Positions 1-64,000 of a stretch of DNA of 64,000 nt are shown one piece after another. The notes beneath the pieces were generated by a model, which saw only the letters and a program-made list of their open reading frames with translations, had not been told where the DNA came from and made no database searches. The position numbers and the translations under genes were made by a program. Position 1 is the stretch's first letter; every line of letters starts with the position of its first letter. Origin of the DNA: Candidatus Yanofskybacteria bacterium. GTDB taxonomy: Bacteria; Patescibacteriota; Minisyncoccia; 2-02-FULL-40-12; IGHO2-01-FULL-4-A. Where the stretch lies: NCBI GenBank assembly GCA_016181175.1, contig JACOZV010000001.1, forward strand, positions 4,643 through 68,642. Reading direction: 5' to 3'.

Positions 1-44
1 ATGTCCCAAGCCCCGAAGGGTAAAAGGAAAAAGCTACAAGTGTA

Positions 45-635
45 CTACGAAACTACCTCGCGGGCACGCAGAGCGCCGCTGGCATCGCCCGGATCGTACC
101 AGTCCACGCCGACCCCGCCGCTGAACTTGCTGAAGCTGACGCGAGGCACACCGCCGCCGCGATAGCGTGAACCCGAACAAAGCGTCGCCTTCTTGACATC
201 CAGATGCCGCCCCGTCTCCTTGAAGAACTTGAGTCCATACAAGAACCTCTCAAGGAGAGTAATGCCGAGAATGCCGCGCTCGCAAATCTGGTCTGCCGAT
301 TTGTTCTTCCATTCCTCATCGGCCTCCACACGTTCGCGCAACCAGATGGCATAATTACCATCGGCCGGATTGCGATCATTTTCAGTCACGACCGAATCGA
401 GGTCTTCGTTCGTCCATTTCCAGCAGGGAAATGCTCCGATGCAGACATTGTACACCTGCTGAATCTTGATGCCTTGCGGCACCGCGATCAAGCGGTCAAA
501 ACCCCGCCGCTTGGCCGGAATCTTGAGACCGGTGAAATCAACTGCGATACCAAGTTCGCGGTAAAGTGCCGACCACTGGGCAAGTACTTCCCCGCGACTC
601 TCGAACGGGTTGCGCCGGTTGACGAACAAATCCAA
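45..635 (-). CDS. GC-rich hypothetical protein; starts with TTG in the ORF track and has no in-frame ATG. It is preceded in the same frame by a 32-codon ATG ORF (to 734) and separated from it by a single TAG
   Basis: ORF track gives 196 aa. My own translation of 636-734 on the minus strand gives MAENIIGNVSGDVLGMIGDLCSKLKHGSITP, then TAG, then ELDLF.... AAGGAG lies 8 nt upstream of the ATG at 734. GC is roughly 58%, against about 40% for the window. Confidence 0.35.
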   Translation of the reverse strand: MDLFVNRRNPFESRGEVLAQWSALYRELGIAVDFTGLKIPAKRRGFDRLIAVPQGIKIQQVYNVCIGAFPCWKWTNEDLDSVVTENDRNPADGNYAIWLRERVEADEEWKNKSADQICERGILGITLLERFLYGLKFFKETGRHLDVKKATLCSGSRYRGGGVPRVSFSKFSGGVGVDWYDPGDASGALRAREVVS

Positions 636-855
636 CTCCTACGGCGTAATTGATCCATGCTTTAGCTTACTGCACAGGTCGCCTATCATGCCAAGCACAT
701 CGCCCGACACGTTTCCGATTATGTTTTCTGCCATAACCAGTTCTCCTTGGTTTTTAAGGTAACCAACCTTATTTTACTACATTTTAATTATAACAAATTA
801 TAGAATAAAATGCAAGGGGTTTACATGGTTAGGTAAATTCACATAAAATTAAGTA

Positions 856-1860
856 ATGATTCGTATCGCAATCAACGGTTTTGGTAGAATAGGTCGGATA
901 TTTTTCAGGCAAGCATTCGGCAATGCCGATTTGAATGTTGTCGCAATTAATGATTTGGGAACACCGGAAAATTTAGCTTACTTACTTAAATACGATACTG
1001 TTTATGGCCGTTATGAAAAAGAGGTAACACATAAAGACGGTGCACTAATTATTGACGACAAAGAAATCAAAATTCTTAACGAGAAAGACCCGGCAAAACT
1101 TCCATGGAAAGATCTCGACATAGATATAGTTATAGAATCAACAGGGATATTTGATTCGCGAGAACTTGCTATGCCACATCTGGATGCCGGCGCTAAGCGG
1201 GTAATTATTACCGCTCCGGCCAAAGATGAAATAACTCCAACAGCCACGCCGGGCCTTCTTGAAAATACAAAGTTAGACAAAATTACCTCAAACGCTTCCT
1301 GCACGACAAATGCCGTTAATCCGGTAATGGCTATAATGATGGCGAATCCGGGCGTGCAAAAAGCAATACTTACAACCGTCCATGGTTATACCGCGACACA
1401 GGGCCTTGTAGATGGCCCGGACAAGAAGGGCGATTTCCGCCGCGCCCGTGCGGCGGCGCAAAATATAGTGCCCTCAACGACTGGAGCGGCGGCGGCCACA
1501 GCGCGAGTTTTACCCGGCCTTACCGGCAAATTTGACGGCTTATCGCTTCGAGTCCCGATAATTTCCGGCTCGCTTATCGATATCACCTTTTTGTCAGCCA
1601 GACCAACTTCGGCTGAAGAAATAAATAATATCTTCCGCGAGGCAGCATCTCAAGTGCAATGGAAGGGGATAATGACCATTACCGAAGATCCGATTGTGTC
1701 ATCTGATATTTTGCGCAACCCTCACGGTTCAATTATTGATTTGGCTCTGACCCGCGTAGTTGACGGCGATTTAGTAAAGATATTTTCCTGGTATGATAAT
1801 GAGTGGGGATATGGGGCAATGCTCTTGAAACACGTTCTTACGGTAGCGCAAATTTTGTAA
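856..1860 (+). CDS. gap: glyceraldehyde-3-phosphate dehydrogenase
   Basis: INGFGRIGR NAD-binding motif, SNASCTTN active-site Cys motif, WYDNEWGY C-terminal motif. Confidence 0.92.
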   Translation: MIRIAINGFGRIGRIFFRQAFGNADLNVVAINDLGTPENLAYLLKYDTVYGRYEKEVTHKDGALIIDDKEIKILNEKDPAKLPWKDLDIDIVIESTGIFDSRELAMPHLDAGAKRVIITAPAKDEITPTATPGLLENTKLDKITSNASCTTNAVNPVMAIMMANPGVQKAILTTVHGYTATQGLVDGPDKKGDFRRARAAAQNIVPSTTGAAAATARVLPGLTGKFDGLSLRVPIISGSLIDITFLSARPTSAEEINNIFREAASQVQWKGIMTITEDPIVSSDILRNPHGSIIDLALTRVVDGDLVKIFSWYDNEWGYGAMLLKHVLTVAQIL

Positions 1861-2720
1861 TGCCGCATCTTCATGAAGAAAAAATAAAAGAACTTGAAGA
1901 ACTTGCAAATAAAGCTCGGCAACTTTTGATTGAAGAACTTGTTGAAGCAGGCTCTGGTCACACTGCAGGACCACTTGGTATGACTGACGTTTTTACAGCT
2001 TTTTATTTCCACATTCTCAACCACAATCCAAAAAATCCTGAATGGGAAGACCGTGATCGCTTAATACTTTCAAATGGACACATATGCCCGATTCGTTATG
2101 CGCTTATGGCCATGTCCGGGTATTTTCCGATAGAAGAATTAAAAACATTACGTAAATTCGGCTCACGCCTACAAGGTCATCCTGAACGCGAAAAATTGCC
2201 CGGCGTGGAAACAACTTCAGGCCCGCTCGGTTCCGGCTTGGGACAATCTTGCGGTATCGCCTACGGCGCACGCATGGACGGAAAGAAATTCCGCACTTAT
2301 TGCTTTATGTCGGATGGCGAACATGATGCAGGCAATTTGTGGGAGTCAGCTCTTTTTGCCGGAAAAAACAAATTGTCAAATCTTACCGGGCTGGTTGACC
2401 GCAACAACATACAAATAGACGGCATGACTGAAAATATAATGCCGCTTGAACCGCTTAAAGATAAATATGAGGCATTTGGCTGGCATGTGCTTGAAATCAA
2501 CGGACACAACTTTGAAGAGATAGTGGACGCCGCTGAGCAAGCCAAAGCCATATACGAAAAACCAACTGTAATAATTTCACATAATATACCTGGAAAAGGC
2601 ATTTCAGAAATTGAATTTGATTATCTCTGGCACGGCAAACCGCCCAAACCGGAAGAGGGCAAAAAATTTCTTGAAGAATTAAGAACGCTTGGCGGGAAAA
2701 TACAATCGGAACATCAATAA
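1860..2720 (+). CDS. transketolase, N-terminal (thiamine-diphosphate-binding) subunit; start moved to the ATG at 1860, which overlaps the gap stop as TAATG
   Basis: GSGHTAGPLGMTDV and SNGH motifs typical of the transketolase N-terminal domain; the gene ends after the pyrophosphate-binding half. Confidence 0.85.
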   Translation: MPHLHEEKIKELEELANKARQLLIEELVEAGSGHTAGPLGMTDVFTAFYFHILNHNPKNPEWEDRDRLILSNGHICPIRYALMAMSGYFPIEELKTLRKFGSRLQGHPEREKLPGVETTSGPLGSGLGQSCGIAYGARMDGKKFRTYCFMSDGEHDAGNLWESALFAGKNKLSNLTGLVDRNNIQIDGMTENIMPLEPLKDKYEAFGWHVLEINGHNFEEIVDAAEQAKAIYEKPTVIISHNIPGKGISEIEFDYLWHGKPPKPEEGKKFLEELRTLGGKIQSEHQ

Positions 2721-2756
2721 TTAATTTATAAGTTTTAAATCGAAAGGAGGTGTCAT

Positions 2757-3035
2757 ATGATGCACGGAAATTGTAAATGTTTTCACCATATTGTTGCTAA
2801 GATTTTAATGGCTTTGGCTTGGGTAGCCGCGGTTTTGTTTTTTGTCAGCGGATCGGACGGAATGGTTTGGGGCATGGATGCCGACCAGTATTTCCAACTG
2901 GTTGTTTTGTTCAGCTTGCTTTTGTTCGGGACGGTATTTTGCGACTGCTGCAAAAAGTCCATGATGATACATGGCGGTATGTCCTGCCCGGCTTGCGAGG
3001 GCAAGGGCGGAGAACACACGCATGGTCATATGTAA
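2757..3035 (+). CDS. small membrane protein with a Cys/His-rich C-terminus (possible metal-binding)
   Basis: Strong SD AAAGGAGG 6-8 nt upstream of the ATG; two hydrophobic segments; C-terminal CDCC...CPACEGKGGEHTHGHM. Confidence 0.5.
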   Translation: MMHGNCKCFHHIVAKILMALAWVAAVLFFVSGSDGMVWGMDADQYFQLVVLFSLLLFGTVFCDCCKKSMMIHGGMSCPACEGKGGEHTHGHM

Positions 3036-3090
3036 AAGTGGTAATCGGTTTTCGGCTATCTTTTTGGGTAGCCGAAGGCGGGTAACCAAC

Positions 3091-4077
3091 ATGAACACTA
3101 AATTAGTCGAGAATTTGTCAGACAAATCAAAGTTAGAAATGAAACCAACCCGGGACGGTTACGGTTTAGGTTTGGTTGAGGCGGGAGAAAAAGACGAGCG
3201 AATCGTCATCTTGTCTGCTGACCTGACCGAATCAACGCGTTCTCTTGGTTTTGCTGAAAAATTTCCAGAAAGATTTATAGAACTTGGAGTCGCTGAACAA
3301 AATATGGCAACCGTCGCGGCTGGACTGGCAAATTACGGCAAGATTCCATTTATATCTTCTTATGCTGTTTTTTCTCCCGGACGCAATAACGAACAAATTA
3401 GAACTACGATATCACTAAATAACCTGCCGGTTAAAATCGGCGGCGCTCATGCTGGAATCTCTGTTGGTCCTGACGGCGCTACACATCAGGCGCTTGAAGA
3501 TATCGCCTTGATGCGCGTCCAACCCAACATGGTAGTACTGGTACCCTGTGACGCGATTGAGGCTCAAAAAGCAACTTTTGCCGCAGCATTTAATAACAAA
3601 CCGACATACATAAGATTCGGCAGGGAAAAGTCAGCGGTTTTTACTACCGAGGACACATCATTTGAAATTGGCAAAGCACTTATGTTTCGTGACGGTAAAG
3701 ATGTTGCAATTATCGGCTGCGGCATGTTACTTTATAACGCGCTTGTCGCCGCAGAAGAATTATCCAAAGACGGTATTGAATGCACGGTCATCAACTCGCA
3801 TACGATCAAACCGCTTGATGAATCAACCATAATTACGGCCGCCAAGAAGTGCGGCGCGGTAGTCAGCGTAGAAGAACATCAGATAACCGGTGGCCTGGGT
3901 TCTGCGGTTGCTGAATGTTTGGCACGCAATTATCCGGTACCCCAAGAATTCATCGGTGTCCATGATCGCTTCGGAGAATCCGGCAAGCCAGACGAACTGA
4001 TTGAACATTTTGGCATGGGAATTGACTCAATTAAAAAAGCCGTGAAAAAAGCAATCTCAAGAAAAACAGCCCGCTAG
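3091..4077 (+). CDS. transketolase, C-terminal (pyrimidine-binding) subunit; start moved to MNTKLVENL
   Basis: ELGVAEQNM, GGAHAGISVGPDGATHQALEDIALMR and VEEHQITGGLGS motifs of the transketolase central and C-terminal domains. Confidence 0.85.
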   Translation: MNTKLVENLSDKSKLEMKPTRDGYGLGLVEAGEKDERIVILSADLTESTRSLGFAEKFPERFIELGVAEQNMATVAAGLANYGKIPFISSYAVFSPGRNNEQIRTTISLNNLPVKIGGAHAGISVGPDGATHQALEDIALMRVQPNMVVLVPCDAIEAQKATFAAAFNNKPTYIRFGREKSAVFTTEDTSFEIGKALMFRDGKDVAIIGCGMLLYNALVAAEELSKDGIECTVINSHTIKPLDESTIITAAKKCGAVVSVEEHQITGGLGSAVAECLARNYPVPQEFIGVHDRFGESGKPDELIEHFGMGIDSIKKAVKKAISRKTAR

Positions 4078-4088
4078 CGGACTTTTTT

Positions 4089-4676
4089 CTATATTAGCTC
4101 TCGGATTTTTGCCAAATCCTCTCTGAATACCGGCTCCCAATTTATGTTGCGCAAAATTGCTGCCGGATGATAAACAATGAGGATTTTACGATCGGTTCCG
4201 TTTATCTTTTTGTTTATGATTTTTCCGTGATTCATGGACATGCTACCCTCAATACCTAAGCCGGTCATTGAAATGCGCCCGAGCAGAACTATCAACTTAG
4301 GACTTACGATATCAATCTCTTTTTCAAGAGCTGGACGAAACCTTTCTATCTCCTCCGGGGTTGGAGTGAGCGTCCCGCCTGATCCATCTTGCGGTCGATA
4401 CTTCACAATATTGCTTACGTAAAAATCTGATCTTTTCCAGCCGAGTTTTTCAAGTGTGGCATTAAGTAACTTGCCGGCACGTCCGACAAATGGCTTGCCC
4501 TGCACCTCTTCATCTTTACCAGGCGCCTCGCCGATTATCATCACCTCTTTATCCGGTGACCCGTCGTTAAAAACAAGCTTTTTTTCCGGATAAGCTTTTT
4601 TGATTGCATTAAAAATATATTGTAATTTTTGCTCTTTTGTCATTGATTTCGTGCTATTTTTCTGATATTCTATCAT
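4089..4676 (-). CDS. uracil-DNA glycosylase superfamily protein (family 4/5-like)
   Basis: GEAPG motif [14 protein letters not shown], and HPAA motif B. The ORF-track start at 4703 would overlap tRNA-Ile, so the internal ATG at 4676 is preferred. No N-terminal Fe-S cysteines seen. Confidence 0.7.
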
Positions 4677-4695
4677 GGAATCAATAATATTAAGA

Positions 4696-4766
4696 GGGCG
4701 CATAGTTTAGTGGTAAAACAGGGATCTGATAAGTCCCAGTCCCAGATTCGATTTCTGGTGCGCCCA
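4696..4766 (+). tRNA. tRNA-Ile (anticodon GAT)
   Basis: Hand-folded cloverleaf: acceptor GGGCGCA/TGCGCCC, D-stem GTTT/AAAC, anticodon loop CTGATAA, T-arm CCAGA-TTCGATT-TCTGG. Confidence 0.85.
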
Positions 4767-4900
4767 CAATGGTCATAATCCTGCTCCGCAGGATAAGTCC
4801 TACCGAATTTTTATACGTCCTCAACAGAGCTCGGACTAAAATTCGGGGTTGAAATGAAGCAGATTCATTTCAACCGCCTAGTGCGCGCACAAAAGTACTC

Positions 4901-4972
4901 GGGCTGGTAGTTCAGCGGTAGAACGCTGCTTTTGCAAAGCAGAGGTCGGGGGTCCGACTCCCCCCCAGTCCA
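4901..4972 (+). tRNA. tRNA-Ala (anticodon TGC)
   Basis: Acceptor GGGCTGG/CCAGTCC (one G-U pair), anticodon stem CTGCT/AGCAG with loop TTTGCAA, T-arm GGGGG-TCCGACT-CCCCC. Confidence 0.85.
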
Positions 4973-4996
4973 CAGGAAAAATATAAAAAATTTTCT

Positions 4997-6970
4997 GTGG
5001 AAAATATTCTCAAAGATCTTAATGATAAACAAATTGAGGCAGTACGGGCCATAGAAGGCCCGGTTTTAATATTGGCCGGAGCTGGTAGCGGAAAGACTCG
5101 CGCGCTAACACATCGCATGGCCCACATGATTGAACAAAGCATACCAGCGCACAATATCCTCGCCATCACATTCACCAACAAAGCCGCCGGGGAAATCAAA
5201 GACAGAATTTACTCACTTTTAGGACCGGCAGAACGGCAACCGGCAGCTAGCCCATGGATGGGGACATTCCATTCAATTTGTTTGAGAATTTTACGTCATG
5301 AAATTAAAAATCTCGGCTATACGGCTAACTTTGTCATCTATGACGAGGATGATCAACTATCTTTAATCAAAAATGTGATGCAAGAGTTAGAAGTTGAGAC
5401 CAAAAAGTTTAACCCCAAAAATATACTTGGCCGCATTTCGGCGTTTAAAAGCGAACTGGTCAACTATGAAGAGTTCGAGGGTAAAGCGCGCGAGTATTTT
5501 GAAAAAATCGTTGCCCCTATTTATGCCGGCTACCAAATAGCTCTCAAAAAAAACAACGCTTTGGATTTTGATGATCTGATCATGCTCTGTGTTAGGCTCT
5601 TCCAAGAAAACCCGCAAATACTTGAAAAATATCAAAATATTTTCCGATATATACTCGTTGACGAATATCAAGACACCAACCACAGCCAATATATTTGGAT
5701 TAATCTTCTTGCTCAAAGGCACAGAAATCTTTTCGTAATAGGTGATGATTACCAGAGTATCTACTCATTTCGTCTAGCCAACATCCGCAATATTTTAGAC
5801 TTTGAAAAAGACTACCCGGAAGCCAAGGTTATAATGCTTGAACAAAACTATCGCTCTACTCAAAACATATTGGCCGCCGCTAACAACATCATCATTCAAA
5901 ACAAAAATCAAAAACATAAAAAACTTTGGACTGAAAATAACGCTGGTGAGGAAATAATACTCAAGGAAACGGCTAACGAGCGGCGGGAAGGTGACTATGT
6001 GATTGAAATGATAAAAAGCAACCTGAAACAGGGTCGTGACTTGCAGGACTTCACAGTCCTGTATCGTACTCACGCACAATCACGCGCCGTTGAAGAAGCG
6101 ATGATCAAACACGGCTTGCCTTATCGCGTTGTAGGCGGGGTTAAGTTTTATCAAAGACGGGAAATAAAAGATATTCTGGCTTATCTGCGGCTGGCAATCA
6201 ATCCGAATGATCTTGTAAGCTGGGACAGAATTTATAACGTGCCTGGCCGTGGCATAGGCCAAACAACCTGGCAAAAAATAAAAGAGGCGACAAAACAAAA
6301 CACGTTAAAAACAGTAAAAGATATTACTTCTGAATCCGGCATCGGTCAAAAACAAACAACCGCCCTAAAATCGCTTGGCAAACTCATCGAAGAATTGTCA
6401 CAAAAATCTTCTGAATTCTCCCCGTCCCAACTGATTAAATATGTTCTGCAAAAAACCAGCTATGAATCTTACATCAATGACAAAACAACCGACGGAGAAG
6501 AACGCTGGGAAAACGTCAAGGAAATCTTTACCGCTACTCATAAGTATGATGGTGAAAAACCGCTAGAAGGTCTCGGCAAATTCTTAGAAGAAGTAGCATT
6601 AATTCAGGAAACCGACAAAATTGAAAAAGGGAAAAATCTGATTAGTTTGATGACTGTCCATTCGGCCAAAGGTTTGGAATTCCCCGTTGTTTTCATGATA
6701 GGTATGGAAGATGGTATTTTCCCGCACTCACGCGCGTTATTTGAACCGACTGAATTAGAAGAAGAAAGACGGCTTTGCTATGTCGGGGTAACGCGCGCCA
6801 AAGAAAGGCTGTATTTAACTTACTGCCGAGAACGCGCCTTATACGGCTCCACCCAATTCAATCCGCCATCAAGATTTTTGTTTGAAATACCGGAACATCT
6901 GGTAAGTTTCTCGCCGCTTAAACAAATTGAATATGCGAGGGATTGGGATGATAAAATTGATTATTACTAA
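4997..6970 (+). CDS. pcrA: ATP-dependent DNA helicase, UvrD/PcrA/Rep family
   Basis: GAGSGKT Walker A, TFTNKAAGE, VDEYQDTN, and a C-terminal helicase domain (GLEFPVVF, YVGVTRAK). Confidence 0.88.
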   Translation: MENILKDLNDKQIEAVRAIEGPVLILAGAGSGKTRALTHRMAHMIEQSIPAHNILAITFTNKAAGEIKDRIYSLLGPAERQPAASPWMGTFHSICLRILRHEIKNLGYTANFVIYDEDDQLSLIKNVMQELEVETKKFNPKNILGRISAFKSELVNYEEFEGKAREYFEKIVAPIYAGYQIALKKNNALDFDDLIMLCVRLFQENPQILEKYQNIFRYILVDEYQDTNHSQYIWINLLAQRHRNLFVIGDDYQSIYSFRLANIRNILDFEKDYPEAKVIMLEQNYRSTQNILAAANNIIIQNKNQKHKKLWTENNAGEEIILKETANERREGDYVIEMIKSNLKQGRDLQDFTVLYRTHAQSRAVEEAMIKHGLPYRVVGGVKFYQRREIKDILAYLRLAINPNDLVSWDRIYNVPGRGIGQTTWQKIKEATKQNTLKTVKDITSESGIGQKQTTALKSLGKLIEELSQKSSEFSPSQLIKYVLQKTSYESYINDKTTDGEERWENVKEIFTATHKYDGEKPLEGLGKFLEEVALIQETDKIEKGKNLISLMTVHSAKGLEFPVVFMIGMEDGIFPHSRALFEPTELEEERRLCYVGVTRAKERLYLTYCRERALYGSTQFNPPSRFLFEIPEHLVSFSPLKQIEYARDWDDKIDYY

Positions 6971-6980
6971 TAATCCCCAA

Positions 6981-7811
6981 ATGAGTTTAGTCACTGAAAT
7001 TAAAAATGAACTTAATCAGCTCGGATTAAAACCCAAAAAATCGCTTGGGCAGAATTTTTTAATAAACGAGGGGATTTACAAAAAAATTATAGATATTGCT
7101 GAAATCAAACCAAGTGAAACTATTGTTGAAATCGGACCGGGGCTGGGAACATTGACTGAATATATAGCTGGTTCAAACGCTCGCCTTTTAGGCATAGAAA
7201 AAGATGAAAATTTGGCAATTTATCTCAAAAAAAAATTTGAAAACCGTATTAACATCAAAATTCTCCAAGAAGACATATTAAAATTTGACCCCGTAAAAAA
7301 CGGGTTAGAAACTCGCGGCTATAAACTTTTAGGGAATATTCCATACTATTTAACTTCGCATCTGATCAGATTAGTACTTGGGGAATGGCCGTTGCCCAAG
7401 TTGATGGTTTTGATGGTACAAAAGGAAGTCGCCCAACGAATCATTGCGAAACCGCCGAATACGAATTTGCTCGCGGTATCAATCCAATATTATGCCAGAG
7501 TGGAGATCGCTGGCATGGTCTCGAAGGGAAGCTTTTGGCCGCAACCCGAGGTTGATTCTGCTATAATAAAGCTAACGCCAAAAACCGAAATACCAGAGGC
7601 CGAAGAAACAGAAAGGTTTTTTAAAGTATCAAAGGCGGGATTTTCCGGCACAAGAAAACAACTTATAAATACTTTGTCGGGCGGATTAAAATTATCTAGG
7701 GGAATAGTAAGCTCAAAGCTCCTTTCGCTAGGTATCGCCACTCAAAGACGTGCCGAAACATTAACTCTAGACGAATGGCAAAATATCGCTACCTCGCTCT
7801 TGCCCCGTTAG
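6981..7811 (+). CDS. rsmA: 16S rRNA (adenine1518/1519-N6)-dimethyltransferase
   Basis: LGQNFL signature, EIGPGLGTLT SAM-binding motif, NIPY motif. Start moved from 6927 to the ATG at 6981 to avoid overlap with the helicase. Confidence 0.85.
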   Translation: MSLVTEIKNELNQLGLKPKKSLGQNFLINEGIYKKIIDIAEIKPSETIVEIGPGLGTLTEYIAGSNARLLGIEKDENLAIYLKKKFENRINIKILQEDILKFDPVKNGLETRGYKLLGNIPYYLTSHLIRLVLGEWPLPKLMVLMVQKEVAQRIIAKPPNTNLLAVSIQYYARVEIAGMVSKGSFWPQPEVDSAIIKLTPKTEIPEAEETERFFKVSKAGFSGTRKQLINTLSGGLKLSRGIVSSKLLSLGIATQRRAETLTLDEWQNIATSLLPR

Positions 7812-7852
7812 AATTTTAGGATCAATTGTAAGATAATCGTGGCTGTCTTTGT

Positions 7853-9601
7853 TTGAAGTTACTAAATGGGAAAATGACAAAACAAAAACTAATTCTAACG
7901 GGGCTTGCCGCGTTAAGCGGCTTGCTCTTGGCCCTTGCCTATCCGGGTTGGAGCTTTGGTTCGACTTGGCTCACCACAAGTGATTTGGGCTGGTTGGCCT
8001 GGATTGGATTTGTTCCACTTTTTTGGTCGTTGTTCCACATCGTTTCCGAATACGAACATACTCGGAAACGATGTGGATTTTTGGTAGGGTTTGCCGCAGG
8101 ACTGATTTACTTTTTAATTGTCTTCCGCTGGTTCTGGTCTATTTATCCGTTAGACACTCTTGGCATTGAGAGCCGCGCTATTTCTTTTTTCATCATCTTG
8201 CTTGTTTATTTAGTAAGTTCGACCGGAATGGCAATGTTTTGGGGACTCTTTGGATTAGTTACTGGTAACTGCCTGCCCCGTAGCTCGCCGAAAGCGATGG
8301 TTCGGGGGTTACTGGTAACTGGTAAATCAAAACCTTACCGATTACTAATAACTTTACCGGCTCTTTTTGTCCTACTTGAATACGCCCTCTCTTGGGGCTT
8401 TGGATTTCTTTGGGCGGGTTCCGGATCGTTTTTCGGACCGCACTGGACATTGGGCAATCTGGCTTATTCACTAGCAAATAACCCCTTGGCTCTAAAATTC
8501 GCATCTATCATTGGCATTTATGGAGTAACTTTTGCAATTATTTTTGTAAATTACCTGATTTTTACAATTTTAAAAAATAAGTTAGCAGAAACAAGGTCTA
8601 CAAGGGCCATCCTTGTTACAAGGATGGCCCTTGTAGTTCTGATTCTTATAGCGCTTATTTCTGGTCCGAAACTAATTAAACAACAAACCACGAAACAAGA
8701 AAACGCCGGAATAAACTTTGCTGTCATTCAAACGGCACAACCCACCAGATCATTTCCTAATTCGCAAGAAACATTGGCAAGTTTTGAGGAACAACTGAAA
8801 CTGCTTAATCGCGTCGCCAAAGAATATCCTGAAAGCCAACTTATTATTTTCCCGGAAACAAGTGAGCTGTTTAAAAATATCGCCCTATTTCTTACTCCGG
8901 CACAAGTCCAAGAATATTTCAACAACCTTTTTACAAAACCGAAACTAATAATCGCCGGTGGCAAAATTATTGATGATAGTCAAGTTTATTCACGAGTCTT
9001 TGATCTTGATACTCAAAACGACATTATCAACCATTATGACAAGCGTCTATTAACGCCGGGCGGTGAATTTTTGCCTTATCCATTGAAGTTTCTGGTTTGG
9101 TTATTTTCTAAAAACACAAATAGTCAATTTGAAAACCTGCGCGAGCTCAACATCGGCGGCAAAGACGTATCTACTGTAGATTTCCGCGGTCAATTTAAAA
9201 CGGCGCCGATGATATGCTCCGAACTTTTGTCTCCGAATTTAGTCAAGCAAACTTCTCAAAACTCGGATGTAATAGCAAGTATGGCAAGCTATGGTATTTT
9301 CCACGGAAAACAAGTCATTGCAAGGCAAATGCTGGCCGCCACGAGATTTAGGGCAGCAGAAACGGCTAAACCTATCATAACGGCTGCTAATTTGGGCAAA
9401 TCTTATGCGATAGACAGCCGTGGAAATATCATTTATTTGGCCCCCGACTCAACTTCCCAGATATTAACAGGCTTTGTTGCATTTGGTACCGATAAAACGT
9501 GGTATAATAAGGTAGGCGATTTGCCAATAATTTTGGCATCTTTGCTAATAGTGATAAGTTTAAACTTTTTAATATGGTTTAGGGAATTTAGGAGACCCTA
9601 G
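7853..9601 (+). CDS. lnt: apolipoprotein N-acyltransferase-like membrane protein (polytopic N-terminus plus carbon-nitrogen hydrolase domain)
   Basis: About 7 N-terminal hydrophobic segments, then a CN-hydrolase catalytic E/K/C pattern (IFPETS, YDKRLLTPGGEF, APMICSEL) and a C-terminal TM segment. Confidence 0.6.
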   Translation: MKLLNGKMTKQKLILTGLAALSGLLLALAYPGWSFGSTWLTTSDLGWLAWIGFVPLFWSLFHIVSEYEHTRKRCGFLVGFAAGLIYFLIVFRWFWSIYPLDTLGIESRAISFFIILLVYLVSSTGMAMFWGLFGLVTGNCLPRSSPKAMVRGLLVTGKSKPYRLLITLPALFVLLEYALSWGFGFLWAGSGSFFGPHWTLGNLAYSLANNPLALKFASIIGIYGVTFAIIFVNYLIFTILKNKLAETRSTRAILVTRMALVVLILIALISGPKLIKQQTTKQENAGINFAVIQTAQPTRSFPNSQETLASFEEQLKLLNRVAKEYPESQLIIFPETSELFKNIALFLTPAQVQEYFNNLFTKPKLIIAGGKIIDDSQVYSRVFDLDTQNDIINHYDKRLLTPGGEFLPYPLKFLVWLFSKNTNSQFENLRELNIGGKDVSTVDFRGQFKTAPMICSELLSPNLVKQTSQNSDVIASMASYGIFHGKQVIARQMLAATRFRAAETAKPIITAANLGKSYAIDSRGNIIYLAPDSTSQILTGFVAFGTDKTWYNKVGDLPIILASLLIVISLNFLIWFREFRRP

Positions 9602-9611
9602 GTCATCCTGT

Positions 9612-10595
9612 TTGATGTCGTTAAAATTAAAAATTTCTTTGGGAATTCTTCTGCTAATCGCCGGATTTTTGCTTGTTCGCATAGGTTTGTTTTTTAAGCA
9701 TAGCGTTCAAACAGCGACAACAGCAAATATAAACCGGCAAGTCGCTGGAGTTAATATTTTTGACCCTTCAAACATAGATTCTGACAACGACGGTATTCCT
9801 GACAATCTTGAAGCCTATTATCGAACCGACCCATTTAACCCCGACACTGACGGCGATGGTTACTTGGATGGCGAAGAAATAGTTTCAGGTTTTAGTCCGA
9901 TTAAACAAGAAATTGCCAGCGAACGTAATAAAAATACCAATATCACCGTTTCCTTTACCAACCATGTTATGGAAGGTTTGTACGTCGGGGATTTGAGCCC
10001 GAAGAAATTGGGAGAAGAAAAATTCGCAAAAAACATAGACAACCTTACTTTGGCAACAATAGATGACGCCGCCAGATCGTTAAACCCGCCAATTGTGACA
10101 GAATACGGGTTGGCCGTAATTTCAGAGTCCAAGCAAAACCAAAACGAATACATAAACAATGTTGATTCTTTATTGGAGGGTCCGTTCCTCAATTCATTTA
10201 TGCAACAACCCTACATATTAAGCCGGGCTGCAAATTTCATGACTACAAGCAACAACTCCGAAGCCGCAGAAATCTTCAAAAATCTTTCGCTTTCTTACTC
10301 AAGCGCCTACAATCGGCTTTTGGCGGTATCGGTACCCAAAAATTGGGTTCCATTCCATTCCCGTCTTCTCCAACTTTTCCAAAAATTTTCGCTTAACTAT
10401 CTGGCTTTAACAAAGGCACCAGAAGATCCGCTTCTAGCTATGACCGCCTTACAAGATTTACAAAATAACTTTATAGAAATTGATTCGTCGTTAATTCAAG
10501 AGCTTAAAATTTTAATACAAACACAGGATTTACAGATACCCAACACTCCCTTGTTTAGCATTTTAGACCTTTTGAGTACACAGAAAAACCAATAA
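9612..10595 (+). CDS. membrane-anchored secreted protein with Asp-rich calcium-binding-type repeats
   Basis: N-terminal TM helix; DSDNDGIPD and DTDGDGYLDGEE repeats of thrombospondin type 3 / EF-hand-like D-x-D-x-D-G form. Confidence 0.4.
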   Translation: MMSLKLKISLGILLLIAGFLLVRIGLFFKHSVQTATTANINRQVAGVNIFDPSNIDSDNDGIPDNLEAYYRTDPFNPDTDGDGYLDGEEIVSGFSPIKQEIASERNKNTNITVSFTNHVMEGLYVGDLSPKKLGEEKFAKNIDNLTLATIDDAARSLNPPIVTEYGLAVISESKQNQNEYINNVDSLLEGPFLNSFMQQPYILSRAANFMTTSNNSEAAEIFKNLSLSYSSAYNRLLAVSVPKNWVPFHSRLLQLFQKFSLNYLALTKAPEDPLLAMTALQDLQNNFIEIDSSLIQELKILIQTQDLQIPNTPLFSILDLLSTQKNQ

Positions 10596-11746
10596 TGGTC
10601 AACCGTCACACAAAAGCAATACTTAGCATAATACTAATCGGTTTCTTGGTTTTATACCCGGCACAAATAGCACGCTCAGCCGGCGCCATCGTTTACGTCC
10701 TCAAGGAATTCACCTTGGACGTTGTTGCCAGAGTGCTTGCCAGAACATTTTTGGGAAGGATGGATAATGCAATTACCGAATTCATAAGCAAGAATGGCCG
10801 AGACGACGCCCCCAATTTTATACAAAACTGGCGTGATTTTCTTGCCAACGCACAATACAGAGGGGAGGACGCAACAAGGGCAATAATCGGAGATGCTATA
10901 GACGCCGGCTCGGGCACTATTTGCCAATATTTGAGAAATCCTCTCGGCGCCGCTTTCGGGGCAAGCAAAATAGATGGTTTCAATCCTTCTTTATACAGAA
11001 TTGACTCTCTTCAATACTACAAACTGCGCAACAGATGCACTCTGCCAGCCGGTTTCAATATTGACGCTTTCAGAAACGACTTCGCCGGCGGAGGCGGCTG
11101 GACAGCTTGGAACCAGTTGATTCAACCGCAAAATAACGTATGGGGAGTGGTCAGTGACACACTAAACGAACTGACGAGCCAAAGAGTTTTTGAAGAAAAA
11201 ACCGATCAGGGTGAAGCTAATTCCGGAGGTGGCTTCACATCAAAAAGAAGCGGTGACAAGGGCTGTGTTTTGAGAGGCCTTAATACGACCTGCTTAATAC
11301 TTGGCGAGGTATTGACTCCGGCTGACATGTTTAAAGAAACTGCCGGCAAAATGAATTCGGCTGAATTTAATTGGCTGACAAGTTCCGATGAATTAAGCGA
11401 GGTCATCGCTTTCGCGGCATCGTGGGTTACGGACAGGTTGTCCAATCTTGCCGGAGCATCCACGCCTGATAATTTTACCCCGGACACGGCGAGAGGCACC
11501 GCGCTCCAAGAAAAAGCCAGACAGGACTGTATCAAAGCAGGAGAAAATACTTGCACGCAAAAAGCTAAAAAACTGGATTGTGACGCATCGGCCAGCGGGG
11601 GAGACGGCGGAAGCGGCGGAAGTGAAGATTCTGCGGGCAGTGGCGGCAGTGGCGGTTCAGCAAATGTAAATTGCGTAGAGGTAATTGATCAGGGAATTTA
11701 CAACTCATGCATGGCGGAGGTTAACAATAACTGCACTATCCAATAA
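10595..11746 (+). CDS. secreted Cys-containing hypothetical protein with a Gly/Ser-rich linker
   Basis: N-terminal hydrophobic signal or anchor; several Cys pairs; GGDGGSGGSEDSAGSGGSGGS low-complexity linker. Confidence 0.4.
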   Translation: MVNRHTKAILSIILIGFLVLYPAQIARSAGAIVYVLKEFTLDVVARVLARTFLGRMDNAITEFISKNGRDDAPNFIQNWRDFLANAQYRGEDATRAIIGDAIDAGSGTICQYLRNPLGAAFGASKIDGFNPSLYRIDSLQYYKLRNRCTLPAGFNIDAFRNDFAGGGGWTAWNQLIQPQNNVWGVVSDTLNELTSQRVFEEKTDQGEANSGGGFTSKRSGDKGCVLRGLNTTCLILGEVLTPADMFKETAGKMNSAEFNWLTSSDELSEVIAFAASWVTDRLSNLAGASTPDNFTPDTARGTALQEKARQDCIKAGENTCTQKAKKLDCDASASGGDGGSGGSEDSAGSGGSGGSANVNCVEVIDQGIYNSCMAEVNNNCTIQ

Positions 11747-11750
11747 TTAA

Positions 11751-13970
11751 ATGCTTAACAAGAAGTATAAAAAGCTTTACGTAATACTGGCGGTAATCAT
11801 AATACTTGCGGTTTTTGTTCCACAACATGAAGTAAAAGCAGTTTCTCTCTGTCCTGCCGTTTTTAGGGATTGTGTTATCGGTGTGCAGGAATGGATGATG
11901 GAGTTGGTAGGTAAAGCGATCGGTTGGGCTGCCAACTTACTGGATGTTTTTTTACAAAATCAGCCAATAAGCGGAGTTTTTGTTGTTGATCAAGGCTGGA
12001 CTACTGTCAGAAACTTTGTAAATTTGTTTTTTATTCTTGCTTTGATTATCATGGCTTTCGGCACGATTTTTGATATTAAAAAATATACCTGGCGAGATAT
12101 GCTTCCCGGATTTATAATCGCCGCTCTGCTTGTAAATTTTAGTCTTGCTATCGGCCAATATATTGCTGGGGTTGCCAATGGACTAAGTGGTGTTTTTTTG
12201 AGGGAAATTGGCCAAACTTCGGTTAACGCCGCCCAGGGTTCGGGTATACAAAAACTAGCAACAACTATTCCTACCGGGGTTAATTTGCTCGGCGGCACGG
12301 CCAGTGTAGCAATTAGCGGCATTTTTGCTCTAATTTTTTTAATTATTGTTTTTCTTGCATTTTTATCTGTCGCAATTTTTTCGATAGTTAGACTTGTTGC
12401 AATTTGGTTTCTTCTTATTATCTCCCCGATTGCTTGGCTGGGTTATGCCTTGCCTAATCTTAGAAGTCAAACGGCCAATTGGTGGAAACATTTTTTGTGT
12501 TGGTGTTTTTTTCTTCCTTATTACCTGTTTTTTATGACATTCGCGGTAATATTCGTCAGGAATAAAAACCAAATAGGTGCGTTACTTCCTACTACTTCTG
12601 GTGGTCCTATTCGTGAAATTTTCGGAAGTCCCGGTGCTATCAATGATTTTCTTTTTTATATTTTAAGCCTTATTTTTCTAGTGGGTGGATTAGCTTTAGC
12701 AATGAAACTGGCTTGCGCAAGCGGGACTTATGTAAGATCGGCTTTCGGGGTAATAGAATCAAGGGTGCGTAAATACGCCCCCGGGGCGGCATATGTCAGG
12801 GGAGCTAAAGAGGGACTGAAGGAACGTGTGGCAGAAATCCAAGAAAAAGGAATGCTTGGTATCGGTGGCGCCCAGCGTGCTCGCATACAGGAAGCTACGG
12901 CAAAAGGCTGGATCGCCGGCATACCAGGTAAGGTACCGGGCGCAACAGAAGAAGCTTCTAGAGCCAAGGTGGCAGAAGTAGATAAGGAAATAAAACGCTT
13001 GCAATTGCTTAATCTCACCCTAGACCAATTAAATATCCGCCTTAAAAAAGCCGGTGGCCCAGAAAAAATAGCTGCGCTAAAACTCAAAGCAGAAAATGGC
13101 TGGCTAGAAGCAGGTGACTTGGGTGAAATAAATAAAACAATAAGAGAAGCTGGTGGTGGCAGAAACGCTTTGGGCGCTTCGATTATCCAGTCCTTGAAAA
13201 AAGGCAAGTTCCATGAAATGGCGCAAACTACGGCTCAAAAAGAATTCATATTTAACAACCTGGAAGATGTTGGCGTAAAGAAGGAATTTGGCCTAAACAT
13301 GGCAGAAAGTAGAGAAATCATGAATGAAACTATTGCCAGACAACTACTGGAACTCTACTCTGGAGATATGAAAGAAGTCCAAGATAAAGTTGCAGAAACT
13401 GTCAAGAAAAATATTGACAACTTTGCCAAAGATAAGTCAGCCAGAGAAGCTATGGTAACCAGGGTAATAACGCCCACCACCACAAGGGCTGAAAAGAAAA
13501 TTATGGAATTGGCGGCAAAAACTATGGTTGAAAAGAAAGAGGTTAACAGCTGGAGCACCAGAAGGTCTATTTTGCAATTAACTGGCGGCATAGACCCAAC
13601 TACCGGCGATGCACTGACAGTAGAAGGCAGGACCCTGGCAAAAGAAATCAAAGACAACAACACCCTCTTCAAGGAAGAAATGGATTACAGAGCTTCACAT
13701 GGCATCTTGCCAGCCGTTGACCTAACACCGGCTCAACGAACTGATGTACAACGTCAGATAGAAACAAATATATCAAACGGCTTGATCCGCGGGTTAAGCG
13801 CCGAAGAAATGAAGACCCCAGAAATTTTCAACTCCATCAATTCTATAATGCCTAATATTCCAACCGCTAAACAAGCCAAATTCAAGCAAGAATTGTTGGG
13901 CAAAGGCGCTGACAGAAGGAAAAGAGAAGCATTTGATAAAGCCGCATTGGGTCCACCCATACCTTATTAA
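11751..13970 (+). CDS. VirB6/TrbL-like polytopic membrane protein with a long hydrophilic C-terminal tail
   Basis: Signal-like N-terminus, about 6 TM segments across residues 90-320, then roughly 400 aa of charged coiled-coil-like tail. Assignment rests on topology and position upstream of VirB3/VirB4-like genes only. Confidence 0.4.
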   Translation: MLNKKYKKLYVILAVIIILAVFVPQHEVKAVSLCPAVFRDCVIGVQEWMMELVGKAIGWAANLLDVFLQNQPISGVFVVDQGWTTVRNFVNLFFILALIIMAFGTIFDIKKYTWRDMLPGFIIAALLVNFSLAIGQYIAGVANGLSGVFLREIGQTSVNAAQGSGIQKLATTIPTGVNLLGGTASVAISGIFALIFLIIVFLAFLSVAIFSIVRLVAIWFLLIISPIAWLGYALPNLRSQTANWWKHFLCWCFFLPYYLFFMTFAVIFVRNKNQIGALLPTTSGGPIREIFGSPGAINDFLFYILSLIFLVGGLALAMKLACASGTYVRSAFGVIESRVRKYAPGAAYVRGAKEGLKERVAEIQEKGMLGIGGAQRARIQEATAKGWIAGIPGKVPGATEEASRAKVAEVDKEIKRLQLLNLTLDQLNIRLKKAGGPEKIAALKLKAENGWLEAGDLGEINKTIREAGGGRNALGASIIQSLKKGKFHEMAQTTAQKEFIFNNLEDVGVKKEFGLNMAESREIMNETIARQLLELYSGDMKEVQDKVAETVKKNIDNFAKDKSAREAMVTRVITPTTTRAEKKIMELAAKTMVEKKEVNSWSTRRSILQLTGGIDPTTGDALTVEGRTLAKEIKDNNTLFKEEMDYRASHGILPAVDLTPAQRTDVQRQIETNISNGLIRGLSAEEMKTPEIFNSINSIMPNIPTAKQAKFKQELLGKGADRRKREAFDKAALGPPIPY

Positions 13971-14476
13971 TGGAGTACAATTCGTTAAAACTTAGTCCTT
14001 ATTCAGTTGATGGTATGCAAACTCCTGGTTTTAATTATGGCTTATTCCAAGACAAACTGGATAACTTACCGACTAATTTAGTTGATTTTCTGCTGGATTC
14101 TTCTGTACCGGATTTCATTATGAATTTGACCCAAAAACATGTTCAATTAAGTATACGTGGTCCTGACATTGCTAGACTGATACGTGATATAGTAATAGGA
14201 GATGTCTTTGTGGGAGATATGCCACAGGAATTATCCAGGCGGTTAGGAACTGATCTGGCAACTTCCAGAGAAATAGCTAATCAAATTGCCTCTCAACTTT
14301 TTACACCGATTCTTGAAGATATTAAAAAAGTACAAATGGTAAAATTTCCGGGTAAATTGCCGGCAAAACCCGTTTCGCAACCAGCTCCCCAAGTTAAACC
14401 TACGGAGACACACTATCAAGGCGAAGAATTACCAGAATCAGGTGGTAATATTATAGATTTGCGAAGCAAGTCATAG
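13970..14476 (+). CDS. hypothetical protein
   Basis: ORF shares ATGA start/stop overlap with the upstream gene; no recognisable motif. Confidence 0.35.
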   Translation: MEYNSLKLSPYSVDGMQTPGFNYGLFQDKLDNLPTNLVDFLLDSSVPDFIMNLTQKHVQLSIRGPDIARLIRDIVIGDVFVGDMPQELSRRLGTDLATSREIANQIASQLFTPILEDIKKVQMVKFPGKLPAKPVSQPAPQVKPTETHYQGEELPESGGNIIDLRSKS

Positions 14477-14508
14477 GTTATAGGTTATAGCTGATAGGTA
14501 ATAGCTTA
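14474..14508. repeat. left inverted-repeat block flanking the four-helix-bundle gene
   Basis: GGTTATAGG...AGGTAATAGCTTA; its reverse-complement blocks recur at 14919-14948. Confidence 0.6.
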
Positions 14509-14552
14509 AAAAATGAGTTCTAGAAATAGGAGGCTAGGACGCAAAATAAAAA

Positions 14553-14918
14553 GTGGATAAAATTCATTCGTATAGAGACTTAGTGGTATGGCAAAAGTCC
14601 ATTGAACTAGTGATAGAAATATATGAACTAACGGATAAATTTCCAAAAGAAGAAATATACGGGCTAATTTCGCAATTAAGGAGAGCTGCCGTTTCAATTC
14701 CTTCTAATATCGCCGAGGGCAGGTATCGTGGGACAAGAAAAGATTTTAGGCAATTTCTTCTTAACGCTTACGGCTCTGGCGCTGAAGTTGAAACACAATT
14801 GGTTATTGCAAATAAATTGCCAAAAACAAAAAATTTAAATTATGCCAGAGCAAATAAAATTCTAAATGAAGTAATGCGAATGTTAAATTCACTAATCAAA
14901 AAATTGGAAAATTCATAA
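14553..14918 (+). CDS. four-helix-bundle protein of the 23S rRNA intervening-sequence (IVS) type
   Basis: WQKS..L....Y..T..FPKEE..GL.SQLRRAA.SI..NIAEG, typical of the TIGR02436 / S23-ribosomal-like family. Confidence 0.7.
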   Translation: MDKIHSYRDLVVWQKSIELVIEIYELTDKFPKEEIYGLISQLRRAAVSIPSNIAEGRYRGTRKDFRQFLLNAYGSGAEVETQLVIANKLPKTKNLNYARANKILNEVMRMLNSLIKKLENS

Positions 14919-14948
14919 CTATAACCTATTACCTATAAGCTATTACCT
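14919..14948. repeat. right inverted-repeat block (CTATAACC...TAAGCTATTACCT)
   Basis: Reverse complement of the blocks at 14474-14508. Confidence 0.6.
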
Positions 14949-14953
14949 GCATC

Positions 14954-15241
14954 ATGAGATTCCAAGTTCCACAATTCATAGAAACAGAAACCAAGATTGT
15001 CGGGCCTTTTACATTTAAGCAGTTTTTGTTTCTAGCAGTCGGGGCAGTAATAATTTTTATACTTCAATACATTATTAGTAATTTTACTTTTTTAATAGTT
15101 GCAAGTTTACCAATCGCCATGTTGTTTATTGCCTTGGCATTTTATCAGATAGACGGTATGCCATTACCGCAATATCTACTGACGGCATTATCATATTTGA
15201 CTGGACCCAAAAGGTACCAATTCCGCAAAAATAACGATTAG
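14954..15241 (+). CDS. VirB3-like small two-TM membrane protein
   Basis: 95 aa with two hydrophobic helices, directly upstream of VirB4; conserved arrangement in T4SS loci. Confidence 0.4.
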   Translation: MRFQVPQFIETETKIVGPFTFKQFLFLAVGAVIIFILQYIISNFTFLIVASLPIAMLFIALAFYQIDGMPLPQYLLTALSYLTGPKRYQFRKNND

Positions 15242-15252
15242 AAACCGAGATT

Positions 15253-15894
15253 ATGGCCACACCCCAAAAAAACCAATCTACTAGAGATTTTGTAGAAATC
15301 GCCGACGTTCGCGATAACATTGTTATTTTAAAAAATGGCTCTCTACGATCGGTAATTGAGGTCAACTCAATGAATTTTGAACTAAAATCCACCGACGAAC
15401 AAACGGCTATCATACAAGCTTTTCAAAATTTCTTAAATTCCATAGACTTTCCGCTTCAAATAGCAATAAATTCACGTAAACTAGATATAGGGCCTTATCT
15501 GAAATCACTTGATACCTTAACCCAAAGTATTTCCAGTGAATTATTAAAAATACAAGGCATAGAATATACACGATTCATCAAAGGACTGACCGAGCTTGCC
15601 AACATTATGTCCAAAAAATTTTATATTTCCGTCCCGCTTTATGTAACAGAAACAATAGGCAAGGGGGGGCAAAAAACTGGCATATTTGATGCTTTCAAAA
15701 GCATTGTCAGTCCTTCTAAATTTGTTAAAACACTAACGGACGAAGAATTGGCAAACTATAAAATACAGCTTGAACAAAGAATCCAATTTATAATGGGCGG
15801 CATCGGAGGCTTGGGCATAGAGGCGCGAGTGCTGAACAAAGAGGAACTAATGGGCCTTTATTACTCGTATTATAACCCCGGACATCACTTATAA
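15253..15894 (+). CDS. VirB4-like protein, N-terminal fragment (separated from the ATPase ORF by a -1 frame change and a stop)
   Basis: 213 aa ends at TAA 15892-15894; the next ORF's ATG is at 15897 in a different frame. Combined length of about 807 aa matches full-length VirB4. Confidence 0.45.
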   Translation: MATPQKNQSTRDFVEIADVRDNIVILKNGSLRSVIEVNSMNFELKSTDEQTAIIQAFQNFLNSIDFPLQIAINSRKLDIGPYLKSLDTLTQSISSELLKIQGIEYTRFIKGLTELANIMSKKFYISVPLYVTETIGKGGQKTGIFDAFKSIVSPSKFVKTLTDEELANYKIQLEQRIQFIMGGIGGLGIEARVLNKEELMGLYYSYYNPGHHL

Positions 15895-15896
15895 AT

Positions 15897-17681
15897 ATGG
15901 CCTTATTCGGTAAAAAACCACAACCAACCGTTCAGCCAATGGAACCGCCAGTAAAAACACTGGACGATTTACTAGCTCCGTCGGCCATAGATATTTCTTC
16001 TAATTATCTGCAAATAGGCGACACTTTTGCCCGCACGCTTTTCGTCGCAACTTACCCAAGATATCTAAATACCAATTGGTTCTCGCCGGTAGTTAATATG
16101 GACCGTCCTTTTGATGTTTCTGTTTTTGTGCATCCAGAAGATACTGCCCAGATGTTAAAACAACTGCGCGACCGTTTGGGACGGCTTCAGGCACAGGAAA
16201 TAGAGGAACAATCGTCCGGTAAAGTAAGGGACCCAGTGCTAGAAACGGCTATCGGCGATATTGAAACTCTGCGAGACAAACTTCAGCAAGGAACAGACAG
16301 GTTTTTTAAGTTGGGGGTATACATAACAATTTATGGCAACTCGCTGAAGGATCTCGATGACACAGAAAATAAAATCAAGTCAATTCTTGACGGCCAATTG
16401 GTTTATTCCAAACAGGCAACATTCAGAATGAAGGAGGGATTCTTTTCCACACTACCGCTTGATGACGACCAACTTCAAATACACAATTCACTGAATACCG
16501 AACCGATCTCCTCGCTTTTTCCTTTTGTATCCTACGATTTAACCACGGACAAAGGAATACTTTATGGAATAAATACCCACAATAATTCCCTTATTTTATT
16601 TGACAGGTTCAGCATGGAAAACGCCAACATGGTTATATTCGGCAAATCCGGCGGCGGTAAAAGCTATACGGTAAAACTGGAGATTTTAAGAAGTCTGATG
16701 TTTGGGACGCAAGTTTTTGTAATTGACCCGGAAAATGAATATAAATTTCTCGCCGATACTGTAGGCGGTACTTCAATTAAAATATCCATAGCTTCACCGC
16801 ACCATATCAATCCGTTTGATTTGCCCAAGCCATTGCCAGATGAAAGCCCCGCCGATGTCCTGCGCTCTCATGTAATAAATCTCATGGGACTTTTCAAGTT
16901 AATGCTTGGGGCGCTTTCTGCGGAGGAAGAGGCGATTTTGGACGAGGCCATCAACCAAACTTATGCGATTAAGGACATTACGCCGCAAACTGCTGATTTC
17001 AAAAATATAGTGCCTCCTTTGATGTCAGACTTCCAAAATATCCTTGAAAGTATGGCAGGCACTGAATCTTTGGCTATTAGGATCAAAAAATATACGGAAG
17101 GGACGTTCGCCGGTTTTCTGAACAATCCGACCAACGTTGAACTGGGCAATCAGCTGATAGTTTTTAGCATCCGCGACATGGAGGAGGAGCTACGCCCGAT
17201 AGCAATGTACCTCGTGCTCAATTTTATCTGGACGCAGGTTAGAACTGAATTAAAAAAGCGTATTTTGGCCGTAGACGAGGCGTGGGTACTGATGAAATAC
17301 GAGGCCGGAGCGGCATTCTTGTTCAACATAGCCAAACGTGCCCGCAAATATTATCTGGGTCTAACTACAATTTCCCAAGATATACCGGACTTTATGGCCT
17401 CTTCTTATGGCAAACCAATCGTGACTAATTCTTCACTGCAATTACTGTTAAAACAATCCCCGGCAGCAATTGACCTGGTAAAACAAACGTTCAACCTTAC
17501 TGACGCAGAAAAGTTTTATCTTTTGGAGTCACGAGTAGGTCACGGGCTGTTTTTTGCCGGAATTAATCATGTCGCGTTGCGAGTAGTGGCTTCTTACGCT
17601 GAAGATCAGATAATTACTTCCGACCCTAGACAGATATTGGAAATAGAAGAAGCCAAGAAAGAATTAGCTCAACAGAGTTGA
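15897..17681 (+). CDS. virB4: type IV secretion system ATPase VirB4/TrbE/CagE family (C-terminal ATPase portion)
   Basis: Walker A FGKSGGGKSYTV, IDPENEY, Walker B ILAVDEAW. Confidence 0.8.
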   Translation: MALFGKKPQPTVQPMEPPVKTLDDLLAPSAIDISSNYLQIGDTFARTLFVATYPRYLNTNWFSPVVNMDRPFDVSVFVHPEDTAQMLKQLRDRLGRLQAQEIEEQSSGKVRDPVLETAIGDIETLRDKLQQGTDRFFKLGVYITIYGNSLKDLDDTENKIKSILDGQLVYSKQATFRMKEGFFSTLPLDDDQLQIHNSLNTEPISSLFPFVSYDLTTDKGILYGINTHNNSLILFDRFSMENANMVIFGKSGGGKSYTVKLEILRSLMFGTQVFVIDPENEYKFLADTVGGTSIKISIASPHHINPFDLPKPLPDESPADVLRSHVINLMGLFKLMLGALSAEEEAILDEAINQTYAIKDITPQTADFKNIVPPLMSDFQNILESMAGTESLAIRIKKYTEGTFAGFLNNPTNVELGNQLIVFSIRDMEEELRPIAMYLVLNFIWTQVRTELKKRILAVDEAWVLMKYEAGAAFLFNIAKRARKYYLGLTTISQDIPDFMASSYGKPIVTNSSLQLLLKQSPAAIDLVKQTFNLTDAEKFYLLESRVGHGLFFAGINHVALRVVASYAEDQIITSDPRQILEIEEAKKELAQQS

Positions 17682-17775
17682 GCTAATTCTTTCAATTCCT
17701 AATTACTAATTACTAATTTTTAAATAAATCCCAATCCTTTAAATTCCAGTAACTAAATTGTTTAGAAATTAGAAA

Positions 17776-18204
17776 TTGCGTATGCCCGCTGACAACCAAT
17801 ACTATTACGACCTTGCAACAGACCGAGCCAGCTATCAAAAACTGCGCGAAGAAGATTTGGCGCGCCAACAAGCAGAAGAAGAACAGAATCAAGAACGGAT
17901 GGGTTGGGGAACATTTCTGGTTGCATTGGTTTTAAGCTTAATTGCCGATGCAGTTGAGCTTATTACGATAGGAACGCTTGGTTGGTTCGTCGGATTCGTC
18001 GTTGACCTTATATTGATGACAATGTTAGGATTTTCAAGAGCAGGACGAAAACAATGGAAAAAGTGGATATGGGGACCTATAATAGAGAAGGTGCCGATAC
18101 TTGCCGCAATTCCGTTTTTCCGCGCCACATTTCTGACATGGGCATTTATTTCCTCACGTAGTCCCATACTGCAACAACTAAGCAAAGCAGCTTCGCCTAA
18201 GTAA
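17776..18204 (+). CDS. small membrane protein, hypothetical
   Basis: Acidic N-terminus, then 3 hydrophobic segments. Confidence 0.35.
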   Translation: MRMPADNQYYYDLATDRASYQKLREEDLARQQAEEEQNQERMGWGTFLVALVLSLIADAVELITIGTLGWFVGFVVDLILMTMLGFSRAGRKQWKKWIWGPIIEKVPILAAIPFFRATFLTWAFISSRSPILQQLSKAASPK

Positions 18205-18217
18205 GCTAAAATAAAAA

Positions 18218-19294
18218 ATGCTAAAAAAACTTGCGATTTCTTTTATCTTTATCCTCATCATCACAGCCACTTTCCTGGCCGGTTATTTGTTCAGCCGTAA
18301 ATCAGACTTGCCAGATCAACAAGCCTTGATAAATAATTCGCTAGTTGAACGCTTTAATCAAACTGAAGAAAAATACGTTGAGCCGACTGGCCTTTTTGAG
18401 CTTACATCTGGCGAAGCAAGTTTTCCAACGATTCGAGCGAACGGCGAAATATGGTACTACACGCCCAAAAATGGAGAGATACGCTCTGCTTCATTTAAAA
18501 ACCTTCTTGCCGGTTCTGCCCTTGTCGCAAAAATTCAACCCAACGCAATCAATATCAGCTGGGGATCAGATAAGACATTGCTGGCAAATTATTCAACAGG
18601 CGCGATTTACTACGATCTCGGTTCAAATTTTTCCAAAAAATATGAGATTAACATAAAAAACCCCGTTCTATCCAAAACAGGAAACAAAACCGCCTACATT
18701 TATTTTAACCAAGAATCGGGAGAAGGTAATATCAGCATCGCCAACCCCAAATTAGAGTCATTCAAAAATGTTCTTCCGACTCGTTTTACAAACTGGCAAA
18801 TCAAATGGTTGGGAGAAAACAAACTAGCGCTTACTAAACCGCCGACTCTGGAAAGTTCTCAAGCGTCACTTTTTACTTTGGACACGGAAAATGGAAAAAC
18901 ATTACAAAATATAATCAACTTAAAAAATAATCTTGAAGTCGCGTGGTCGCCTGACGAACAAAAAATAGTTTATTCTTATGTTGACTCTTCAACCGGGCAA
19001 AACGGTTTGTATCTTATGAATTTGGGCGCCAAAGAAGAAATGCCCCTCAATCTGAACTATACTGCTTCTAAATGTGTTTGGAGTTTTGATAATAAAACCG
19101 TTTACTGCGCCGGGGTAGATTCATTCGTGTCCTTAGACGCGACAGCGGCAAATGCGGGCACCCAGACAATCGCTAACTCCCAAAGCATTGACGCCTCTTC
19201 CGCCACAAATCTTTTTCTAACCAGCACTGGCGACTATATTATCTTCAAAAATATCAAAGACGGTAAGTTGTACGGGCTACATTTGGCACAGTGA
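18218..19294 (+). CDS. membrane-anchored secreted protein, β-propeller-like (TolB-like repeats)
   Basis: N-terminal TM anchor; repeated motifs LSKTGNKTAYIYFN and WSPDEQKIVYSY. Confidence 0.4.
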   Translation: MLKKLAISFIFILIITATFLAGYLFSRKSDLPDQQALINNSLVERFNQTEEKYVEPTGLFELTSGEASFPTIRANGEIWYYTPKNGEIRSASFKNLLAGSALVAKIQPNAINISWGSDKTLLANYSTGAIYYDLGSNFSKKYEINIKNPVLSKTGNKTAYIYFNQESGEGNISIANPKLESFKNVLPTRFTNWQIKWLGENKLALTKPPTLESSQASLFTLDTENGKTLQNIINLKNNLEVAWSPDEQKIVYSYVDSSTGQNGLYLMNLGAKEEMPLNLNYTASKCVWSFDNKTVYCAGVDSFVSLDATAANAGTQTIANSQSIDASSATNLFLTSTGDYIIFKNIKDGKLYGLHLAQ

Positions 19295-19310
19295 TAAACA
19301 AAACGGGTTT

Positions 19311-20756
19311 CTACCAATTCTCAATTTCCTCGGGTAGCTCCGGGGATTTTTTTATGGAGATAATCTCACGAAGGTCAGCTCTTGTAAAAACTCTCAATGC
19401 CAACAATAGAGGAAAATACAACAACGAAATAAGCGATGCTTTAGTAAAACTGTCCGTAAGAGGATACATCAACACTGCTATGATGGTCATGGCCAAAATA
19501 GTTTTGGCAAATAAGGTCTTGTTGACTGTAATTTTAATACTGCGATGAATCAACCAAAACATAGCAAGGGTTATAAAAATCTCGGTTACTACCGTCGTTG
19601 AGGCGGCGGCAAAGTAGCTGTACTCGGGAATCAATAAAAAATTAAGTCCGACGTTGATTACCGCTCCGGTAAAATAAATCCACATAGCTTTTCTTTGCAA
19701 GTTTAGCGCGATAATCGTGTTGCCACCCAAATTGCCGAAAAATATCAAGAGTATGGCAAAACTCAAAATCTTAAGAACCGGGCTGGCTTCAAGGAACGCA
19801 CCTCCACCAATTGCTCTTACTATCCAATCAGACATCAAAAAAATATAGACGGAAAAATAAAGGGCGAAAATTGTGACTACATTAAATGCGCTCTTGAAAG
19901 TTTTGATGAACTCCGGCCTGTTTTTAACCGCAAATCGGGAAAGGAGAGGCATTACCAGACCAATATAAATTGCCGGCAGGAATATAACCGCCTCCAAAAC
20001 TTTGTAAGCAGCAGAGTAAATGCCGACGTCTTGGGCCGGCTTCATTACTGAAAGCATAACTGTATCCAGTTTGAAATAGATAAGAACTAGCACTAAAGAA
20101 ACCGCGATAGGGAAAGCAGTCTTGAGGGCATGGCGGAAATAAACAAAGTCAATCATCGGCTTTACCTTGACCATGCGTCTGGAAAATCCATAGATAAGGA
20201 CAAGGTGAACCGTTTCCGAAAAAACCACAACGGCTACGAACCACAAAAGGCCAGTTTCAAATTTGATTAAAATTGCCAACGAGCCCAGTTGGACAAATCG
20301 CGCTAAAATATCGGCAAATGAAACAAAATAAATACGCACATATTTCTGGAATATACCGGTTAAAACTTGCGCCAAAGAAGAACCGATGGAAAAAAGAGAA
20401 GCAATTAGAACACCGAGTTTAACTTTAAGAGGGTAGGGAAAGGCAAAAACTAACAGATCAGCCAAAATTATTATTGAAACTACCGTCAGAAGACGCAGAG
20501 TAAAAATTTTACTGGCTATCTTCCTTTCTTCACCAGGCTCACTGATACGCGAAATTTCTCGGACCATAAAAGTATGAAGTCCGAGATCGGCAACAGCGGT
20601 AAAAATATAAAGGTAAGCGAAAATCGCGCTGTATTGGCCGAATCCCTCCGGCCCCAAAAAACGCGTCAAAATTCCAACAACAACCAAACTCAATCCGCCG
20701 ATTATCCCGCGGGATAATGTCGCGATACCCAAATTATATGAAATCTTTTGCAACAT
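19311..20756 (-). CDS. MOP-superfamily lipid-linked oligosaccharide flippase (Wzx/MurJ-like polysaccharide biosynthesis protein)
   Basis: 481 aa with about 12-14 TM segments; N-terminal LSRGIIGGLSL...LTRFLGPEGFG pattern. Confidence 0.65.
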   Translation of the reverse strand: MLQKISYNLGIATLSRGIIGGLSLVVVGILTRFLGPEGFGQYSAIFAYLYIFTAVADLGLHTFMVREISRISEPGEERKIASKIFTLRLLTVVSIIILADLLVFAFPYPLKVKLGVLIASLFSIGSSLAQVLTGIFQKYVRIYFVSFADILARFVQLGSLAILIKFETGLLWFVAVVVFSETVHLVLIYGFSRRMVKVKPMIDFVYFRHALKTAFPIAVSLVLVLIYFKLDTVMLSVMKPAQDVGIYSAAYKVLEAVIFLPAIYIGLVMPLLSRFAVKNRPEFIKTFKSAFNVVTIFALYFSVYIFLMSDWIVRAIGGGAFLEASPVLKILSFAILLIFFGNLGGNTIIALNLQRKAMWIYFTGAVINVGLNFLLIPEYSYFAAASTTVVTEIFITLAMFWLIHRSIKITVNKTLFAKTILAMTIIAVLMYPLTDSFTKASLISLLYFPLLLALRVFTRADLREIISIKKSPELPEEIENW

Positions 20757-20877
20757 CGCTGTTTGTTTTATCTAACAAAATATTACCAGCATTACTTCGT
20801 AGCGACAACTCATCGCGCTAAACAAATCTGCGTACGAAAATGTGTGTTTACAATCTGCCTTGTGAAAGTAAAAGACA

Positions 20878-20905
20878 AAACCCGCCTTATCGGCGGGTTT
20901 TGGTT
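20878..20905. terminator. bidirectional rho-independent terminator downstream of jag
   Basis: AAAACCCGCC-ttatc-GGCGGGTTTTGGTTT. Confidence 0.6.
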
Positions 20906-20948
20906 TCTAAAAAATACCCTGGTGTAAATAATACTTGTCAGATTTTAA

Positions 20949-21467
20949 TTAAAGGGTTAGGGGCTTAACGACAATGCGGCGGCGAGGTTCTTGGCCGATG
21001 CTTTCGGTTTGAACTTCTTTAAACGCAGCCAATTCGGTATGCACCAAACGCCGCTCGTAAGAACTCATGGGCGGTAAGGCTTCGGCCTTTTGTGTTTGAA
21101 CTACACGCTTGGCAATGTTACGAGCTGTCTCAATAAGATAATTTGTTTTGGACTTTCTGTAATCATTTATATCAACAATAAAATTAATCGGCGGCTGACC
21201 AGTAGAAACAGCAAAAGCACGATTTACGAGCAGGCGAACAACATGATCAAAAGCGCTAAGGTTCTGGCCGTTTTTGCCAATTAGTATGCTTAAGTCTTTA
21301 TCCGACTCAATTGAAACCACCGAAAAGTTTCCTCTTTTTTCTTCTGTCAACATTCCTGGTTCCGACTCCGTCAAACTTTCAGTCAACTTAACTTCTCCTT
21401 CAAAACCAACCTTATCCAACAGGTCTTTAACAATTTCTATTATTTTATTTTTTACATCTTCGTTCAT
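20949..21467 (-). CDS. jag: RNA-binding protein Jag/KhpB (KH and R3H domains)
   Basis: KH-like ILIGKNGQNLSAFDHVVRL, R3H-like SSYERRLVHTELA; canonical position after yidC. Confidence 0.8.
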   Translation of the reverse strand: MNEDVKNKIIEIVKDLLDKVGFEGEVKLTESLTESEPGMLTEEKRGNFSVVSIESDKDLSILIGKNGQNLSAFDHVVRLLVNRAFAVSTGQPPINFIVDINDYRKSKTNYLIETARNIAKRVVQTQKAEALPPMSSYERRLVHTELAAFKEVQTESIGQEPRRRIVVKPLTL

Positions 21468-21479
21468 GTTTGCTTGTAA

Positions 21480-22196
21480 TTATTGCAGACTTGCCGTTTT
21501 ATATTTTCTATTTATATACAACTGTTCAAATATAGAAAATACGGTAGCCGCAACCCAATAAATAACCAGTCCAGTTGGTAAATTCCAAGCGATAATTATA
21601 ACCATAACAGGGAAAAAATACAACATTTGTTTATTCATCTGAAAAGCGGCTGTCGGACTACTTTTGTCCACCGGCCCCTGCAGTTTTGCCGCTTGCTTGG
21701 ACTGAAACCATTGCATAACTCCAGCCAAAATTGCAAGGTACGGGCTCTTATGCGTTAAATCAATAAAGCCAAATGCGATTTGTTTTATAGCTCCAGGATT
21801 ATCAATAAAAGAATAGAGCGCGCTAAAACTTTCTGGTTTCAATCCTGACCCCAGGGCGCTATAAAGCGCTATCAACACCGGTAATTGGACAAGAATTGGC
21901 AAACAGCCGCCGAACGGATTAACTTTGTGCTCTTTGTATAATTCCATTGTTGCTCGGCCTAACGCCTGTTTGTCGTTTTTATACTTATCTTGAAGCTCCT
22001 TTATTTTTGGTTGTAATCTGCCCAATTCTTTTTGTGAAACCAGAGCTTTTATTGAAAGCGGAAAAAAAACAAACCTTACGATTAATGTCAGTAAGATGAT
22101 GGCCAAGCCGAAATCGCCTCCGGGAATAATGTTGTAAATAAAAATCAGGAGGTTAAATAAGGGACGGAACAGAAGTTGGTTATAAAGTTCTGTCAT
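21480..22196 (-). CDS. yidC: membrane protein insertase YidC (short form)
   Basis: 238 aa; 5 TM segments; conserved LPILVQLPVLIALY and PTGLVIYW motifs. Confidence 0.85.
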   Translation of the reverse strand: MTELYNQLLFRPLFNLLIFIYNIIPGGDFGLAIILLTLIVRFVFFPLSIKALVSQKELGRLQPKIKELQDKYKNDKQALGRATMELYKEHKVNPFGGCLPILVQLPVLIALYSALGSGLKPESFSALYSFIDNPGAIKQIAFGFIDLTHKSPYLAILAGVMQWFQSKQAAKLQGPVDKSSPTAAFQMNKQMLYFFPVMVIIIAWNLPTGLVIYWVAATVFSIFEQLYINRKYKTASLQ

Positions 22197-22199
22197 GTG

Positions 22200-22436
22200 T
22201 TAATTGTTAGAAACTAAGTCAATACCGCCTTTTGAAAGTGGATTGCATTTTAATATTCTAGCCAAGCCTTTTAATAAGCCCCTGCCTAAACCAAATTTTT
22301 CTATTGCTTCGCGGGTATATTGCGAGCAACTTGGATAAAAACGGCAACGCATGTTATTTCCGGTAAATATAAGACCGTGATCAGGTGATAAAGTTTTTTG
22401 ATAAAGACTGATGAGTTTTAAAAATATTTTTTTCAT
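22200..22436 (-). CDS. yidD: membrane protein insertion efficiency factor YidD
   Basis: CRFYPSCSQY signature. Confidence 0.8.
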   Translation of the reverse strand: MKKIFLKLISLYQKTLSPDHGLIFTGNNMRCRFYPSCSQYTREAIEKFGLGRGLLKGLARILKCNPLSKGGIDLVSNN

Positions 22437-22556
22437 CCCGTTAGAGACAGGCTGCGACTATGTCGCAACCGTGCCCAGTTAGCTTGTTATTTATTCCCGT
22501 TGAGATATTTTAGCCATCACCTTTTTAAAAAAGTGTTTGCTGTGTCTCTAACGGGA
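22436..22556. repeat. inverted-repeat-bounded element filling the rnpA-yidD intergenic region
   Basis: TCCCGTTAGAGACAG (22436-22450) against CTGTGTCTCTAACGGGA (22540-22556), 14/16 complementary; internal hairpin GCGAC-tat-GTCGC; partial third copy at 22494-22509. Confidence 0.5.
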
Positions 22557-22565
22557 TTCATAATT

Positions 22566-22901
22566 CTATTGACTAAAAATCTTTTTGATTGTTTCTTCTA
22601 AATCCTTCTTGATTTCTTTTGATGTCTTATCTACGATACTTAATGTAGCAGTAATCACGAGGTCGTACGATTTTTCTAAAAAATGTCCAGAGCGAATGAT
22701 TTCTGTACAAATTCTTTTTAGACGATTCCTTAATATTGCTCTTTTTAAAATCTTGGCAGATACAATTACTGCTATCCGCAGAAATCCTGTCTCATTTTTT
22801 AAGAACCGGATAAAGAAAAAACTGTTTCTTACAGTTTTCCCTTGCCTTAAAACATAATTCAGATCTTTTCTGTTTAATCGATACTTACGAGCTAGCGCCA
22901 A
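22566..22901 (-). CDS. rnpA: ribonuclease P protein component
   Basis: 111 aa basic protein, KR.LNRKDL...NRLKR pattern; sits between rpmH and yidD. Confidence 0.8.
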   Translation of the reverse strand: MALARKYRLNRKDLNYVLRQGKTVRNSFFFIRFLKNETGFLRIAVIVSAKILKRAILRNRLKRICTEIIRSGHFLEKSYDLVITATLSIVDKTSKEIKKDLEETIKKIFSQ

Positions 22902-22956
22902 TTTTACTAAAATCTACTGACTGCTGACTAAAGTTATTAACTTTAGAGCTTAGTCT

Positions 22957-23094
22957 TTAGACTGTTAATTTGTACCTATTTTTCTGCCGACGTCGAGCCA
23001 ACACTTTTCTTCCATTCTTAGATCTGGCGCGCTTTAAAAATCCGTGTGTCTTCTTTCTTTTTTTCTTTTTTGGACGATATAGTGTTATTTTCAT
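22957..23094 (-). CDS. rpmH: 50S ribosomal protein L34
   Basis: Own translation: [45 protein letters not shown], 45 aa. Below the ORF-track size cutoff. Confidence 0.85.
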
Positions 23095-23215
23095 ATTCCT
23101 ATACTATAGCAAAGCATATTAATTTTGCAATTAATACTGGTTGTTCACTTTTCATCAACAAATTGTCAACGAAATTATATTTTTAATGTTTTTTTATTAA
23201 TCTATACTTAATTTA

Positions 23216-24586
23216 ATGATCAACGAAGAGCTCTGGAAAGCAGTGTTAACAGAGATGGAGTTGTCCCTTTCTAGGGCTAATTTTACTACCTGGTTTAAAG
23301 GTACTTCTTTACTGGCTTACAATAACGGGTCTGTTTTAGTTAGTGTCCCTAATGGTTTTGTTAAAGAATGGCTAGAAAATAAATTTGGCAAACAGATTCT
23401 CCAAGTGATAAGGAACTTGCAGCCGGATGTTAGGGAAGTTAAGTACGCCGTGGGTGGTATTCGCATAGGCTTGGCAATCCAAAAAAGAGATTTTGCTCAA
23501 TTACTTCCTGAAAAAAATACTGATGAAAAATCAGATGCTGATATAGACAAGACTACCAACTTGAATAAACGCTATACTTTCGGTTCTTTTGTGGTTGGCA
23601 GTAACAATGAATTGGCGCATGCCGCCAGCTTAGCAATTACAAAAAACTTAGGTAAAACCTATAACCCGCTTTTTATCTATGGCGGGGTGGGCTTGGGCAA
23701 AACTCATTTACTTCAAGCAACTGGCAATCAAATAGGTTTAAGTTATCCAGATAAAAAAGTATGCTATATTTCTTCAGAAAGGCTGACAGCTGACATAATA
23801 GAATCATTAAAAAACAAAACAATTGAAGAAATGAAACAACGCTATGCCAAGCTTGATCTTCTAATTATAGATGATATCCAATTTATTGCCGGCAAAGAAA
23901 GAACCCAAGATATTTTCTTTTCTACTTTTAATGAACTTTACGGCAAGAATAAACAAATCGTTTTATCTTCTGATAGACCCCCAAGCGCAATACCGGCACT
24001 AGAAGAACGTCTTCGCTCTAGGTTTGAAGGGGGTATGATAGCTGATATTGGAATTCCTGATTACGAGACACGACTTGCGATTCTTAATATGAAATGCAAG
24101 GATAAAAATTTTGAAGTTGATCAAAACTCCCTTGCTTATATTGCTTCGAACATCCAAAAAAATATCCGTGAGCTTGAAGGTGCGCTAAATAGGATAAGAG
24201 CTTTTAGCCAGATATATAATAAGGTTCCTGACTTTAAAGAAGTTAAGAAACTTTTAGCAGCCTACCTTAACACTCCTTATCGCAAAACAACTCATCAATC
24301 AATTTTAAAATCAGTCGCTGATTTCTACAGCATACCAATTACTGACCTAATCAAAAGGAGCCGAAAAAAAGAAATTGTAAGGCCAAGACAAATTGCTATG
24401 TTTTTATTACGAGAAGAAACAAAATCATCTTTCCCTGAAATAGGTTCAAAACTAGGCGGCCGTGATCATTCGACAGTAATACATGCTTATGAGAAAATAA
24501 AAAAAGAAGAAGAAAATGAAGAAGTAACTAAACAAGAATTAACTTTAATAAAAGAAAGAATTTACCAAACTTTTGAAAATTCTTAA
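23216..24586 (+). CDS. dnaA: chromosomal replication initiator protein DnaA
   Basis: AAA+ Walker A GGVGLGKTHLL, Walker B LLIIDDIQF, sensor motifs, and C-terminal DNA-binding domain RDHSTVIHAYEKI. Confidence 0.92.
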   Translation: MINEELWKAVLTEMELSLSRANFTTWFKGTSLLAYNNGSVLVSVPNGFVKEWLENKFGKQILQVIRNLQPDVREVKYAVGGIRIGLAIQKRDFAQLLPEKNTDEKSDADIDKTTNLNKRYTFGSFVVGSNNELAHAASLAITKNLGKTYNPLFIYGGVGLGKTHLLQATGNQIGLSYPDKKVCYISSERLTADIIESLKNKTIEEMKQRYAKLDLLIIDDIQFIAGKERTQDIFFSTFNELYGKNKQIVLSSDRPPSAIPALEERLRSRFEGGMIADIGIPDYETRLAILNMKCKDKNFEVDQNSLAYIASNIQKNIRELEGALNRIRAFSQIYNKVPDFKEVKKLLAAYLNTPYRKTTHQSILKSVADFYSIPITDLIKRSRKKEIVRPRQIAMFLLREETKSSFPEIGSKLGGRDHSTVIHAYEKIKKEEENEEVTKQELTLIKERIYQTFENS

Positions 24587-24743
24587 CTATTTACTAGATA
24601 AAAAATTATTATATTTTTAGTGACTAACATGTTGATATGCGTGTTAATTACCTATTAATAATTCATTGATAATATTCTACTTTTAAATGCTCAAAAAATA
24701 AAATTAAAAATTATACGCTATTTATAAATAAAATATCCCTAAA

Positions 24744-24752
24744 TTATTCACA
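24744..24752 (+). promoter_or_regulatory. DnaA-box-like nonamer TTATTCACA (one mismatch from TTATCCACA) in the AT-rich dnaA-dnaN spacer
   Basis: Read directly; the 24587-24868 spacer looks under 25% GC. Confidence 0.35.
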
Positions 24753-24868
24753 GGTTTTACAATAAAGATTACTATTATAATTACTGGTTAAATTATTAAT
24801 TCTACTACTTATAAACATCTATTATAATTATTATTTATTTTAAAATCTAAATAATTATAATCAAAATT

Positions 24869-25966
24869 ATGGATCTAGTGGTTAATCAAAAAAGACTTAT
24901 TTCAGCAGTAAGGACAGTAGAAAAAATAGTTTCTAAAAATATTTCGTTACCAATATTGAATACAATATTACTTAAAACTGACAACGGAAGATTAAAATTA
25001 TCAGCAACTAATTTAGAAATAGGAATTAATTATTGGTTAGGAGTAAAAATAAACGAAAATGGAGAAATTGCTGTTCCTGCAAGAGTTTTTTCAGATTTTA
25101 TCAATAATGTAACTGATGAAAAGTTATCTTTAATAACTAAAAAAAATACAATTTTTATTAATTCTGAAAATTATAAAACACAAATACTTGGTATAGAAAC
25201 CAAAGATTTTCCTATAATTCCACAAATTAAAAAAGAAGCGTCTTTTAAAATAAATAGTCAAAAAGTAAAAACAGCATTAACGAGTGTTATTGATTCCGCT
25301 TCATTATCAGAAACTAGGCCAGAAATTAGCGGAGTATATGTGAGTATTTCTTCTAAAAAAGCAGAATTTGCAGCTACAGACAGTTTTCGTCTTTCTGAAA
25401 AAATAATTGATTTACTAGATAGTTCAGCAAAAACTTTTATTTTACCTCGCAATACGGTTGTAGAAATAATTAGAGTTGCTGAAAATATTGAAGGAGATTT
25501 ATCTTTTGTTGTTTCCGATAACCAAATTCTTATTTATGGTGATGATTTTGAAATTATTTCTCGTCTTATTGACGGACACTACCCGGAGTATAAAAGAGTA
25601 ATACCAGAAAAATTTGTTGCACTTGCTAAGGTGCAAAAAAGCGAATTTGAAAAATCAATTAGAATGGCAAGCATTTTTTCGTCTTCAATTTCTGATATTA
25701 AAATTAAAGCAGATAAAGATTTAATGGAAATTTCCGCTAAAAATAGTGATCGTGGTGAAATAGCTGCTAATCTTGCATGTGAGATTAAAAATAAGCCATT
25801 TGAAATTTCCGTTAACTACCATTACTTACTAGATGGTTTAAAATCAGTGTCTACTGATCACGTTATTTTGGAGTTTACAGGCGATGGAGGTCCGCTTGTA
25901 ATAAAAGGTGAAAACCAAAAAGATCATACTTATGTGATTATGCCATTGAGAAATTTAAGAAACTAG
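24869..25966 (+). CDS. dnaN: DNA polymerase III β sliding clamp
   Basis: 365 aa directly after dnaA; three-domain β-clamp length; PLLI..G motif near the C-terminus. Confidence 0.85.
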   Translation: MDLVVNQKRLISAVRTVEKIVSKNISLPILNTILLKTDNGRLKLSATNLEIGINYWLGVKINENGEIAVPARVFSDFINNVTDEKLSLITKKNTIFINSENYKTQILGIETKDFPIIPQIKKEASFKINSQKVKTALTSVIDSASLSETRPEISGVYVSISSKKAEFAATDSFRLSEKIIDLLDSSAKTFILPRNTVVEIIRVAENIEGDLSFVVSDNQILIYGDDFEIISRLIDGHYPEYKRVIPEKFVALAKVQKSEFEKSIRMASIFSSSISDIKIKADKDLMEISAKNSDRGEIAANLACEIKNKPFEISVNYHYLLDGLKSVSTDHVILEFTGDGGPLVIKGENQKDHTYVIMPLRNLRN

Positions 25967-25974
25967 ATATAAAA

Positions 25975-28155
25975 TTAGGGATTTATGGCCGGAGTTGTGG
26001 AGGCTTGTGGAGTGAGGTTGGTGAGCCATTTTTGAACAGCATCCTCCCAATTTGAAAATTGCGAATCAGAATATAGATTTAATGGATATGGCCCAGTTGG
26101 GTCATTTTTATTTATATAGTAAAGAATAGAATGTATACCATCGGGACCATTATAGTTGCCATTAAGCATAATTTTATCAGTAGTAATAGGGTCTGGTTTA
26201 ATGAATTGTTCTGGTGTGGTACCAACTAAAGCACGTGCCATAAATTCGTGCCACATAGGGGCAGCTGCAGATAAACCGGCACCCTCTCTGGTCATCGAGG
26301 TATTGTCGTTATTGCCAGTCCAAACGCCTACAACAAGTGAAGGTGTGTATCCGAGTAGCCAACCATCGCGATTCTCTTGTGTGGTGCCGGTTTTAGCGGC
26401 CACAGGACGTTCCGGGAAGTGCAAGGGACTGTTGTAGCCAAATACCGGTCCACGGGCGTTATTATCAGATAAAACGTCAGTGATAAGCCGTGCAACTTGG
26501 GGGTCGAGCACACGCTCTTCCTCTCTCTTGTATTCTTCCAGGATTGTGCCATCACTTGCGACAACCTTAAGCAAGAAAGACGGGAAAACCCTAATTCCGT
26601 CATTTGCAAAAACTCCGTAAGAATTAACCATATCAACTAATTTGACTTCGCCTCCGCCAAGTACCAGAGAAAGACCGTAGCGGGAGCGATCATTTAAAGT
26701 GGTAATTCCCATTTGGTGGGCGAAATCAATCGTATCATCAGTGCCAGCAAGATAAAGTGTTTTTACAGAAGGCAAGTTAAGCGATTGACCCAAAGCTTGA
26801 CGCATAGTTACTGGTCCGCGAAATCGGCCATCGTAGTTTTGAGGATTGTAACAATCCTCGCCGTTGGCGTTCTTTTTTTGAAAAGTGGATGGATTACAGT
26901 TAGGATTAAATTCGGTGGGTAAATCAAATAGAATTGTTGAATCGGTAAAACCTTTGAGAAAAGCCACAGAGTAAGCAAATGGTTTAAACGAAGAACCTGG
27001 TTGGCGATAAGCCAAGGCTACATTGAAATTACCTTCAAACTTGCAGTTATCGCCAGGAATGCAACCTTCCGGTTCGGGTTTGCCAAAATAATCTTTGGAG
27101 CCGACCATAGCAAGAATCTGTCCAGTTTTTGGATCTGCGGCGACAAGCGCGGCATTGTTTGCTTTATACCTCTCGGTATTTATTTTAGCGTATTTTTCTA
27201 CAGTTTCTTCGGCTACTGTTTGTAAATTGGTATCCAAGGTTGTGATTACGCGTAGACCGCCATTTTGGACAGTGTCTTCACCGTATTTTTTTACCAAATA
27301 TTCACGTAACATAATAACGAAATGCGGAGCAATAATGCTTTCTTGAAATGGTTTAATTTGGGGAGTTTCTTTAACTGCTTTATCGTATTCGTTTTGGGTA
27401 ATAATTTGGCTGTTTTTCAGTCGTTCCAAAAGGTAATTTCTTCTAGTGATAAGTTCTGAAAAATGGTTACCATAGGGCGAGTAATAACTTGGGGCCTTAG
27501 GGAGTGATGCAAGAAGAGACGCTTCCGACCAGCTTAATTCTTTGGCTGATTTGTCAAAAAAGGTCTGACTGGCTGCTTCAATACCATAAGCGTTAGAGCC
27601 ATAAGGTATTTGGTTTAGATACATCCAAAATATTTCATCTTTGTTGAATTTACGTTCAACTTGGATTGATAGTACTGCTTCTTTGATCTTGCGCGGCAAG
27701 GTTTTTTCTTTGCCAAGGAGAGAGAGCTTAATGAGTTGTTGAGTAATAGTAGAACCGCCTTGCGAGGCGCTTAAACTAATTACATCTTTGTAAAAAGCCC
27801 GCAAAATACCTCGAAAGTCCACACCCTTATGTTTGTAAAAATCAGCGTCCTCGGATAGCAGAGTGGCTTTTTTGATGGTCTCGGGCATTTGATTCCAGGC
27901 GATAATAGTGCGTTTTTCTTCGCCGTGAATGTCGTATAAAAGCGTTTCGCCGGCGCGGTCATAGATTTTGGTGGACTCGCTTACGCGGCGGGCGGAAATT
28001 GCCGAAGGATCGGGAACCTGGCCAGCGTAATAAAGGAACACGGCCACAGAAAAAACCAAGCCGATCACGGCCAGGGTTATTATTCCAACCAAAATATTTT
28101 TGATAGTTGCTGACTTGTGCTTATGTACAACAGCCATTAATCTTAATTTTGCCAT
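25975..28155 (-). CDS. mrcA: class A penicillin-binding protein (glycosyltransferase plus transpeptidase)
   Basis: N-terminal TM; GT51 motifs EDADFYKHKGVD and GGSTITQQ; transpeptidase SSFKP, SLN, KTGTT. Confidence 0.88.
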   Translation of the reverse strand: MAKLRLMAVVHKHKSATIKNILVGIITLAVIGLVFSVAVFLYYAGQVPDPSAISARRVSESTKIYDRAGETLLYDIHGEEKRTIIAWNQMPETIKKATLLSEDADFYKHKGVDFRGILRAFYKDVISLSASQGGSTITQQLIKLSLLGKEKTLPRKIKEAVLSIQVERKFNKDEIFWMYLNQIPYGSNAYGIEAASQTFFDKSAKELSWSEASLLASLPKAPSYYSPYGNHFSELITRRNYLLERLKNSQIITQNEYDKAVKETPQIKPFQESIIAPHFVIMLREYLVKKYGEDTVQNGGLRVITTLDTNLQTVAEETVEKYAKINTERYKANNAALVAADPKTGQILAMVGSKDYFGKPEPEGCIPGDNCKFEGNFNVALAYRQPGSSFKPFAYSVAFLKGFTDSTILFDLPTEFNPNCNPSTFQKKNANGEDCYNPQNYDGRFRGPVTMRQALGQSLNLPSVKTLYLAGTDDTIDFAHQMGITTLNDRSRYGLSLVLGGGEVKLVDMVNSYGVFANDGIRVFPSFLLKVVASDGTILEEYKREEERVLDPQVARLITDVLSDNNARGPVFGYNSPLHFPERPVAAKTGTTQENRDGWLLGYTPSLVVGVWTGNNDNTSMTREGAGLSAAAPMWHEFMARALVGTTPEQFIKPDPITTDKIMLNGNYNGPDGIHSILYYINKNDPTGPYPLNLYSDSQFSNWEDAVQKWLTNLTPQASTTPAINP

Positions 28156-28204
28156 AATTTAGCTAAATTTACAAGATTCCGGTATGAGTATATAATTTGA
28201 TTAA

Positions 28205-29398
28205 ATGACAAAAACGGTTACCGACGAAAACAAAATAAATGAGTTTTTGAACTCAAGATACATTGAGGCGGTTTTTCCGTCTAAGGAGAGGGTGGCAGAA
28301 ATGATGACGGCAGGAAAGCGATTGGTTTTTTATTGGGGGATAGACCCGACCGGGCCGGATGTGCATTTGGGGCACACAACAAATGCATTTATTATGAAAA
28401 AGTTATCTGAATTTGGACACAAAATAATTATTCTAATCGGAGATTTTACGGCAACCATTGGTGATCCCACAGACAAGGAAGCTGTACGAAAATCGTTAAC
28501 AGAAAAAGAAGTCAAAGAAAATATGAAAACCTATTTAGGGCAGATATATAAAATTTTATCCAAAGGATCATTTAAAGTTAGATATAACTCGAAATGGTAT
28601 AGTAAAATGTTTTATAAAGATTGGTTGAAAGTAGCAATGAAGTTTACCCAACAACAAATGATTGCAAGAGACATGTTTCAGGAACGGCTTAAAAAAAACA
28701 AGCCAATCGGGATGCACGAGTTTGATTATCCAATGATGCAGGGCTACGACTCGGTAGTGATGAACGTAGACGGTGAGGTAGGGGGGAATGACCAGACATT
28801 TAATATGTTGGTAGGACGAGATTTGGTAAAAGATTTTTTGGGCAAAGAAAAGATTGTAATAACGACGCGGTTATTGGAGGACTCTATAACCAGAAAGAAA
28901 ATTATGAATAAAAGCGAGGGACAATATATTTCTTTGAACGATTCAGCGGAAAATATGTTCGGCAAAATTATGGCTATGCCAGATTCAGCGATATTGCCCT
29001 TATTCAGTTATGCTACCGAAATTACAGATGGTAAAATCGGTGAAATAAAATCGCGTCTTAAAGGCGGAGAAAATCCGATGGTTACCAAAAAAGAGTTAGC
29101 TTTTGAGGTGGTCAAAATGTATCATGGAGAAAAGACTGCAAAAAAAGAGGAAGAAAGTTTTGAGAAAGTATATTCGAACGGGCAACTTCCGGAAGATATC
29201 AAAGAAGTCGAGAATGGCGGTACGATTCTCCAAACGATGGTGGCAGCTGGCGTAGTAATTTCAAGTTCGGAGGGTAAAAGATTGATAGACCAGGGCGCCG
29301 TAAAAATTAGTGATCAAACTGTGAGTCGGTGGGATCAAGAAGTAAAATCGGGCGATGTTGTAAAAGTTGGACCCCATAAGTTTTTTAAACTAAAATAA
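28205..29398 (+). CDS. tyrS: tyrosine--tRNA ligase
   Basis: HLGH class I motif in the context YWGIDPTGPDVHLGH...IGDFTATIGDPT; KIMNKS (KMSKS-like); C-terminal S4-like domain. Confidence 0.85.
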   Translation: MTKTVTDENKINEFLNSRYIEAVFPSKERVAEMMTAGKRLVFYWGIDPTGPDVHLGHTTNAFIMKKLSEFGHKIIILIGDFTATIGDPTDKEAVRKSLTEKEVKENMKTYLGQIYKILSKGSFKVRYNSKWYSKMFYKDWLKVAMKFTQQQMIARDMFQERLKKNKPIGMHEFDYPMMQGYDSVVMNVDGEVGGNDQTFNMLVGRDLVKDFLGKEKIVITTRLLEDSITRKKIMNKSEGQYISLNDSAENMFGKIMAMPDSAILPLFSYATEITDGKIGEIKSRLKGGENPMVTKKELAFEVVKMYHGEKTAKKEEESFEKVYSNGQLPEDIKEVENGGTILQTMVAAGVVISSSEGKRLIDQGAVKISDQTVSRWDQEVKSGDVVKVGPHKFFKLK

Positions 29399-29430
29399 AA
29401 AACCACCGAGCATAGCTCGGTGGTTTTTCT
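29399..29430. terminator. bidirectional rho-independent terminator
   Basis: ACCACCGAGC-ata-GCTCGGTGGT followed by TTTTT. Confidence 0.8.
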
Positions 29431-29432
29431 AA

Positions 29433-29564
29433 TTACAGCGTTATCTCCTCTTTTTCTTCTTCTTCTGCGTCCGCTGTTTCACCCTCGGCGGTTACGCCGG
29501 TGGTTTCGTCTTTCTCTACGCCTAATTCGTCGGCGTCGATAAGACTGTATTTGATATCATTCAT
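29433..29564 (-). CDS. small acidic ORF of uncertain reality (about 43 aa from the internal ATG)
   Basis: MNDIKYSLIDADELGVEKDETTGVTAEGETADAEEEEKEEITL; the upstream part of the track ORF overlaps ruvC. Confidence 0.2.
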   Translation of the reverse strand: MNDIKYSLIDADELGVEKDETTGVTAEGETADAEEEEKEEITL

Positions 29565-29671
29565 AACGACCTCCCGAATTTTGCTTCTGTCCGCTGATTT
29601 CCCAAAATGGGTAACCCCCGAAATAATAGGCAAAATTGGGCTAAAGTTAACTAGGAGTATAGGTTCGAAAC

Positions 29672-30154
29672 CTACACTTCCGTGTATACTACCGTATTCG
29701 CGCAACAAATTGCAATAGCCAAAGCATCGGCAACATCATCTGGCCTTGGGATAGTCTTTAGTTCAAGTATCAGCTTTACCATATTTTGCACCTGCGTTTT
29801 TTCAGCTCGTCCGTAGCTGGCAACCGCTTGTTTAACCTGTAGCGGGGTGAATTCTGCAATTTCAATGCCGTTTTTAGCGGCGGTATACATTAACACGCCT
29901 CTAATTTCACTTACCTTGATTACCGTCTTGGCGTTTTTAAAGAAAAACAAACTTTCAAGCGCGATTTTATCAGGTTTATATTTTTTAACTAATTTGTCAA
30001 AAAAATTATAGACATCAACGACGCGGTCGCTATTTTTTATGTTTACCCCCGTTTTAAAATCGCCGAAATTAACGGCCTTATAATTTTTGCCGCTTACGTC
30101 TACAATGCCGTAGCCAATAAGTGAAGTACCGGGATCGATGCCTAATATGCGCAT
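29672..30154 (-). CDS. ruvC: crossover junction endodeoxyribonuclease RuvC
   Basis: ILGIDPGTS...GYG N-terminus; catalytic acidic residues; DVADALAIAIC. Confidence 0.85.
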   Translation of the reverse strand: MRILGIDPGTSLIGYGIVDVSGKNYKAVNFGDFKTGVNIKNSDRVVDVYNFFDKLVKKYKPDKIALESLFFFKNAKTVIKVSEIRGVLMYTAAKNGIEIAEFTPLQVKQAVASYGRAEKTQVQNMVKLILELKTIPRPDDVADALAIAICCANTVVYTEV

Positions 30155-30164
30155 AACTAAAATT

Positions 30165-30275
30165 TCTAATTAATCTAATTACTAATTGATCTAAATAAAC
30201 CTCCAGTATCTAATCCCCAATTAGTTATTAGTCATTTGTTATTATTCGGTAATTAGAGCAATTAGAAATTAGAAA
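30165..30275. repeat. intergenic repeat, copy B (CTAATTACTAATT ... TAAATAAAC ... TTAGAAATTAGAAATT)
   Basis: Shares ordered motifs with 17693-17781. Confidence 0.45.
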
Positions 30276-30276
30276 T

Positions 30277-30810
30277 TTACAAATTTGGCTCAGCCAAATT
30301 TGTGTACACATTTTCCACATCCTCATTATTGTCTAGCGCTTCAAAAAGTTTATCCAGTTTTTGATGGATTTCGGGGGCAGTTTCAATCGGAGCGTGAGGG
30401 TTCCAGTTTTTATCAAACATCCAGTTAAGTGAATTTTCTGGCACCATTTTAATTTCATGTTCCGCAAGAATGTGTTTGATTTCATTTACGGTCCGATTTT
30501 TATTATCAGTTATAGCTATAATTATAAGAGCAATACCGGCTGGTCCCATGGTTTGTATTACTAACTCATTCAGCGCAGTAGTGTCTTTATCGCCGGCTTT
30601 TTTTATTGCCCGTTCAATATTATCCTTTGGCATATTGAGAACTCGCGCTTCGTCAATAACAGATTGAAGTTTGTAATTAGTGGAAGGATCCATACCTTCA
30701 CGTGCGGCAACTGATATTTTCTTTGCCAACTTACTAAAAAGTTGACCCTTTTTCTGGTCGCTGATTCCTTTTTTGTGTTTTATCTGACTCCATTTAGAAT
30801 GCCCGGACAT
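30277..30810 (-). CDS. yebC: YebC/PmpR family DNA-binding regulator
   Basis: MSGHSKWSQIKHKKG N-terminus characteristic of the TACO1/YebC family. Confidence 0.8.
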   Translation of the reverse strand: MSGHSKWSQIKHKKGISDQKKGQLFSKLAKKISVAAREGMDPSTNYKLQSVIDEARVLNMPKDNIERAIKKAGDKDTTALNELVIQTMGPAGIALIIIAITDNKNRTVNEIKHILAEHEIKMVPENSLNWMFDKNWNPHAPIETAPEIHQKLDKLFEALDNNEDVENVYTNLAEPNL

Positions 30811-30819
30811 ATTGCTAAG

Positions 30820-31494
30820 TTATCGCTCTATAATAACCATTTGCAGTGATTTTGAGAAGCTTTGTTCGTTTTTGGAACAATTTATATCTATGTTTGCCGT
30901 TCCCGGTGTTGTGTTCCAGTTAATTTTCCACGACCAAGTTATGGTCCCGGAATTATCGGCTAGCTTATCTTCAAGTCCTTTAGCGTTTGATTGATTGCCG
31001 CTTGGCAGGGTAACCGTAATATCACATTTGGCTTCTGGCGCAGTTTTTATATCAAGTTGAGCGGTGTCATTTTGTTTAACCGGAGAAGTTATAGAAACGA
31101 CGATTATTTCATTAGTTTGTTGTGTAGGTTGTGGAGTTAGTGTCAGGGTAGGTGTCGGTGTAGGGGATGAGACTTGCCCTGATAGGGGCAGGCCACTGTT
31201 AGTAGCCGCCGGTTCTAATGGGGTTGGCGTAGGAGTTGACGAAACAACTGGTGAAGGAGTAGGTATAGGCGTAGTCGCAAAGGATGAAATTGGCGATGGA
31301 GTGTACGTTTTAGTAGCAGTTTTATTGGGTTTGGTTGCGAGTTTAGGCGTCGGAGTTTTAGTTGAATATTGATTTTGGATATTTTGAATAATTTGAGCGT
31401 AATTTTCTTCCTTCGGTCCGGCTTTATAATTTTCAAACAAAAACAATCCGCCAATTGTAACCCCAAAAGTTATAGCCGCTAGTAATAATCGCAT
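30820..31494 (-). CDS. membrane-anchored Pro/Thr-rich low-complexity secreted protein
   Basis: N-terminal TM; long PTPTP/TPSP tracts; C-terminal globular region with 2 Cys. Confidence 0.4.
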   Translation of the reverse strand: MRLLLAAITFGVTIGGLFLFENYKAGPKEENYAQIIQNIQNQYSTKTPTPKLATKPNKTATKTYTPSPISSFATTPIPTPSPVVSSTPTPTPLEPAATNSGLPLSGQVSSPTPTPTLTLTPQPTQQTNEIIVVSITSPVKQNDTAQLDIKTAPEAKCDITVTLPSGNQSNAKGLEDKLADNSGTITWSWKINWNTTPGTANIDINCSKNEQSFSKSLQMVIIER

Positions 31495-31528
31495 GCCGGC
31501 AATATAGCAATTAATCTAATTTTTGCAA

Positions 31529-32557
31529 CTAAATCAAAGATCCTTGCGAGTCCTTTTTTTGAGCAAGCCCCAAATGTTTGGCGGCGAGGTCGGTGAGCAT
31601 GCGGCCGCGGGAGGTGCGGGCGAGGAAACCAATTTGCATAAGATATGGTTCGTAGACGTCTTCAATTGTATCTTCTTCTTCAGCAATAGCGGCGGCGATT
31701 GATTTGAGTCCAACCGGACCACCAGCGAAGTTTTTGTGTATCAAGGTTAATATCTTGCGGTCTGTAGCATCAAGCCCCAACTCATCAATGCCGAGTAGTT
31801 CCAAAGCCTTGTTTGCAAACGCACTAGTCAAGACAGGTGAGTCCTGTACCTGCGCATAGTCACGTACGCGTTTAAGCAATCTGTTGGCAATGCGTGGCGT
31901 AAATCGTGAGGCGGCGGCAATTTTATCTATCGCATCCTTGTCTACCTCAATTTTTAGTAATTTGGCGGAACGTCGCAGTATTTTTTGCACTTCTTCTTTA
32001 TTGTAAAAATCTAATTTGTAGTGAGCTCCGAATCGGGAACGAAAAGGGTTGGACAGAAGCGAGATGCGCGTGGTGGCTGCAATCAAAGTGAAACGTGGGA
32101 GCTTAACCTGTAATGTTTTGGCCGAAGTTCCTTTGCCGATAATTATATCAAGGCAGTAGTTTTCCATTGCCGGATACAAGGTCTCTTCAACTGTTTTATT
32201 TAGCCTGTGTACTTCGTCAATAAACAGAAAGTCGCCGTCAGATAGTCCTGTGAGAATAGATCCGATGTCTCCAGCTTTTTCCAGTGCTGCACCGGAAGTT
32301 ATACGGATGCCGGCGCCAGATTCCTTGGCAATCAAATAAGCAAGAGTGGTTTTTCCAAGACCGGAGGGTCCATGTATCAGAATATGTTCAAGCGGTTCTT
32401 TGCGCTTTTTGGCCGCGCCGATTAATATAGCTAGATTTTCTTTAACATTTTCTTGACCTACGTATTCGTCAAATCGTGTTGGTCTCAAAGCCAAATCCAA
32501 AACCTGATCGTCCTGATCATGTGAAGTTGTTAGGTTAGGTTTTGGAGGGATTGACAT
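31529..32557 (-). CDS. ruvB: Holliday junction branch-migration ATPase RuvB
   Basis: GPSGLGKTTLA Walker A; DEVHRL; C-terminal winged helix. Confidence 0.9.
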   Translation of the reverse strand: MSIPPKPNLTTSHDQDDQVLDLALRPTRFDEYVGQENVKENLAILIGAAKKRKEPLEHILIHGPSGLGKTTLAYLIAKESGAGIRITSGAALEKAGDIGSILTGLSDGDFLFIDEVHRLNKTVEETLYPAMENYCLDIIIGKGTSAKTLQVKLPRFTLIAATTRISLLSNPFRSRFGAHYKLDFYNKEEVQKILRRSAKLLKIEVDKDAIDKIAAASRFTPRIANRLLKRVRDYAQVQDSPVLTSAFANKALELLGIDELGLDATDRKILTLIHKNFAGGPVGLKSIAAAIAEEEDTIEDVYEPYLMQIGFLARTSRGRMLTDLAAKHLGLAQKKDSQGSLI

Positions 32558-32588
32558 TAAATGTTTTTATCTATAGAATACTAATATA

Positions 32589-32613
32589 ATCCCTATAGGG
32601 TTCATAGGGATTT
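32589..32613. other. hairpin ATCCCTAT-agggttc-ATAGGGAT followed by TTTTT
   Basis: Read directly; 8-bp perfect stem. Confidence 0.45.
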
Positions 32614-32637
32614 TTGATGGCTATTGACCCCTATAAT

Positions 32638-32774
32638 CTGTAGGCAATTGAGCTGTTTGGGTAACCTTCTGGCTCAATCGGAGCATTTTCGCAGATGGTT
32701 AATTTGGCTCCGGCTGGTTTATACCTCGGTACTGCTCTACCCCGGGTTTCCTTAAGTCTGGGTTTTGCCTACAG
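32638..32774. ncRNA. candidate structured RNA of unknown class, closed by a 10-bp long-range stem
   Basis: CTGTAGGCAA (32638-32647) pairs with TTGCCTACAG (32765-32774). Internal hairpins TTGAGC...GCTCAA, CGGAGC...GCTCCG, GGTA...TACC. Lies between ruvB and pilB. Confidence 0.3.
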
Positions 32775-32808
32775 GTTATAAGGGTTTAGAAGCTATTCTA
32801 AAACTGTC

Positions 32809-34476
32809 TTATTCTCCTATAACCCGCATAACTTCTTCTATAGATGTGGTCCCGTCTAGTACTTTTAATAGTCCATCTTGTAATAATGTAATCATTCCTT
32901 TTTTCACAGCTAAGCCGTGGACTTCTGATATCGCCGGTGATGTTAGAATTAGTTTTTCCATTTCGTCGTCAATCTCAAATAATTCATAAATGCCAACCCT
33001 GCCTTGATAGCCGGTATTATTGCATTCTTGACATTGTTGAGGATAAAATATTTCCAGTGATTCATTCAATTTCGGTATTTCCATATTTTTTGGTAAAACA
33101 GCAAGATATTTTTTAAGCAACTCCAAATCTTCTTTGCTGATTTTCTCTTTTTTCTTACATTTTTGGCAAAGCCGTCTGACTAATCTTTGAGCCATTGCGG
33201 CATTAATTGCTGGGGCAATCGTTATCGGTCTTACACCCAAATCTATTAGCCGTGGAATTGTTCCAGAGGCGTTGTTAGTGTGCAACGTTGAAAAAACCAA
33301 ATGTCCCGTGAGTGCCGCCTGCATGGCAATTTCCGCAGTCTCCACGTCGCGTATTTCGCCTACCAGTATCACGTCGGGATCTTGTCGGACGATTGAACGC
33401 AGGCCGCCAGCAAAAGTATAGCCGGCTTTTGGATCAACTTGCGTTTGTGAAACGCCTTCAACATGGTACTCAATTGGATCTTCTATGGTAATTATTTTTA
33501 CATCAGACTTGTTAACATGTTTTATGAAAGCGTAAAGAGTTGTCGTTTTGCCGGAACCAGTCGGGCCGGTTGTAAGTATCGCACCGCTGGTTTTTTCAAG
33601 GAGTTTTTTAATCTGTTCCAATATGTCTTCCCTCATGCCCAAATCCTCAAGTTTTTGCTTGATAGTCGTGGGATCCAATATGCGCATGACGATATTTTCA
33701 CCGTAATTTCCCGGCAAAATTGAAACCCTGACTTCTATGTCTTGACCCTCTCTTCTTACGGTGAAGCGTCCATCTTGCGGTGAGTCGTGAATGTTTATTT
33801 TTAAGCCAGACAGCAACTTAATACGCGAAAGGATATTCGGGTAGCCCTCCGTGGAGAAATCAACAACATCGCTTAACACGCCGTCGAGCCTATAGCGCAG
33901 GCGTATTACTTTTTCTTCTGGTTCAAAATGTATATCCGAAGCCTTTATCTTAAGCGCGCCGGCTATTAATATATCAAGAACCTTAGTTATCGGCAGGGCA
34001 GTAAGCCGCTCTTTCAGATCAGCTATGTCTTTTATTTGTTTTTCTATATCTGATAGTTCATTTTCTTTGAGAGTGACCACTCCGTGTGTTTCTTCTGTCC
34101 GTTCTTTTTTCTCGCGGTATCTTTGCCAAGCCGTTTCTAAACTTAGCGGAGATGTTATCACCAGTCCATAAGCATATCCCTGTGTTTTCAGTTTATTTAA
34201 GATAAGTTGTGTTTGTTGGTTTTGCGGGTCAGAAACGGCAATTTTAAGATTTTGTCCAGTTTTTGACAGCACTACCAACTGGCCGCTGCGAGCATCTTTT
34301 TCATCCACGATTAAAACAGCATTAGTATCAATGGGAAATATTTTAAGGTCAGCATAAGGCAAACTTGATTTTTGAGCGGTTGCTTTTGTTTCTTCCTCAA
34401 TTTTTTGTACCTGAATAGAGGAAAGTTTTTCTTCCAGTTCCTTTTCCAAGTCTTGTTTTGTGGATATTTGTGCCAC
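32809..34476 (-). CDS. pilB: type IV pilus assembly / type II secretion ATPase of the PilB/GspE family
   Basis: Walker A GPTGSGKTTT; VGEIRD; His box; C-terminal tetracysteine CQKC...CQEC. Confidence 0.85.
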   Translation of the reverse strand: MAQISTKQDLEKELEEKLSSIQVQKIEEETKATAQKSSLPYADLKIFPIDTNAVLIVDEKDARSGQLVVLSKTGQNLKIAVSDPQNQQTQLILNKLKTQGYAYGLVITSPLSLETAWQRYREKKERTEETHGVVTLKENELSDIEKQIKDIADLKERLTALPITKVLDILIAGALKIKASDIHFEPEEKVIRLRYRLDGVLSDVVDFSTEGYPNILSRIKLLSGLKINIHDSPQDGRFTVRREGQDIEVRVSILPGNYGENIVMRILDPTTIKQKLEDLGMREDILEQIKKLLEKTSGAILTTGPTGSGKTTTLYAFIKHVNKSDVKIITIEDPIEYHVEGVSQTQVDPKAGYTFAGGLRSIVRQDPDVILVGEIRDVETAEIAMQAALTGHLVFSTLHTNNASGTIPRLIDLGVRPITIAPAINAAMAQRLVRRLCQKCKKKEKISKEDLELLKKYLAVLPKNMEIPKLNESLEIFYPQQCQECNNTGYQGRVGIYELFEIDDEMEKLILTSPAISEVHGLAVKKGMITLLQDGLLKVLDGTTSIEEVMRVIGE

Positions 34477-34771
34477 GTATTAATTTTAACACTTTTAAAT
34501 TATTTTGTTTTCAACATACGAGATATGTAACCCTTTGGTTTAGCAATAACGGGAATCATGGTCAATTGTTGATAATGTGATAAGCTGTTGATAATAATTT
34601 AATTAAATAAAAAAACGGCCGGGGCGAGCGGGGGATTAAAAATTAACCGTCAAAATCTATAAGCTGTTGACTTGTGACCGATGCCTTGCTATAATGAAAT
34701 TTAAGGTTGATATTGACTGATGTTGTCCGCAAGAAAGGCGGGCATTTTCATTAGCCATTACCATTTTTAAA

Positions 34772-36139
34772 ATGCTAGATACAAAACAATTTATATCAGC
34801 GATTAAACAAATTGCTGAGGAAAAAGGTATACCAGAAGATAAGGTCGTAGAAACCATTGAGGCCGCAATTGCCGCAGCCTATAAAAGAGACTATGGCGAG
34901 AAAGGTCAGATTATCAGGGCAAAATTAAACCAGGAAACTGGCGATGTTAAGATTACCCAGATTAAATATGTGGTTGAAGGGGCGGATGAGGAGGGTAATG
35001 TAATAGGTGAAGTTCCAGACCGACCCGAAGCAGTGGAGCTTCAAAGGATACAAAAAGATGCTGAGTTTTCTCAAAGAAGAACCGATGTCAAAAAGGGTGA
35101 GCCTGTTGAGGGTGGCGAAGCTGAAGAAGACGGTAAAATAAAATTTAATCCCGAAAAATATCTTACCCTTGAAGAAGCTAAGAAGATAAACAAGAAGCTG
35201 AAGGTGGGTGATGAGGTGGTAATCGAACGTGAATCCAAAACTGATTTTGGAAGGATTGCGGCCCAAACTGCTAAGCAAGTTATAATCCAGAGGCTACGAG
35301 AGGTAGAAAGGGAAGCAATTTTTGCAGAATTTAAGAAAAAAGAAAACGAAGTTGTTTCCGGCGTCGTTCAGAGGGTGGAAGGTAGTATGGTTTACATTGA
35401 TTTGGGCAGGACTAACGGTTTGCTTATTCCGGCTGAGCAACTCTATCAGGAAAATTATCGGATAGGGCAGCGTTTAAGGTTTTTAATACTAAGAGTAGAG
35501 GAAACCAACCGTGGACCGGTTGTGCTATTATCTCGCTCTCATCCAACATTGGTATTAAAGTTATTTGAGTTCGAAGTTCCCGAAATTGATGCTGGAAGCG
35601 TGGAAATCAAAGCTATCGCCAGAGAAGCAGGCTCAAGATCAAAAATTGCAGTTATATCAAACGAGGAAGGTGTCGATCCTATTGGTTCCCTGGTTGGTCA
35701 AAAGGGAGTGCGTGTTCAGACAGTAATCAACGAATTGGGCGGTGAGAAAGTTGATATTATTGAATGGAACGATGATTCAGCAAAATTTATTTCGAATGCT
35801 TTGTCACCAGCTAAAATTATTGACGTAAAAATATTGGACGAACAAAAACGTCATGCTTTGGTAGAGGTAGCTGATGACCAATTTTCTTTGGCAATTGGTA
35901 AAAAGGGTCAGAATGTCCGTTTGGCAGCCAAGCTTACAGGCTGGAAAATTGACGTCCGTGCGCCACAGGCCAAGATGACTCTTGAAGTTGCTGAAGCTGA
36001 AAAAGAGGGAGAGGTGCAGAAAACCGAAGTTCTAAGTGCCGAACCCGTAGAAGTTAAGGACGAACAAGAAAAAAGTGAAGAACCTAAAAAAGAGTCAGAA
36101 AAACCCAAAAAAGCCAAGAAAAAGAAAAAAGAGGAATAA
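34772..36139 (+). CDS. nusA: transcription termination/antitermination factor NusA
   Basis: N-terminal domain, S1 and two KH-like regions (GSRSKIAVIS, LAIGKKGQNVRLA); Lys/Glu-rich C-terminal tail. Confidence 0.85.
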   Translation: MLDTKQFISAIKQIAEEKGIPEDKVVETIEAAIAAAYKRDYGEKGQIIRAKLNQETGDVKITQIKYVVEGADEEGNVIGEVPDRPEAVELQRIQKDAEFSQRRTDVKKGEPVEGGEAEEDGKIKFNPEKYLTLEEAKKINKKLKVGDEVVIERESKTDFGRIAAQTAKQVIIQRLREVEREAIFAEFKKKENEVVSGVVQRVEGSMVYIDLGRTNGLLIPAEQLYQENYRIGQRLRFLILRVEETNRGPVVLLSRSHPTLVLKLFEFEVPEIDAGSVEIKAIAREAGSRSKIAVISNEEGVDPIGSLVGQKGVRVQTVINELGGEKVDIIEWNDDSAKFISNALSPAKIIDVKILDEQKRHALVEVADDQFSLAIGKKGQNVRLAAKLTGWKIDVRAPQAKMTLEVAEAEKEGEVQKTEVLSAEPVEVKDEQEKSEEPKKESEKPKKAKKKKKEE

Positions 36140-36143
36140 TTAA

Positions 36144-37451
36144 ATGACTTTTGCCGCTAATAAATTAAAAGATTCGCAAGTCCAATTAATCGTAAATCTT
36201 AATAAGGAAGACTTGCTTTTGTATGCGTTAGAAGCAGAAAAAGGGCTAGCCAAAGAAGTAAAAGTTGAAGGGTTTCGGCTGGGTAAGGCGTCAAAGGAAG
36301 CAATACGAAAAAAAGTAGGCGAACAAACAATTCGCGAAGAGGCGCTCAACCTGGCCATCCAGTCCACTATGGCTAAAATATTATCCGAAGAGAAATTTGA
36401 CGTGATGGAACAGTCAGATTTTATGATAAAAGAAAATTCAGCCGATAAATTGATATATCAGATTAGATTGACAGTTTTCCCTGAGGTCAAATTGGGGGAT
36501 TACAAAGGTTTGACAGTAAAAAGAAACTTAATTTCGGTGAATGAAGTCGAAGTTAAAAAGATATTGCAAGAAATTGTCAGCTCCCGGGCTATATTAAAAG
36601 AGGTAAAAAAGCCGGCCAAGACGGGCGATCGCGTGGAGGTGGATTTTTTAGTTAAAGATGCCGGCGCATTAATAGATGGCGGCAAAAGTGAAAATCATCC
36701 TTTAGTAATTGGCGAGGATAAGTTTATTCCTGGTTTTGAAGCCCAAATTATCGGGTTAAAAACCGGTGAAAAAAAGAGTTTTTCACTCAAAATTCCGGAT
36801 GATTTTTATCAGAAATCAATTGCCGGAAAGAATTTAGATTTTGAGATAGTGCTTAAGCGTGTAGAGGAGAGAACCGTGCCGAAGCTGGATGATTCTTTTG
36901 CCAGGAGCCTAGGGCAGTTTCAAATGCTTGCAGAACTTGAGGCTAGCATAAAACAAGGACTGACCCTGGAAAAAGAAGCGAAAGAAAAAGACCGGATGAG
37001 GTTGACCATTTTGAACGAAATAGCCGATAAAACAAAAGTTGACGTTCCGTCGATGCTGGTTGAAAAACACCTGGATTCCATGGTACAGGGGCTAGACAAC
37101 GAATTGCATGAAAAAGGCATGGAACTCGGGTTGTATTTAGCGCACATCAAAAAGACCCAGGAAGATCTTCGCCGTGATTGGCGCAACAAGGCGGAGGAGC
37201 AGGTAAAAATAAGTTTGATAGTTAGGGCAGTTGGCAAAGAGGAACGTTTTGAGGTTAGCGAAAGCGAAATTAACAGAGAGCTGGAACTTGTGCTCCAGCA
37301 ATATATGGCAAGAGGGGGCGCCGACGGTGGACCAGGCGGGCAGGAAATTTTACAAAATATTGATCCGGAGCAGATGAAAAGCAAAATTCATAATGCGTTA
37401 CTCAATGAAAAAGTGTTTGAGTTTTTGGAAAAACACACAAAATTTATTTAA
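36144..37451 (+). CDS. tig: trigger factor
   Basis: N-terminal ribosome-binding domain, central FKBP-type PPIase segment (DRVEVDF..GFE), C-terminal arm; 435 aa. Confidence 0.85.
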   Translation: MTFAANKLKDSQVQLIVNLNKEDLLLYALEAEKGLAKEVKVEGFRLGKASKEAIRKKVGEQTIREEALNLAIQSTMAKILSEEKFDVMEQSDFMIKENSADKLIYQIRLTVFPEVKLGDYKGLTVKRNLISVNEVEVKKILQEIVSSRAILKEVKKPAKTGDRVEVDFLVKDAGALIDGGKSENHPLVIGEDKFIPGFEAQIIGLKTGEKKSFSLKIPDDFYQKSIAGKNLDFEIVLKRVEERTVPKLDDSFARSLGQFQMLAELEASIKQGLTLEKEAKEKDRMRLTILNEIADKTKVDVPSMLVEKHLDSMVQGLDNELHEKGMELGLYLAHIKKTQEDLRRDWRNKAEEQVKISLIVRAVGKEERFEVSESEINRELELVLQQYMARGGADGGPGGQEILQNIDPEQMKSKIHNALLNEKVFEFLEKHTKFI

Positions 37452-37454
37452 ACT

Positions 37455-37485
37455 AAAATCCCGCATAAATGCGGGATTTTAGTTT
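37455..37485. terminator. rho-independent terminator after tig
   Basis: AAAATCCCGCA-taaa-TGCGGGATTTTAGTTT. Confidence 0.8.
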
Positions 37486-37715
37486 ACTAAAACTTCGTGG
37501 GAACCAAGATGGCGATTTTCTATCGGGTTTACCAACAGTTTTCCCTTGCAGTAGAGATAAGGCCGTTTTATTATATAATAGGTCTTATAAGGGTCCCGCT
37601 AGGCGGGACCTGAAGTTACTGCAAAGCCACGCTATCCCAGTAGCCACTATCTGTATTATACACTTATAATTTATTAATGTCAATAGTAAGAAGTTAAAGA
37701 TTGATTTAGGCCGCT

Positions 37716-38093
37716 ATGTTTACCTCTTCTCGTTATTCATATCTAGCTTTGAGACTTGGCTTAGCTGTGGTTTTTTTGTGGTTCGGTATAGACAAGATGT
37801 TTCGTCCAGCCTATTGGCTTAATGCTTGGGTGCCGCAGAATATTCAGACACTTATAGCGCAGTTTAGCGTTACCGGTTTGCAATTTATTTATCTTAATGG
37901 TATTTTTGAAATTCTTGTTGGATTGAGTTTGATTACCGGAGTGTTTGCCAAATTTTTTTCAGTCTTGGCTATCCTGTTTTTGTTAAGCGTTTTAATTTTT
38001 GTTGGAATAAGCGAGGTGACTGTCCGCGATTTCGCAATGATAGGAGGATTTATAGCAATCGTGTTTTGGCCAAATGGAAATAGAAGATTTTAA
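37716..38093 (+). CDS. DoxX-family membrane protein
   Basis: 125 aa; 4 TM helices; LRLGLAVVFLWFGIDK N-terminus typical of DoxX. Confidence 0.65.
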   Translation: MFTSSRYSYLALRLGLAVVFLWFGIDKMFRPAYWLNAWVPQNIQTLIAQFSVTGLQFIYLNGIFEILVGLSLITGVFAKFFSVLAILFLLSVLIFVGISEVTVRDFAMIGGFIAIVFWPNGNRRF

Positions 38094-38099
38094 CTTTTG

Positions 38100-38130
38100 G
38101 ATATCGAATGTCCAAAGGACATTCGATATC
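38100..38130. other. perfect 14-bp palindrome (GATATCGAATGTCC-aaa-GGACATTCGATATC) between the doxX-like and dsbA-like genes
   Basis: Read directly; no T-run follows, so it could be an operator site rather than a terminator. Confidence 0.5.
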
Positions 38131-38181
38131 GGTAATTAAGATTTGACCCCCGTTACAGTTTATTGTTAGCATTAACTCATC

Positions 38182-38952
38182 ATGGATTCAGAAACAAAGC
38201 CGGAAATTACAGAGGACTCTCGCGAGGCGGTTGCCGAGATTACAGCCGCAGATGCGCTAAAGCCAAACGAAACCAAACTGAACTATACCCAGTTTATTTT
38301 GCCCGGAGCGATTTTGCTTGCTGCTTTAATTATTTCAGGAACATTATTTTATACTCGTGGCGGCATGGGTACGGCACAAATTGGAGACTCTGGCACAAAA
38401 ACAGAAAGGGTGGATGTTAAAATTGGATCCGGCGATCACGTATTGGGGAATAAGGATGCAAAAGTTACCATCGTGGAATTCAGCGATTTTCAGTGTCCGT
38501 TTTGCAGGTCGTTTTGGAGTGGTACCTTGCCCCAGATTAAAAGGGATTACGTTGATACCGGCAAGGCCAAGTTCGTTTATAAGCATTATCCATTGGATTT
38601 TCATTCCGGAGCGCGTCCGGCGGCGGAAGCGTCCGAATGTGCCAACGACCAAGGCAAGTTTTGGGAATTTCATGATAAGGTTTTTGAAGAGCAAGCGAAG
38701 CTTGGGCAAGGAACAATACAATTCGGCAAACCCGAAATTGTTAAATGGGCGGGGGTGATTGAGCTCAATATGTCCCAGTTCAACGAATGTTTTAATTCCG
38801 GCAAATATGCCCAGCATGTAAGTGATGATATGGCCCAGGGAAGCAAGGCTGGCGTGGGGGGTACACCGACCACCTTCATTAACGGCCAAAAAATCGTTGG
38901 CGCCCAGCCGTTTGCTAATTTTCAGGCAGTCATCGAGGGGTTATTAAAATAA
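38182..38952 (+). CDS. DsbA-family thiol:disulfide oxidoreductase, membrane anchored
   Basis: N-terminal TM; FSDFQCPFCRSF CxxC thioredoxin-fold motif; GTPTTFINGQ cis-Pro region. Confidence 0.75.
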   Translation: MDSETKPEITEDSREAVAEITAADALKPNETKLNYTQFILPGAILLAALIISGTLFYTRGGMGTAQIGDSGTKTERVDVKIGSGDHVLGNKDAKVTIVEFSDFQCPFCRSFWSGTLPQIKRDYVDTGKAKFVYKHYPLDFHSGARPAAEASECANDQGKFWEFHDKVFEEQAKLGQGTIQFGKPEIVKWAGVIELNMSQFNECFNSGKYAQHVSDDMAQGSKAGVGGTPTTFINGQKIVGAQPFANFQAVIEGLLK

Positions 38953-38957
38953 AAATT

Positions 38958-39260
38958 ATGGAAAATATTGAGAGAGATAAAAAAACACATGCCAAATTGG
39001 AGGAAAAATCTGACTCTGACAAATACAGAGAGGGTCTTGAAACATACAAAAAAGTGTTATTAGCTTACAGGGATTGGTTGCAAGAACAAGAAGACAAAGG
39101 GAATACGGATACACCTGAAATGGCTCGGGAAAGTTTGCGTAGGCATTTTTTTATTAATGGAATGGTGGTCGCCCTTGGTCTTACCGAACAAGAGGAAATT
39201 GCTATCATGAAAGAGATTGGGTTCACCGGTAGTATCGTTAAAAAGCATTCTGAAAATTAA
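38958..39260 (+). CDS. hypothetical protein
   Basis: ORF only; charged 100 aa. Confidence 0.3.
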   Translation: MENIERDKKTHAKLEEKSDSDKYREGLETYKKVLLAYRDWLQEQEDKGNTDTPEMARESLRRHFFINGMVVALGLTEQEEIAIMKEIGFTGSIVKKHSEN

Positions 39261-39332
39261 ATTATGAATATAGGATTAGCTTTTTAGTTTTTTATTTGTA
39301 TAATAAGGGGTCAGCAAAAGCTGGCTTTTATT

Positions 39333-40523
39333 ATGGCTAAAAGAAAAACAATCTATTTAGATTATGCTGGGACGACACCGATAGATCCGCGGGTGGAACG
39401 GGTGGTTTTGAAGCATTTGCGGGAGAGCTGGGGTAACGCTTCGTCGGTACATGAGATTGGACGACAGGCGAGAGAGGTTATTGAAGATTCACGCAAAGCA
39501 ACGGCAAGGGTGCTTGGAGTAAAATCAGAAGAAATAATTTTTACCGGTTCAGGCACGGAGTCGGCGAATTTAGCGATATTCGGAGTAGCGAGGGCTTATA
39601 AAAAATACGGCAAGCATATTATAACTTCCAAAATCGAACATCCTGCCGTATTGCGTGCCTGTGAATATTTGGATAAGAACGAAGGGTTTAAGGTAACTTA
39701 TCTAGATGTAGACAAAAACGGATTAATTGACCCAGAAGTTTTACGCAGTGCATTGCGATCAGATACAATACTAGTTTCGATTATGTATGCCAATAATGAA
39801 ATCGGCACAATACAACCCATTACGGAGATTTCCAAAATTATTAGAAATTTTCGCCAAAACCTAAAACCTATAACCTATAACCTAAAACCTTTTTTCCATA
39901 CCGATGCCTGCCAAGCGGCCGGAGCGTTAAACTTGAATGTTAACCAGCTTGGAATTGATCTATTAACCCTAAACGGATCTAAAATATATGGTCCCAAGGG
40001 AACTGGTTGTCTTTTTATCAGACGGGGTACCGAACTTGTGCCGCAGATAGTTGGTGGCTCTCAAGAAAGGGGACTTCGTGCCGGCACTGAAAACCCGGCG
40101 TTAATTGCGGGTTTTGCCAAAGCGTTGGAGTTGGCTGACAAAAGCAAGGTTGGGGAGAGAAAGCGGTTGGTTAAACTTCGCGATTATATGATACGCCAAG
40201 TCTTAAAAACAATTCCCGATAGCCGTCTCAATGGCGACCCAATCAAACGTTTGCCTAATAATATAAATATTTCATTTAAAAACGTAGACGGCGAGATGCT
40301 CATGCTCGCGCTTGATCAAAAAGGCATCCAGGTCTCAACAGGATCTGCTTGCACTTCAACTTCAACAGAGCCGTCACACGTGCTTAAAGCGCTAGATTTA
40401 TCTAACGAGCTTGCGAAGGGAAATATCCGCATTACTCTTGGCCGGCAAACAACAAAAAAGGACATTGATAGTGTCCTGAAAATACTCGCGTCGCTTATCC
40501 AAAAAACTTTGTCAAAACATTAA
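39333..40523 (+). CDS. iscS: cysteine desulfurase (IscS/NifS class)
   Basis: SGTESANLAI; HTDACQAAG; PLP-Lys region LTLNGSKIYGPKGTG; SGSACTS active-site Cys loop. Confidence 0.85.
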   Translation: MAKRKTIYLDYAGTTPIDPRVERVVLKHLRESWGNASSVHEIGRQAREVIEDSRKATARVLGVKSEEIIFTGSGTESANLAIFGVARAYKKYGKHIITSKIEHPAVLRACEYLDKNEGFKVTYLDVDKNGLIDPEVLRSALRSDTILVSIMYANNEIGTIQPITEISKIIRNFRQNLKPITYNLKPFFHTDACQAAGALNLNVNQLGIDLLTLNGSKIYGPKGTGCLFIRRGTELVPQIVGGSQERGLRAGTENPALIAGFAKALELADKSKVGERKRLVKLRDYMIRQVLKTIPDSRLNGDPIKRLPNNINISFKNVDGEMLMLALDQKGIQVSTGSACTSTSTEPSHVLKALDLSNELAKGNIRITLGRQTTKKDIDSVLKILASLIQKTLSKH

Positions 40524-40528
40524 CATTG

Positions 40529-40601
40529 TCCGCCCTGTAGGATTCGAACCTACGACCTTCTCCTTAAGAGGGAGCAGCTCTACCAACTGAGCTAAGGGCG
40601 G
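40529..40601 (-). tRNA. tRNA-Lys (anticodon CTT)
   Basis: Hand fold: acceptor CCGCCCT/AGGGCGG, D-arm GCTC-AGTTGGTA-GAGC, loop CTCTTAA, T-arm GTAGG-TTCGAAT-CCTAC. One G-A mismatch at the top of the anticodon stem. Confidence 0.75.
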
Positions 40602-40703
40602 CTAAATTAATTTGTAAACAAATTAATCGCCCGATCAATTTGCGAAGCAAAATGGTTTGGGTTATTTGTTGAGGATAACAAAAAAATATATTTTTTTCAA
40701 TAT

Positions 40704-40730
40704 AAAACTCCGCCAGTTGGCGGAGTTTTA
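40704..40730. terminator. bidirectional terminator downstream of the sortase gene
   Basis: AAAACTCCGCC-agtt-GGCGGAGTTTTA. Confidence 0.7.
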
Positions 40731-40733
40731 TAT

Positions 40734-41342
40734 CTATTTAACTAGTTCTGCCTGTACCGCAATGCGCTTATAGTTAGTGCCTATCGGCCAGCAGCTGATA
40801 AGAACCAAAGACGAACCGGGATATTTTTCTATTTGTTTTAGTTGCAAGTCGTCAGAAAAAGGGGAGAAGATGAGCGATTGTTTAACGTTAAAATTGAACG
40901 TCCGGCCATCGCTATATTTAACTGAAAATTTATCTCCCGGTTCCAATTTGCCCAAAAGTGCAAACACAGAACCATACTTACCTCTATACCACGGATAAGC
41001 GGAACTATGGCCCAATATCACTGAAACACCATCAAGACCGGGTTTTGGGGTATTCGAGTAATGGACTACGCCGTTTTCCAGATTTTTTAATATTTTATCG
41101 TTGTCACTGGCGACATTAAAAACTATTGGTGCAGTAATGCCTATTTTACCAACAGTTAATGTTGTCATATTTGGCAGTGGTACGGGGGATTTATCTTTAG
41201 CTGGTGGTAATTGGACTAAGTCTGGTAATTCGGTATTTATTTTTAGCCAGTAATTTACGTTAGCAGATAAAAATCTGCCGTTTAATATGGTAAAAGTTAG
41301 CACGAATAAAATTACAAAAACTTTTAGAAAGCGTAATTTCAT
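40734..41342 (-). CDS. sortase family transpeptidase
   Basis: N-terminal TM; LVLISCWP (TLxTC-like active-site Cys); ILGHSS His region. Confidence 0.55.
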   Translation of the reverse strand: MKLRFLKVFVILFVLTFTILNGRFLSANVNYWLKINTELPDLVQLPPAKDKSPVPLPNMTTLTVGKIGITAPIVFNVASDNDKILKNLENGVVHYSNTPKPGLDGVSVILGHSSAYPWYRGKYGSVFALLGKLEPGDKFSVKYSDGRTFNFNVKQSLIFSPFSDDLQLKQIEKYPGSSLVLISCWPIGTNYKRIAVQAELVK

Positions 41343-41358
41343 AGTTTAAAATAATGAA

Positions 41359-42228
41359 TTATATTATTAGAGCAGTATGTGTCGTTTGTAACACGGGGAT
41401 AGCCACGGCCAAAATTAATATCGCGAAACTTGTCGCAGTTCTTATGGCAGATGCCCTTTTTAAGCCGTAAAGCGATAACAATACAATTGAGAATAAGAAA
41501 GCAGCCAGAGCGTAAAGTATGAAAGTAGCATTGAAAATTTGAGTTATTTTATTAAATCGTGAACTGATATTGTCGATCTTGGAAATAACAGGTTCTTTTG
41601 GTGATAATGAAATAGCTATTGGAGTAGCATCCGGGGTTTTAATAGGAGGTCTTGTTTGAGCGATAGTTTTTGAGGGTACTGTTGGTTTTGGTGTTCCAAA
41701 AAGCTGTACCACCAGAAAACCTTGGCTATTTGCAATTTTTGCAGGAGCTATAGCTATGCCTATTTCTTTATAATTTGAGTTGAGCAGATTTTCCCTGTGT
41801 GATGGCGAGTTAGCCCACGCATCTACAGTATCTTTGGCTGTCAGGAATCCTATGGCTAGATTTTCTCCCGCGTAGTTATATTTGTATTGATTAGTATCCA
41901 TCCAGTACCAGGGTGAAACACCAGCCGGGCTGGAATGGGCGAAGTATTGGTTCTGTATCATGTCCTGCAATTTTTGCAGTGCAGCAACATCGAGGACGGG
42001 GTTTTCTTTTAGTATGCCCAATCCTAAATTCTGGCGTAGCGTATTTGTTTGGCTGATTACCTCTTCTTTGGAGAATGTTGCTAGACTATCAACCAAACTC
42101 GCGAATTGTAGACCCGAGTAAGAAAAAAATACCTTAATGAAAATTAGGGCCGCCAAATTCCAAACTAAGAATTTGTTTTTCCAAAGTATCCTCATGGCTT
42201 TGGATTTGAGCCGCCCGGTTCTTATCAT
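41359..42228 (-). CDS. CAP/SCP/PR1-like domain protein with N- and C-terminal TM segments
   Basis: HSSPAG....GEN..........W..S..HRENLL pattern of the CAP domain. Confidence 0.55.
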   Translation of the reverse strand: MIRTGRLKSKAMRILWKNKFLVWNLAALIFIKVFFSYSGLQFASLVDSLATFSKEEVISQTNTLRQNLGLGILKENPVLDVAALQKLQDMIQNQYFAHSSPAGVSPWYWMDTNQYKYNYAGENLAIGFLTAKDTVDAWANSPSHRENLLNSNYKEIGIAIAPAKIANSQGFLVVQLFGTPKPTVPSKTIAQTRPPIKTPDATPIAISLSPKEPVISKIDNISSRFNKITQIFNATFILYALAAFLFSIVLLSLYGLKRASAIRTATSFAILILAVAIPVLQTTHTALII

Positions 42229-43088
42229 AAGAAATTAAACCGGTTTTTGTCAGAGCGATGTTTTTTGACCACTGCCAATGCTTCACGGTTTTTGAATAAG
42301 TCGGTTTGGGTGTAGGTCATATATATAATTGTAGCAAAAGTACTAATCAATAGCGACAATACCAAACTGGAAGTAGTTCCAGTGGCAACCCCAGAAACTT
42401 TATTTATAGAAGCACCGGCTACCTGGGTGTTATTGTTGGCATTGCTTGTATTATTTTGGACTACTGTAGTATTTAGGATTGAATTTGTTGCTAAAAAACC
42501 GCTGCGTGTAAAAACTTGTCTGCCAAGGACGCTATTTAGTTCGTTATCTGGAACTACATTTTGCTTGAAAGCAAAATTTCCAAAGTCTGTTGTAGCCGAG
42601 GTACCATAGTAATAACTTGAAACCACAGACCCGGATTCACGCACGGTAAGTTTAATTGAATGTATTTCTGGGCTAGCTGAATTGATGTTTGCGCGTCCTA
42701 TTGTCGCCATCCAGCGTGCGCTGTTACCTAGACTAGAAAAATTTACAAAAACATTTTTAGTAGTTTCAGTCCAAGTGTTGCCGTTATTGTTGCTGATAAA
42801 ATATACGATTCTTCCACCAGCGGGGGAATAATCAGAAACCTCCAGTCGGGCGGAGCCAATATTGTAGTAGGTATTTATTAACGGTACCGAAACTATATTT
42901 GTAGAAATAACATTGTCGGGAGCACTTATCATGCCATTAGCAAATTTGTAATTGCTACGGCTGGTATCTATATTGTAATTTTCTGAAAAATTATCTGAAA
43001 AAGAAAACTCAGCAGCGTTAGCTAGGGGAACATAAACGCCGAGCAATATGGAGATAATTAATAGGAAAGTAAAAGTTATTTTTTTCAT
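42225..43088 (-). CDS. secreted hypothetical protein with a C-terminal TM anchor and positively charged tail
   Basis: Signal peptide ending ANA; Asn/Ser/Thr-rich; C-terminal hydrophobic segment followed by KNREALAVVKKHRSDKNR. Confidence 0.35.
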   Translation of the reverse strand: MKKITFTFLLIISILLGVYVPLANAAEFSFSDNFSENYNIDTSRSNYKFANGMISAPDNVISTNIVSVPLINTYYNIGSARLEVSDYSPAGGRIVYFISNNNGNTWTETTKNVFVNFSSLGNSARWMATIGRANINSASPEIHSIKLTVRESGSVVSSYYYGTSATTDFGNFAFKQNVVPDNELNSVLGRQVFTRSGFLATNSILNTTVVQNNTSNANNNTQVAGASINKVSGVATGTTSSLVLSLLISTFATIIYMTYTQTDLFKNREALAVVKKHRSDKNRFNFL

Positions 43089-43198
43089 ATAAATAATAAG
43101 TAAATAGTAATAAATTAGTAGATAGTAGTTAAATATAAATAGGGTTTGGAACCCTATTTATATAATAATAGCATGTTTTATTTATGAAGTCAAGCATG

Positions 43199-43271
43199 TG
43201 CGCCTGCCAGGGCTCGAACCCGGAACCTACTCCTTCGAAGGGAGCCGCTCTTCCAATTGAGCTACAGGCGC
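43199..43271 (-). tRNA. tRNA-Arg (anticodon TCG)
   Basis: Acceptor GCGCCTG/CAGGCGC, D-arm GCTC-AATTGGAA-GAGC, loop CTTCGAA, T-arm CCGGG-TTCGAGC-CCTGG. Confidence 0.8.
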
Positions 43272-43324
43272 CTGCCTTTATTAAAACAAAAATCTTACCT
43301 TTCGGCAAGATTTTGTTTCATAGA

Positions 43325-43927
43325 TTAGGATTCCAGAACGTGAATTTTTACTTGCTTCAACCCGAAGTCCAAGGCGCTTGTGCGATCTGGAAACCAAATA
43401 TCTATTCTGTACCAATATCTGCGATTCATTCTGTCTTCAACTGTGAAAATTTTATCGCCGTAAATATCCGGAATTTTTATTTTTGTGCCAAATGGTAAAA
43501 AGTTGGCAGCAATAATACCGTCACGAACCGTAGTGTTCCAAGCCGTTATAAATGGTGTGTCATCTGTTTGGTCAGGGGTTGAAGAGTAAGCCGTTGCATG
43601 AACTACCATTTCTCTTATCAGTTGGTTAGTGTTTTTTGTCTGAACTGATTTTATCACTTTTTGTATTACTGGAGAGCCAATAGAAACCAGAGAGTTGTTT
43701 TGAACCAGCGGCAAATTTTCCGGTTCTTTCTGGCTGTTGGGTAACTCGCTATTAACGTTTAAGTAAGAGGTCACAAAATTGAATATCTGAATTGTTGAAT
43801 CTTTTGAGTCTTCAGAAGTCCAGTTAAAAAGGGCCGCATTGGCCACAGGGAAACCAACCGAAAACACTAAAGTTAAAAGCGTCACTAATACCATCGTTTG
43901 TTTAATTTTTGTTATATTTTTGTTCAT
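43325..43927 (-). CDS. secreted 3D-domain protein (MltA/YocH-like cell-wall-associated)
   Basis: Signal peptide; VHATAYSS...DDTPFITAWNTTVRDGIIAAN...IDIWF matches the 3D domain pattern. Confidence 0.55.
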   Translation of the reverse strand: MNKNITKIKQTMVLVTLLTLVFSVGFPVANAALFNWTSEDSKDSTIQIFNFVTSYLNVNSELPNSQKEPENLPLVQNNSLVSIGSPVIQKVIKSVQTKNTNQLIREMVVHATAYSSTPDQTDDTPFITAWNTTVRDGIIAANFLPFGTKIKIPDIYGDKIFTVEDRMNRRYWYRIDIWFPDRTSALDFGLKQVKIHVLES

Positions 43928-44038
43928 TTTTGTAATAAAAAACAGCCTTTTTGGCTATTTTTCAACTAAAAAACCCGCCATAGCGGATTTATTACTTCAT
44001 TTTGTAAGTATAGCAAATTACCTACCCCAAAGTCAAGT

Positions 44039-44545
44039 CTAGTCCAAGGAGGTTGATTTTCTAAAAGGCCACATCGGCCAAAGTTTTTTTAGCATTAAAA
44101 GGCCAGGTTTTACTGTTAGAATGAATAAAAACAAACCAATTATGATATTGAAACCATCATAACTCCAGCGTGAAATGTCGTCATCCCTCAATTTGAGCCA
44201 CATGCCGAATTCGTCCATGGCTAAACCAAGTCCAAAACCATGCAGGAGAGCAACATAAAATTTTCCTCTAGCCGAATGCCTAGTTATTAAAGCGAGGTAC
44301 CCGGCCAAAAAAAGAATAAAAACGCCGTAAGTATAGTGGTGGACTTGAAGGCCCGGCTCAAGTTCTAAATAGAGATGGGGGATTACATTGTAAGTTATGA
44401 GATAACCAATTATGCGAGAACCAATAAAAGTAAGAATAAAAGCGACCAATATGGGAAATAGCAAAGCAACGTAAAGACCCGGTTCGTCGGTTTCGACTTT
44501 TCTGCGGATACCATCTCTCATTTTTTGAAAAATTGAGAAAAGCAT
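44039..44545 (-). CDS. membrane protein, hypothetical
   Basis: 4 hydrophobic helices. Confidence 0.35.
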   Translation of the reverse strand: MLFSIFQKMRDGIRRKVETDEPGLYVALLFPILVAFILTFIGSRIIGYLITYNVIPHLYLELEPGLQVHHYTYGVFILFLAGYLALITRHSARGKFYVALLHGFGLGLAMDEFGMWLKLRDDDISRWSYDGFNIIIGLFLFILTVKPGLLMLKKLWPMWPFRKSTSLD

Positions 44546-44551
44546 ATTTTT

Positions 44552-44650
44552 GGAGCGGGATAGTGAATGATGTTAGAACCTATTTCCAGTCATCAACTGA
44601 CTTATTTTATATACCTAGTTTATCAGCAGAAGCGGTTAAAATCAATTAAA
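44552..44650. repeat. 99-bp direct repeat, copy 1
   Basis: Identical to 45519-45617 (GGAGCGGGATAGTGAATGATGTTAGAACC...ATCAATTAAA). Confidence 0.9.
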
Positions 44651-44661
44651 CTTGTTAAAAC

Positions 44662-45039
44662 TTATTCTACGTAATATCCTGTGCCCTTTTCCCACTTTAT
44701 CTTGCCACGTAATGTCATAATAAGTACAAACACTATGGGAAAAAGCATTAACGGAAACAAAAAATATGGAACCCAGTCAAATCCGTTACCAGTTAGCTTC
44801 GACAGTTCTGGCCAAATCCAGAAAAATGTAAATGAAGTTCCTGTCAGCAATCCAGAAATTAACCACATAATTAGAAAACCTTTCAAGTCAGATTTATGTT
44901 CGGGCCTGCTTAAATAGTCCCAGTTATGGGCAATTCCTAAAGTTGGAATGCAAATAAAAAAGATTCCGCCAATGAAACCAATGGCTGTAAGAAAGTTTGC
45001 CAAAATTGTCATATTTTTCTCCTTTTTCAATGTACGCAA
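44662..45039 (-). CDS. small membrane protein, hypothetical
   Basis: 125 aa; 3 TM helices. Confidence 0.35.
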   Translation of the reverse strand: MRTLKKEKNMTILANFLTAIGFIGGIFFICIPTLGIAHNWDYLSRPEHKSDLKGFLIMWLISGLLTGTSFTFFWIWPELSKLTGNGFDWVPYFLFPLMLFPIVFVLIMTLRGKIKWEKGTGYYVE

Positions 45040-45140
45040 GCATATACTATCAAACGATTTGAATATGTCAAGGCCTGCCCAAAAAAGCGCGGGTTCTAAC
45101 CATCTTTATGAGTAACAAAAATAACCCAGCATTTAGTGGA

Positions 45141-45401
45141 TTATTTCAGAAGGGTTCTTTTCAAGGCTTGTTTGAGCTGATTCCTTCCAAAACCACTTTT
45201 TAGAAATACTTCTCTGGCTTTAGCATCTTGTTCGTTGATAAAGTACTCGTAATGAATAAGTTTTAATGGCCTACGATCTCTTGTTGATTTAACTTCACCG
45301 CGAGCGTGTTGCTGTAATCTGTTTTTAAGATTTGTAGTAAAACCAGCATAGAGTTTATTGTCTTTCAAGGATAGCAGGGTGTAAACGTAAAATCGTTCCA
45401 T
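45141..45401 (-). CDS. GIY-YIG nuclease-domain protein (stand-alone, 86 aa)
   Basis: FYVYTL...KLYAGFTTNLKNRLQQH...EYF matches the GIY-YIG core. Confidence 0.7.
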   Translation of the reverse strand: MERFYVYTLLSLKDNKLYAGFTTNLKNRLQQHARGEVKSTRDRRPLKLIHYEYFINEQDAKAREVFLKSGFGRNQLKQALKRTLLK

Positions 45402-45518
45402 AATTAAACACTGCGAAGTCTGACTTCGTAGCCAAAATCATATATAACTTATATAGAGAAGACGATGGCCAAGTCAAACTTGGTTCTCGTCATCCTCGGG
45501 CGCAACCGAGTATGACTC

Positions 45519-45617
45519 GGAGCGGGATAGTGAATGATGTTAGAACCTATTTCCAGTCATCAACTGACTTATTTTATATACCTAGTTTATCAGCAGAAGC
45601 GGTTAAAATCAATTAAA
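45519..45617. repeat. 99-bp direct repeat, copy 2 (overlaps the last 9 codons of the deaminase gene)
   Basis: Identical to 44552-44650. Confidence 0.9.
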
Positions 45618-46012
45618 TTGAACAGCGTTTGAGCCAATTTGAAATCTTCTATCCAGCGCGAGTTATCTGAAACTGGAGCAACAACTTCAGCAATTCCAGC
45701 TTGTATTACCATTGCGGTGCAAGGAGCACAAGACATAAACGGCCACGTATATAATCGGTACCCAACTACTGGCTCTCGTGCGAATAGCAGCGCATTCCGC
45801 TCGCAATGTACTATAATTTTGTATTTAATTTCTCGATTTTCCAGCCGTTCTGGTAAATCATTTACACCACGCGGGAAACCATTATACCCAATAGACACGA
45901 CTCTATTGTTGGGATCAACAATAACTGCTCCAGTTTTTGTTGACGGATCTTTACTCCATTGAGCAATATGTTCAGCAAGAGCTAAAAAACGTCTGTCCCA
46001 TTTTTCGGACAC
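45590..46012 (-). CDS. dCMP / cytidine deaminase (ComEB-like)
   Basis: HCERNAL and SCAPCTAMV zinc-binding motifs (H-x-E ... PCxxC). Confidence 0.75.
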   Translation of the reverse strand: MSEKWDRRFLALAEHIAQWSKDPSTKTGAVIVDPNNRVVSIGYNGFPRGVNDLPERLENREIKYKIIVHCERNALLFAREPVVGYRLYTWPFMSCAPCTAMVIQAGIAEVVAPVSDNSRWIEDFKLAQTLFNLIDFNRFC

Positions 46013-46147
46013 GACAACCTCCTTAATTAAAGAACGTATATGACAAGAGTAGTTTTTTTAGCAAACAGTGTCAAATTAACAAATAGGTTCTAACCCGCTA
46101 TTACCTGTATAAAAAATAGATAAGTAAAAATTAGGTTTTCCGTCTTG

Positions 46148-46218
46148 AGCGGGTAAGGGGAATTGAACCCCTCTCTCGTCCTTGGCAAGGACGCGTAATG
46201 CCGATATACCATACCCGC
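46148..46218 (-). tRNA. tRNA-Gly (anticodon GCC)
   Basis: Acceptor GCGGGTA/TACCCGC, anticodon stem CGTCC/GGACG with loop TTGCCAA, T-arm AGGGG-TTCAATT-CCCCT. Confidence 0.8.
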
Positions 46219-46229
46219 GATTTCTTTAG

Positions 46230-46300
46230 TGCCGGAGGGCAGAATCGAACTGCCTTCAGACGCTCTTCAGGCGCCTGCTTTACCATTAAGCTACTCCGGC
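46230..46300 (-). tRNA. tRNA-Phe (anticodon GAA)
   Basis: Acceptor GCCGGAG/CTCCGGC, D-arm GCTT-AATGGTA-AAGC, loop CTGAAGA, T-arm GGCAG-TTCGATT-CTGCC. Confidence 0.8.
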
Positions 46301-46974
46301 CTTCTTGGTTTTTGTAGATAGGGAAGTCCTAGATATTTATCCTGTTCAATCGCGTCTTTTATTTTACGATACTTTCTATTAAGACGCAAACGATGAGAGG
46401 GATAATACATTGTAGAAAAAAGTTTCTTAGTGTCTCCCTTTACATATTCTAAATTCCATACCCCAGAGCCTTTATGTAGATAACCCATAACGCTATAATA
46501 TTGCGTTAATTTATTTTTAAGCCAAGTCAGGAAATCTAAACTTGCCGAAGCTATGGATAATTTAAAAGAGAAACTACTAGGCCACCTTTTGTCCCTAAAA
46601 GTATAAAAAGTGCCATCTCCATCAAAGAGACCTCTCAAAAAATCAGGAAAATAAAGTCGGGGTACTTTAACACGTTTTATAGTTTTAGATTTAGCCGGAG
46701 TTAGGTCAATATCATTTAAGAATCTGTAGATATATATGTCACCAAAAGTAATACAATAGTATCTTTTTTCCGTTTCACCACCTCTGGCATATTTACCGAT
46801 TTTGTTACTTAGATGTAGGGATTTTTTAAATGTTTCAATGAGTTGTAAATCTTTAGAAGAGAACCATATATGCCTTCTGTCTTTATTCAAACACCCATCG
46901 GCCGTAATAAGCCCGATCGCATATGCTAAATCATTACACCACATAGTGCTAACTTTTCTTTGAACTCGACCCAT
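46291..46974 (-). CDS. LAGLIDADG homing endonuclease, two-motif monomeric type, free-standing
   Basis: Motif 1 LAYAIGLITADGCL; motif 2 LRGLFDGDGTF. The 3' end overlaps the 5' end of tRNA-Phe by about 7 nt. Confidence 0.8.
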   Translation of the reverse strand: MGRVQRKVSTMWCNDLAYAIGLITADGCLNKDRRHIWFSSKDLQLIETFKKSLHLSNKIGKYARGGETEKRYYCITFGDIYIYRFLNDIDLTPAKSKTIKRVKVPRLYFPDFLRGLFDGDGTFYTFRDKRWPSSFSFKLSIASASLDFLTWLKNKLTQYYSVMGYLHKGSGVWNLEYVKGDTKKLFSTMYYPSHRLRLNRKYRKIKDAIEQDKYLGLPYLQKPRRPE

Positions 46975-47059
46975 AAAAATATTATATCAAAAATTTTAAA
47001 TAACTGCCACCGAGCTAAAAAATAAATCCAGATCGTTTAAGTTGTGATATAGTCCAAAT

Positions 47060-47108
47060 TGCTTCGGAAGAGGCAGGCGTTGTCAGTTCGATTCTGACCC
47101 GCGGCACA
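47060..47108 (+). other. tRNA 3'-half-like fragment (T-arm GTCAG-TTCGATT-CTGAC plus acceptor CCGCGGC-A); no matching 5' half found
   Basis: Read directly; the terminal 16 nt CTGACCCGCGGCACAG are repeated at 47286-47301. Confidence 0.45.
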
Positions 47109-47121
47109 GGCCATATTAATT

Positions 47122-47146
47122 AAAAAACCCACCGTGGGTTTTTTAA
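47122..47146. terminator. bidirectional terminator hairpin
   Basis: AAAAAACCCA-ccg-TGGGTTTTTT. Confidence 0.7.
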
Positions 47147-47285
47147 TTAATAAACCTCTGCGAGGTTGAATCGAACAAGTCGAGCCAAGCTCGACAAGTT
47201 CTACTGAATTTTTTAACGACTTGCCGTACTTTTGTACAAGGCAAGTCTAAAATTCTGGATTGAGCTGAAGCAGTTCAGCTCAATC

Positions 47286-47301
47286 GCTGACCCGCGGCAC
47301 A
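47286..47301 (+). repeat. second copy of CTGACCCGCGGCACAG
   Basis: Exact 16-nt match to 47086-47101. Confidence 0.8.
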
Positions 47302-47304
47302 GAC

Positions 47305-47340
47305 ATAACAAAAACCACCGAATCGGTGGTTTTTGTTATG
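47305..47340. terminator. bidirectional terminator with a 17-bp stem
   Basis: CATAACAAAAACCACCG-aat-CGGTGGTTTTTGTTATG. Confidence 0.8.
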
Positions 47341-47413
47341 GTGGGCGGTATAGGATTCGGACCTATGACCCTCTCAACGTCAATGAGATGCTCTACCACT
47401 GAGCTAACCGCCC
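47339..47413 (-). tRNA. tRNA-Val (anticodon GAC), with an encoded CCA
   Basis: Acceptor GGGCGGT/ACCGCCC, loop TTGACGT, T-arm ATAGG-TCCGAAT-CCTAT. Confidence 0.85.
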
Positions 47414-47460
47414 TCACAGTAGATCTTAAAAATAAGGATTTGTTTGAGGTTTTTCTACTG

Positions 47461-47544
47461 TGCGCGGGAGAGGATTCGAACCTCCATGCCCTTGCGAGCG
47501 CTACCACCTCAAGGTAGTGCGTCTACCAGTTTCGCCACCCGCGC
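47461..47544 (-). tRNA. tRNA-Leu (anticodon GAG), type II with a long variable arm
   Basis: Acceptor GCGCGGG/CCCGCGC, loop TTGAGGT, 15-nt variable arm, T-arm GGAGG-TTCGAAT-CCTCT. Confidence 0.85.
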
Positions 47545-47553
47545 ATAATTTTC

Positions 47554-47970
47554 TTAAGATTCTTGGATTGAGCTGGTTTCTCGGGTTTTGTTTTGGGATT
47601 TAGAGCCAGAAACTTTTGGTTCGATAAGCTTTGTTTTTTTACGGGTTTCGCGTGCAGTTTTGTGGCGAAGATAATAAAGCTTGGCTCGGCGAACTTTTGC
47701 GGTTTTAATAATTTCAAATTTTTCAACGGCAGGGGAATGCAATGGAAAAATACGCTCCACGCCAACGCCGTTTGATATTTTACGAACAGTAATTGTCGCA
47801 CTAGATCCTGAGCCGTGTTTTTGAGCAATAACAATACCCTCAAAGATTTGAGTCCTTGTTTTCGCGCCCTCCTTTATCTTTTGGTAAACCTTAACCGTTT
47901 GACCGGAGCGAATATCCGGTAGCGTTTTATTAGTCGATAAAGTTGAATTAAAATGATGCAGTATATTCAT
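47554..47970 (-). CDS. rplS: 50S ribosomal protein L19 with a basic C-terminal extension
   Basis: RSGQTVKV...IFEGIVIA...RKIS.G.GVER.F..HSP motifs of L19. Confidence 0.85.
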
Positions 47971-48240
47971 ATGTAAACACTATATATTAACCTACTTTTT
48001 ATTGCAAGAAAAAAGTCAGCTTCCAGCAGTCAAATTAACCAAGAATTACATTGTATTATAAGTTATATTATAAACCAAAATACTTCAAAAACAATTTTTA
48101 AAGTAAATTTAATTTTATTAGTCTAAACGCCTTGTTATATATAGCAAGAATTTATGTATAAGTCTAGAAAATCAAACGGGGGATAACTAATTTGGGTGTT
48201 ACGATGGACTATGCTAGTATATTAGTAATAAATAATCACC

Positions 48241-48942
48241 GTGGTTCAGTTTAGTAAAAACTTACAAAAAAACGCGGCAATCGACCTCCGTAAGAAGGGA
48301 CTTTCGTATGCTGAAATTAAAAGAGAGATTTTAGTACCCAAATCTACCCTTTCCACGTGGCTTAAGAAGATAAAATTAAGCGAATCCCAGATCCAAAAAC
48401 TAAAAAATAGACGGCTTAAAATTGCCAGAGATAATTCCCAGAAAAAAATTTTAATAACCTCTCAAAAAATCGAAGAAATAAAAAATTCTTCAGCTAAAGA
48501 TTTAAAGAAAATTTCTAAAAGAGAACTTTGGTTGATGGGGGTTGTGCTTTATTGGAGAGAAAGACTTTTGCACAACAACGAAAGTGATTTGCGTAAAGGC
48601 GTCCGTTTCACAAGTTCCGATCCCAGTATTATAAAATTCTTTTTGAAGTGGTTACAAGATATTGGTCAGTTGGAAAAAGAAGAAATTGGATTTGACATCT
48701 TTCTTATTAATGGAAAAGTAGCAGCGGAAGCAATTGATTACTGGTCGCAAATTACTGACTTACCCAAGGACTATTTTCCCCGTGTTTATTTTCAAAAGAA
48801 CAGAAGAAAAAGAACCAAGAAAAAAAGTTCAAAAAGGGCGCATCACGGTTTATTAAGGGTGAGAATAAAAGCGAGTTCTATGCTGGCCAGACAAATTTCT
48901 GGCTGGGTAAAATCTATAGTTGATGAGATTGATAAACATTAA
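48241..48942 (+). CDS. hypothetical protein with an N-terminal helix-turn-helix (possibly mobile-element related); GTG start
   Basis: LSYAEIKREILVPKSTLSTWLKK HTH-like segment; basic KKRTKKK tract; no in-frame ATG near the ORF start; preceded by 270 bp of very AT-rich DNA. Confidence 0.3.
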   Translation: MVQFSKNLQKNAAIDLRKKGLSYAEIKREILVPKSTLSTWLKKIKLSESQIQKLKNRRLKIARDNSQKKILITSQKIEEIKNSSAKDLKKISKRELWLMGVVLYWRERLLHNNESDLRKGVRFTSSDPSIIKFFLKWLQDIGQLEKEEIGFDIFLINGKVAAEAIDYWSQITDLPKDYFPRVYFQKNRRKRTKKKSSKRAHHGLLRVRIKASSMLARQISGWVKSIVDEIDKH

Positions 48943-48957
48943 TAAAAGTATGACAGT

Positions 48958-49866
48958 TTAGTAATCTTTTGTAGCCACTTCTAGAGTAGATAAAAATTCA
49001 TTTAATTCTTGTGGAAGGTCGGTTTCAGCCGTTAACGCTTCACCAGCCGGAGATACAAAAGACAGCTTTTGCGCATGTAGAAATAACCGTCCCAGCCCCG
49101 GGGGGCAGGTGTTGTTTTTGCCGGCATAAAGCGCATCACAAACAACTGGATGGCCAACTGATTTTAGATGAACGCGGATTTGGTGAGTGCGCCCAGTTTG
49201 CGGGGAAACTTCCAAGAGAGAATAACTCGCGGTGTGTAGCAAGTGGTAACTTAAAACTTTGTATTGGGTAATAGCTGATTTTTCTTTAAGTTCGTGTTTT
49301 CCGTGGACTTTGGTGGTTTGTCGGGTACTGCCTGTCCGGCCTGGAAGTTTAGCAAGCGGTGTTTCTATCACGCCGCTTTTGTTTTTGAGGTGGCCGTAGA
49401 CTAAGGCTAGATATGTTTTTTTAATTTTGTGTTCTTGAAAAAGTTTTTTAAAATAGTCAAAAGCTGATTGTGTTTTTGCAGCTAATAATAACCCAGAGGT
49501 TTCTCGGTCTAGACGGTGAACGATACCTGGCCTCAAATCCGTCCATTTATCCAGCACCAGTTTGGGCTCTTCCAAACTGGTGCTGGACGAGCCGACTCCT
49601 GTGCCATAGGGGTCGCATACACTGGCTACTTCCGGATATTTTTCCAAGAGCCAGCCGACCACGCTTTCACTTTTGTCCTGGCGATTAACGGGATGCGTCC
49701 CGTTAGAAGTAGCCTCGCCGAGGTCCTCCGGACTCGCGCCTTTGGCGCGAGCGAGACTTCTAACGGGATGCGTTAAAAGCCCAGCGGGTTTATCAATAAT
49801 TAAGAAATCGCGGTTTTCGTAAATAATTTTGATTCGAGCCATTAGGCTCGGTGTTGACTTTTCCAT
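48958..49866 (-). CDS. rluD: RluA-family 23S rRNA pseudouridine synthase, carrying an in-frame 25-aa insertion
   Basis: HRLDRETSGLLLAAKT catalytic Asp motif; FLIIDKPAGLLTHP; start set at MEKSTPSL (49866). Confidence 0.8.
   Translation of the reverse strand: MEKSTPSLMARIKIIYENRDFLIIDKPAGLLTHPVRSLARAKGASPEDLGEATSNGTHPVNRQDKSESVVGWLLEKYPEVASVCDPYGTGVGSSSTSLEEPKLVLDKWTDLRPGIVHRLDRETSGLLLAAKTQSAFDYFKKLFQEHKIKKTYLALVYGHLKNKSGVIETPLAKLPGRTGSTRQTTKVHGKHELKEKSAITQYKVLSYHLLHTASYSLLEVSPQTGRTHQIRVHLKSVGHPVVCDALYAGKNNTCPPGLGRLFLHAQKLSFVSPAGEALTAETDLPQELNEFLSTLEVATKDY
49686..49773. mobile_element. MITE-like GC-rich palindromic insertion inside rluA, flanked by a 13-bp direct repeat TAACGGGATGCGT
   Basis: Direct repeats at 49686-49698 and 49761-49773, 75 bp apart. 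Internal inverted repeats CGTTAGAAGT / ACTTCTAACG and a hairpin CTCGCGCC-ttt-GGCGCGAG. Confidence 0.5.
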
Positions 49867-49898
49867 AGTAAAGAATATTATGCGGCAATAATTGTGCT

Positions 49899-50915
49899 TT
49901 GACAAGTAAAAGAGGAATAATGATGCACAAAGGAAAAGCCAAGAGTTCCCAACTGATTCTTTATCCAGACGGGACACTTTATCATATAGACCTCAAACGT
50001 TCGGATAATATCCCGTTGAATATTTTCTTGGTTGGAGCGGCTGGACGTGTTGATGAAATTGCCAAATATTTTAACCAAGTAACTTTTTCACATCGCAACA
50101 AAGAGCGCCCCGAATTTTATATTGTATCAGGCATATATAAAGGCGTGTCAATGGCGGCTATGTCTATTGGTATAGGCGTGGCCAATGTTGAGATTGCACT
50201 CAATGAATTACATGCCCTTTTCGAATATGATCATGTGAAAGATTGCTGGAGCGGCGCGCCCGCTAAGGTAAATATCATCAGGGTAGGTACTGCCGGAACT
50301 ACATTGAAAGAAATTCCCATAGGGACGCTAGCAATTTCTTTTTACGGTTTAGGTTTGGATAATTTAGATAATTTTTATTGCTGTTACCGGTATTGTGATA
50401 GGCAATATCAGCTTTTAAAAAATATGGCAATAAGTTTGGAAAATGAATTTCAAAAAACTCAACTTGGAAAGCTCATCAAGTCCTCTTATGTTTCTCCTGC
50501 TGACCGTGAAATCGCTTGGGTGTTGAAAAATAAAGCCTGCGAGATTGATGAACTGGCAATGATTGCAGGCGGCATTACCCTTGCCTCACCCGGATTTTTT
50601 GGCCCTGAAGGCAGAGCAATCGGTCGTATACAGACCTTATTTACCCAGCATGATTTTGTTGAGACAATTTCAAATTTTGAAAGCCACGGTTTGAAGATTG
50701 TTAATATGGAAATGGAAACAAGCATTCTTTTCCGTCTTGCCAATGAAATACTCGGCTGGCGGGCGGGGGCGATTTGCGCGGTTTTGGATAATTTGCAAAC
50801 CGACGAGATGATCGATTCGGATTTTGCCAAAGAGCGGGTCCATGTTTGCATTAAGGTAGCGCTAGAAGCGATGGTTGCTTTGGTGAATAAACCAGTATTA
50901 ATACTAAAAAGTTAA
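49899..50915 (+). CDS. nucleoside phosphorylase family protein (PNP/UDP/MTAP fold)
   Basis: IIRVGTAGT and ME.E motifs typical of PNP_UDP_1; the start could be the MMHKG codons downstream. Confidence 0.5.
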   Translation: MTSKRGIMMHKGKAKSSQLILYPDGTLYHIDLKRSDNIPLNIFLVGAAGRVDEIAKYFNQVTFSHRNKERPEFYIVSGIYKGVSMAAMSIGIGVANVEIALNELHALFEYDHVKDCWSGAPAKVNIIRVGTAGTTLKEIPIGTLAISFYGLGLDNLDNFYCCYRYCDRQYQLLKNMAISLENEFQKTQLGKLIKSSYVSPADREIAWVLKNKACEIDELAMIAGGITLASPGFFGPEGRAIGRIQTLFTQHDFVETISNFESHGLKIVNMEMETSILFRLANEILGWRAGAICAVLDNLQTDEMIDSDFAKERVHVCIKVALEAMVALVNKPVLILKS

Positions 50916-50950
50916 TAAAAATCGGCAATAATGCCGTTTTTTTTGTTTGT

Positions 50951-51631
50951 TTAAGGATTTTTCCAGAATGGCGTAGAAGCGCCAACAATTAATTTTTCAG
51001 GTGGCAAAAAGTCCCAGAGTGGTTCTACTTGACTTAACTTTCTTACACCGCCAGACAGTTTTTTAATCAAATTGGGTGCGGCTTCGTGCATCCATTTGAT
51101 ATGTTGAATTTTTACTTCTGGTGGCACGTTATCAACCATCGTTGTGGAAGTTTTTACACAAAAAGCCTTACTGGTTGCAACCAACTCGGTCGCTAATTTT
51201 ATCTTATTTTCATCATACCAGGGATGTCCGCTTTCTATGATAACTTTAGTGGCGTCCGGAAATATTTCTACTAAACAAGTGAGCTCGTCAATAATTTCAG
51301 CAAATTTGCCCTCACGGAGAAAGGCGGTGTTTAGTACAGTATCAATTTCATTGGCTCCGGCATCACTTGCAATAATTGCCGCGCAATGTTTTAAAGATAT
51401 TCCACCTCTTCCTAGAGGAAAATCATTTACAACGGATACCAAGATTCCGCTTCCTTCGAGAATCACCTTACACAGTTTTATTACGTTTGGATCTGGCAAA
51501 ACGCAAACAGATCTAATAACAGTTCGATTTTCTTCCTGCAGAGCTTCTTCGCAGAAACGTTTAAAATCTGCCAATGTCGTATCCGGATATACAAGAGTAT
51601 AGTCGACATAAGCTTTTTTTGTAGGATTCAT
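50951..51631 (-). CDS. deoC: deoxyribose-phosphate aldolase
   Basis: VCVLPDPNVIKL...DFPLGRGG and Schiff-base lysine region FCVKTSTT. Confidence 0.7.
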   Translation of the reverse strand: MNPTKKAYVDYTLVYPDTTLADFKRFCEEALQEENRTVIRSVCVLPDPNVIKLCKVILEGSGILVSVVNDFPLGRGGISLKHCAAIIASDAGANEIDTVLNTAFLREGKFAEIIDELTCLVEIFPDATKVIIESGHPWYDENKIKLATELVATSKAFCVKTSTTMVDNVPPEVKIQHIKWMHEAAPNLIKKLSGGVRKLSQVEPLWDFLPPEKLIVGASTPFWKNP

Positions 51632-51710
51632 TTGTGCCCCCTGATTTAAAAGTTCGAATCTAAAAGAGTAGTAGCATGCTTAAAAAAAATAAGCAATAAA
51701 CAAAATTAAG

Positions 51711-51729
51711 TGTGGGCGCTGAGAGATTT
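51711..51729 (-). repeat. duplicate of the 3' end of tRNA-Val(TAC), 18/19 identity
   Basis: GTGGGCGCTGAGAGATTTG against GTGGGCGCTGAGGGATTTG at 51861-51879. Confidence 0.7.
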
Positions 51730-51861
51730 GCCTACGAATCAAATTTTCTTCCGAAAATTTGTTCACAGGCTGTCCCTCGCGGTTTTGCCTCCCAATTGTC
51801 GGCAAAACATCGCTGCGGTCTTCAAATCCTCACGCAAGCAAATAAATTTGCTTGCTAGCGG

Positions 51862-51934
51862 TGGGCGCTGAGGGATTTGAACCCCCGACTTCTTCCGTGT
51901 AAAGGAAGCACTCTGGCCACTGAGTTAAGCGCCC
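51862..51934 (-). tRNA. tRNA-Val (anticodon TAC)
   Basis: Acceptor GGGCGCT/AGCGCCC, loop TTTACAC, T-arm GGGGG-TTCAAAT-CCCTC. Confidence 0.85.
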
Positions 51935-52133
51935 TTTTTATTTGATAACCATGAAATGCAAACTCCTGCGAAGTTAATCAAAAAGCCAATAAATATGATT
52001 ATGTGGAACGGAGTGATAAGACCTTCGGGAGATTTTATCCCTATATCAAAGTGATGCAAAATATCTAGAAGCATGCCAACCGCTTCAACACCTGTCCCTA
52101 CGAAGCTAATTTTAATTCCTGTTTTGAATTGCA

Positions 52134-52208
52134 TGGTGCGGCCGGTTGGATTCGAACCAACAGCCTCGGTCTTATAAGGACCTTGCTCCGCCATTGAGCT
52201 ACGGCCGC
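52134..52208 (-). tRNA. tRNA with anticodon TAT (would decode AUA, i.e. Ile, if functional); CCA encoded
   Basis: Acceptor GCGGCCG/CGGCCGC, D-arm GCTC-AATGGCG-GAGC, anticodon loop CTTATAA on a 4-bp stem with an A-G mismatch, T-arm GTTGG-TTCGAAT-CCAAC, short variable arm. Confidence 0.6.
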
Positions 52209-52288
52209 GCTGATTTCATTCTCAAATCTAACAAAAAAGACAGTTGCGGACAATTGTAAAAAAGACAAGACCATGAATTTTGATACGT

Positions 52289-54109
52289 TTAACTGACTAG
52301 CGCGTAGAACTCTTTTTGTTCAAGAGTTTCTTTTTCTATGAGTTTTCTGGCTATTTTTTCAAGAGTAGCCATTTTTTTGTTTATTATTTCCTGGGCTTTC
52401 TTAAGTCCTTTTGTAATAAAACTCTTAACCTCACCGTCTATTTGGAAGGCAATTTCGTTAGAATAATTTTTTTCGGTGCCGAGTTCTTTGCCGAGAAATA
52501 CCAGTTCTTCTTTTTCGCCAAAAGTTATTGGCCCCAATTTGTCAGACATGCCATATTGCGTGACCATTTTGCGTGCAAGTTCCGAAGCAACTTTTAAATC
52601 ATTTGAGGCACCAGTTGTTAGTTCATTAAATATTAATTTTTCTGCGGCGTAACCACCCAAAAGCACTGCCAATTCCGATTCAAATTCTGAACGCGATCGC
52701 AAGTGTTTGTCTTCGAGGGGTAATTTAAGTGTATATCCGCCGGCTCGTCCACGCGATACGATGGAAACTTTATGTATCGGATCGGTGTGCGGCAAGGCGG
52801 TGGCAACTAAAGCGTGGCCGGCTTCATGATAAGCGGCTATCTCTTTTTCTTTTTTGGTAAACACATGCGATCTTCGCTCCGGACCGAGCATGACTTTTTC
52901 GATTGATTGCAAAAGATTTTCTTGCGTGATCTCTTTTTGGTTTTTACGAGCGGCTAAAATTGCAGCTTCATTGAGCAAATTGGCCAAGTCTGCGCCTGAA
53001 AATCCCGGTGTGCGTTCAGAGACGACTTTTAGGTCGGTATTTTTGGCGAGTGGCTTATCCAGAGCATGTATGTGGAGTATTGCTTCACGGTCTTTCATGG
53101 ACGGCTCATCAAGTATTATGCGTCGGTCAAATCGTCCCGGACGTAACAATGCCGGGTCTAATATATCCGGTCGGTTAGTTGCTGCCATTACTATGACGGC
53201 ATCGTTTGTATCAAATCCATCCATTTCAACAAGTATTTGGTTGAGGGTTTGTTCGCGTTCATCGTGGCCGCCGCCAAGCCCTGCTCCGCGGTGTCGGCCA
53301 ACGGCGTCAATCTCATCAATGAAAACAATCGACGGCGCGGTTTTTTTAGCCACTTCAAAAGTATCGCGTACGCGGTTAGCGCCAACTCCCACAAACATTT
53401 CTACAAATTCAGAACCGGACACATAATAAAAAGGAACCCCAGCTTCATTAGCCACTGCCTTGGCAAGTAAAGTTTTGCCTGTACCTGGTGATCCTACAAG
53501 TAGTACTCCTCTAGGAATGCGAGCGCCTAGTTTTTGGAATTTCTTGGGATCACGCAAAAACTCCACAACTTCAGTAATTTCTTCTTTAGCTTCTGTAAGT
53601 CCAGCCACGTCACCAAAAGTAACTTTCTTTTTGCCGTTGCCGTCGTTGCCAGCTAGACGCGCCTTAGTTTTTCCGAAAGTAAAAGCAGACATTGATCCCC
53701 GTTGAGCTTGGCGGAACATGAACCAAAACAAAAAGACAACCAAAAGGAACGGAAGAACTATTGGCAAAAAGTTCACAATATAGAATCCGAATCCCGATTC
53801 ATTTTTTACATCCAGACTAACTTTGGTTAACTTATCTTTTTCAGTACCCAGGTTTATCAGGGTATCGCTAACTGATGAGCCGGCTTCTTTTTTGGATGTT
53901 TCCTTTTTGCTGTCATTAAGCACTATATCTAGTTTTTCTCCGCGCACAGTAACTTCCTTAACTTGGCCTTGGTTTATTTGGTTAACCAGGGTAGTCAGTG
54001 AAATTTCGTTATTTTCTTGAGAAAGAGGTGAGCGTATAATCGCGACAAAACCTGATATAACCAAAAATATCAGGAAAACGATAAGGACATATTTAATTAA
54101 TGATTTCAT
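52289..54109 (-). CDS. ftsH: ATP-dependent zinc metalloprotease FtsH
   Basis: AAA Walker A GSPGTGKT, Walker [10 protein letters not shown], second region of homology, HEAGHAL zinc motif; start set at MKSLIKYVL. Confidence 0.92.
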
Positions 54110-54165
54110 AATTAAAAGTACTTTAACATTAAAATTTAAAAGATTCAAGCTGCCATTGACTTTTA

Positions 54166-54174
54166 TGGTATAAT
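54166..54174 (+). promoter_or_regulatory. extended -10 promoter element TGGTATAAT upstream of the island's first gene
   Basis: Read directly; about 45 nt upstream of the ATG at 54221, and divergent from ftsH. Confidence 0.4.
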
Positions 54175-54220
54175 TTGATAACATTAAGAAAGTAAGTTCG
54201 TTCACAACTAAGGAGTTAAT

Positions 54221-55255
54221 ATGAATTCACAGATGGGCTTGCAGGTAGCCCAAACGACTTGCGATCAGGAAGCGGTGGTGTCGCGCAAACGGCAACGCGT
54301 GCGCGGCACCACCAAAACGAGAAAACAAGTTCCACAAACCCACTCCCGCCGTCGTTACCTAAGGATGGCCATTGGTTTCACTCACGAGATAGTTGAAGGC
54401 TATCTTGAGCGTTGGCGAAAGGAAGTCCAAGTCTGGGTTGGTCGGGAGAAGAAGTGGGTTTCTGCTGAGCAGGCCGATCCTGATCAGCAGGTAACGGATC
54501 GGAATACCGGACAGTCGTGCTATCGTCAGGTTCGGTTAACTGACGAAGACGGTTTTCCGACGGAACGGTGGGTAGAAACTGGCCGATACCCGTCTATCCC
54601 AACAGTGATTAGGTTTGAGAAGGGTGCGCCCCTTCCAAACATAATCAAAACAGCAACACCGCGAGAGCAACGACACCATTCTGATCAGTGTGCCGGCGGA
54701 TTCCGGTTCTTTTATGTCGAGCCGCCAAAACCGTCTCGGCCGTCGATTCAGTGGATTCCGGCCAGTGATACAGAAAAGCGGCGAGAGTTTTTGAAAAGTT
54801 TGCCGCAAGCTTCGCCGGAAATCCAAGCCATCCTCAACAATCCGCCCGAACCAGAACCTGTCCCAGAGCAGTGGTTCCGGGTAGATCTTCCGGAGGTTGC
54901 CATGCAGGACAACCAATGGGAAGAAGGCGGATATGAGGAAGACCCTCCGCCGGATGCGAGGGTAAACTTTCCCCAGGGCTGGTGCTGCAAGCTCGTCCAA
55001 CAGCCGAAGTTTAACTTCGGCGTGATCGCTGACCCCAACTGGATATACGTCCAGTTGCCTTTCCATTATTGGTCCTGGGATTACGAGCGTAAAACCGGTC
55101 GTCCGAAACAAGTTTTCAGGACTGATAGTGCCGGTGGGCGGAACGGAAGTGTGGAATGTGGCATCTGGATTCCACGCTGGTTGCTGGTACCCATCAATAC
55201 CAGAGAAGCCCGTGAAATCTTTGACCTGCTTGAACAGCAGGTCAAAGAGCAATAA
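54221..55255 (+). CDS. hypothetical protein (GC-rich, Trp/Pro/Glu-rich)
   Basis: SD AAGGAG 7 nt upstream; local GC about 55-58%. Confidence 0.4.
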
Positions 55256-55403
55256 CTTACGAAAGGCAAGACCGGCAAATTGCCCAACGTTTTTCACCCC
55301 CCGCTTGCGGTCAGCGGGGTTTTTATTGCTTGACGCAATGTTTATTAAATGATACAATATAACTTCGTTGTTGTTTTACAATTGTATTACAAGGAGAGAG
55401 AAA

Positions 55404-56798
55404 ATGCCCAGTTTAAGAATCAAAGGTCTTGGAGGTATTAATGAAATTGGAGCCTCATCTGCCCAAATTGAATTTCCGGATATTAACCGGAATATTCTTA
55501 TTGATTCCGGTGTCCGCATGGTTAATAACCGTGGTTATAACGGTGGTCTAGTAAGACGAACCGAGGGCCACGCTTTACCAGACGTGAGAATTGACAGTGT
55601 CCTGATTACTCACGGACACAGTGATCATCATGGTAATTTGCCTCGCCTTTGGCCGGGAATTATTGCGGCCAATCCCGAGGCTAAGGTCTTTATGACCAGA
55701 CCTACTTTTTATATCGCTGGTAATCTCTGGTTCAACACCTCTTTCTTAATGGCCAATGGAAAGATCAGCGTTGATTTGGATTATGAGGCCAATTTTACCG
55801 AAGGTATGAGGATGATTCTCGAACAGGCGGGGAAGAACCTGGTTACAAAACCCGGCTGGACGGAAATTTTCCCCGGCGTTGAAGCGTATTTCGGTCCCAA
55901 TGGGCATATCAGGGGATCGGCGTTCATTGTTGTGCGAGCCAATGGTAAGCTAGTGATGTTTTCGGGCGACATATCGGTTTACGATAGCCCGACAGTTAAA
56001 GGCATGAAGGTGCCGGAAGAATTTATCGGCAAACTTGATGCAATTTTTGTTGAAGCAACATATGGTGATCGCGTGTTGATACCGCGATCGGAAGAAGAAG
56101 ACAGAATGGCATATCTGGCGAAGGAAACCATTGGTCGGGGAGGAATATGCCTGGCTCCGGCATTTGGAGTCGGCCGTAGTCCTGATGCCGTTCTAGCGCA
56201 AGAGATAAGAGGAGTTGCACCCCTATATGTTGATGGCATGGGGAGGGACTCACTCGATATTTGCGCAGATCCAAAAAAAGGATTCTGGTGTGAGCTGGAT
56301 CATCTGTCTGATGTTGATTTGTCCGCATCAGGAATAAAGTACGTAGGAAATAGCGGTGAGCGCAAAGATTTAATTTACGAGGGGAGCGGATTTAGTGTGG
56401 TAACAACCGCCGGAATGATAGTTGAGGGCAGTTGTGCCTATCAATACGCTACCCGAAACGGTTTTCTACGAGATAGTTTTAACCGGTTGCTTTTAACCGG
56501 CTACCAGGCCGAGAATACTGAGGGGCGAGAGATAGAAGAGGGCGTCTCGGTGGGAAGGCCGATTCATTTAGGGGGTCGGTTGATACAAGTTCAGGCCGAT
56601 GTGCCGCCGCGATTACAGCTTTCTTCACACGCCGACGGTCTGCAAATAGCTGATATTGTTAAAACCCTTCAGCCCAAAAAAGTTTTTATCAATCACGGTA
56701 AAGATAGCGGCCGTGAGGGGCTGAAGCACAATCTTGAGTCTCTTGGTTTTGGTGGAGACGTATACTTACCCCGAAATGGGGACGTGATTGAAATTTAA
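55404..56798 (+). CDS. metallo-β-lactamase-fold nuclease with β-CASP-like motifs (RNase J/CPSF-like)
   Basis: HGHSDHHG (HxHxDH) at LITHGHSDHHGNL; later SSHAD and NHG motifs resembling β-CASP motifs B and C; SD GGAGAGAG upstream of the ATG at 55404. Confidence 0.55.
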   Translation: MPSLRIKGLGGINEIGASSAQIEFPDINRNILIDSGVRMVNNRGYNGGLVRRTEGHALPDVRIDSVLITHGHSDHHGNLPRLWPGIIAANPEAKVFMTRPTFYIAGNLWFNTSFLMANGKISVDLDYEANFTEGMRMILEQAGKNLVTKPGWTEIFPGVEAYFGPNGHIRGSAFIVVRANGKLVMFSGDISVYDSPTVKGMKVPEEFIGKLDAIFVEATYGDRVLIPRSEEEDRMAYLAKETIGRGGICLAPAFGVGRSPDAVLAQEIRGVAPLYVDGMGRDSLDICADPKKGFWCELDHLSDVDLSASGIKYVGNSGERKDLIYEGSGFSVVTTAGMIVEGSCAYQYATRNGFLRDSFNRLLLTGYQAENTEGREIEEGVSVGRPIHLGGRLIQVQADVPPRLQLSSHADGLQIADIVKTLQPKKVFINHGKDSGREGLKHNLESLGFGGDVYLPRNGDVIEI

Positions 56799-56867
56799 AT
56801 TAAAACCGGCTTAATATAGCCAAAGCCCTTGTTTAATCTCACTGTTTGCCGCCAAGGCATAGTGGGA

Positions 56868-56896
56868 TTGACAAGGGTTTTTTAATTTGCTATAAT
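56868..56896 (+). promoter_or_regulatory. consensus σ70 promoter (TTGACA, 17 nt, TATAAT)
   Basis: TTGACA 56868-56873, 17-nt spacer, TATAAT 56891-56896; about 210 nt upstream of the ATG at 57113. Confidence 0.7.
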
Positions 56897-57112
56897 TAAG
56901 CAATAAGATAGAAAACAGGTAGGAACCTTTAAAACACACTTTTTAAAACTATTTTTAAGAGGGTTGCGGGAGTAAGCAAAGCGAATACAAAAATGGTGAG
57001 TAAATTTGCGTTCGGTTTGCTTATTCTCGTACCTTACCGGGAACCGGTGTGCGGGGGTTTGCGATCCAGTTCTTAATTTTGTTGAAGAACTGGGTCTCCT
57101 CGAGGAGATACC

Positions 57113-58243
57113 ATGTATAACAAGTACAATTCTCGTAGGCGCGATCCGCGCCAGACGCTTCCGACCGTTTTTCCCGCGAACTTAGAGTTTCGCGGGATGA
57201 ATGGAACGATCAACCTACAGTCGGCAGATGAGGCTGCTCACAAGGCCTTCTTCGCAAACTTGAAAAAGATTGATGAGGGAACGTTACGTGAGTCCGTAAG
57301 TCAGGCCGGCGAAGTGTTCGATGTCGAACGGCTCAAGACCGTTCTCAAGACCGGAGAAACCTTGTTCGCCGGCTACGAGCTGGACGGGCCACAGCGTGAC
57401 TGTGGTATTTGCGGAACGACGTTCCAGCCTGTCCGGATCCAGTTCCTTCACAAGGATCAGACGCCAGGGGTCGGGGGGAACTTTGCCACCCTGAAAGTCG
57501 AAACTCTCAAAGAGCTAATCAGCAAGGGTGGAGAGTTGGCGGAGCTTGTGAAGTCGTTGTCCGATGCGATGACGACGGAGGTAATGGGCAACGAGCCCGT
57601 ACCTTCCCACGCGAAGCTACTTCCGGTATGCAAGGAGTGTCGGGGCATGCTTCAAGACCGGTTCGGAGTTCCAACTTTCGCGCTGGAAACAGCGCGAGAG
57701 GGATTGCTTGGCGCCAACAAGAGGATTGGTGTGGTGGCGAACAGATCTGCTGTAGCCGAAATCCTGGAGCGTTATCAACGACCCACCAATCGCCCGGTCG
57801 GATCCGGCCCCAGTAATGGCCGCCGGTATGATCGGGATCCCCGCGATTACGGTCGCAATGGTCGTGATCAAAGGGAACAGAGGCCGAGAGTCAACTGGTT
57901 CGGAGCTTCTTTGGAAGAGCCGACGGCCAAGGCTCTGACGGCAGCCGGTTACTCCAACCTGGCCGACGCGCTTGCCGATGCCGAATCTGGCAAGCTTGTT
58001 GACAAGGGGATCGCTCACCCCGGCTCGATCGGGCCGATCACATTCGTCCTCAAGCGGGCGAGTGAGGGTCGGCAAGTTGTCGGCCAAGCGGCGGCAGTCG
58101 TTTCCTCTCGGCAGGGGATCGTGCAGGAAGCTCCGGGAGCTAAGCCTGCCAGGAAGACGACCCGGAAGAAGACGCTCACTGCTCCCAAGCCGTCGGCGCG
58201 TTCCAGAGGCAACGGGATTGAGATCTCTAGCCTCCGTGACTAG
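57113..58243 (+). CDS. hypothetical protein with CxxC...CxxC zinc-ribbon-like pairs and an HhH-like segment; Arg/Gly/Pro-rich middle
   Basis: DCGICGTTF ... CKECRG; LTAAGYSNLADALAD HhH-like; GC about 58%; SD GAGGAG. Confidence 0.4.
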   Translation: MYNKYNSRRRDPRQTLPTVFPANLEFRGMNGTINLQSADEAAHKAFFANLKKIDEGTLRESVSQAGEVFDVERLKTVLKTGETLFAGYELDGPQRDCGICGTTFQPVRIQFLHKDQTPGVGGNFATLKVETLKELISKGGELAELVKSLSDAMTTEVMGNEPVPSHAKLLPVCKECRGMLQDRFGVPTFALETAREGLLGANKRIGVVANRSAVAEILERYQRPTNRPVGSGPSNGRRYDRDPRDYGRNGRDQREQRPRVNWFGASLEEPTAKALTAAGYSNLADALADAESGKLVDKGIAHPGSIGPITFVLKRASEGRQVVGQAAAVVSSRQGIVQEAPGAKPARKTTRKKTLTAPKPSARSRGNGIEISSLRD

Positions 58244-58272
58244 GAATAGCTAGAACTTCCTAGTCACATAAT

Positions 58273-58330
58273 CCGTCCCGAGAGCGTCAGCAAAATATTG
58301 CTGACGCTCTCGGGCGGTTTTTTTATTTAT
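58273..58330 (+). terminator. strong rho-independent terminator (18-bp stem, T-run of 9)
   Basis: CCGTCCCGAGAGCGTCAGC-aaaatatt-GCTGACGCTCTCGGGCGG TTTTTTTATTTAT. Confidence 0.85.
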
Positions 58331-58360
58331 AAATCCCAGAAAGTGAATAAGCAATTTAGA

Positions 58361-58390
58361 TTGACACGATAACAATTTTAATGGTATTAT
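58361..58390 (+). promoter_or_regulatory. σ70-like promoter (TTGACA, 18 nt, TATTAT)
   Basis: Read directly upstream of the NUDIX gene. Confidence 0.55.
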
Positions 58391-58436
58391 TAATCTAGCG
58401 GATTGCCTCCGCCAGTTCCTTAACAGGAGGTGGCTC

Positions 58437-59192
58437 ATGCCAACACAAGAGTCATTACAAAGGTCAAGAAAAAAAGGATTTTTACTAAGACGAGCCGCTG
58501 AAAAAGAAGCGCGTCTAGATGGAAAATCTGGGGCCATAAATAAAGAATTAATTTTGAGTACAGCCCAAGACTTCAATTGTTCCCTTAAACCAGAAAGTGC
58601 CAGTGATATGGCTAAGGTTCTGAAGCTGGAACAAGAATATTTTGAAAATGCTATGACTTCGGCGGAATTGGAATGTTTTTCACGCCAAACCGTTGTGGGT
58701 ATTGGCCAGTATTTTTCGAGAGGTAAGAGGAAGGGTTATGTCCTCGTTTTGAACGAGTTCAAGAGGATGTTCCCGGACAACGAAGAATTTGGTTTGGGCT
58801 TTCCTGGCGGTAGAGTTAGGATAGGCGAATCACCGCATGCCAGACTTCAAAAAGAGAGTCCCGAAGAAACTGGACTGATTTGTGAAGTTTTAAATTCCGA
58901 TCGGCCTCCGGTGGCGGAACACAAAGTTGGCGAAGAAGAACATCTTTTTTCTGCCTACGAAGTGAAGTATGTAGGTGGTAGGCCAAGACCTGCTCCAACC
59001 AAGGATGAGCCAATTACGGCAATCGTTTTTGTTGATGAGGAAACCCTGCAGAATGTTTGTAAGACCAACGGGCGACTCAGGATAAAAATCGAAAAAAAAG
59101 AGCTAATCGTAGGTATTTTACCAAACCACAGACGGGTTTTCTTGAAGTATTTGCATATGAAAGAAGCGTGTGGGGGAGGGAAAAATGTATAA
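58437..59192 (+). CDS. NUDIX hydrolase with an N-terminal extension
   Basis: NUDIX box GGRVRIGESPHARLQKESPEETGL (G-x5-E-x7-[RK]E-x2-EE-x-G-hydrophobic); SD AGGAGG. Confidence 0.6.
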   Translation: MPTQESLQRSRKKGFLLRRAAEKEARLDGKSGAINKELILSTAQDFNCSLKPESASDMAKVLKLEQEYFENAMTSAELECFSRQTVVGIGQYFSRGKRKGYVLVLNEFKRMFPDNEEFGLGFPGGRVRIGESPHARLQKESPEETGLICEVLNSDRPPVAEHKVGEEEHLFSAYEVKYVGGRPRPAPTKDEPITAIVFVDEETLQNVCKTNGRLRIKIEKKELIVGILPNHRRVFLKYLHMKEACGGGKNV

Positions 59193-60060
59193 CTTTCCGG
59201 AGCAATTAGCCCTCTTACAAAAATTGGGTGTAAATTGGATAAGGGTTTACAAAATTTCCAATGAAAAAACTTTTCCCGGCGATAAACTGGTTGGAGGTGT
59301 CGAACTGCCAGTGCAGAACGATCAAGGGCTTATCGTTAGCTACGATGCTAAACTGAAAACAACCTTCGTTTTGGCTGTTGAAGTTAAGCATAATGTTGAT
59401 CTTCTTATGGTTTGGACCGAGGGTAGTGACCGAAGAATTAGAATTCTTCGGGGTGAGACGCCAGATGATACCAGGACGGCATTTTATGCCAAGCGTATTC
59501 CTACTGACAAGACATTATGCGGGGAATATGTTACCAAGAGTAACGACAGACAGGGAAACAGTGTTTGGGCAATATCTACTGCTGACAGCCGACTTCGTAT
59601 GTGGGAAATAGCCATTGTAACAGTTGTGGTTGGCGGCCGCTCTCAATATTTTATATCGTTGCAGGAAGTTTATACGGCAGCAATGTTTACGGCCAATGGC
59701 GACATCTACGTTCCCGAAGAGGAATTTCCGGGCTACAAAGACTGGGAGAGTTTGCAGGTATTGCTTAATACAAGAACCGACCCTTTTTTTCTTAGACCGC
59801 TTTCTGAATACCAAAAACAGGCTGAGAAAATTAATGAAGCGGAAGTCGTGAACGGTAACCAGGCAAGAATTCTATGGTTTAATCAGGCCAGGGGTTTCGG
59901 TTTTGCAGAGATTCCCGGTGAAGAACAGAACCCGATTTTTCATAGGACATCGGTTGAAGATCAAATATTTCCCGCATTCAAACCAGGTCAAATTATAAAA
60001 TATGCTCGTATTGAGCGTACGCCCAAAGGAGTACAGTTGAGAGGCGTATCAGAGGTTTAG
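59185..60060 (+). CDS. protein with a C-terminal cold-shock domain
   Basis: ARILWFNQARGFGFAEI, the RNP1-like CSD core, followed by FHRTSV...F..G..I.Y; SD GGGAGGG before the ATG at 59185. Confidence 0.5.
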   Translation: MYNFPEQLALLQKLGVNWIRVYKISNEKTFPGDKLVGGVELPVQNDQGLIVSYDAKLKTTFVLAVEVKHNVDLLMVWTEGSDRRIRILRGETPDDTRTAFYAKRIPTDKTLCGEYVTKSNDRQGNSVWAISTADSRLRMWEIAIVTVVVGGRSQYFISLQEVYTAAMFTANGDIYVPEEEFPGYKDWESLQVLLNTRTDPFFLRPLSEYQKQAEKINEAEVVNGNQARILWFNQARGFGFAEIPGEEQNPIFHRTSVEDQIFPAFKPGQIIKYARIERTPKGVQLRGVSEV

Positions 60061-60085
60061 CCGGTTTAGTCAATTTTTAATTATT

Positions 60086-60158
60086 TCCCGTTGCTCGCGT
60101 ATCGCGCGAGCAACGGGATTTTTATTACTAAAACTCCCGCGTTACGCGGGAGTTTTAG
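60086..60158 (+). terminator. tandem pair of rho-independent terminators
   Basis: CCCGTTGCTCGCG-tatcg-CGCGAGCAACGGG TTTTTATT, then AACTCCCGCG-tta-CGCGGGAGTT TTAG. Confidence 0.8.
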
Positions 60159-60283
60159 TAAGAGATTTTAATTCGATTTTAGTTTGTTTTCTGTTGTATG
60201 TTTTTTTAGTTTTATGTATTTGCACCGGTTTTAATTTAATCGGTCCCCGCGAGATTTTAATACTTGGGGGTCGGGTGATTTTT

Positions 60284-61507
60284 TTACTGGACATTTTTTT
60301 GTATCCCGTACGAGACAGAGGCACGCTGTGTGCCCTCGCGGTCTCGTTTGGGATGTATCGTAAGCAAGATTTTGTGATCTGAAATATCAATTGAGATTAT
60401 AGCTACGTAAATTTCATCGCCGATCTTAAACATTTCTGTGGGCTTGGTTTCGCCAAATTCGGAATTTGGTAGGAGGCCGGCAATTTCATCATCAAGCTTA
60501 ACCCAAACTCCGTAAGGTGTCATTTTTACAATATGGCCGGAGACTGTTTGGCCAACTTGGTATTTTTCTTCAATTTTTTCCCAGGGATTTGTTTTAAGCG
60601 CCTTGAGAGACAGGGAAACTTTGTTGCCATCAATGCCGATTATTTTTGCTTTTATTTTTTGTCCAGTTTGTAAAAAATCTCGCGGATTCTCTACTAGCTT
60701 CCAATCGATTTCGGATATGTGTATTAAACCCTCAACTTCACTTATCGGTTTACTATTTTCTTCTTGCAAGAGTTCTGGTTGTTGTGATGCCTCAATTTTT
60801 GAACTATCTTCCGACGGTAGTGTGATCAACGCGAAAGCTCCGAAATCAGTTACATCGGTAATTTTGGCATCTACTATGTCGCCAATTTTAAATTTGCTTA
60901 ACTCTTCTTTAAGTTGGGCGTCGTTAATTGCTTTTTCTGAAACAATCAGCTTGTTCTCATCTTCTGAAAAATCTATAATTTTAACTTGTATTTCTTGATT
61001 GCGTAATTTTTGCAGTGCCTGGACGATTTTGGTTGTGTCGCCACCTTCAACCTTAGGATAGTGTTCGGACGACAGTTGTGATAAGGGCAAGAAACCCTGA
61101 ATGCCGTCAATTTCTACAATTAGGCCGCCTTTGTTAATGTTCGCAATTTTAGTGGTGATAATTTCTCCATCATCTCTTTTTTTCTTGATATCTTCCCAGG
61201 CAGTTGTCATCTGTGCACGCTTGAGTGACAATTCACGGTAGCCGTCCTCATTTTCAAGATCCAACAAAATAGTTGAAACCGTCTGGCCGGGCTTAAGTGT
61301 TTTTTGTAAATTCGGATTGTCATAAAATTCTCCCGGGTAAACAACGCCAGTGCCTAGTGGACCCAAATCAATCATCACTGCATTTTTGCTTGCACTTAAA
61401 ACTTCCCCGGTCATTACCGCGCCCATTTTGGGCAAATCAAAACCAGACTTTGCAAGCAAGTCCTTCATGGAGAACCCCTCACCGTTAATTTGAGCACCAA
61501 TTTCCAT
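60284..61507 (-). CDS. rpsA: 30S ribosomal protein S1 (four S1 domains)
   Basis: Repeated S1 motifs (G.V.G.V......G..V.L..G..G..H.SE). Confidence 0.8.
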   Translation of the reverse strand: MEIGAQINGEGFSMKDLLAKSGFDLPKMGAVMTGEVLSASKNAVMIDLGPLGTGVVYPGEFYDNPNLQKTLKPGQTVSTILLDLENEDGYRELSLKRAQMTTAWEDIKKKRDDGEIITTKIANINKGGLIVEIDGIQGFLPLSQLSSEHYPKVEGGDTTKIVQALQKLRNQEIQVKIIDFSEDENKLIVSEKAINDAQLKEELSKFKIGDIVDAKITDVTDFGAFALITLPSEDSSKIEASQQPELLQEENSKPISEVEGLIHISEIDWKLVENPRDFLQTGQKIKAKIIGIDGNKVSLSLKALKTNPWEKIEEKYQVGQTVSGHIVKMTPYGVWVKLDDEIAGLLPNSEFGETKPTEMFKIGDEIYVAIISIDISDHKILLTIHPKRDREGTQRASVSYGIQKNVQ

Positions 61508-61578
61508 ATTTAAATGAGCCTAGCATTTTTATTTGTTTTTGGCAACGTTTTTTGATATAATTATAAATATAAATAGAT

Positions 61579-62214
61579 ATGACTATTACTTGGTACGGAC
61601 AATCATGTTTTAGACTTGAATCCAAAGGAACGAGCATCCTAATTGACCCGTTTTCTAAAGAAATCGGTCTTCGGCCGCCACGTTTGAATGACCCAATTTT
61701 TTTAGTTACTCATGAGCATTATGACCACAACAACACAAAAGAAGTGCCTGGAGAATCCTTTATAATCCGTGGCCCCGGAGAATATGAGAAATCCGGCATC
61801 CATTTCGAGGGTATTATGTCGTATCATGATAATGTTCAAGGGACACAGCGTGGTTTGAATACTTTATATGTTATCAGAATAGAAGATATGCGACTGTGCC
61901 ATTTAGGAGATCTTGGACAAGCCAAGCTAACAGATGAGCAAATTGAGCAAATCGGTGATGTTGACATTCTCTTCATTCCTGTTGGTGGAAAGTATACAAT
62001 TGATGGTAAGGAAGCCGCGGAAATAGTTAAGCAAGTTGAGCCCAAAATTATTATCCCAATGCATTACAAAGTTCCCGGCTTGAGTATTGATATAGAAAGT
62101 TCGCAGAAGTTTTTAAAAGAGATAGGCATACAACCAGAAGAAGTCGAAGAATATAGGATAACTGTTAAGAATTTACCTACGGAGGAAATTAAATTAGTAA
62201 CTTTCAAGTTATAA
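61579..62214 (+). CDS. MBL-fold metal-dependent hydrolase (small, Lactamase_B_3-like)
   Basis: LIDP; VTHEHYDHNN (HxHxDH variant); downstream His/Asp. Confidence 0.6.
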   Translation: MTITWYGQSCFRLESKGTSILIDPFSKEIGLRPPRLNDPIFLVTHEHYDHNNTKEVPGESFIIRGPGEYEKSGIHFEGIMSYHDNVQGTQRGLNTLYVIRIEDMRLCHLGDLGQAKLTDEQIEQIGDVDILFIPVGGKYTIDGKEAAEIVKQVEPKIIIPMHYKVPGLSIDIESSQKFLKEIGIQPEEVEEYRITVKNLPTEEIKLVTFKL

Positions 62215-62218
62215 ATTT

Positions 62219-62617
62219 ATGAGAAGCGTTTTAGAAGAAATCCGCCAACAGCCAGAACACATAAGGCATATGTTTATGTGGCTTTGTGTAATTATCGCTT
62301 TTTCTACGGTTGGTTTTGTTTGGTTCCGTTCAACAAGCAAACAGTTTGTGGCTTTGATGCATCCCGAGGAAGCGCAAGAACGAGCGTTGGCTGAAAAGGA
62401 AAAAACCCTTCAACAAGGGCTTCGACTGAGCACAGCCGAACGTCCTCAGGGCAAGCAGCCGTCACCGTTTGCGACCATTTTTGACTCCTGGCGTAACCTT
62501 CAGGCAAACATTTCAGAGTTGTTTGTGGGATCGGAATCAAACTTGGAGATAAATAATAATGAGACGGGAAGCGTAAAAATAGAATTACCGCCACAAAAAC
62601 TGCCAATTTCACAATAA
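62219..62617 (+). CDS. membrane-anchored hypothetical protein
   Basis: One N-terminal TM; no recognisable motif. Confidence 0.3.
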
Positions 62618-62672
62618 ACAATTTTCAATTTTTAGTTTTCAATTTTCATTTAAAATTGAAAATTTTATTTTT

Positions 62673-64000
62673 ATGGCTATCCTAGTGGGTACAATTAAAC
62701 CTCGGGAGATAGTAACCGAGATGCAGGAATCTTATCTGGATTACGCGATGAGCGTAATTGTTTCGCGCGCTTTGCCCGATGTCAGGGATGGTCTCAAACC
62801 GGTGCACCGCAGGATTCTGTATACTATGCACGAAATGGGTTTGCGGCCGAATACTAAATTTCAGAAATCAGTTAAAGTTGTGGGTCAGGTTTTGGGGCGA
62901 TTTCATCCTCACGGCGATACCGCTGTTTATGATTCTATGGTTCGCATGGCTCAAGATTTTTCTTTGCGATATCCCCTGGTTCATGGCCAGGGAAATTTTG
63001 GCAGTATAGATGGCGACTCCGCTGCAGCCTATAGATATACTGAAGCAAAAATGGCAGGTATTTCCGAAGAGATTCTTGCAGATATTGATAAGGAAACCGT
63101 AAATTTCAGAGATAACTTTGATAGTACGGCTCAGGAGCCGATTGTTTTACCAACACGTATTCCTAATCTTCTAATCAACGGCTCTATGGGTATTGCTGTG
63201 GGTATGGCAACCAATATACCGCCGCATAATCTTGGCGAAGTGCTGGATGGTCTGACCCATTTAATTGATAACCCAGATGCCGATGTTAATGACCTGATGC
63301 AGTTTATCAAAGGACCGGACTTCCCCACGGGAGGTACGATTTACAATGAGAAGGATATTCTCAGCGCTTATGCTACTGGTAAGGGGCCGATTATTATGCG
63401 AGCCAAGACGGAAATAGTTGAATCGGATAAAAAGAATCTATCTACCAGTAAGCAAGGTTTCCAAATTATAGTTAACGAGATTCCATATCAGGTGAACAAA
63501 TCGGAGCTTATTATTAAAATTGCCGAATTAGTAAAAGAAAAAAAGGTTGATGGTATTAAGGATGTAAGGGATGAGTCTGACAAAGACGGCTTGCGGATTG
63601 CAATTGATCTCAAGCAAGACGCTTTTCCACGTAAGGTAATGAACCAACTTTTCAAATACACAGAACTACAGAAATCTTTTCATTTTAATGTTTTAGCTTT
63701 AGTTGATGGAATACAGCCGCAGATCCTAGACCTCAAGGGATTATTAGAAAATTTTTTGGGACATCGCCGCGAAGTAGTACGCAGGCGTACCCAATTTGAT
63801 CTTCGCAAAGCACAAGACCGGGCGCACATACTAGAAGGTCTCAAAAAAGCCCTGGACCACATTGATGAGATAATACAACTTATCAAGAAGTCGGCATCTA
63901 AGGAAGAAGCGTTCGATAATTTAATTAAAAAATTTAAATTTAGCGATCGGCAAGCTACGGCCATATTGGAAATGAGATTGCAGACTTTAGCTGGACTTGA
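62673..64000 (+). CDS. gyrA: DNA gyrase subunit A, N-terminal part (runs off the 3' edge of the window)
   Basis: Own translation from the ATG at 62673: [50 protein letters not shown]...[10 protein letters not shown], with the active-site Tyr region. Confidence 0.9.

Follow-up and report, generated by a model that had tools for sequence, protein, structure and literature searches.

A free-standing LAGLIDADG endonuclease gene joined to tRNA-Phe(GAA) beside the probable remains of overwritten tRNA-Phe genes in Patescibacteria

Introduction

How does an endonuclease gene come to share nucleotides with a tRNA gene on a bacterial chromosome, with pieces of further tRNA copies lying beside it? The question is raised by a locus within a 64-kb stretch of DNA, referred to here as the window, the source of which is a tiny groundwater bacterium. 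To our knowledge, nearly all homing endonucleases described as free-standing come from phages and organelles. A first-pass annotation had read the locus as the scar of intron or integrative-element activity at a tRNA gene, in which the endonuclease was left behind free-standing. Comparison of the window with related loci (denoted by L numbers) was utilized to evaluate this reading. The region is probably a free-standing LAGLIDADG cassette joined to the 5' end of tRNA-Phe(GAA), located beside the remains of two overwritten tRNA-Phe genes.

The endonuclease gene and its tRNA cluster

The gene lies within a run of tRNA genes on the minus strand, with the following features.

46147–46218, minus strand: tRNA-Gly(GCC), the second tRNA downstream of the cassette (ARAGORN; Rfam tRNA model, 58.4 bits)
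46229–46300, minus strand: functional tRNA-Phe(GAA) of a type termed variant (ARAGORN; Rfam, 67.1 bits)
46291–46974, minus strand: free-standing, double-motif LAGLIDADG endonuclease ORF of 227 aa (Pfam, invariant Asp, fold)
46981–47010, minus strand: predicted promoter of the endonuclease gene with an extended -10 element (promoter scan, 10/12 matches plus TG)
47004–47017, minus strand: tRNA D-arm-like motif TAGCTCGGTGGCAG, corresponding to tRNA-Phe nt 8–22, in the same sense as the ORF, where it overlaps the -35 box
47339–47413, minus strand: tRNA-Val(GAC), the upstream neighbour in a conserved Leu-Val-Phe-Gly cluster (tRNA calls, synteny)
47460–47544, minus strand: tRNA-Leu(GAG), here without an endonuclease gene in front (rplS ends 10 nt upstream)

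The 227-aa ORF had been annotated as carrying two LAGLIDADG motifs, and this was confirmed. Pfam LAGLIDADG_3 matched the protein in two stretches (E=3e-11), the motifs being LAYAIGLITADG and LRGLFDGDG, and D26/G27 and D118–G121, which include the motif aspartates D26 and D118/D120, were unchanged in an alignment of 27 homologues. In total 670 homologues were found, and a look-up of the exact protein in the contig index gave no match. As a sequence search of the PDB returned only I-CreI at E=0.8, a fold search was needed to place the protein. The AlphaFold (AF2) model (pLDDT 91.6, pTM 0.89) had the expected tandem alpha-beta-beta-alpha-beta-beta-alpha fold, and its best Foldseek matches were I-Tsp061I (E=1.9e-11, TM 0.65/0.72), I-AniI and the I-OnuI family. 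Further structural neighbours were bI3, which like I-AniI is a maturase, and WhiA, a transcription factor. The predicted structure shows that the ORF encodes an intact LAGLIDADG nuclease fold in which the catalytic aspartates are kept.

The last codons of the ORF had also been said to overlap the 5' end of tRNA-Phe on the same strand. This overlap is 10 nt long: the first 10 nt of the tRNA provide the final codons of the ORF plus its stop, TAG, which is formed by tRNA nucleotides 8–10. No Rfam intron model covers the ORF, which is bounded by complete tRNA genes on both sides. The variant tRNA-Phe is distinguished by its D-arm GCTTAATGGTAAAGC, a variable loop TGAAG and an acceptor GCCGGAG, and the same type is linked to the closest relatives of the endonuclease (L028, L086, L088 and L089). 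The Leu-Val-Phe-Gly cluster is syntenic in L001, L002, L086 and L087. At the tRNA-Leu(GAG) position a Leu-type LAGLIDADG gene is present in the relatives L001, L003 and L028 and absent in the window.

The predicted promoter consists of a -35 element GTGGCA (47010–47005), an 18-nt spacer and TGnTATAAT with the -10 box at 46986–46981. The ATG of the endonuclease gene follows 6 nt past the -10 box which, with an inferred transcription start, implies a leaderless mRNA; the same spacing between TATAAT and ATG occurs in L006, L007, L018, L087, L088 and L089. D-arm motifs of the TAGCTCGGTGGCAG type (at most 1 mismatch) were found upstream of the ORF in 9/32 Phe-type loci vs 0/342 control windows, and the motif is additionally present in L086–L089. 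No terminator follows the ORF. The gene's own extended -10 promoter, the missing terminator and the overlap with the tRNA together make co-transcription of the ORF with tRNA-Phe plausible.

Remains of tRNA-Phe upstream of the gene

Between the promoter and tRNA-Val the window holds two tRNA fragments on the opposite strand, termed relic 1 and relic 2, each with a palindrome behind it.

47045–47066, plus strand: group I intron tail, the last 22 nt or more, running from the P7 3' strand GATATAGTCC to omega-G (BLAST, alignment)
47067–47106, plus strand: relic 1, corresponding to the whole 3' exon, nt 34–73, of a tRNA-Phe of standard type (sequence read)
47114–47152, no strand assigned: perfect palindrome with 19-nt arms and A6/T6 flanks, terminator-like on both strands and belonging to relic 1 (repeat search, fold)
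47153–47286, no strand assigned: hairpin-rich filler (hairpins at 47166–47208, 47218–47247 and 47258–47285)
47275–47302, plus strand: relic 2, the stump of an older tRNA-Phe 3' end (repeat search, BLAST)
47304–47340, no strand assigned: perfect palindrome with 18-nt arms, terminator-like, common to relic 2 and the convergent tRNA-Val (repeat search)

Relic 1 reads GAAGA GGCAG GCGTT GTCAG TTCGATT CTGAC CCGCGGC A. Its T-arm and acceptor, at 47082–47106, are the orphan plus-strand tRNA 3' part recognised on first pass; neither ARAGORN nor the covariance model, even at E<=10, called a tRNA at the relic, nor was a complete tRNA found across 47041–47108. In BLAST, positions 47045–47111 of the window matched an intron tail and 3' exon at 4403–4469 of L006 with 91% identity over 67 nt. 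L006 lies on one contig with L001, and here a group I intron of 216 nt interrupts an intact tRNA-Phe after U33, the intron being scored by Rfam Intron_gpI (RF00028) at 70.5 bits (E=2.5e-17). Comparison with relatives thus supplied the intact gene and bore out the earlier proposal of a scar involving an intron at a tRNA gene. Judged by sequence similarity, the orphan tRNA part is a tRNA-Phe 3' exon still joined to a group I intron tail. Except at 1 nt, the exon agrees with the functional tRNA-Phe of L127, which has no endonuclease gene.

Little else of the intron-containing gene is left. The P3–P9 catalytic core is missing from the window, where just the stretch from the P7 3' strand to omega-G is retained. 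RF00028 had no match across the 64 kb at the gathering threshold and none at E<=10 around the endonuclease and tRNA region. The missing tRNA-Phe 5' half was sought with up to 4 mismatches and not found in the 64-kb window, and three intron-core motifs searched at the same tolerance gave chance-level matches only. Rfam at E<=10 over 45–49 kb returned weak chance matches (IS128, psRNA14) on the hairpin/terminator region only. The inverted relic is common to four genomes, namely those of the window, L028, L088 and L089.

The end of relic 1 recurs downstream, as had been annotated with coordinates about 1 nt off. The 16-mer CTGACCCGCGGCACAG is present in exactly two copies in the 64 kb (47094–47109 and 47287–47302, spacing 193), where shuffled sequence gives 0.03 expected matches at the search setting of up to 2 mismatches. 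The second copy forms relic 2, in which the exact 16-mer (T-stem 3' strand, acceptor 3' strand and ACAG) follows a degenerate T-loop. In BLAST, relic 2 was 88% identical over 26 nt to the 3' ends of tRNA-Phe in L045 and L062, and its placement fits the tRNA-Phe-terminator-tRNA-Val layout of L003.

A bidirectional terminator had been proposed after each copy of the 16-mer. Both copies are indeed followed by perfect palindromes flanked by A-runs and T-runs; their role as terminators is suggested by shape. A simple terminator scan flagged neither long palindrome because the T-run sits inside the stem. An equivalent hairpin is located directly 3' of tRNA-Phe or the relic in L127 and L028. The filler between the palindromes has a fold z-score of -12.9 and no homologue by BLAST among 89 loci, and the 3' arm of its last hairpin (47258–47285) is the T-loop part of relic 2. 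The filler weakly resembles a hairpin in the tRNA-Ile/tRNA-Ala spacer at 4836–4877, the sole match.

Survey of homologous loci

In 79 out of 80 Patescibacteria genome loci a tRNA on the same strand abuts or overlaps the end of the ORF; in the single exception the contig ends at the ORF end. The identity of the linked tRNA follows that of the protein, being tRNA-Phe(GAA) at 49% protein identity or more and tRNA-Leu(GAG) at 43–48%. About 29 of 33 Phe-type cassettes and all Leu-type cassettes are without an intron, and the gene is paired with an intron-containing tRNA-Phe in two loci (L006 and L025). The proposal that the endonuclease was left free-standing by intron decay is not supported on these counts, as the family is free-standing and 5' of tRNA-Phe or tRNA-Leu in the 79 loci and most of the linked tRNAs have no intron.

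Many cassettes have an upstream 5' fragment of the same tRNA that overlaps the promoter. At Leu-type loci the sequence TTGGTATACGCTATTACCTTGAGG, which spans the tRNA-Leu D-loop to the anticodon loop, was found upstream with 6 or fewer mismatches out of 24 in 32/49 loci, the control minimum being 8. The acceptor 5' strand of the tRNA is also kept upstream in three Leu-type loci, and further tRNA debris occurs near the cassettes of L018, L045 and L086. In the searched literature, the coverage of which was incomplete, free-standing LAGLIDADG genes linked to tRNA genes were not found described for CPR bacteria.

The equivalent position before tRNA-Gly, tRNA-Val and tRNA-Arg appears to be taken by another family of ORFs, which carry an HTH domain at the N-terminus.

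Variation among relatives and alternative explanations

Four states of the locus were observed. L127 has an inverted tRNA-Phe without an endonuclease gene; L003 has an inverted tRNA-Phe and an endonuclease gene; the window, L028, L088 and L089 have the inverted relic and the cassette; and in L001, L002, L086 and L087 the cassette is co-oriented. The gene is accordingly polymorphic for presence and absence at a fixed genomic site among relatives.

A T-loop allele conferring immunity was considered and was not borne out. Among the first 43 tRNA-Phe genes, TTCAATT was found in 6/6 alleles without an intact endonuclease gene and in 0/31 with one (Fisher 4e-7). A pattern scan of metagenome contigs yielded 35 further, independent endonuclease-less tRNA-Phe alleles, of which 21 had TTCGATT and 2 TTCAATT. 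As the association was not repeated in this second sample, the first result is attributed to sampling or phylogeny. The same test on tRNA-Leu T-loops gave no discrimination.

The variation bears on whether the gene is a domesticated host factor, inherited vertically with the tRNA cluster, in which case the tRNA fragments would be ordinary rearrangement debris of a recombination-prone cluster. Possible roles are those of a tRNA-Phe group I intron maturase, a tRNA-operon regulator resembling WhiA or a housekeeping nuclease. The position of the gene is invariant across 79 loci, and between the same genomes the endonuclease is 70–80% identical, above RluD and above ribosomal protein L19 (49–59%), a degree of conservation that host function under purifying selection could explain equally well. 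The structural neighbours named above include maturases and WhiA, L006 and L025 pair the gene with an intron-containing tRNA-Phe, and the tRNA-like motifs found upstream coincide in part with promoters and might act as operators. However, both catalytic aspartates are invariant, while in WhiA and bI3 they have been lost, and most of the linked tRNAs have no intron. The gene is also missing in front of tRNA-Phe at L127 and seven other loci (including L045, L059, L060, L062, L074 and L084), is interrupted by an internal stop in L034 and truncated in L028. For one close pair, L002/L087, synonymous sites point to a transfer more recent than host divergence: 172/211 synonymous third positions (82%) are identical in the endonuclease gene vs 58% in rplS and rluD. 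In L086 and L087 its composition is atypical, third positions being AT-rich in the endonuclease gene and C-rich in host genes. We regard domestication as unlikely.

Relic 1 could instead be functional, serving as a tRNA-Phe 3' half joined in trans by a split group I intron, as a small RNA or as an operator of the endonuclease gene. Between the window and L088 it is conserved at about 95%, equal to the functional tRNA and above the 69% at synonymous sites of the ORF, and simple neutral debris does not account for this. It retains its own terminator-like hairpin and, in L028, both strands of its T-arm have changed with pairing kept. That changed T-arm is, however, the one of L028's own functional tRNA, so that gene conversion between inverted repeats suffices without function. 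In L028 the relic also abuts the ORF start and leaves no room for a promoter. An intact tRNA-Phe(GAA) is located about 750 nt away in the window, the roughly 22 nt of remaining intron are without a catalytic core, and neither a 5' exon nor an intron core is found in the 64 kb. Function of the relic is consequently considered very improbable.

The first-pass annotation had attributed the 16-mers to attachment-site duplication, that is, attL/attR-type copies made by an integrase inserting a small element at a tRNA 3' end. An exact 16-nt direct repeat at this end does occupy the usual position of an att core, but no integrase or recombinase ORF is present in 44.5–49 kb, which argues against such a duplication. 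Moreover, the 177 nt between the copies are non-coding hairpins without a homologue, neither copy is part of an intact tRNA, the left one running into the intron tail as a truncated pseudogene, and relatives show states of whole-gene replacement, not island insertion. There is hardly any likelihood left for this explanation. Least credible of all are chimeric joins in the assembly since, even though the sequence comes from a MAG and repeats are usual in tRNA clusters, the layout of inverted relic, promoter, ORF and variant tRNA recurs in four independent assemblies from different studies (window, L028, L088 and L089).

Proposed replacement of tRNA genes

The best reading of these comparisons is that the cassette is a free-standing homing endonuclease that would travel with its own tRNA and overwrite resident tRNA genes. 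The enzyme would cut cognate tRNA genes that have no cassette, and repair from a donor would copy in the cassette with its promoter, its endonuclease gene and an entire replacement tRNA. Portable homology would be provided by the sequence of the tRNA, and where joins are imprecise, pieces of the 5' part would remain upstream and stumps of the 3' part either downstream or in inverted orientation. The history of this locus may have begun with a tRNA-Phe convergent with tRNA-Val, the arrangement of L127 and L003, that was replaced by an intron-containing copy, leaving relic 2. An inverted cassette of endonuclease gene and variant tRNA-Phe may then have removed the 5' exon and most of the intron of that copy, leaving relic 1; a handful of loci from metagenome assemblies underlies this reconstructed order. 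If ORF and tRNAs are co-transcribed, cleavage by RNase P at tRNA position 1 would remove the stop codon of the ORF and keep the level of enzyme low.

More tentatively, and with less confidence than in the reading of the locus itself, we suggest that these loci represent an undescribed chromosomal selfish element of Patescibacteria, a 'tRNA replacement cassette'. It would be made up of a leaderless LAGLIDADG gene, a complete replacement tRNA (Phe-GAA or Leu-GAG) within which the ORF ends and, upstream, a piece of that tRNA doubling as promoter and portable homology arm. The HTH family and the throttling of expression by RNase P would belong to the same proposal. Such a cassette could overwrite the cognate tRNA gene in any species, whatever the genomic context.

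Implications

Throughout much of a major bacterial phylum, one endonuclease family appears to be fixed to two specific tRNA genes, and its footprints (5'-half relics, 3' stumps and an intron tail) would record the serial replacement of an essential single-copy gene. Homing via tRNA homology would account for the pseudo-tRNAs and pieces of tRNA seen close to the cassettes in the tRNA clusters of Patescibacteria, and the enzymes would be natural LAGLIDADG endonucleases with specificity for tRNA genes. L006 and L025 would then illustrate, on bacterial chromosomes, the stage that precedes the merging of an endonuclease gene with a group I intron into a mobile intron. For annotation, the ORF is to be expected in these genomes before tRNA-Phe and before tRNA-Leu(GAG), and halves of tRNAs nearby would be relics rather than split genes.

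Comparison with known systems

The closest concept is intronless homing (reviewed in PMC3984707), for which SegB of the T4 tRNA gene cluster is an example by name (PMC13096335). In both SegB and the cassette the endonuclease gene is outside any intron or intein and beside conserved tRNA genes, and spread of the T4-like free-standing endonucleases is likewise presumed to occur via cleavage of gene-less alleles and co-conversion of neighbours (PMC3984707). SegB, however, is a GIY-YIG enzyme of a phage genome, whereas the cassette encodes a double-motif LAGLIDADG enzyme on bacterial chromosomes. Unlike in SegB, there is a physical fusion between the ORF and one specific tRNA, Phe or Leu, from which the ORF takes its stop codon. 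A 5' fragment of this tRNA is often present upstream in the cassette, and we know of no such fragment upstream of Seg enzyme genes.

In collaborative homing a free-standing endonuclease acts together with a group I intron that has no ORF (PMC3984707). The tail of such an intron survives in the window, but the linked tRNA-Phe there is intronless and the 22-nt dead tail lies on the opposite side, so that the intron-containing gene would here be a victim rather than a partner. The pairing characteristic of collaborative homing is found in the relatives L006 and L025.

LAGLIDADG endonucleases have been described within insertions and introns of CPR 16S and 23S rRNA genes (PMC11270868, which makes no mention of tRNA; also PMC8172020). 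The phylum and the superfamily are the same and highly conserved RNA genes would be targeted in both cases. The rRNA-associated genes, however, lie inside the insertions, whereas those of the cassettes are free-standing, with their own promoter, and outside the tRNA.

Bacterial tRNA group I introns include those of cyanobacterial tRNA-Leu(UAA) and tRNA-fMet and of proteobacterial tRNA-Ile and tRNA-Arg. Like these, the L001 intron is small and ORF-less, interrupts the anticodon loop and matches RF00028. Unlike in these, the host gene is tRNA-Phe(GAA) with an inferred splice site after U33, and the window holds a dead 3' tail only. No description of a group I intron in a bacterial tRNA-Phe was found in the searched literature, and CPR tRNAs are stated, with no more detail, to be able to carry group I introns (PMC8172020).

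Finally, genomic islands at tRNA genes resemble the window in having a duplicated tRNA 3'-end segment beside a tRNA locus. Unlike at such islands, the window is without an integrase or an island, the duplicated fragments across the family are mainly 5' parts located upstream, and the resident tRNA gene would be replaced rather than restored.

Organization of the endonuclease locus

The window locus, from a Candidatus Yanofskybacteria (Patescibacteria/CPR) MAG, is composed of the features below. L numbers denote loci from related genomes (L001 and L006 are the same contig), and the intron tail and relic 1 were delimited by alignment to L001/L006.

46147-46218, minus (ORF strand): tRNA-Gly(GCC), ARAGORN and Rfam
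46229-46300, minus (ORF strand): tRNA-Phe(GAA), ARAGORN and Rfam
46291-46974, minus: LAGLIDADG ORF, 227 aa (Pfam LAGLIDADG_3, E=3e-11)
47004-47017: motif of tRNA-Phe nt 8-22, overlapping the -35 box GTGGCA of the endonuclease promoter
47045-47066, plus: dead group I intron tail
47067-47106, plus: relic 1, a complete tRNA-Phe 3' exon (nt 34-73)
47114-47152: perfect palindrome with A/T-run flanks, after the first 16-mer copy
47275-47302, plus: relic 2, remnant of a further tRNA-Phe 3' end, shorter than relic 1 (second 16-mer and roughly 10 degenerate T-loop nt)
47304-47340: perfect palindrome with A/T-run flanks, after the second 16-mer copy

All features described in the first-pass annotation were thus recovered: the ORF, both tRNAs, two 16-mers and a palindrome after each copy. 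The 16-mer CTGACCCGCGGCACAG had exactly two copies in 64 kb (47094-47109 and 47287-47302), with a shuffle expectation of 0.03 matches at a search setting of up to 2 mismatches. The ORF product has the same sequence as NCBI protein HYT61_00305, encoded on a contig of 374,535 bp, and both motif aspartates were invariant in a comparison of 27 homologues. The best structural match of its AlphaFold model (pLDDT 91.6) was I-Tsp061I (E=1.9e-11), with I-AniI and the I-OnuI family as the next LAGLIDADG homing endonucleases; maturase bI3 and the regulator WhiA were also among the matches. The last codons of the ORF, CCG GAG TAG, constitute nucleotides 2-10 of tRNA-Phe. Its promoter has an extended -10, and the 6 nt between the end of TATAAT and the endonuclease ATG, a spacing common to 7 loci, imply that the mRNA would be leaderless.

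Three near-perfect hairpins lie within 130 nt at 47153-47286, a segment for which no homologue was found in the loci fetched by that point. The last of them, 47258-47285, repeats the T-loop portion of relic 2 in inverted form and, speculatively, resembles fold-back filler from break repair. It is similar (81% over 42 nt, common loop GAAGCAG) to hairpin 4836-4877 in the tRNA-Ile(GAT)/tRNA-Ala(TGC) spacer, and the two may be copies of one small hairpin element that recurs close to tRNA genes. A second nuclease-family gene near the tRNA cluster, a stand-alone 86-aa GIY-YIG ORF (45141-45401, minus, Pfam E=5.5e-14), is located roughly 750 nt past tRNA-Gly, beyond a dCMP deaminase gene.

Linkage of the endonuclease gene to tRNA

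The endonuclease gene had been proposed to be stranded at this site, which a homologue scan of one genome per species contradicted. The scan returned 80 loci, all from Patescibacteria-type MAGs, and a same-strand tRNA abutted or overlapped the ORF end wherever sequence continued past the ORF. ARAGORN was blank at 5 loci, all contig-end truncations; a tRNA start was visible in 4 of these and the fifth stops at the ORF. Homologues at least 49% identical to the window protein were joined to tRNA-Phe(GAA) (Phe-type loci) and those 43-48% identical to tRNA-Leu(GAG) (Leu-type loci). In the tRNA-Phe group an overlap of 10 nt was commonest, with tRNA nt 8-10 forming the stop codon. The conserved C-terminus LQKxR of the homologues stops at tRNA position 1, and the stop codon comes from whichever frame follows. 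The position of the endonuclease gene beside a tRNA is not an accident of the window locus.

Fragments of tRNA were also found upstream of the ORF. In Leu-type loci this fragment is TTGGTATACGCTATTACCTTGAGG, which corresponds to the D-loop-to-anticodon-loop part of tRNA-Leu(GAG) and was present with at most 6/24 mismatches in 32 of 49 loci (control minimum 8); about 8 further loci appear to hold indel variants, and the acceptor 5' strand is also retained in L045, L046 and L063. It is placed either just before the TATAAT box, giving a TTGGTA -35, or just after it as a 5' leader. The shorter Phe-type analogue, (TA)GCTCrGTGGTAG, corresponds to tRNA-Phe nt 8-22 and occurred in 9/32 Phe-type loci compared with 0/342 control windows, as well as in L086-L089. 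Based on the upstream fragments, the promoter and the linkage, a tRNA 5' fragment and a promoter therefore precede the endonuclease gene in the cassette, and an entire tRNA follows it. Across L036-L085 the 24-nt Leu-type fragment lay roughly 5-125 nt ahead of the ORF start and was more uniform between species than the functional tRNA-Leu genes adjoining, which could be on account of a role as promoter, operator or homology arm.

The orphan tRNA half and group I introns in tRNA-Phe

The identity of the orphan tRNA half was settled by two relatives with a syntenic locus, in the order RluD, L19, tRNA-Leu, tRNA-Val, endonuclease gene, tRNA-Phe. In L001/L006 the ORF, encoding a 77% identical protein, enters a tRNA-Phe with acceptor GCCGCGG. 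Within this tRNA lies a group I intron of 216 nt (RF00028 of Rfam at 70.5 bits, E=2.5e-17). The P1 U-G pair and terminal G suggest splicing after U33 (...CCCU / intron ...CUUCG / GAAGAGG...). Window positions 47045-47111 aligned to the end of this intron and the 3' exon (BLAST, 91% over 67 nt), and the two pieces 47045-47066 and 47067-47106 were defined accordingly. The first-pass annotation had interpreted the locus as a scar of intron or integrative-element activity with attachment-site duplication; the intron tail and 3' exon bear out a tRNA-gene scar connected with an intron, while the att duplication was not upheld. Rfam covariance models called neither tRNA nor intron at 47045-47106. Neither a 5' exon nor an intron core was found elsewhere within the 64-kb window. 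In L045 and L062 the tRNA-Phe 3' ends matched relic 2 (88% over 26 nt), whose position is the exact end of the functional tRNA-Phe in L003 (tRNA-Phe, hairpin, convergent tRNA-Val).

At four loci the tRNA-Phe(GAA) anticodon loop was interrupted by a group I intron (216-243 nt, no ORF), with a probable splice site after U33:

L001/L006, 3676-3965
L025, 4155-4450
L069, 5619-5935
L076, 853-1155, minus

A LAGLIDADG gene is located directly upstream in two of the four and is absent there in the other two. A further relative may likewise have an interrupted tRNA: at L022 5748-6266 the ARAGORN call is a tRNA-Tyr(GTA) whose intron measures 429 nt.

States and history of the locus

Four states of the locus were seen among relatives:

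State A (L127): tRNA-Val, hairpin and inverted standard tRNA-Phe, without endonuclease gene
State B (L003): inverted tRNA-Phe preceded by the endonuclease gene
State C (window, L088, L089, L028): inverted relic (intron tail and 3' exon), then promoter, endonuclease gene and tRNA-Phe in opposite orientation
State D (L001, L002, L086, L087): entire cassette co-oriented with tRNA-Val

The 3' 40 nt of the L127 tRNA-Phe differ from relic 1 by one base. An unusual variant tRNA-Phe (D-arm GCTTAATGGTAAAGC, variable loop TGAAG) follows the endonuclease gene in all state-C genomes and in L086, L021 and L029, unlike the relics, which are of the standard type; the variant also occurs natively in L113, where the endonuclease gene is missing. 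The simplest reading of the window locus is serial overwriting, in an order that we infer as follows. An intron-containing copy, arriving with a hairpin of its own and some 130 nt of filler, would first have replaced the original inverted tRNA-Phe, leaving relic 2. An inverted cassette of endonuclease and variant tRNA would next have removed the 5' exon and most of the intron of this copy, leaving relic 1. Comparable debris was found in L018 (hairpin flanked by two 3' stumps), L045 (tRNA-Phe 5' and 3' pieces and a tRNA-Val piece) and L086 (16-nt 5' piece). The L045 pieces lie at 4440-4860 in a tRNA cluster of an Azambacteria MAG and include a tRNA-Val 3' relic, the tRNA-Phe 5' piece GCCGCGGTAGC and a tRNA-Phe relic from D-stem to 3' end with a ruined anticodon; the tRNA-Phe of L045 has no endonuclease gene in front.

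Members of a second ORF family (roughly 220-235 aa) show an HTH domain at the N-terminus (Pfam HTH_23/CENP-B_N, weak matches) and a central motif, FLAGxxLYWGEG, that by eye resembles a single LAGLIDADG motif:

Window, 48241-48942, plus
L001, 4124-4831
L002, 2856-3518
L003, 2220-2891, minus

It was also present in L014, L025, L028, L030, L040, L059, L060, L076, L077, L088 and L127. In relatives the ORF lies directly upstream of tRNA-Gly(GCC), tRNA-Val(GAC) or tRNA-Arg(GCG). The window member is 24-31% identical; with RER for GEG and no tRNA downstream, it may have been displaced or be in decay.

Probable mobility of the cassette

Judged from sequence, the endonuclease and tRNA probably form a homing cassette, with predicted nuclease activity and spread. 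Some relatives have the endonuclease gene and others lack it at the same site, locus orientation varies, and degenerate copies occur in L034 (internal stop) and L028 (truncated N-terminus). The L028 tRNA is moreover chimeric: its D-arm is of the variant kind, and its T-arm and acceptor are those of the L028 relic. Between L002 and L087, the only close genome pair available, synonymous third-position identity was 172/211 (82%) in the endonuclease gene compared with 58% in rplS and rluD, and endonuclease third positions are AT-rich even beside C-rich host genes. In L086 and L087 third-position C is about 0.2 in the endonuclease gene while reaching 0.35-0.47 in rplS, a compositional mismatch with the host. 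A domesticated rather than mobile endonuclease appears unlikely, even if the protein is 70-80% conserved against 49-59% for L19 in the same genomes and the position of the gene never varies. The state-C relic likewise favors domestication, being about 95% conserved against 69% at synonymous sites (window/L088), which neutrality does not account for; gene conversion between inverted tRNA segments, visible in L028, may explain part of this, and the relic is possibly an operator or homology arm.

With regard to the target of the putative homing cassette, the T-loop TTCAATT was found in 6/6 endonuclease-less intronless tRNA-Phe genes and 0/31 with an intact adjoining gene in a first sample (Fisher 4e-7). 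Since relic 2 and the L018 stump also begin right after the T-loop, the pseudo-palindromic T-arm was suspected. It was rejected, the association being a sampling effect: an independent metagenome scan with a pattern on the acceptor stem only gave 35 further endonuclease-less tRNA-Phe genes, of which 21 had TTCGATT and 2 TTCAATT.

Comparison with known systems

In the literature searched, of which coverage was incomplete, no description was found of a group I intron in bacterial tRNA-Phe, of tRNA-linked free-standing LAGLIDADG cassettes, or of the tRNA-half relics upstream; a passing remark in one paper states that group I introns can occur in CPR tRNAs (PMC8172020). The cassettes are apparently an undescribed phylum-wide family of which the window is a member. 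Among the nearest systems are the LAGLIDADG genes of CPR rRNA genes, which are intron-encoded and reported without mention of tRNA (PMC11270868), and intronless homing in phages, whose free-standing endonucleases include SegB of the T4 tRNA cluster. L006 and L025 have the same layout as a third such system, collaborative homing, in which a free-standing endonuclease is paired with an ORF-less intron (PMC3984707). The family would be a variation on the theme of the free-standing homing endonuclease, with putative nuclease activity and spread.

What the first reader, a model, noticed from the sequence alone, without database searches (positions are those of the whole stretch)
54166..60160. GC-rich, promoter- and terminator-dense island encoding a β-CASP nuclease, NUDIX hydrolase, cold-shock-domain protein and two unknown proteins
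Directly after ftsH the composition shifts from about 40% to about 50-58% GC. I counted 35 G or C in the 60 nt at 57121-57180. Five plus-strand genes follow, each with a strong Shine-Dalgarno sequence: a 344-aa Trp/Pro-rich unknown; an MBL-fold protein with HGHSDHHG plus β-CASP-like SSHAD/NHG motifs; a 376-aa protein with two CxxC pairs, an HhH-like segment and an RG-rich region; a NUDIX hydrolase; and a protein ending in a canonical cold-shock domain. The island has its own consensus σ70 promoters (56868-56896, 58361-58390), an 18-bp-stem terminator (58273-58330) and tandem terminators at its end. In Bacillus-type mRNA decay, a NUDIX RNA pyrophosphohydrolase and a β-CASP RNase J act together, and CSD proteins are RNA chaperones. 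The set could therefore be a horizontally acquired RNA 5'-end processing and degradation module. It could equally be an uncharacterised nucleic-acid-targeting defence cassette. None of the proteins is a close match to a named enzyme by the motifs I can see.
Basis: partly seen in the sequence, partly recalled or inferred. Interest (0 to 1): 0.7.

Follow-up and report, generated by a model that had tools for sequence, protein, structure and literature searches.

The report
Conserved RNA-decay gene cluster, oddly GC-rich
This is not a recently imported island but a five-gene cluster inherited at one chromosomal site in a small group of uncultured ultra-small (CPR) bacteria; it probably trims and degrades RNA from the 5' end, and two of its genes, of unknown function, are kept unusually GC-rich with strongly folded mRNAs in every relative examined.

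Summary
The five plus-strand genes, their ribosome-binding sites, two near-consensus promoters and the strong terminators are real. The domain calls hold: a β-CASP nuclease, a Nudix hydrolase and a C-terminal cold-shock domain.

The "GC-rich island" is not uniform. Only P1 (GC3 0.56) and P3 (GC3 0.65) are outliers against a window mean of 0.37. P2 is marginal, and P4 and P5 are normal.

Horizontal acquisition is not supported. The genes sit at the same site (ftsH | cluster | rpsA-MBL-gyrA) in more than 10 related Parcubacteria contigs, down to 31-35% protein identity. There is no integrase and no att repeats.

P1 and P3 are GC3-rich in nearly every relative (0.60-0.83 against backgrounds of 0.27-0.50) although third positions are near saturation. 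Their mRNAs fold far better than synonymous shuffles (z about -4 to -8), so selection seems to act on composition or structure.

The β-CASP is the KH-less CPSF73/aCPSF type, not RNase J. The closest solved relative of the Nudix is the RNA pyrophosphohydrolase BdRppH, and its orthologues in two outgroup lineages are fused to ribosomal protein bS21.

P3 has an invariant promoter and a 24-bp leader hairpin, 19 of whose pairs show compensatory changes.

Best reading: a lineage-specific 5'-end-dependent RNA decay or processing module. The roles of P1 and P3 and the reason for their GC-richness are unexplained.

The parts
54110..54220 (+). Divergent ftsH-P1 intergenic region with the P1 promoter (extended -10 TGGTATAAT at 54166-54174) and Shine-Dalgarno AAGGAG
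   Evidence: Sequence read and scan. The true ftsH start is inferred at 54109 (MKSLIKY) by comparison with the ftsH N-termini.
54221..55255 (+). P1: 344-aa protein of unknown family, with a basic disordered N-terminus and a Trp-rich C-terminal domain. GC3 is 0.557 and the mRNA is hyper-structured.
   Evidence: No Pfam, PHROG, NCBIfam, PADLOC or PDB match. Only 5 hits in 5.8 billion clusters, one of them the window's own protein. Alignment A3. Coding signature d3>d1>d2. Fold z -5.2 to -6.4. The AF2 model is poor, pLDDT 52.
54274..54313 (+). GC-rich hairpin inside the 5' part of the P1 coding sequence. Window, L003 and L016 have it at the same alignment position with different sequences.
   Evidence: (alignment A9) and sequence. 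Weak statistics: noted, not proven.
55299..55327 (+). Intrinsic terminator after P1
55330..55358 (+). P2 promoter-like site (TTGACG-17-TACAAT with upstream TG)
55404..56798 (+). P2: KH-less CPSF73/aCPSF-type β-CASP metallo-β-lactamase ribonuclease with all catalytic motifs
   Evidence: Pfam RMMBL, Lactamase_B and Beta-Casp. NCBIfam aCPSF1 1.7e-41 and Cas14 1.3e-32, both far below cut-off. PDB best hits are archaeal CPSF, FttA, CPSF3 and INTS11. Motif residues are invariant in 8 homologues.
56868..56896 (+). P3 promoter, a perfect sigma-70 consensus with an extended -10, conserved in all 11 loci compared
56965..57031 (+). Conserved 24-bp hairpin in the roughly 210-nt 5' UTR of P3. It matches no Rfam family.
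   Evidence: 19 of 24 pairs have compensatory changes. 95.3% of cells pair, against 39-50% in slid controls, with 0 of 500 shuffles reaching the observed values. Covariance model R1 finds exactly one copy per locus, always upstream of P3 and better on the + strand. No Rfam hit.
57113..58243 (+). P3: 376-aa protein of unknown family. It has an N-terminal domain with a CxxC...CxxC zinc-ribbon-like motif, an RG-rich disordered linker, a helix-hairpin-helix-like domain, a basic tail and a conserved C-terminal peptide. GC3 is 0.650 and the mRNA is hyper-structured.
58277..58324 (+). Strong intrinsic terminator after P3 (17-bp stem plus T run)
58361..58390 (+). P4-P5 promoter (TTGACA-18-TATTAT with upstream TG)
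58437..59192 (+). P4: Nudix hydrolase with an intact Nudix box (the R of REUxEE is K here) and a roughly 95-aa N-terminal extension. The closest solved relative is the RNA pyrophosphohydrolase BdRppH.
   Evidence: Pfam NUDIX 2.4e-7. NCBIfam YtkD 4.5e-5, below cut-off. PDB 3ees 8e-5 for the single sequence and 3.5e-10 for the family profile. 3FFU is listed as an RNA pyrophosphohydrolase in PMC5389931. Alignment A6.
59185..60060 (+). P5: unknown roughly 225-aa N-terminal domain plus a C-terminal cold-shock domain. Its start codon overlaps the P4 stop by 8 nt (AATGTATAA).
   Evidence: CSD hits. Alignment A7. The same 8-nt overlap is seen in L003, L008, L010 and L017 (coordinates).
60086..60161 (.). 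Tandem terminators closing the cluster. The second (60125-60161, 18-nt perfect arms) lies between the convergent P5 and rpsA-like genes.

Best explanation
A vertically inherited, lineage-specific gene cluster of a small clade of Parcubacteria (CPR), labelled Colwellbacteria or Yanofskybacteria in NCBI records. It most likely encodes a 5'-end-dependent RNA processing and decay machine.

Proposed mechanism (inferred, not shown):
- The Nudix enzyme P4 converts 5'-triphosphate or 5'-diphosphate RNA ends to 5'-monophosphate.
- P5, which is translationally coupled to P4, supplies single-stranded-RNA binding through its cold-shock domain.
- The CPSF73/aCPSF-type β-CASP nuclease P2 then cuts the 5'-monophosphorylated RNA and/or degrades it 5'->3'.
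- In two outgroup lineages the Nudix orthologue is fused to ribosomal protein bS21, and in all loci the cluster adjoins the S1 gene. This points to action on mRNA at the 30S subunit.
- P1 and P3 are new, basic, probably nucleic-acid-binding proteins. Their role is unknown; adaptor or scaffold is a guess.

What is shown about P1 and P3:
- P3 is expressed from an invariant strong promoter, through a leader with a covariation-supported 24-bp hairpin. That hairpin is a likely site of post-transcriptional control.
- Their high GC content is not a mark of foreign origin. It is a conserved, apparently selected property of these two genes, and it comes with mRNAs that fold much more stably than synonymous shuffles.
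- The purpose of that property is open. Nuclease resistance, translational control and a second function at the RNA level are all possible.
For: Synteny.
- ftsH(-) | P1 P2 P3 P4 P5 | rpsA-like S1(-), or the same set with the P4-P5 pair inverted, is found in L003, L008, L010, L007, L016, L017 and L018.
- The set without P1 is found in L014 and L019.
- Protein identity to the window falls to 31-35% across these loci.
- The flanks S1, Lactamase_B_3, small protein and gyrA are shared.
- P2 and P3 identities fall together from locus to locus, as vertical descent predicts.
- The window is chromosomal and close to dnaA and dnaN.

Enzymes.
- P2 keeps every MBL and β-CASP catalytic residue across 8 homologues.
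- Its best matches are the archaeal CPSF proteins and FttA, CPSF3 and INTS11.
- aCPSF1 has endonuclease activity and a 5'-3' exonuclease activity on 5'-monophosphate substrates, and the KH-less aCPSF2 group has 5'-3' exonuclease activity (PMC3553952).
- P4's best solved relative is BdRppH (E 3.5e-10; identity of the entry). Its best NCBIfam model is the B. subtilis-type RNA deprotection pyrophosphohydrolase YtkD.
- The Nudix glutamates are invariant.
- The bS21-Nudix fusions score 62 and 38.7 bits against a Pfam cut-off of 27.
- P5 has a cold-shock domain.

Gene-specific GC.
- P1 and P3 are GC3-rich in nearly every relative: 0.60-0.83, except 0.43 in L019. Interleaved P2, P4 and P5 and the flanking genes stay at background.
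- In L017 the figures are P1 0.67 and P3 0.74 against about 0.27 for the background.
- Codon-position divergence runs d3>d1>d2, with d3 at 0.53-0.68, close to saturation.
- G and C are both enriched at third positions, unlike the S1 and L19 genes.

mRNA structure.
- Against synonymous shuffles, fold z is -3.6 to -7.7 for P3 in nine loci and -0.2 in L019. For P1 it is -4.6 to -7.2 in four loci and about 0 in L007. For P2 it is -1.6 to -5.7.
- Thirty of 31 control genes fall within +/-2.7.
- The excess is larger on the sense strand.

Leader hairpin.
Against: - No activity or substrate has been measured. Nudix substrate specificity cannot be read from sequence, and P4 is far below the YtkD equivalog cut-off (23 against 154 bits).
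- P2 is below every curated NCBIfam cut-off and lacks the KH domains of aCPSF1.
- The bS21 domain is not detectable in the window's own P4.
- Each gene or gene pair has its own promoter and terminator, so co-expression is not shown.
- P1 is absent from two outgroup loci.
- The cluster's linkage to ftsH and S1 could simply reflect low rearrangement in small genomes rather than shared function.
- The P1 and P3 structure models rest on shallow alignments (5 and 9 sequences).
- Structure conservation indices in the coding regions are only 0.2-0.55. The excess folding is therefore mostly not positionally conserved, and its meaning is uncertain.
Confidence: 0.5

Rival explanations
1. Horizontally acquired genomic island. 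A GC-rich block was imported from a higher-GC donor and inserted next to ftsH.
For: The island is 48.6% GC against 40.4% for the rest of the window. P1 and P3 have GC3 0.56 and 0.65. The genes have their own promoters and terminators. The P1 and P3 families are rare.
Against: The cluster has the same position and flanks in more than 10 loci, down to 31-35% identity. The GC excess alternates gene by gene (P1 high, P2 normal, P3 high, P4 and P5 normal), and it does so in nearly every relative even though third positions are saturated. A transfer scar would cover the block and fade with time. There is no integrase, no att-like repeat and no tRNA at the boundary. No viral contig matched. An ancient transfer into the clade's ancestor cannot be excluded, but it would not explain the present composition.
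Confidence: 0.05
2. Uncharacterised nucleic-acid-targeting defence cassette: a β-CASP nuclease effector with Nudix and RNA-binding partners.
For: Weak PADLOC hits: LmuA 0.0015 for P2 and PDC-S07 1.4e-4 for P4. P2 resembles the type VII CRISPR nuclease Cas14 (NCBIfam 1.3e-32; PDB 8yhd 2.1e-20). Two partners of unknown function evolve fast: P1 and P3 are 49-61% identical between loci where P2 is 78% identical.
Against: The locus is fixed between housekeeping genes near oriC, and the cluster is present in every related contig examined, whereas defence islands are patchy and variable. No CRISPR-like array lies in 51.5-62.5 kb. The Cas14 score is 113 bits against a cut-off of 800. The Nudix orthologue is fused to ribosomal protein bS21. 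There is no match to phage or defence families beyond noise.
Confidence: 0.07
3. Transcription-termination or RNA-polymerase-clearing 'torpedo' system. P2 would act like archaeal FttA/aCPSF1 on nascent RNA. P3, with its zinc-ribbon-like motif and HhH-like domain, and/or P1 would serve as polymerase or nucleic-acid adaptors. P4 would prepare 5' ends.
For: P2's top matches are aCPSF1/FttA (TIGR03675 1.7e-41; PDB 9bct 5.6e-24). β-CASP enzymes remove RNA polymerase in all three domains of life (review PMC8501993, listed). P3 has nucleic-acid-binding features and a conserved C-terminal peptide after a disordered tail, which is typical of a docking motif.
Against: P2 lacks the N-terminal KH domains that define aCPSF1: the alignment covers only model positions 175-628 (PMC3553952). 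P3 has no detectable similarity to NusA, RpoA or Rho. The bS21 fusion and the S1 neighbour point to the ribosome rather than the polymerase. This rival overlaps with the best explanation and does not exclude it.
Confidence: 0.15
4. No joint function. The five genes are unrelated lineage-specific genes that stay adjacent only because these small genomes rearrange little. The GC and folding anomalies of P1 and P3 reflect a gene-specific mutational or recombinational bias, such as biased gene conversion, not selection.
For: Every unit has its own promoter and terminator. The P4-P5 pair is inverted relative to P1-P3 in five lineages, and P1 is missing in two. Flanking synteny (L19, pseudouridine synthase, ftsH, S1, gyrA) is also conserved.
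Against: The recognisable members are all RNA-directed. The set survives inversions and an IS insertion as a group. The folding excess is measured against shuffles that keep codon content, so a pure compositional bias does not explain it, and it is stronger on the sense strand.
Confidence: 0.15

Closest known systems
5'-end-dependent mRNA decay in Bacillus subtilis (RppH/YtkD Nudix plus the β-CASP RNase J1). The E. coli counterpart is RppH plus RNase E.
   Same: The same enzyme logic: a Nudix RNA pyrophosphohydrolase-like protein together with a β-CASP ribonuclease. P4's best NCBIfam model is YtkD and its best solved relative is BdRppH.
   Different: The nuclease is not RNase J (20-25 bits against cut-offs of 400-820). 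In B. subtilis the two genes are not clustered (my own knowledge). Here they sit with three further genes: two new families and a cold-shock-domain fusion. P4 is far below the YtkD cut-off.
CPSF73-type β-CASP ribonucleases: archaeal aCPSF1/FttA, KH-less aCPSF2 (COG1236), Thermus TTHA0252, eukaryotic CPSF73 and INTS11
   Same: Full-length alignment to these proteins with all catalytic motifs. The architecture is core-only and about 460 aa, as in aCPSF2 and TTHA0252. JGI names close homologues 'Cft2 family RNA processing exonuclease'.
   Different: Only 25-35% identical to anything outside its own clade. There is a sharp drop from 43% to 35% and then to about 28%. It has no KH domains and scores below every curated cut-off.
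Cas14, the β-CASP nuclease of type VII CRISPR-Cas
   Same: Sequence similarity over the nuclease core (NCBIfam 1.3e-32; PDB 8yhd 2.1e-20).
   Different: 113 bits against a cut-off of 800. There is no CRISPR array, no Cas5 or Cas7 gene, and the position is that of a fixed housekeeping locus.
Decapping-type Nudix enzymes with RNA-binding partners (Dcp2-Dcp1 followed by Xrn1; E. coli RppH-DapF)
   Same: A Nudix enzyme paired with an obligatorily co-expressed partner (P4-P5 start/stop overlap) and a 5'->3' nuclease. Dcp2 and Nudt16-like entries appear among the weaker hits.
   Different: The partner is an unknown domain fused to a cold-shock domain. No homology to Dcp1 or DapF was seen. The pairing is an inference from gene overlap only.
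Autoregulatory 5' leaders of RNA-metabolism and ribosomal-protein genes (for example the rnc and pnp leaders, which are cleaved at long hairpins)
   Same: A long, covariation-supported hairpin in a roughly 210-nt leader downstream of a strong promoter.
   Different: No Rfam family matches. The binding or cleaving factor is unknown. L004, L005 and L010 have a different hairpin or a diverged version.

Membership tests
β-CASP metallo-β-lactamase nucleases | MBL motifs 1-4 (D, HxHxDH, H, D) and β-CASP motifs A (D/E), B (H) and C (H) | tested here: met
   D34, H70/H72/D74/H75, H168, D189, E217, H409 (SSHAD) and H431 (NHG) are invariant in 8 homologues. Pfam RMMBL scores 28.9 bits against a cut-off of 21.6, and Lactamase_B 26 against 22.7. 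Beta-Casp scores 22.4, below its cut-off of 27.7, in the window protein, but the domain is on record for close homologues.
RNase J | Passes the RNase J family models (TIGR00649, NF047419), with full-length similarity including the C-terminal domain | tested here: not met
   20.7 and 24.9 bits against cut-offs of 400 and 820. Only residues 5-83 align. The PDB RNase J hit 7wnt has E 3.8e-5 over residues 3-82 only.
aCPSF1 / FttA | Two N-terminal KH domains ahead of the MBL/β-CASP core (PMC3553952); passes TIGR03675 | tested here: not met
   142 bits against a cut-off of 580. The alignment starts at model position 175, after the KH region. P2 begins directly with the MBL domain.
KH-less CPSF-like β-CASP (aCPSF2 / COG1236 / TTHA0252 type) | Core-only architecture of about 420-460 aa with CPSF-type rather than RNase J-type similarity | tested here: met
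   464 aa, no extra domains, full-length alignment to CPSF3, aCPSF and TTHA0252. JGI names homologues Cft2 family. Orthology to a particular subgroup was not tested by phylogeny.
Cas14 (type VII CRISPR) | Passes NF045584; associated with Cas5, Cas7 and a CRISPR array | tested here: not met
   112.9 bits against a cut-off of 800. No array-like repeats in 51.5-62.5 kb. Neighbouring genes are ftsH, S1 and the cluster itself.
Nudix hydrolases | Nudix box GX5EX7REUXEEXGU with the catalytic glutamates | tested here: met
   GGRVRIGESPHARLQKESPEETGL: G-x5-E-x7-[K]E-x2-EE-x-G-L, with R replaced by K in the window. E140, E143 and E144 are invariant in 6 homologues. Pfam NUDIX scores 31.3 bits against a cut-off of 21.1.
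RNA pyrophosphohydrolase (RppH / YtkD / BdRppH) | Hydrolysis of 5'-tri- or diphosphate RNA ends; membership of a curated RppH model | tested here: inconclusive
   The closest solved relative is BdRppH (profile E 3.5e-10; the next hit is 4.3e-6). YtkD is the best NCBIfam model but scores 23 bits against a cut-off of 154. Activity cannot be tested with these tools.
Cold-shock domain proteins | OB-fold CSD with RNP1 (K/R-G-F-G-F) and RNP2 motifs | tested here: inconclusive
   The window P5 scores 23 bits, below the Pfam cut-off of 27. The L017 orthologue scores 27.7. PDB CspB and CspD hits at 1.9e-5. RNP1 is present as RGFGFAE. RNP2 is degenerate (IFHRTSV).
Genomic island / integrated mobile element | Integrase or transposase, flanking direct repeats or a tRNA target, patchy distribution among relatives, block-wide compositional shift | tested here: not met
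   No such genes among the ORFs. Only chance-level short repeats. Present at the same site in all related loci. The GC shift is confined to two genes.
Known anti-phage defence systems (PADLOC) | Significant match of the component proteins to a defence-system model set | tested here: not met
   Only LmuA at 0.0015 (a 50-residue MBL stretch) and PDC-S07 at 1.4e-4. P1, P3 and P5 have no hit.
Rfam RNA families (for the P3 leader hairpin) | Match to a curated covariance model | tested here: not met
   No hit at gathering thresholds in the window and none in 54000-60400 at E<=1 that overlaps the leader.

The most novel reading that the evidence does not exclude
P1 and P3 are held at high GC, with hyper-structured sense transcripts, because their mRNAs do something beyond coding. 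They might be nuclease-resistant or chaperone-gated transcripts that form a feedback circuit with the cluster's own RNA-decay enzymes. Alternatively they might be RNA partners of the basic proteins they encode. On this reading the cluster would be a new kind of self-regulating ribonucleoprotein or RNA-decay system peculiar to this CPR clade. It would include two new protein folds, a ribosome-tethered (bS21-fused) RNA 5'-end pyrophosphohydrolase and a new leader RNA motif.
Probability: 0.2. Interest if true: 0.8.

Novelty: new variant of a known kind. Interest (0 to 1): 0.55.

Why it matters
RNA turnover in CPR/Patescibacteria is essentially unstudied. These organisms have minimal genomes, so a conserved five-gene investment is unlikely to be idle. 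The cluster links a CPSF73-type nuclease, an RppH-like Nudix and a cold-shock-domain protein. That suggests the 'deprotect the 5' end, then degrade 5'->3'' strategy is built here from different parts than in Bacillus or E. coli.

The bS21-Nudix fusions in the outgroups give a testable hint that 5'-end deprotection is coupled to the ribosome.

Separately, two genes hold GC3 at 0.6-0.8 for as long as the clade has existed, in genomes whose background has drifted to 0.27. This is a clean natural case of sustained non-coding selection, or of a very local bias, on synonymous sites. It bears on the long-running question of what maintains GC content in bacterial genes.

It also warns that GC deviation alone is not evidence of horizontal transfer.

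Tried and rejected
- Overlapping antisense gene as the cause of high GC3. The 273-aa antisense ORF in P1 (54536-55357) is not kept as one ORF in L003. The few stops in the codon-aligned antisense frame follow from codon usage alone. Rejected.
- P1 and P3 as non-coding RNA mis-called as genes. Rejected. Codon-position divergence is d3>d1>d2, the reading frames stay open, and homologues differ by in-frame indels.
- Translational selection for optimal codons. Rejected. G and C are both enriched at third positions, whereas the S1 and L19 genes are G3-poor.
- A positionally conserved large RNA structure in the coding regions. Structure conservation indices are only 0.2-0.55. Not supported, apart from local hairpins.
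- Viral or plasmid origin. No viral-contig match for P2, no BFVD fold match for P3, and PHROG hits only to a generic MBL family.
- Homology among P1, P3 and the P5 N-terminal domain. None found.
- Domain fusions in distant P3 relatives. None found.
- bS21 remnant in the window's own P4 N-terminus. Not detectable.
- Genome-collection scans. They recovered only 2 species representatives and one metagenome locus, so the co-occurrence statistics rest on about a dozen loci.
- Literature searches. No paper was found on this cluster, on bS21-Nudix fusions or on GC3 anomalies in Patescibacteria.
- The one control gene with excess folding. This is the pseudouridine synthase ORF at 48958-49977 (z -5.5). 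It does not repeat in four orthologues.

Full report
**What is in the sequence**

The region 54.1-60.2 kb holds five plus-strand genes between a divergent ftsH (52289-54109, minus strand) and a convergent S1-domain rpsA-like gene (60284-61507, minus strand). They are:
- P1, 54221-55255
- P2, 55404-56798
- P3, 57113-58243
- P4, 58437-59192
- P5, 59185-60060

The scan found a perfect TTGACA-17-TATAAT promoter at 56868-56896 and an 11-of-12 promoter at 58361-58390. It also found intrinsic terminators at 55299-55319, 58277-58314 (17-bp stem) and 60086-60118, followed by a second perfect hairpin at 60125-60161. Terminator-like sites are enriched (23 against 11.7 +/- 2.8). The count of promoter-like sites is not (18 against 13.8 +/- 4.2). 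P1, P2, P3 and the pair P4-P5 therefore look like four separate transcription units.

**Composition**

The island is 48.6% GC against 40.4% for the rest of the window, and no other window of the same size exceeds 45.0%. The excess is carried by two genes:

| Gene | GC3 |
|---|---|
| P1 | 0.557 |
| P2 | 0.437 |
| P3 | 0.650 |
| P4 | 0.377 |
| P5 | 0.404 |
| 49 other genes | mean 0.374, sd 0.056, max 0.477 |

I score the observation "partly confirmed" for this reason. Every feature is there, but "GC-rich island" describes only P1 and P3.

**Identity of the proteins**

- **P2** is a metallo-β-lactamase/β-CASP protein (Pfam RMMBL, Lactamase_B and Beta-Casp).
  - Its best curated-model matches are archaeal aCPSF1 (1.7e-41) and Cas14 (1.3e-32). 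Both are far below their cut-offs. RNase J models match only the first 80 residues or so.
  - Solved relatives are the archaeal CPSF proteins, FttA, CPSF3, INTS11, Cas14 and Thermus TTHA0252.
  - All catalytic residues are invariant in eight homologues.
  - It lacks the N-terminal KH domains that define aCPSF1. Architecturally it is like the core-only aCPSF2/COG1236 group. Both groups are reported to have 5'-3' exoribonuclease activity, and for aCPSF1 that activity acts on 5'-monophosphate substrates (PMC3553952).
- **P4** is a Nudix hydrolase with an intact Nudix box.
  - A profile of six orthologues hits PDB 3ees/3ffu at 3.5e-10; the next hit is at 4.3e-6.
  - 3FFU is listed as the Bdellovibrio RNA pyrophosphohydrolase in PMC5389931.
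  - The best NCBIfam model is YtkD, the B. subtilis-type RNA deprotection pyrophosphohydrolase, though far below its cut-off.
- **P5** has an unknown N-terminal domain of about 225 aa and a C-terminal cold-shock domain.
  - Its ATG overlaps the P4 stop by 8 nt. The same overlap occurs in L003, L008, L010 and L017, which suggests translational coupling.
- **P1 and P3** match no family in Pfam, PHROGs, NCBIfam, PADLOC or the PDB.
  - P3 aligns as follows: an N-terminal domain with CxxC...CxxC, a long helix, an RG-rich disordered linker, a helix-hairpin-helix-like domain, a basic tail and a short conserved C-terminal peptide. The HhH assignment is my reading of the motif and the predicted helices.
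  - The P1 model was unusable (pLDDT 52).
  - Both families are tiny. P1 gave 5 hits among 5.8 billion clusters, one of them the window's own protein. P3 gave 9 hits, again one of them its own, and 36 representatives among 1.84 billion proteins.

**Host and context**

NCBI names for identical proteins place the contig in Candidatus Colwellbacteria or Yanofskybacteria, which belong to the Parcubacteria (CPR). The window also holds yidC, dnaA, dnaN, nusA, tig and ten tRNAs. It is therefore chromosomal and lies about 30 kb from the replication origin.

**The cluster is inherited, not imported**

Every related contig I could recover shows the same neighbourhood:
- L003 (GCA_040961665.1): L19, pseudouridine synthase, HAD, ftsH(-), then P1-P5.
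- L008 (GCA_041643275.1) and L010/L015 (a Hainich groundwater MAG): the same order. L010 continues into S1, Lactamase_B_3, a small protein and gyrA, as the window does.
- L007, L016 and L017/L018 (Yanofskybacteria GCA_002794035.1): ftsH(-), P1, P2 and P3, then the P5-P4 pair inverted, then S1.
- L014 and L019, the more distant loci: they keep β-CASP, P3, Nudix, a P5-like gene and S1 next to ftsH, but lack P1. L019 has an IS481-family transposase inserted.

Identities to the window fall in parallel for P2 and P3, for example 78% and 61% in L003, then 55% and 35% in L007. No integrase, att-like repeat or bounding tRNA exists. The condition for horizontal acquisition fails.

**The GC anomaly is a conserved property of P1 and P3**

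In nearly every relative, P1 and P3 are GC3-rich while the interleaved P2 and the P4, P5 and flanking genes follow the local background:

| Locus | P1 GC3 | P3 GC3 | Comparison in the same locus |
|---|---|---|---|
| L003 | 0.72 | 0.73 | P2 0.53 |
| L007 | 0.73 | 0.74 | P2 0.42 |
| L010 | 0.71 | 0.78 | P2 0.46 |
| L014 | absent | 0.83 | background about 0.45 |
| L017 | 0.67 | 0.74 | P2 0.32; background about 0.27 |
| L019 | absent | 0.43 | background about 0.23 |

- Both are genuine coding genes. Differences per codon position run d3>d1>d2, for example 0.56, 0.30 and 0.25 for P3 between the window and L003.
- Third positions are close to saturation (0.53-0.68), yet their G+C content is held.
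- G and C are both enriched at third positions, unlike in the S1 and L19 genes. Ordinary translational selection is therefore unlikely.
- An antisense or alternative-frame gene is not supported. P3 does show a consistent depletion of off-frame stops in the +2 frame and of TA dinucleotides.

**The mRNAs are unusually structured**

I compared the mean minimum free energy of 120-nt windows with shuffles that keep the protein and the codon counts.
- In the window, z is -5.2 for P1, -5.5 for P2, -5.8 for P3, -3.4 for P4 and -0.9 for P5.
- Thirty of 31 control genes across the window and the loci fall within about +/-2.7.
- The single exception is the window's pseudouridine synthase ORF, and it does not repeat in four orthologues.
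- For P3 the excess recurs in nine loci (z -3.6 to -7.7) and is absent only in L019, whose P3 is also the least GC-rich.
- The excess is larger on the sense strand than on the antisense strand, as expected for an RNA-level effect.
- Structure conservation indices in codon alignments are modest, 0.2-0.55. What is kept is mostly "structuredness", not one fold. One possible exception is a hairpin early in the P1 coding region that changes sequence but keeps its position in three loci.

**A new leader RNA element**

- The P3 promoter (TTGACA-17-TGnTATAAT) is present in all 11 loci compared.
- About 60-130 nt downstream of the inferred start site lies a hairpin at window 56965-57031.
- In eight sequences, 19 of its 24 pairs show compensatory double changes.
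- 95.3% of cells pair, against 39-50% when the partners are slid. None of 500 shuffles reaches the observed values.
- A covariance model finds exactly one copy per locus, always upstream of P3, and it scores higher on the plus strand.
- No Rfam family matches it.
- L004, L005 and L010 have a different or diverged hairpin.

**The ribosome hint**

In L014 and L019 the orthologous Nudix protein carries an N-terminal ribosomal protein bS21 domain. It scores 38.7 and 62.3 bits against a Pfam cut-off of 27. bS21 sits on the 30S platform near the mRNA 5' side and the anti-Shine-Dalgarno region (my own knowledge). The domain is not detectable in the window's P4. I found no paper describing such a fusion.

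**Interpretation**

Shown:
- a conserved cluster
- an RNA-type β-CASP with intact catalytic residues
- a Nudix whose closest solved relative is an RNA pyrophosphohydrolase
- a cold-shock-domain partner with start/stop overlap
- bS21 fusions in the outgroups
- the gene-specific GC3 and folding excess
- the leader hairpin

Inferred: P4 (with P5) deprotects RNA 5' ends, and P2 then cuts or degrades the monophosphorylated RNA. This is the logic known from RppH plus RNase J1, built here with a CPSF-type nuclease. P1 and P3 are accessory nucleic-acid-binding proteins, and the leader hairpin mediates feedback. I put this at about 0.5.

A termination or torpedo role for P2 overlaps with this reading (0.15). 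"No joint function" gets 0.15, defence 0.07 and recent transfer 0.05.

Why P1 and P3 are held GC-rich and structured is unexplained. Candidates are resistance to the cluster's own nuclease, chaperone-gated or temperature-gated translation, or an RNA-level role for the transcripts.

**Limits**

- The comparison rests on about a dozen loci from metagenome assemblies.
- Taxon labels are those of the depositors and disagree with one another.
- The structure models used shallow alignments.
- No expression or activity data exist.
- One structural library (afdb50) was unavailable.

Noticed in passing
window 21480-25966: yidC (-), dnaA (23216-24586) and dnaN (24869-25966) lie here. The window's GC minimum (0.27-0.30) and the minimum of cumulative GC skew are also here, so this is the likely replication origin. 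dnaN has an extremely low GC3 of 0.148 against a window mean of 0.374, the opposite extreme to P1 and P3.
   Followed up: partly
L014:4357-5181 (-) and L019:9685-10425 (-): The Nudix orthologue of the cluster is fused to an N-terminal ribosomal protein bS21 domain (Pfam 38.7 and 62.3 bits against a cut-off of 27). I found no literature on such a fusion.
   Followed up: partly
window 51712-51730 and 51861-51879: A 19-nt copy (95% identical) of the 3' end of tRNA-Val(tac) lies 149 nt from the tRNA gene, on the far side of ftsH from the cluster. It could be the scar of an old integration at the tRNA. Nothing lies between the two copies.
   Followed up: no
window 48958-49977 (-): The pseudouridine synthase ORF is the only control gene with excess mRNA folding (z -5.5). 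The excess is not seen in four orthologues. Only residues 146-272 of the listed ORF match the Pfam domain, so the real start is probably further downstream.
   Followed up: partly
window 54274-54313 (inside P1): A GC-rich hairpin lies 50-90 nt into the P1 coding sequence. L003 and L016 have 11-12-bp hairpins of different sequence at the aligned position.
   Followed up: partly
window 57113-58243 and P3 genes of 8 other loci: Stop codons in the +2 frame of P3 are fewer than in synonymous shuffles in 7 of 9 loci (for example 2 against 9.2 in L014). TA dinucleotides are also depleted (z -3.8). No conserved alternative ORF was found.
   Followed up: partly
L019:6526-7404 (-): An IS481-family transposase (rve domain) is inserted between the β-CASP gene and the P3-like gene in this distant relative. 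The rest of the neighbourhood is kept. An RF-1-domain (ArfB-like) gene sits next to S1.
   Followed up: no
L004:2075-2157, L005:2035-2119, L010:4091-4177: These three loci keep the P3 promoter. In L004 and L005 the common leader hairpin is replaced by a different one (GGGCTGGG.../...CCCAGCTC type), and in L010 it is a diverged version that the covariance model does not detect.
   Followed up: no
window 61579-62617, with L007, L010, L014, L016, L017 and L019: Downstream of S1, a Lactamase_B_3 metal-dependent hydrolase (211 aa), a small protein of about 115-130 aa with a hydrophobic N-terminal segment, and (in the loci) gyrA are conserved in the same order. They are part of the same stable neighbourhood.
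   Followed up: no
window 57085-57112: Just upstream of the P3 start, the Shine-Dalgarno GAGGAG is directly preceded by its complement CTCCTC and by a 9-bp hairpin (CCAGTTCTT/AAGAACTGG). This may sequester the ribosome-binding site.
   Followed up: no
protein names: Depositor taxonomy is inconsistent. Proteins from the same contig are labelled Candidatus Colwellbacteria (P0001, P0010) and Candidatus Yanofskybacteria (P0049). L016 is labelled Candidatus Saccharibacteria although it shares the full synteny.
   Followed up: no
L009:706-1605 and L010:188-1087 (-): In these Hainich groundwater contigs an extra 299-aa gene of unknown function lies upstream of P1. In L009 it sits between ftsH and P1; in L010 ftsH is not within the fetched segment.
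   Followed up: no
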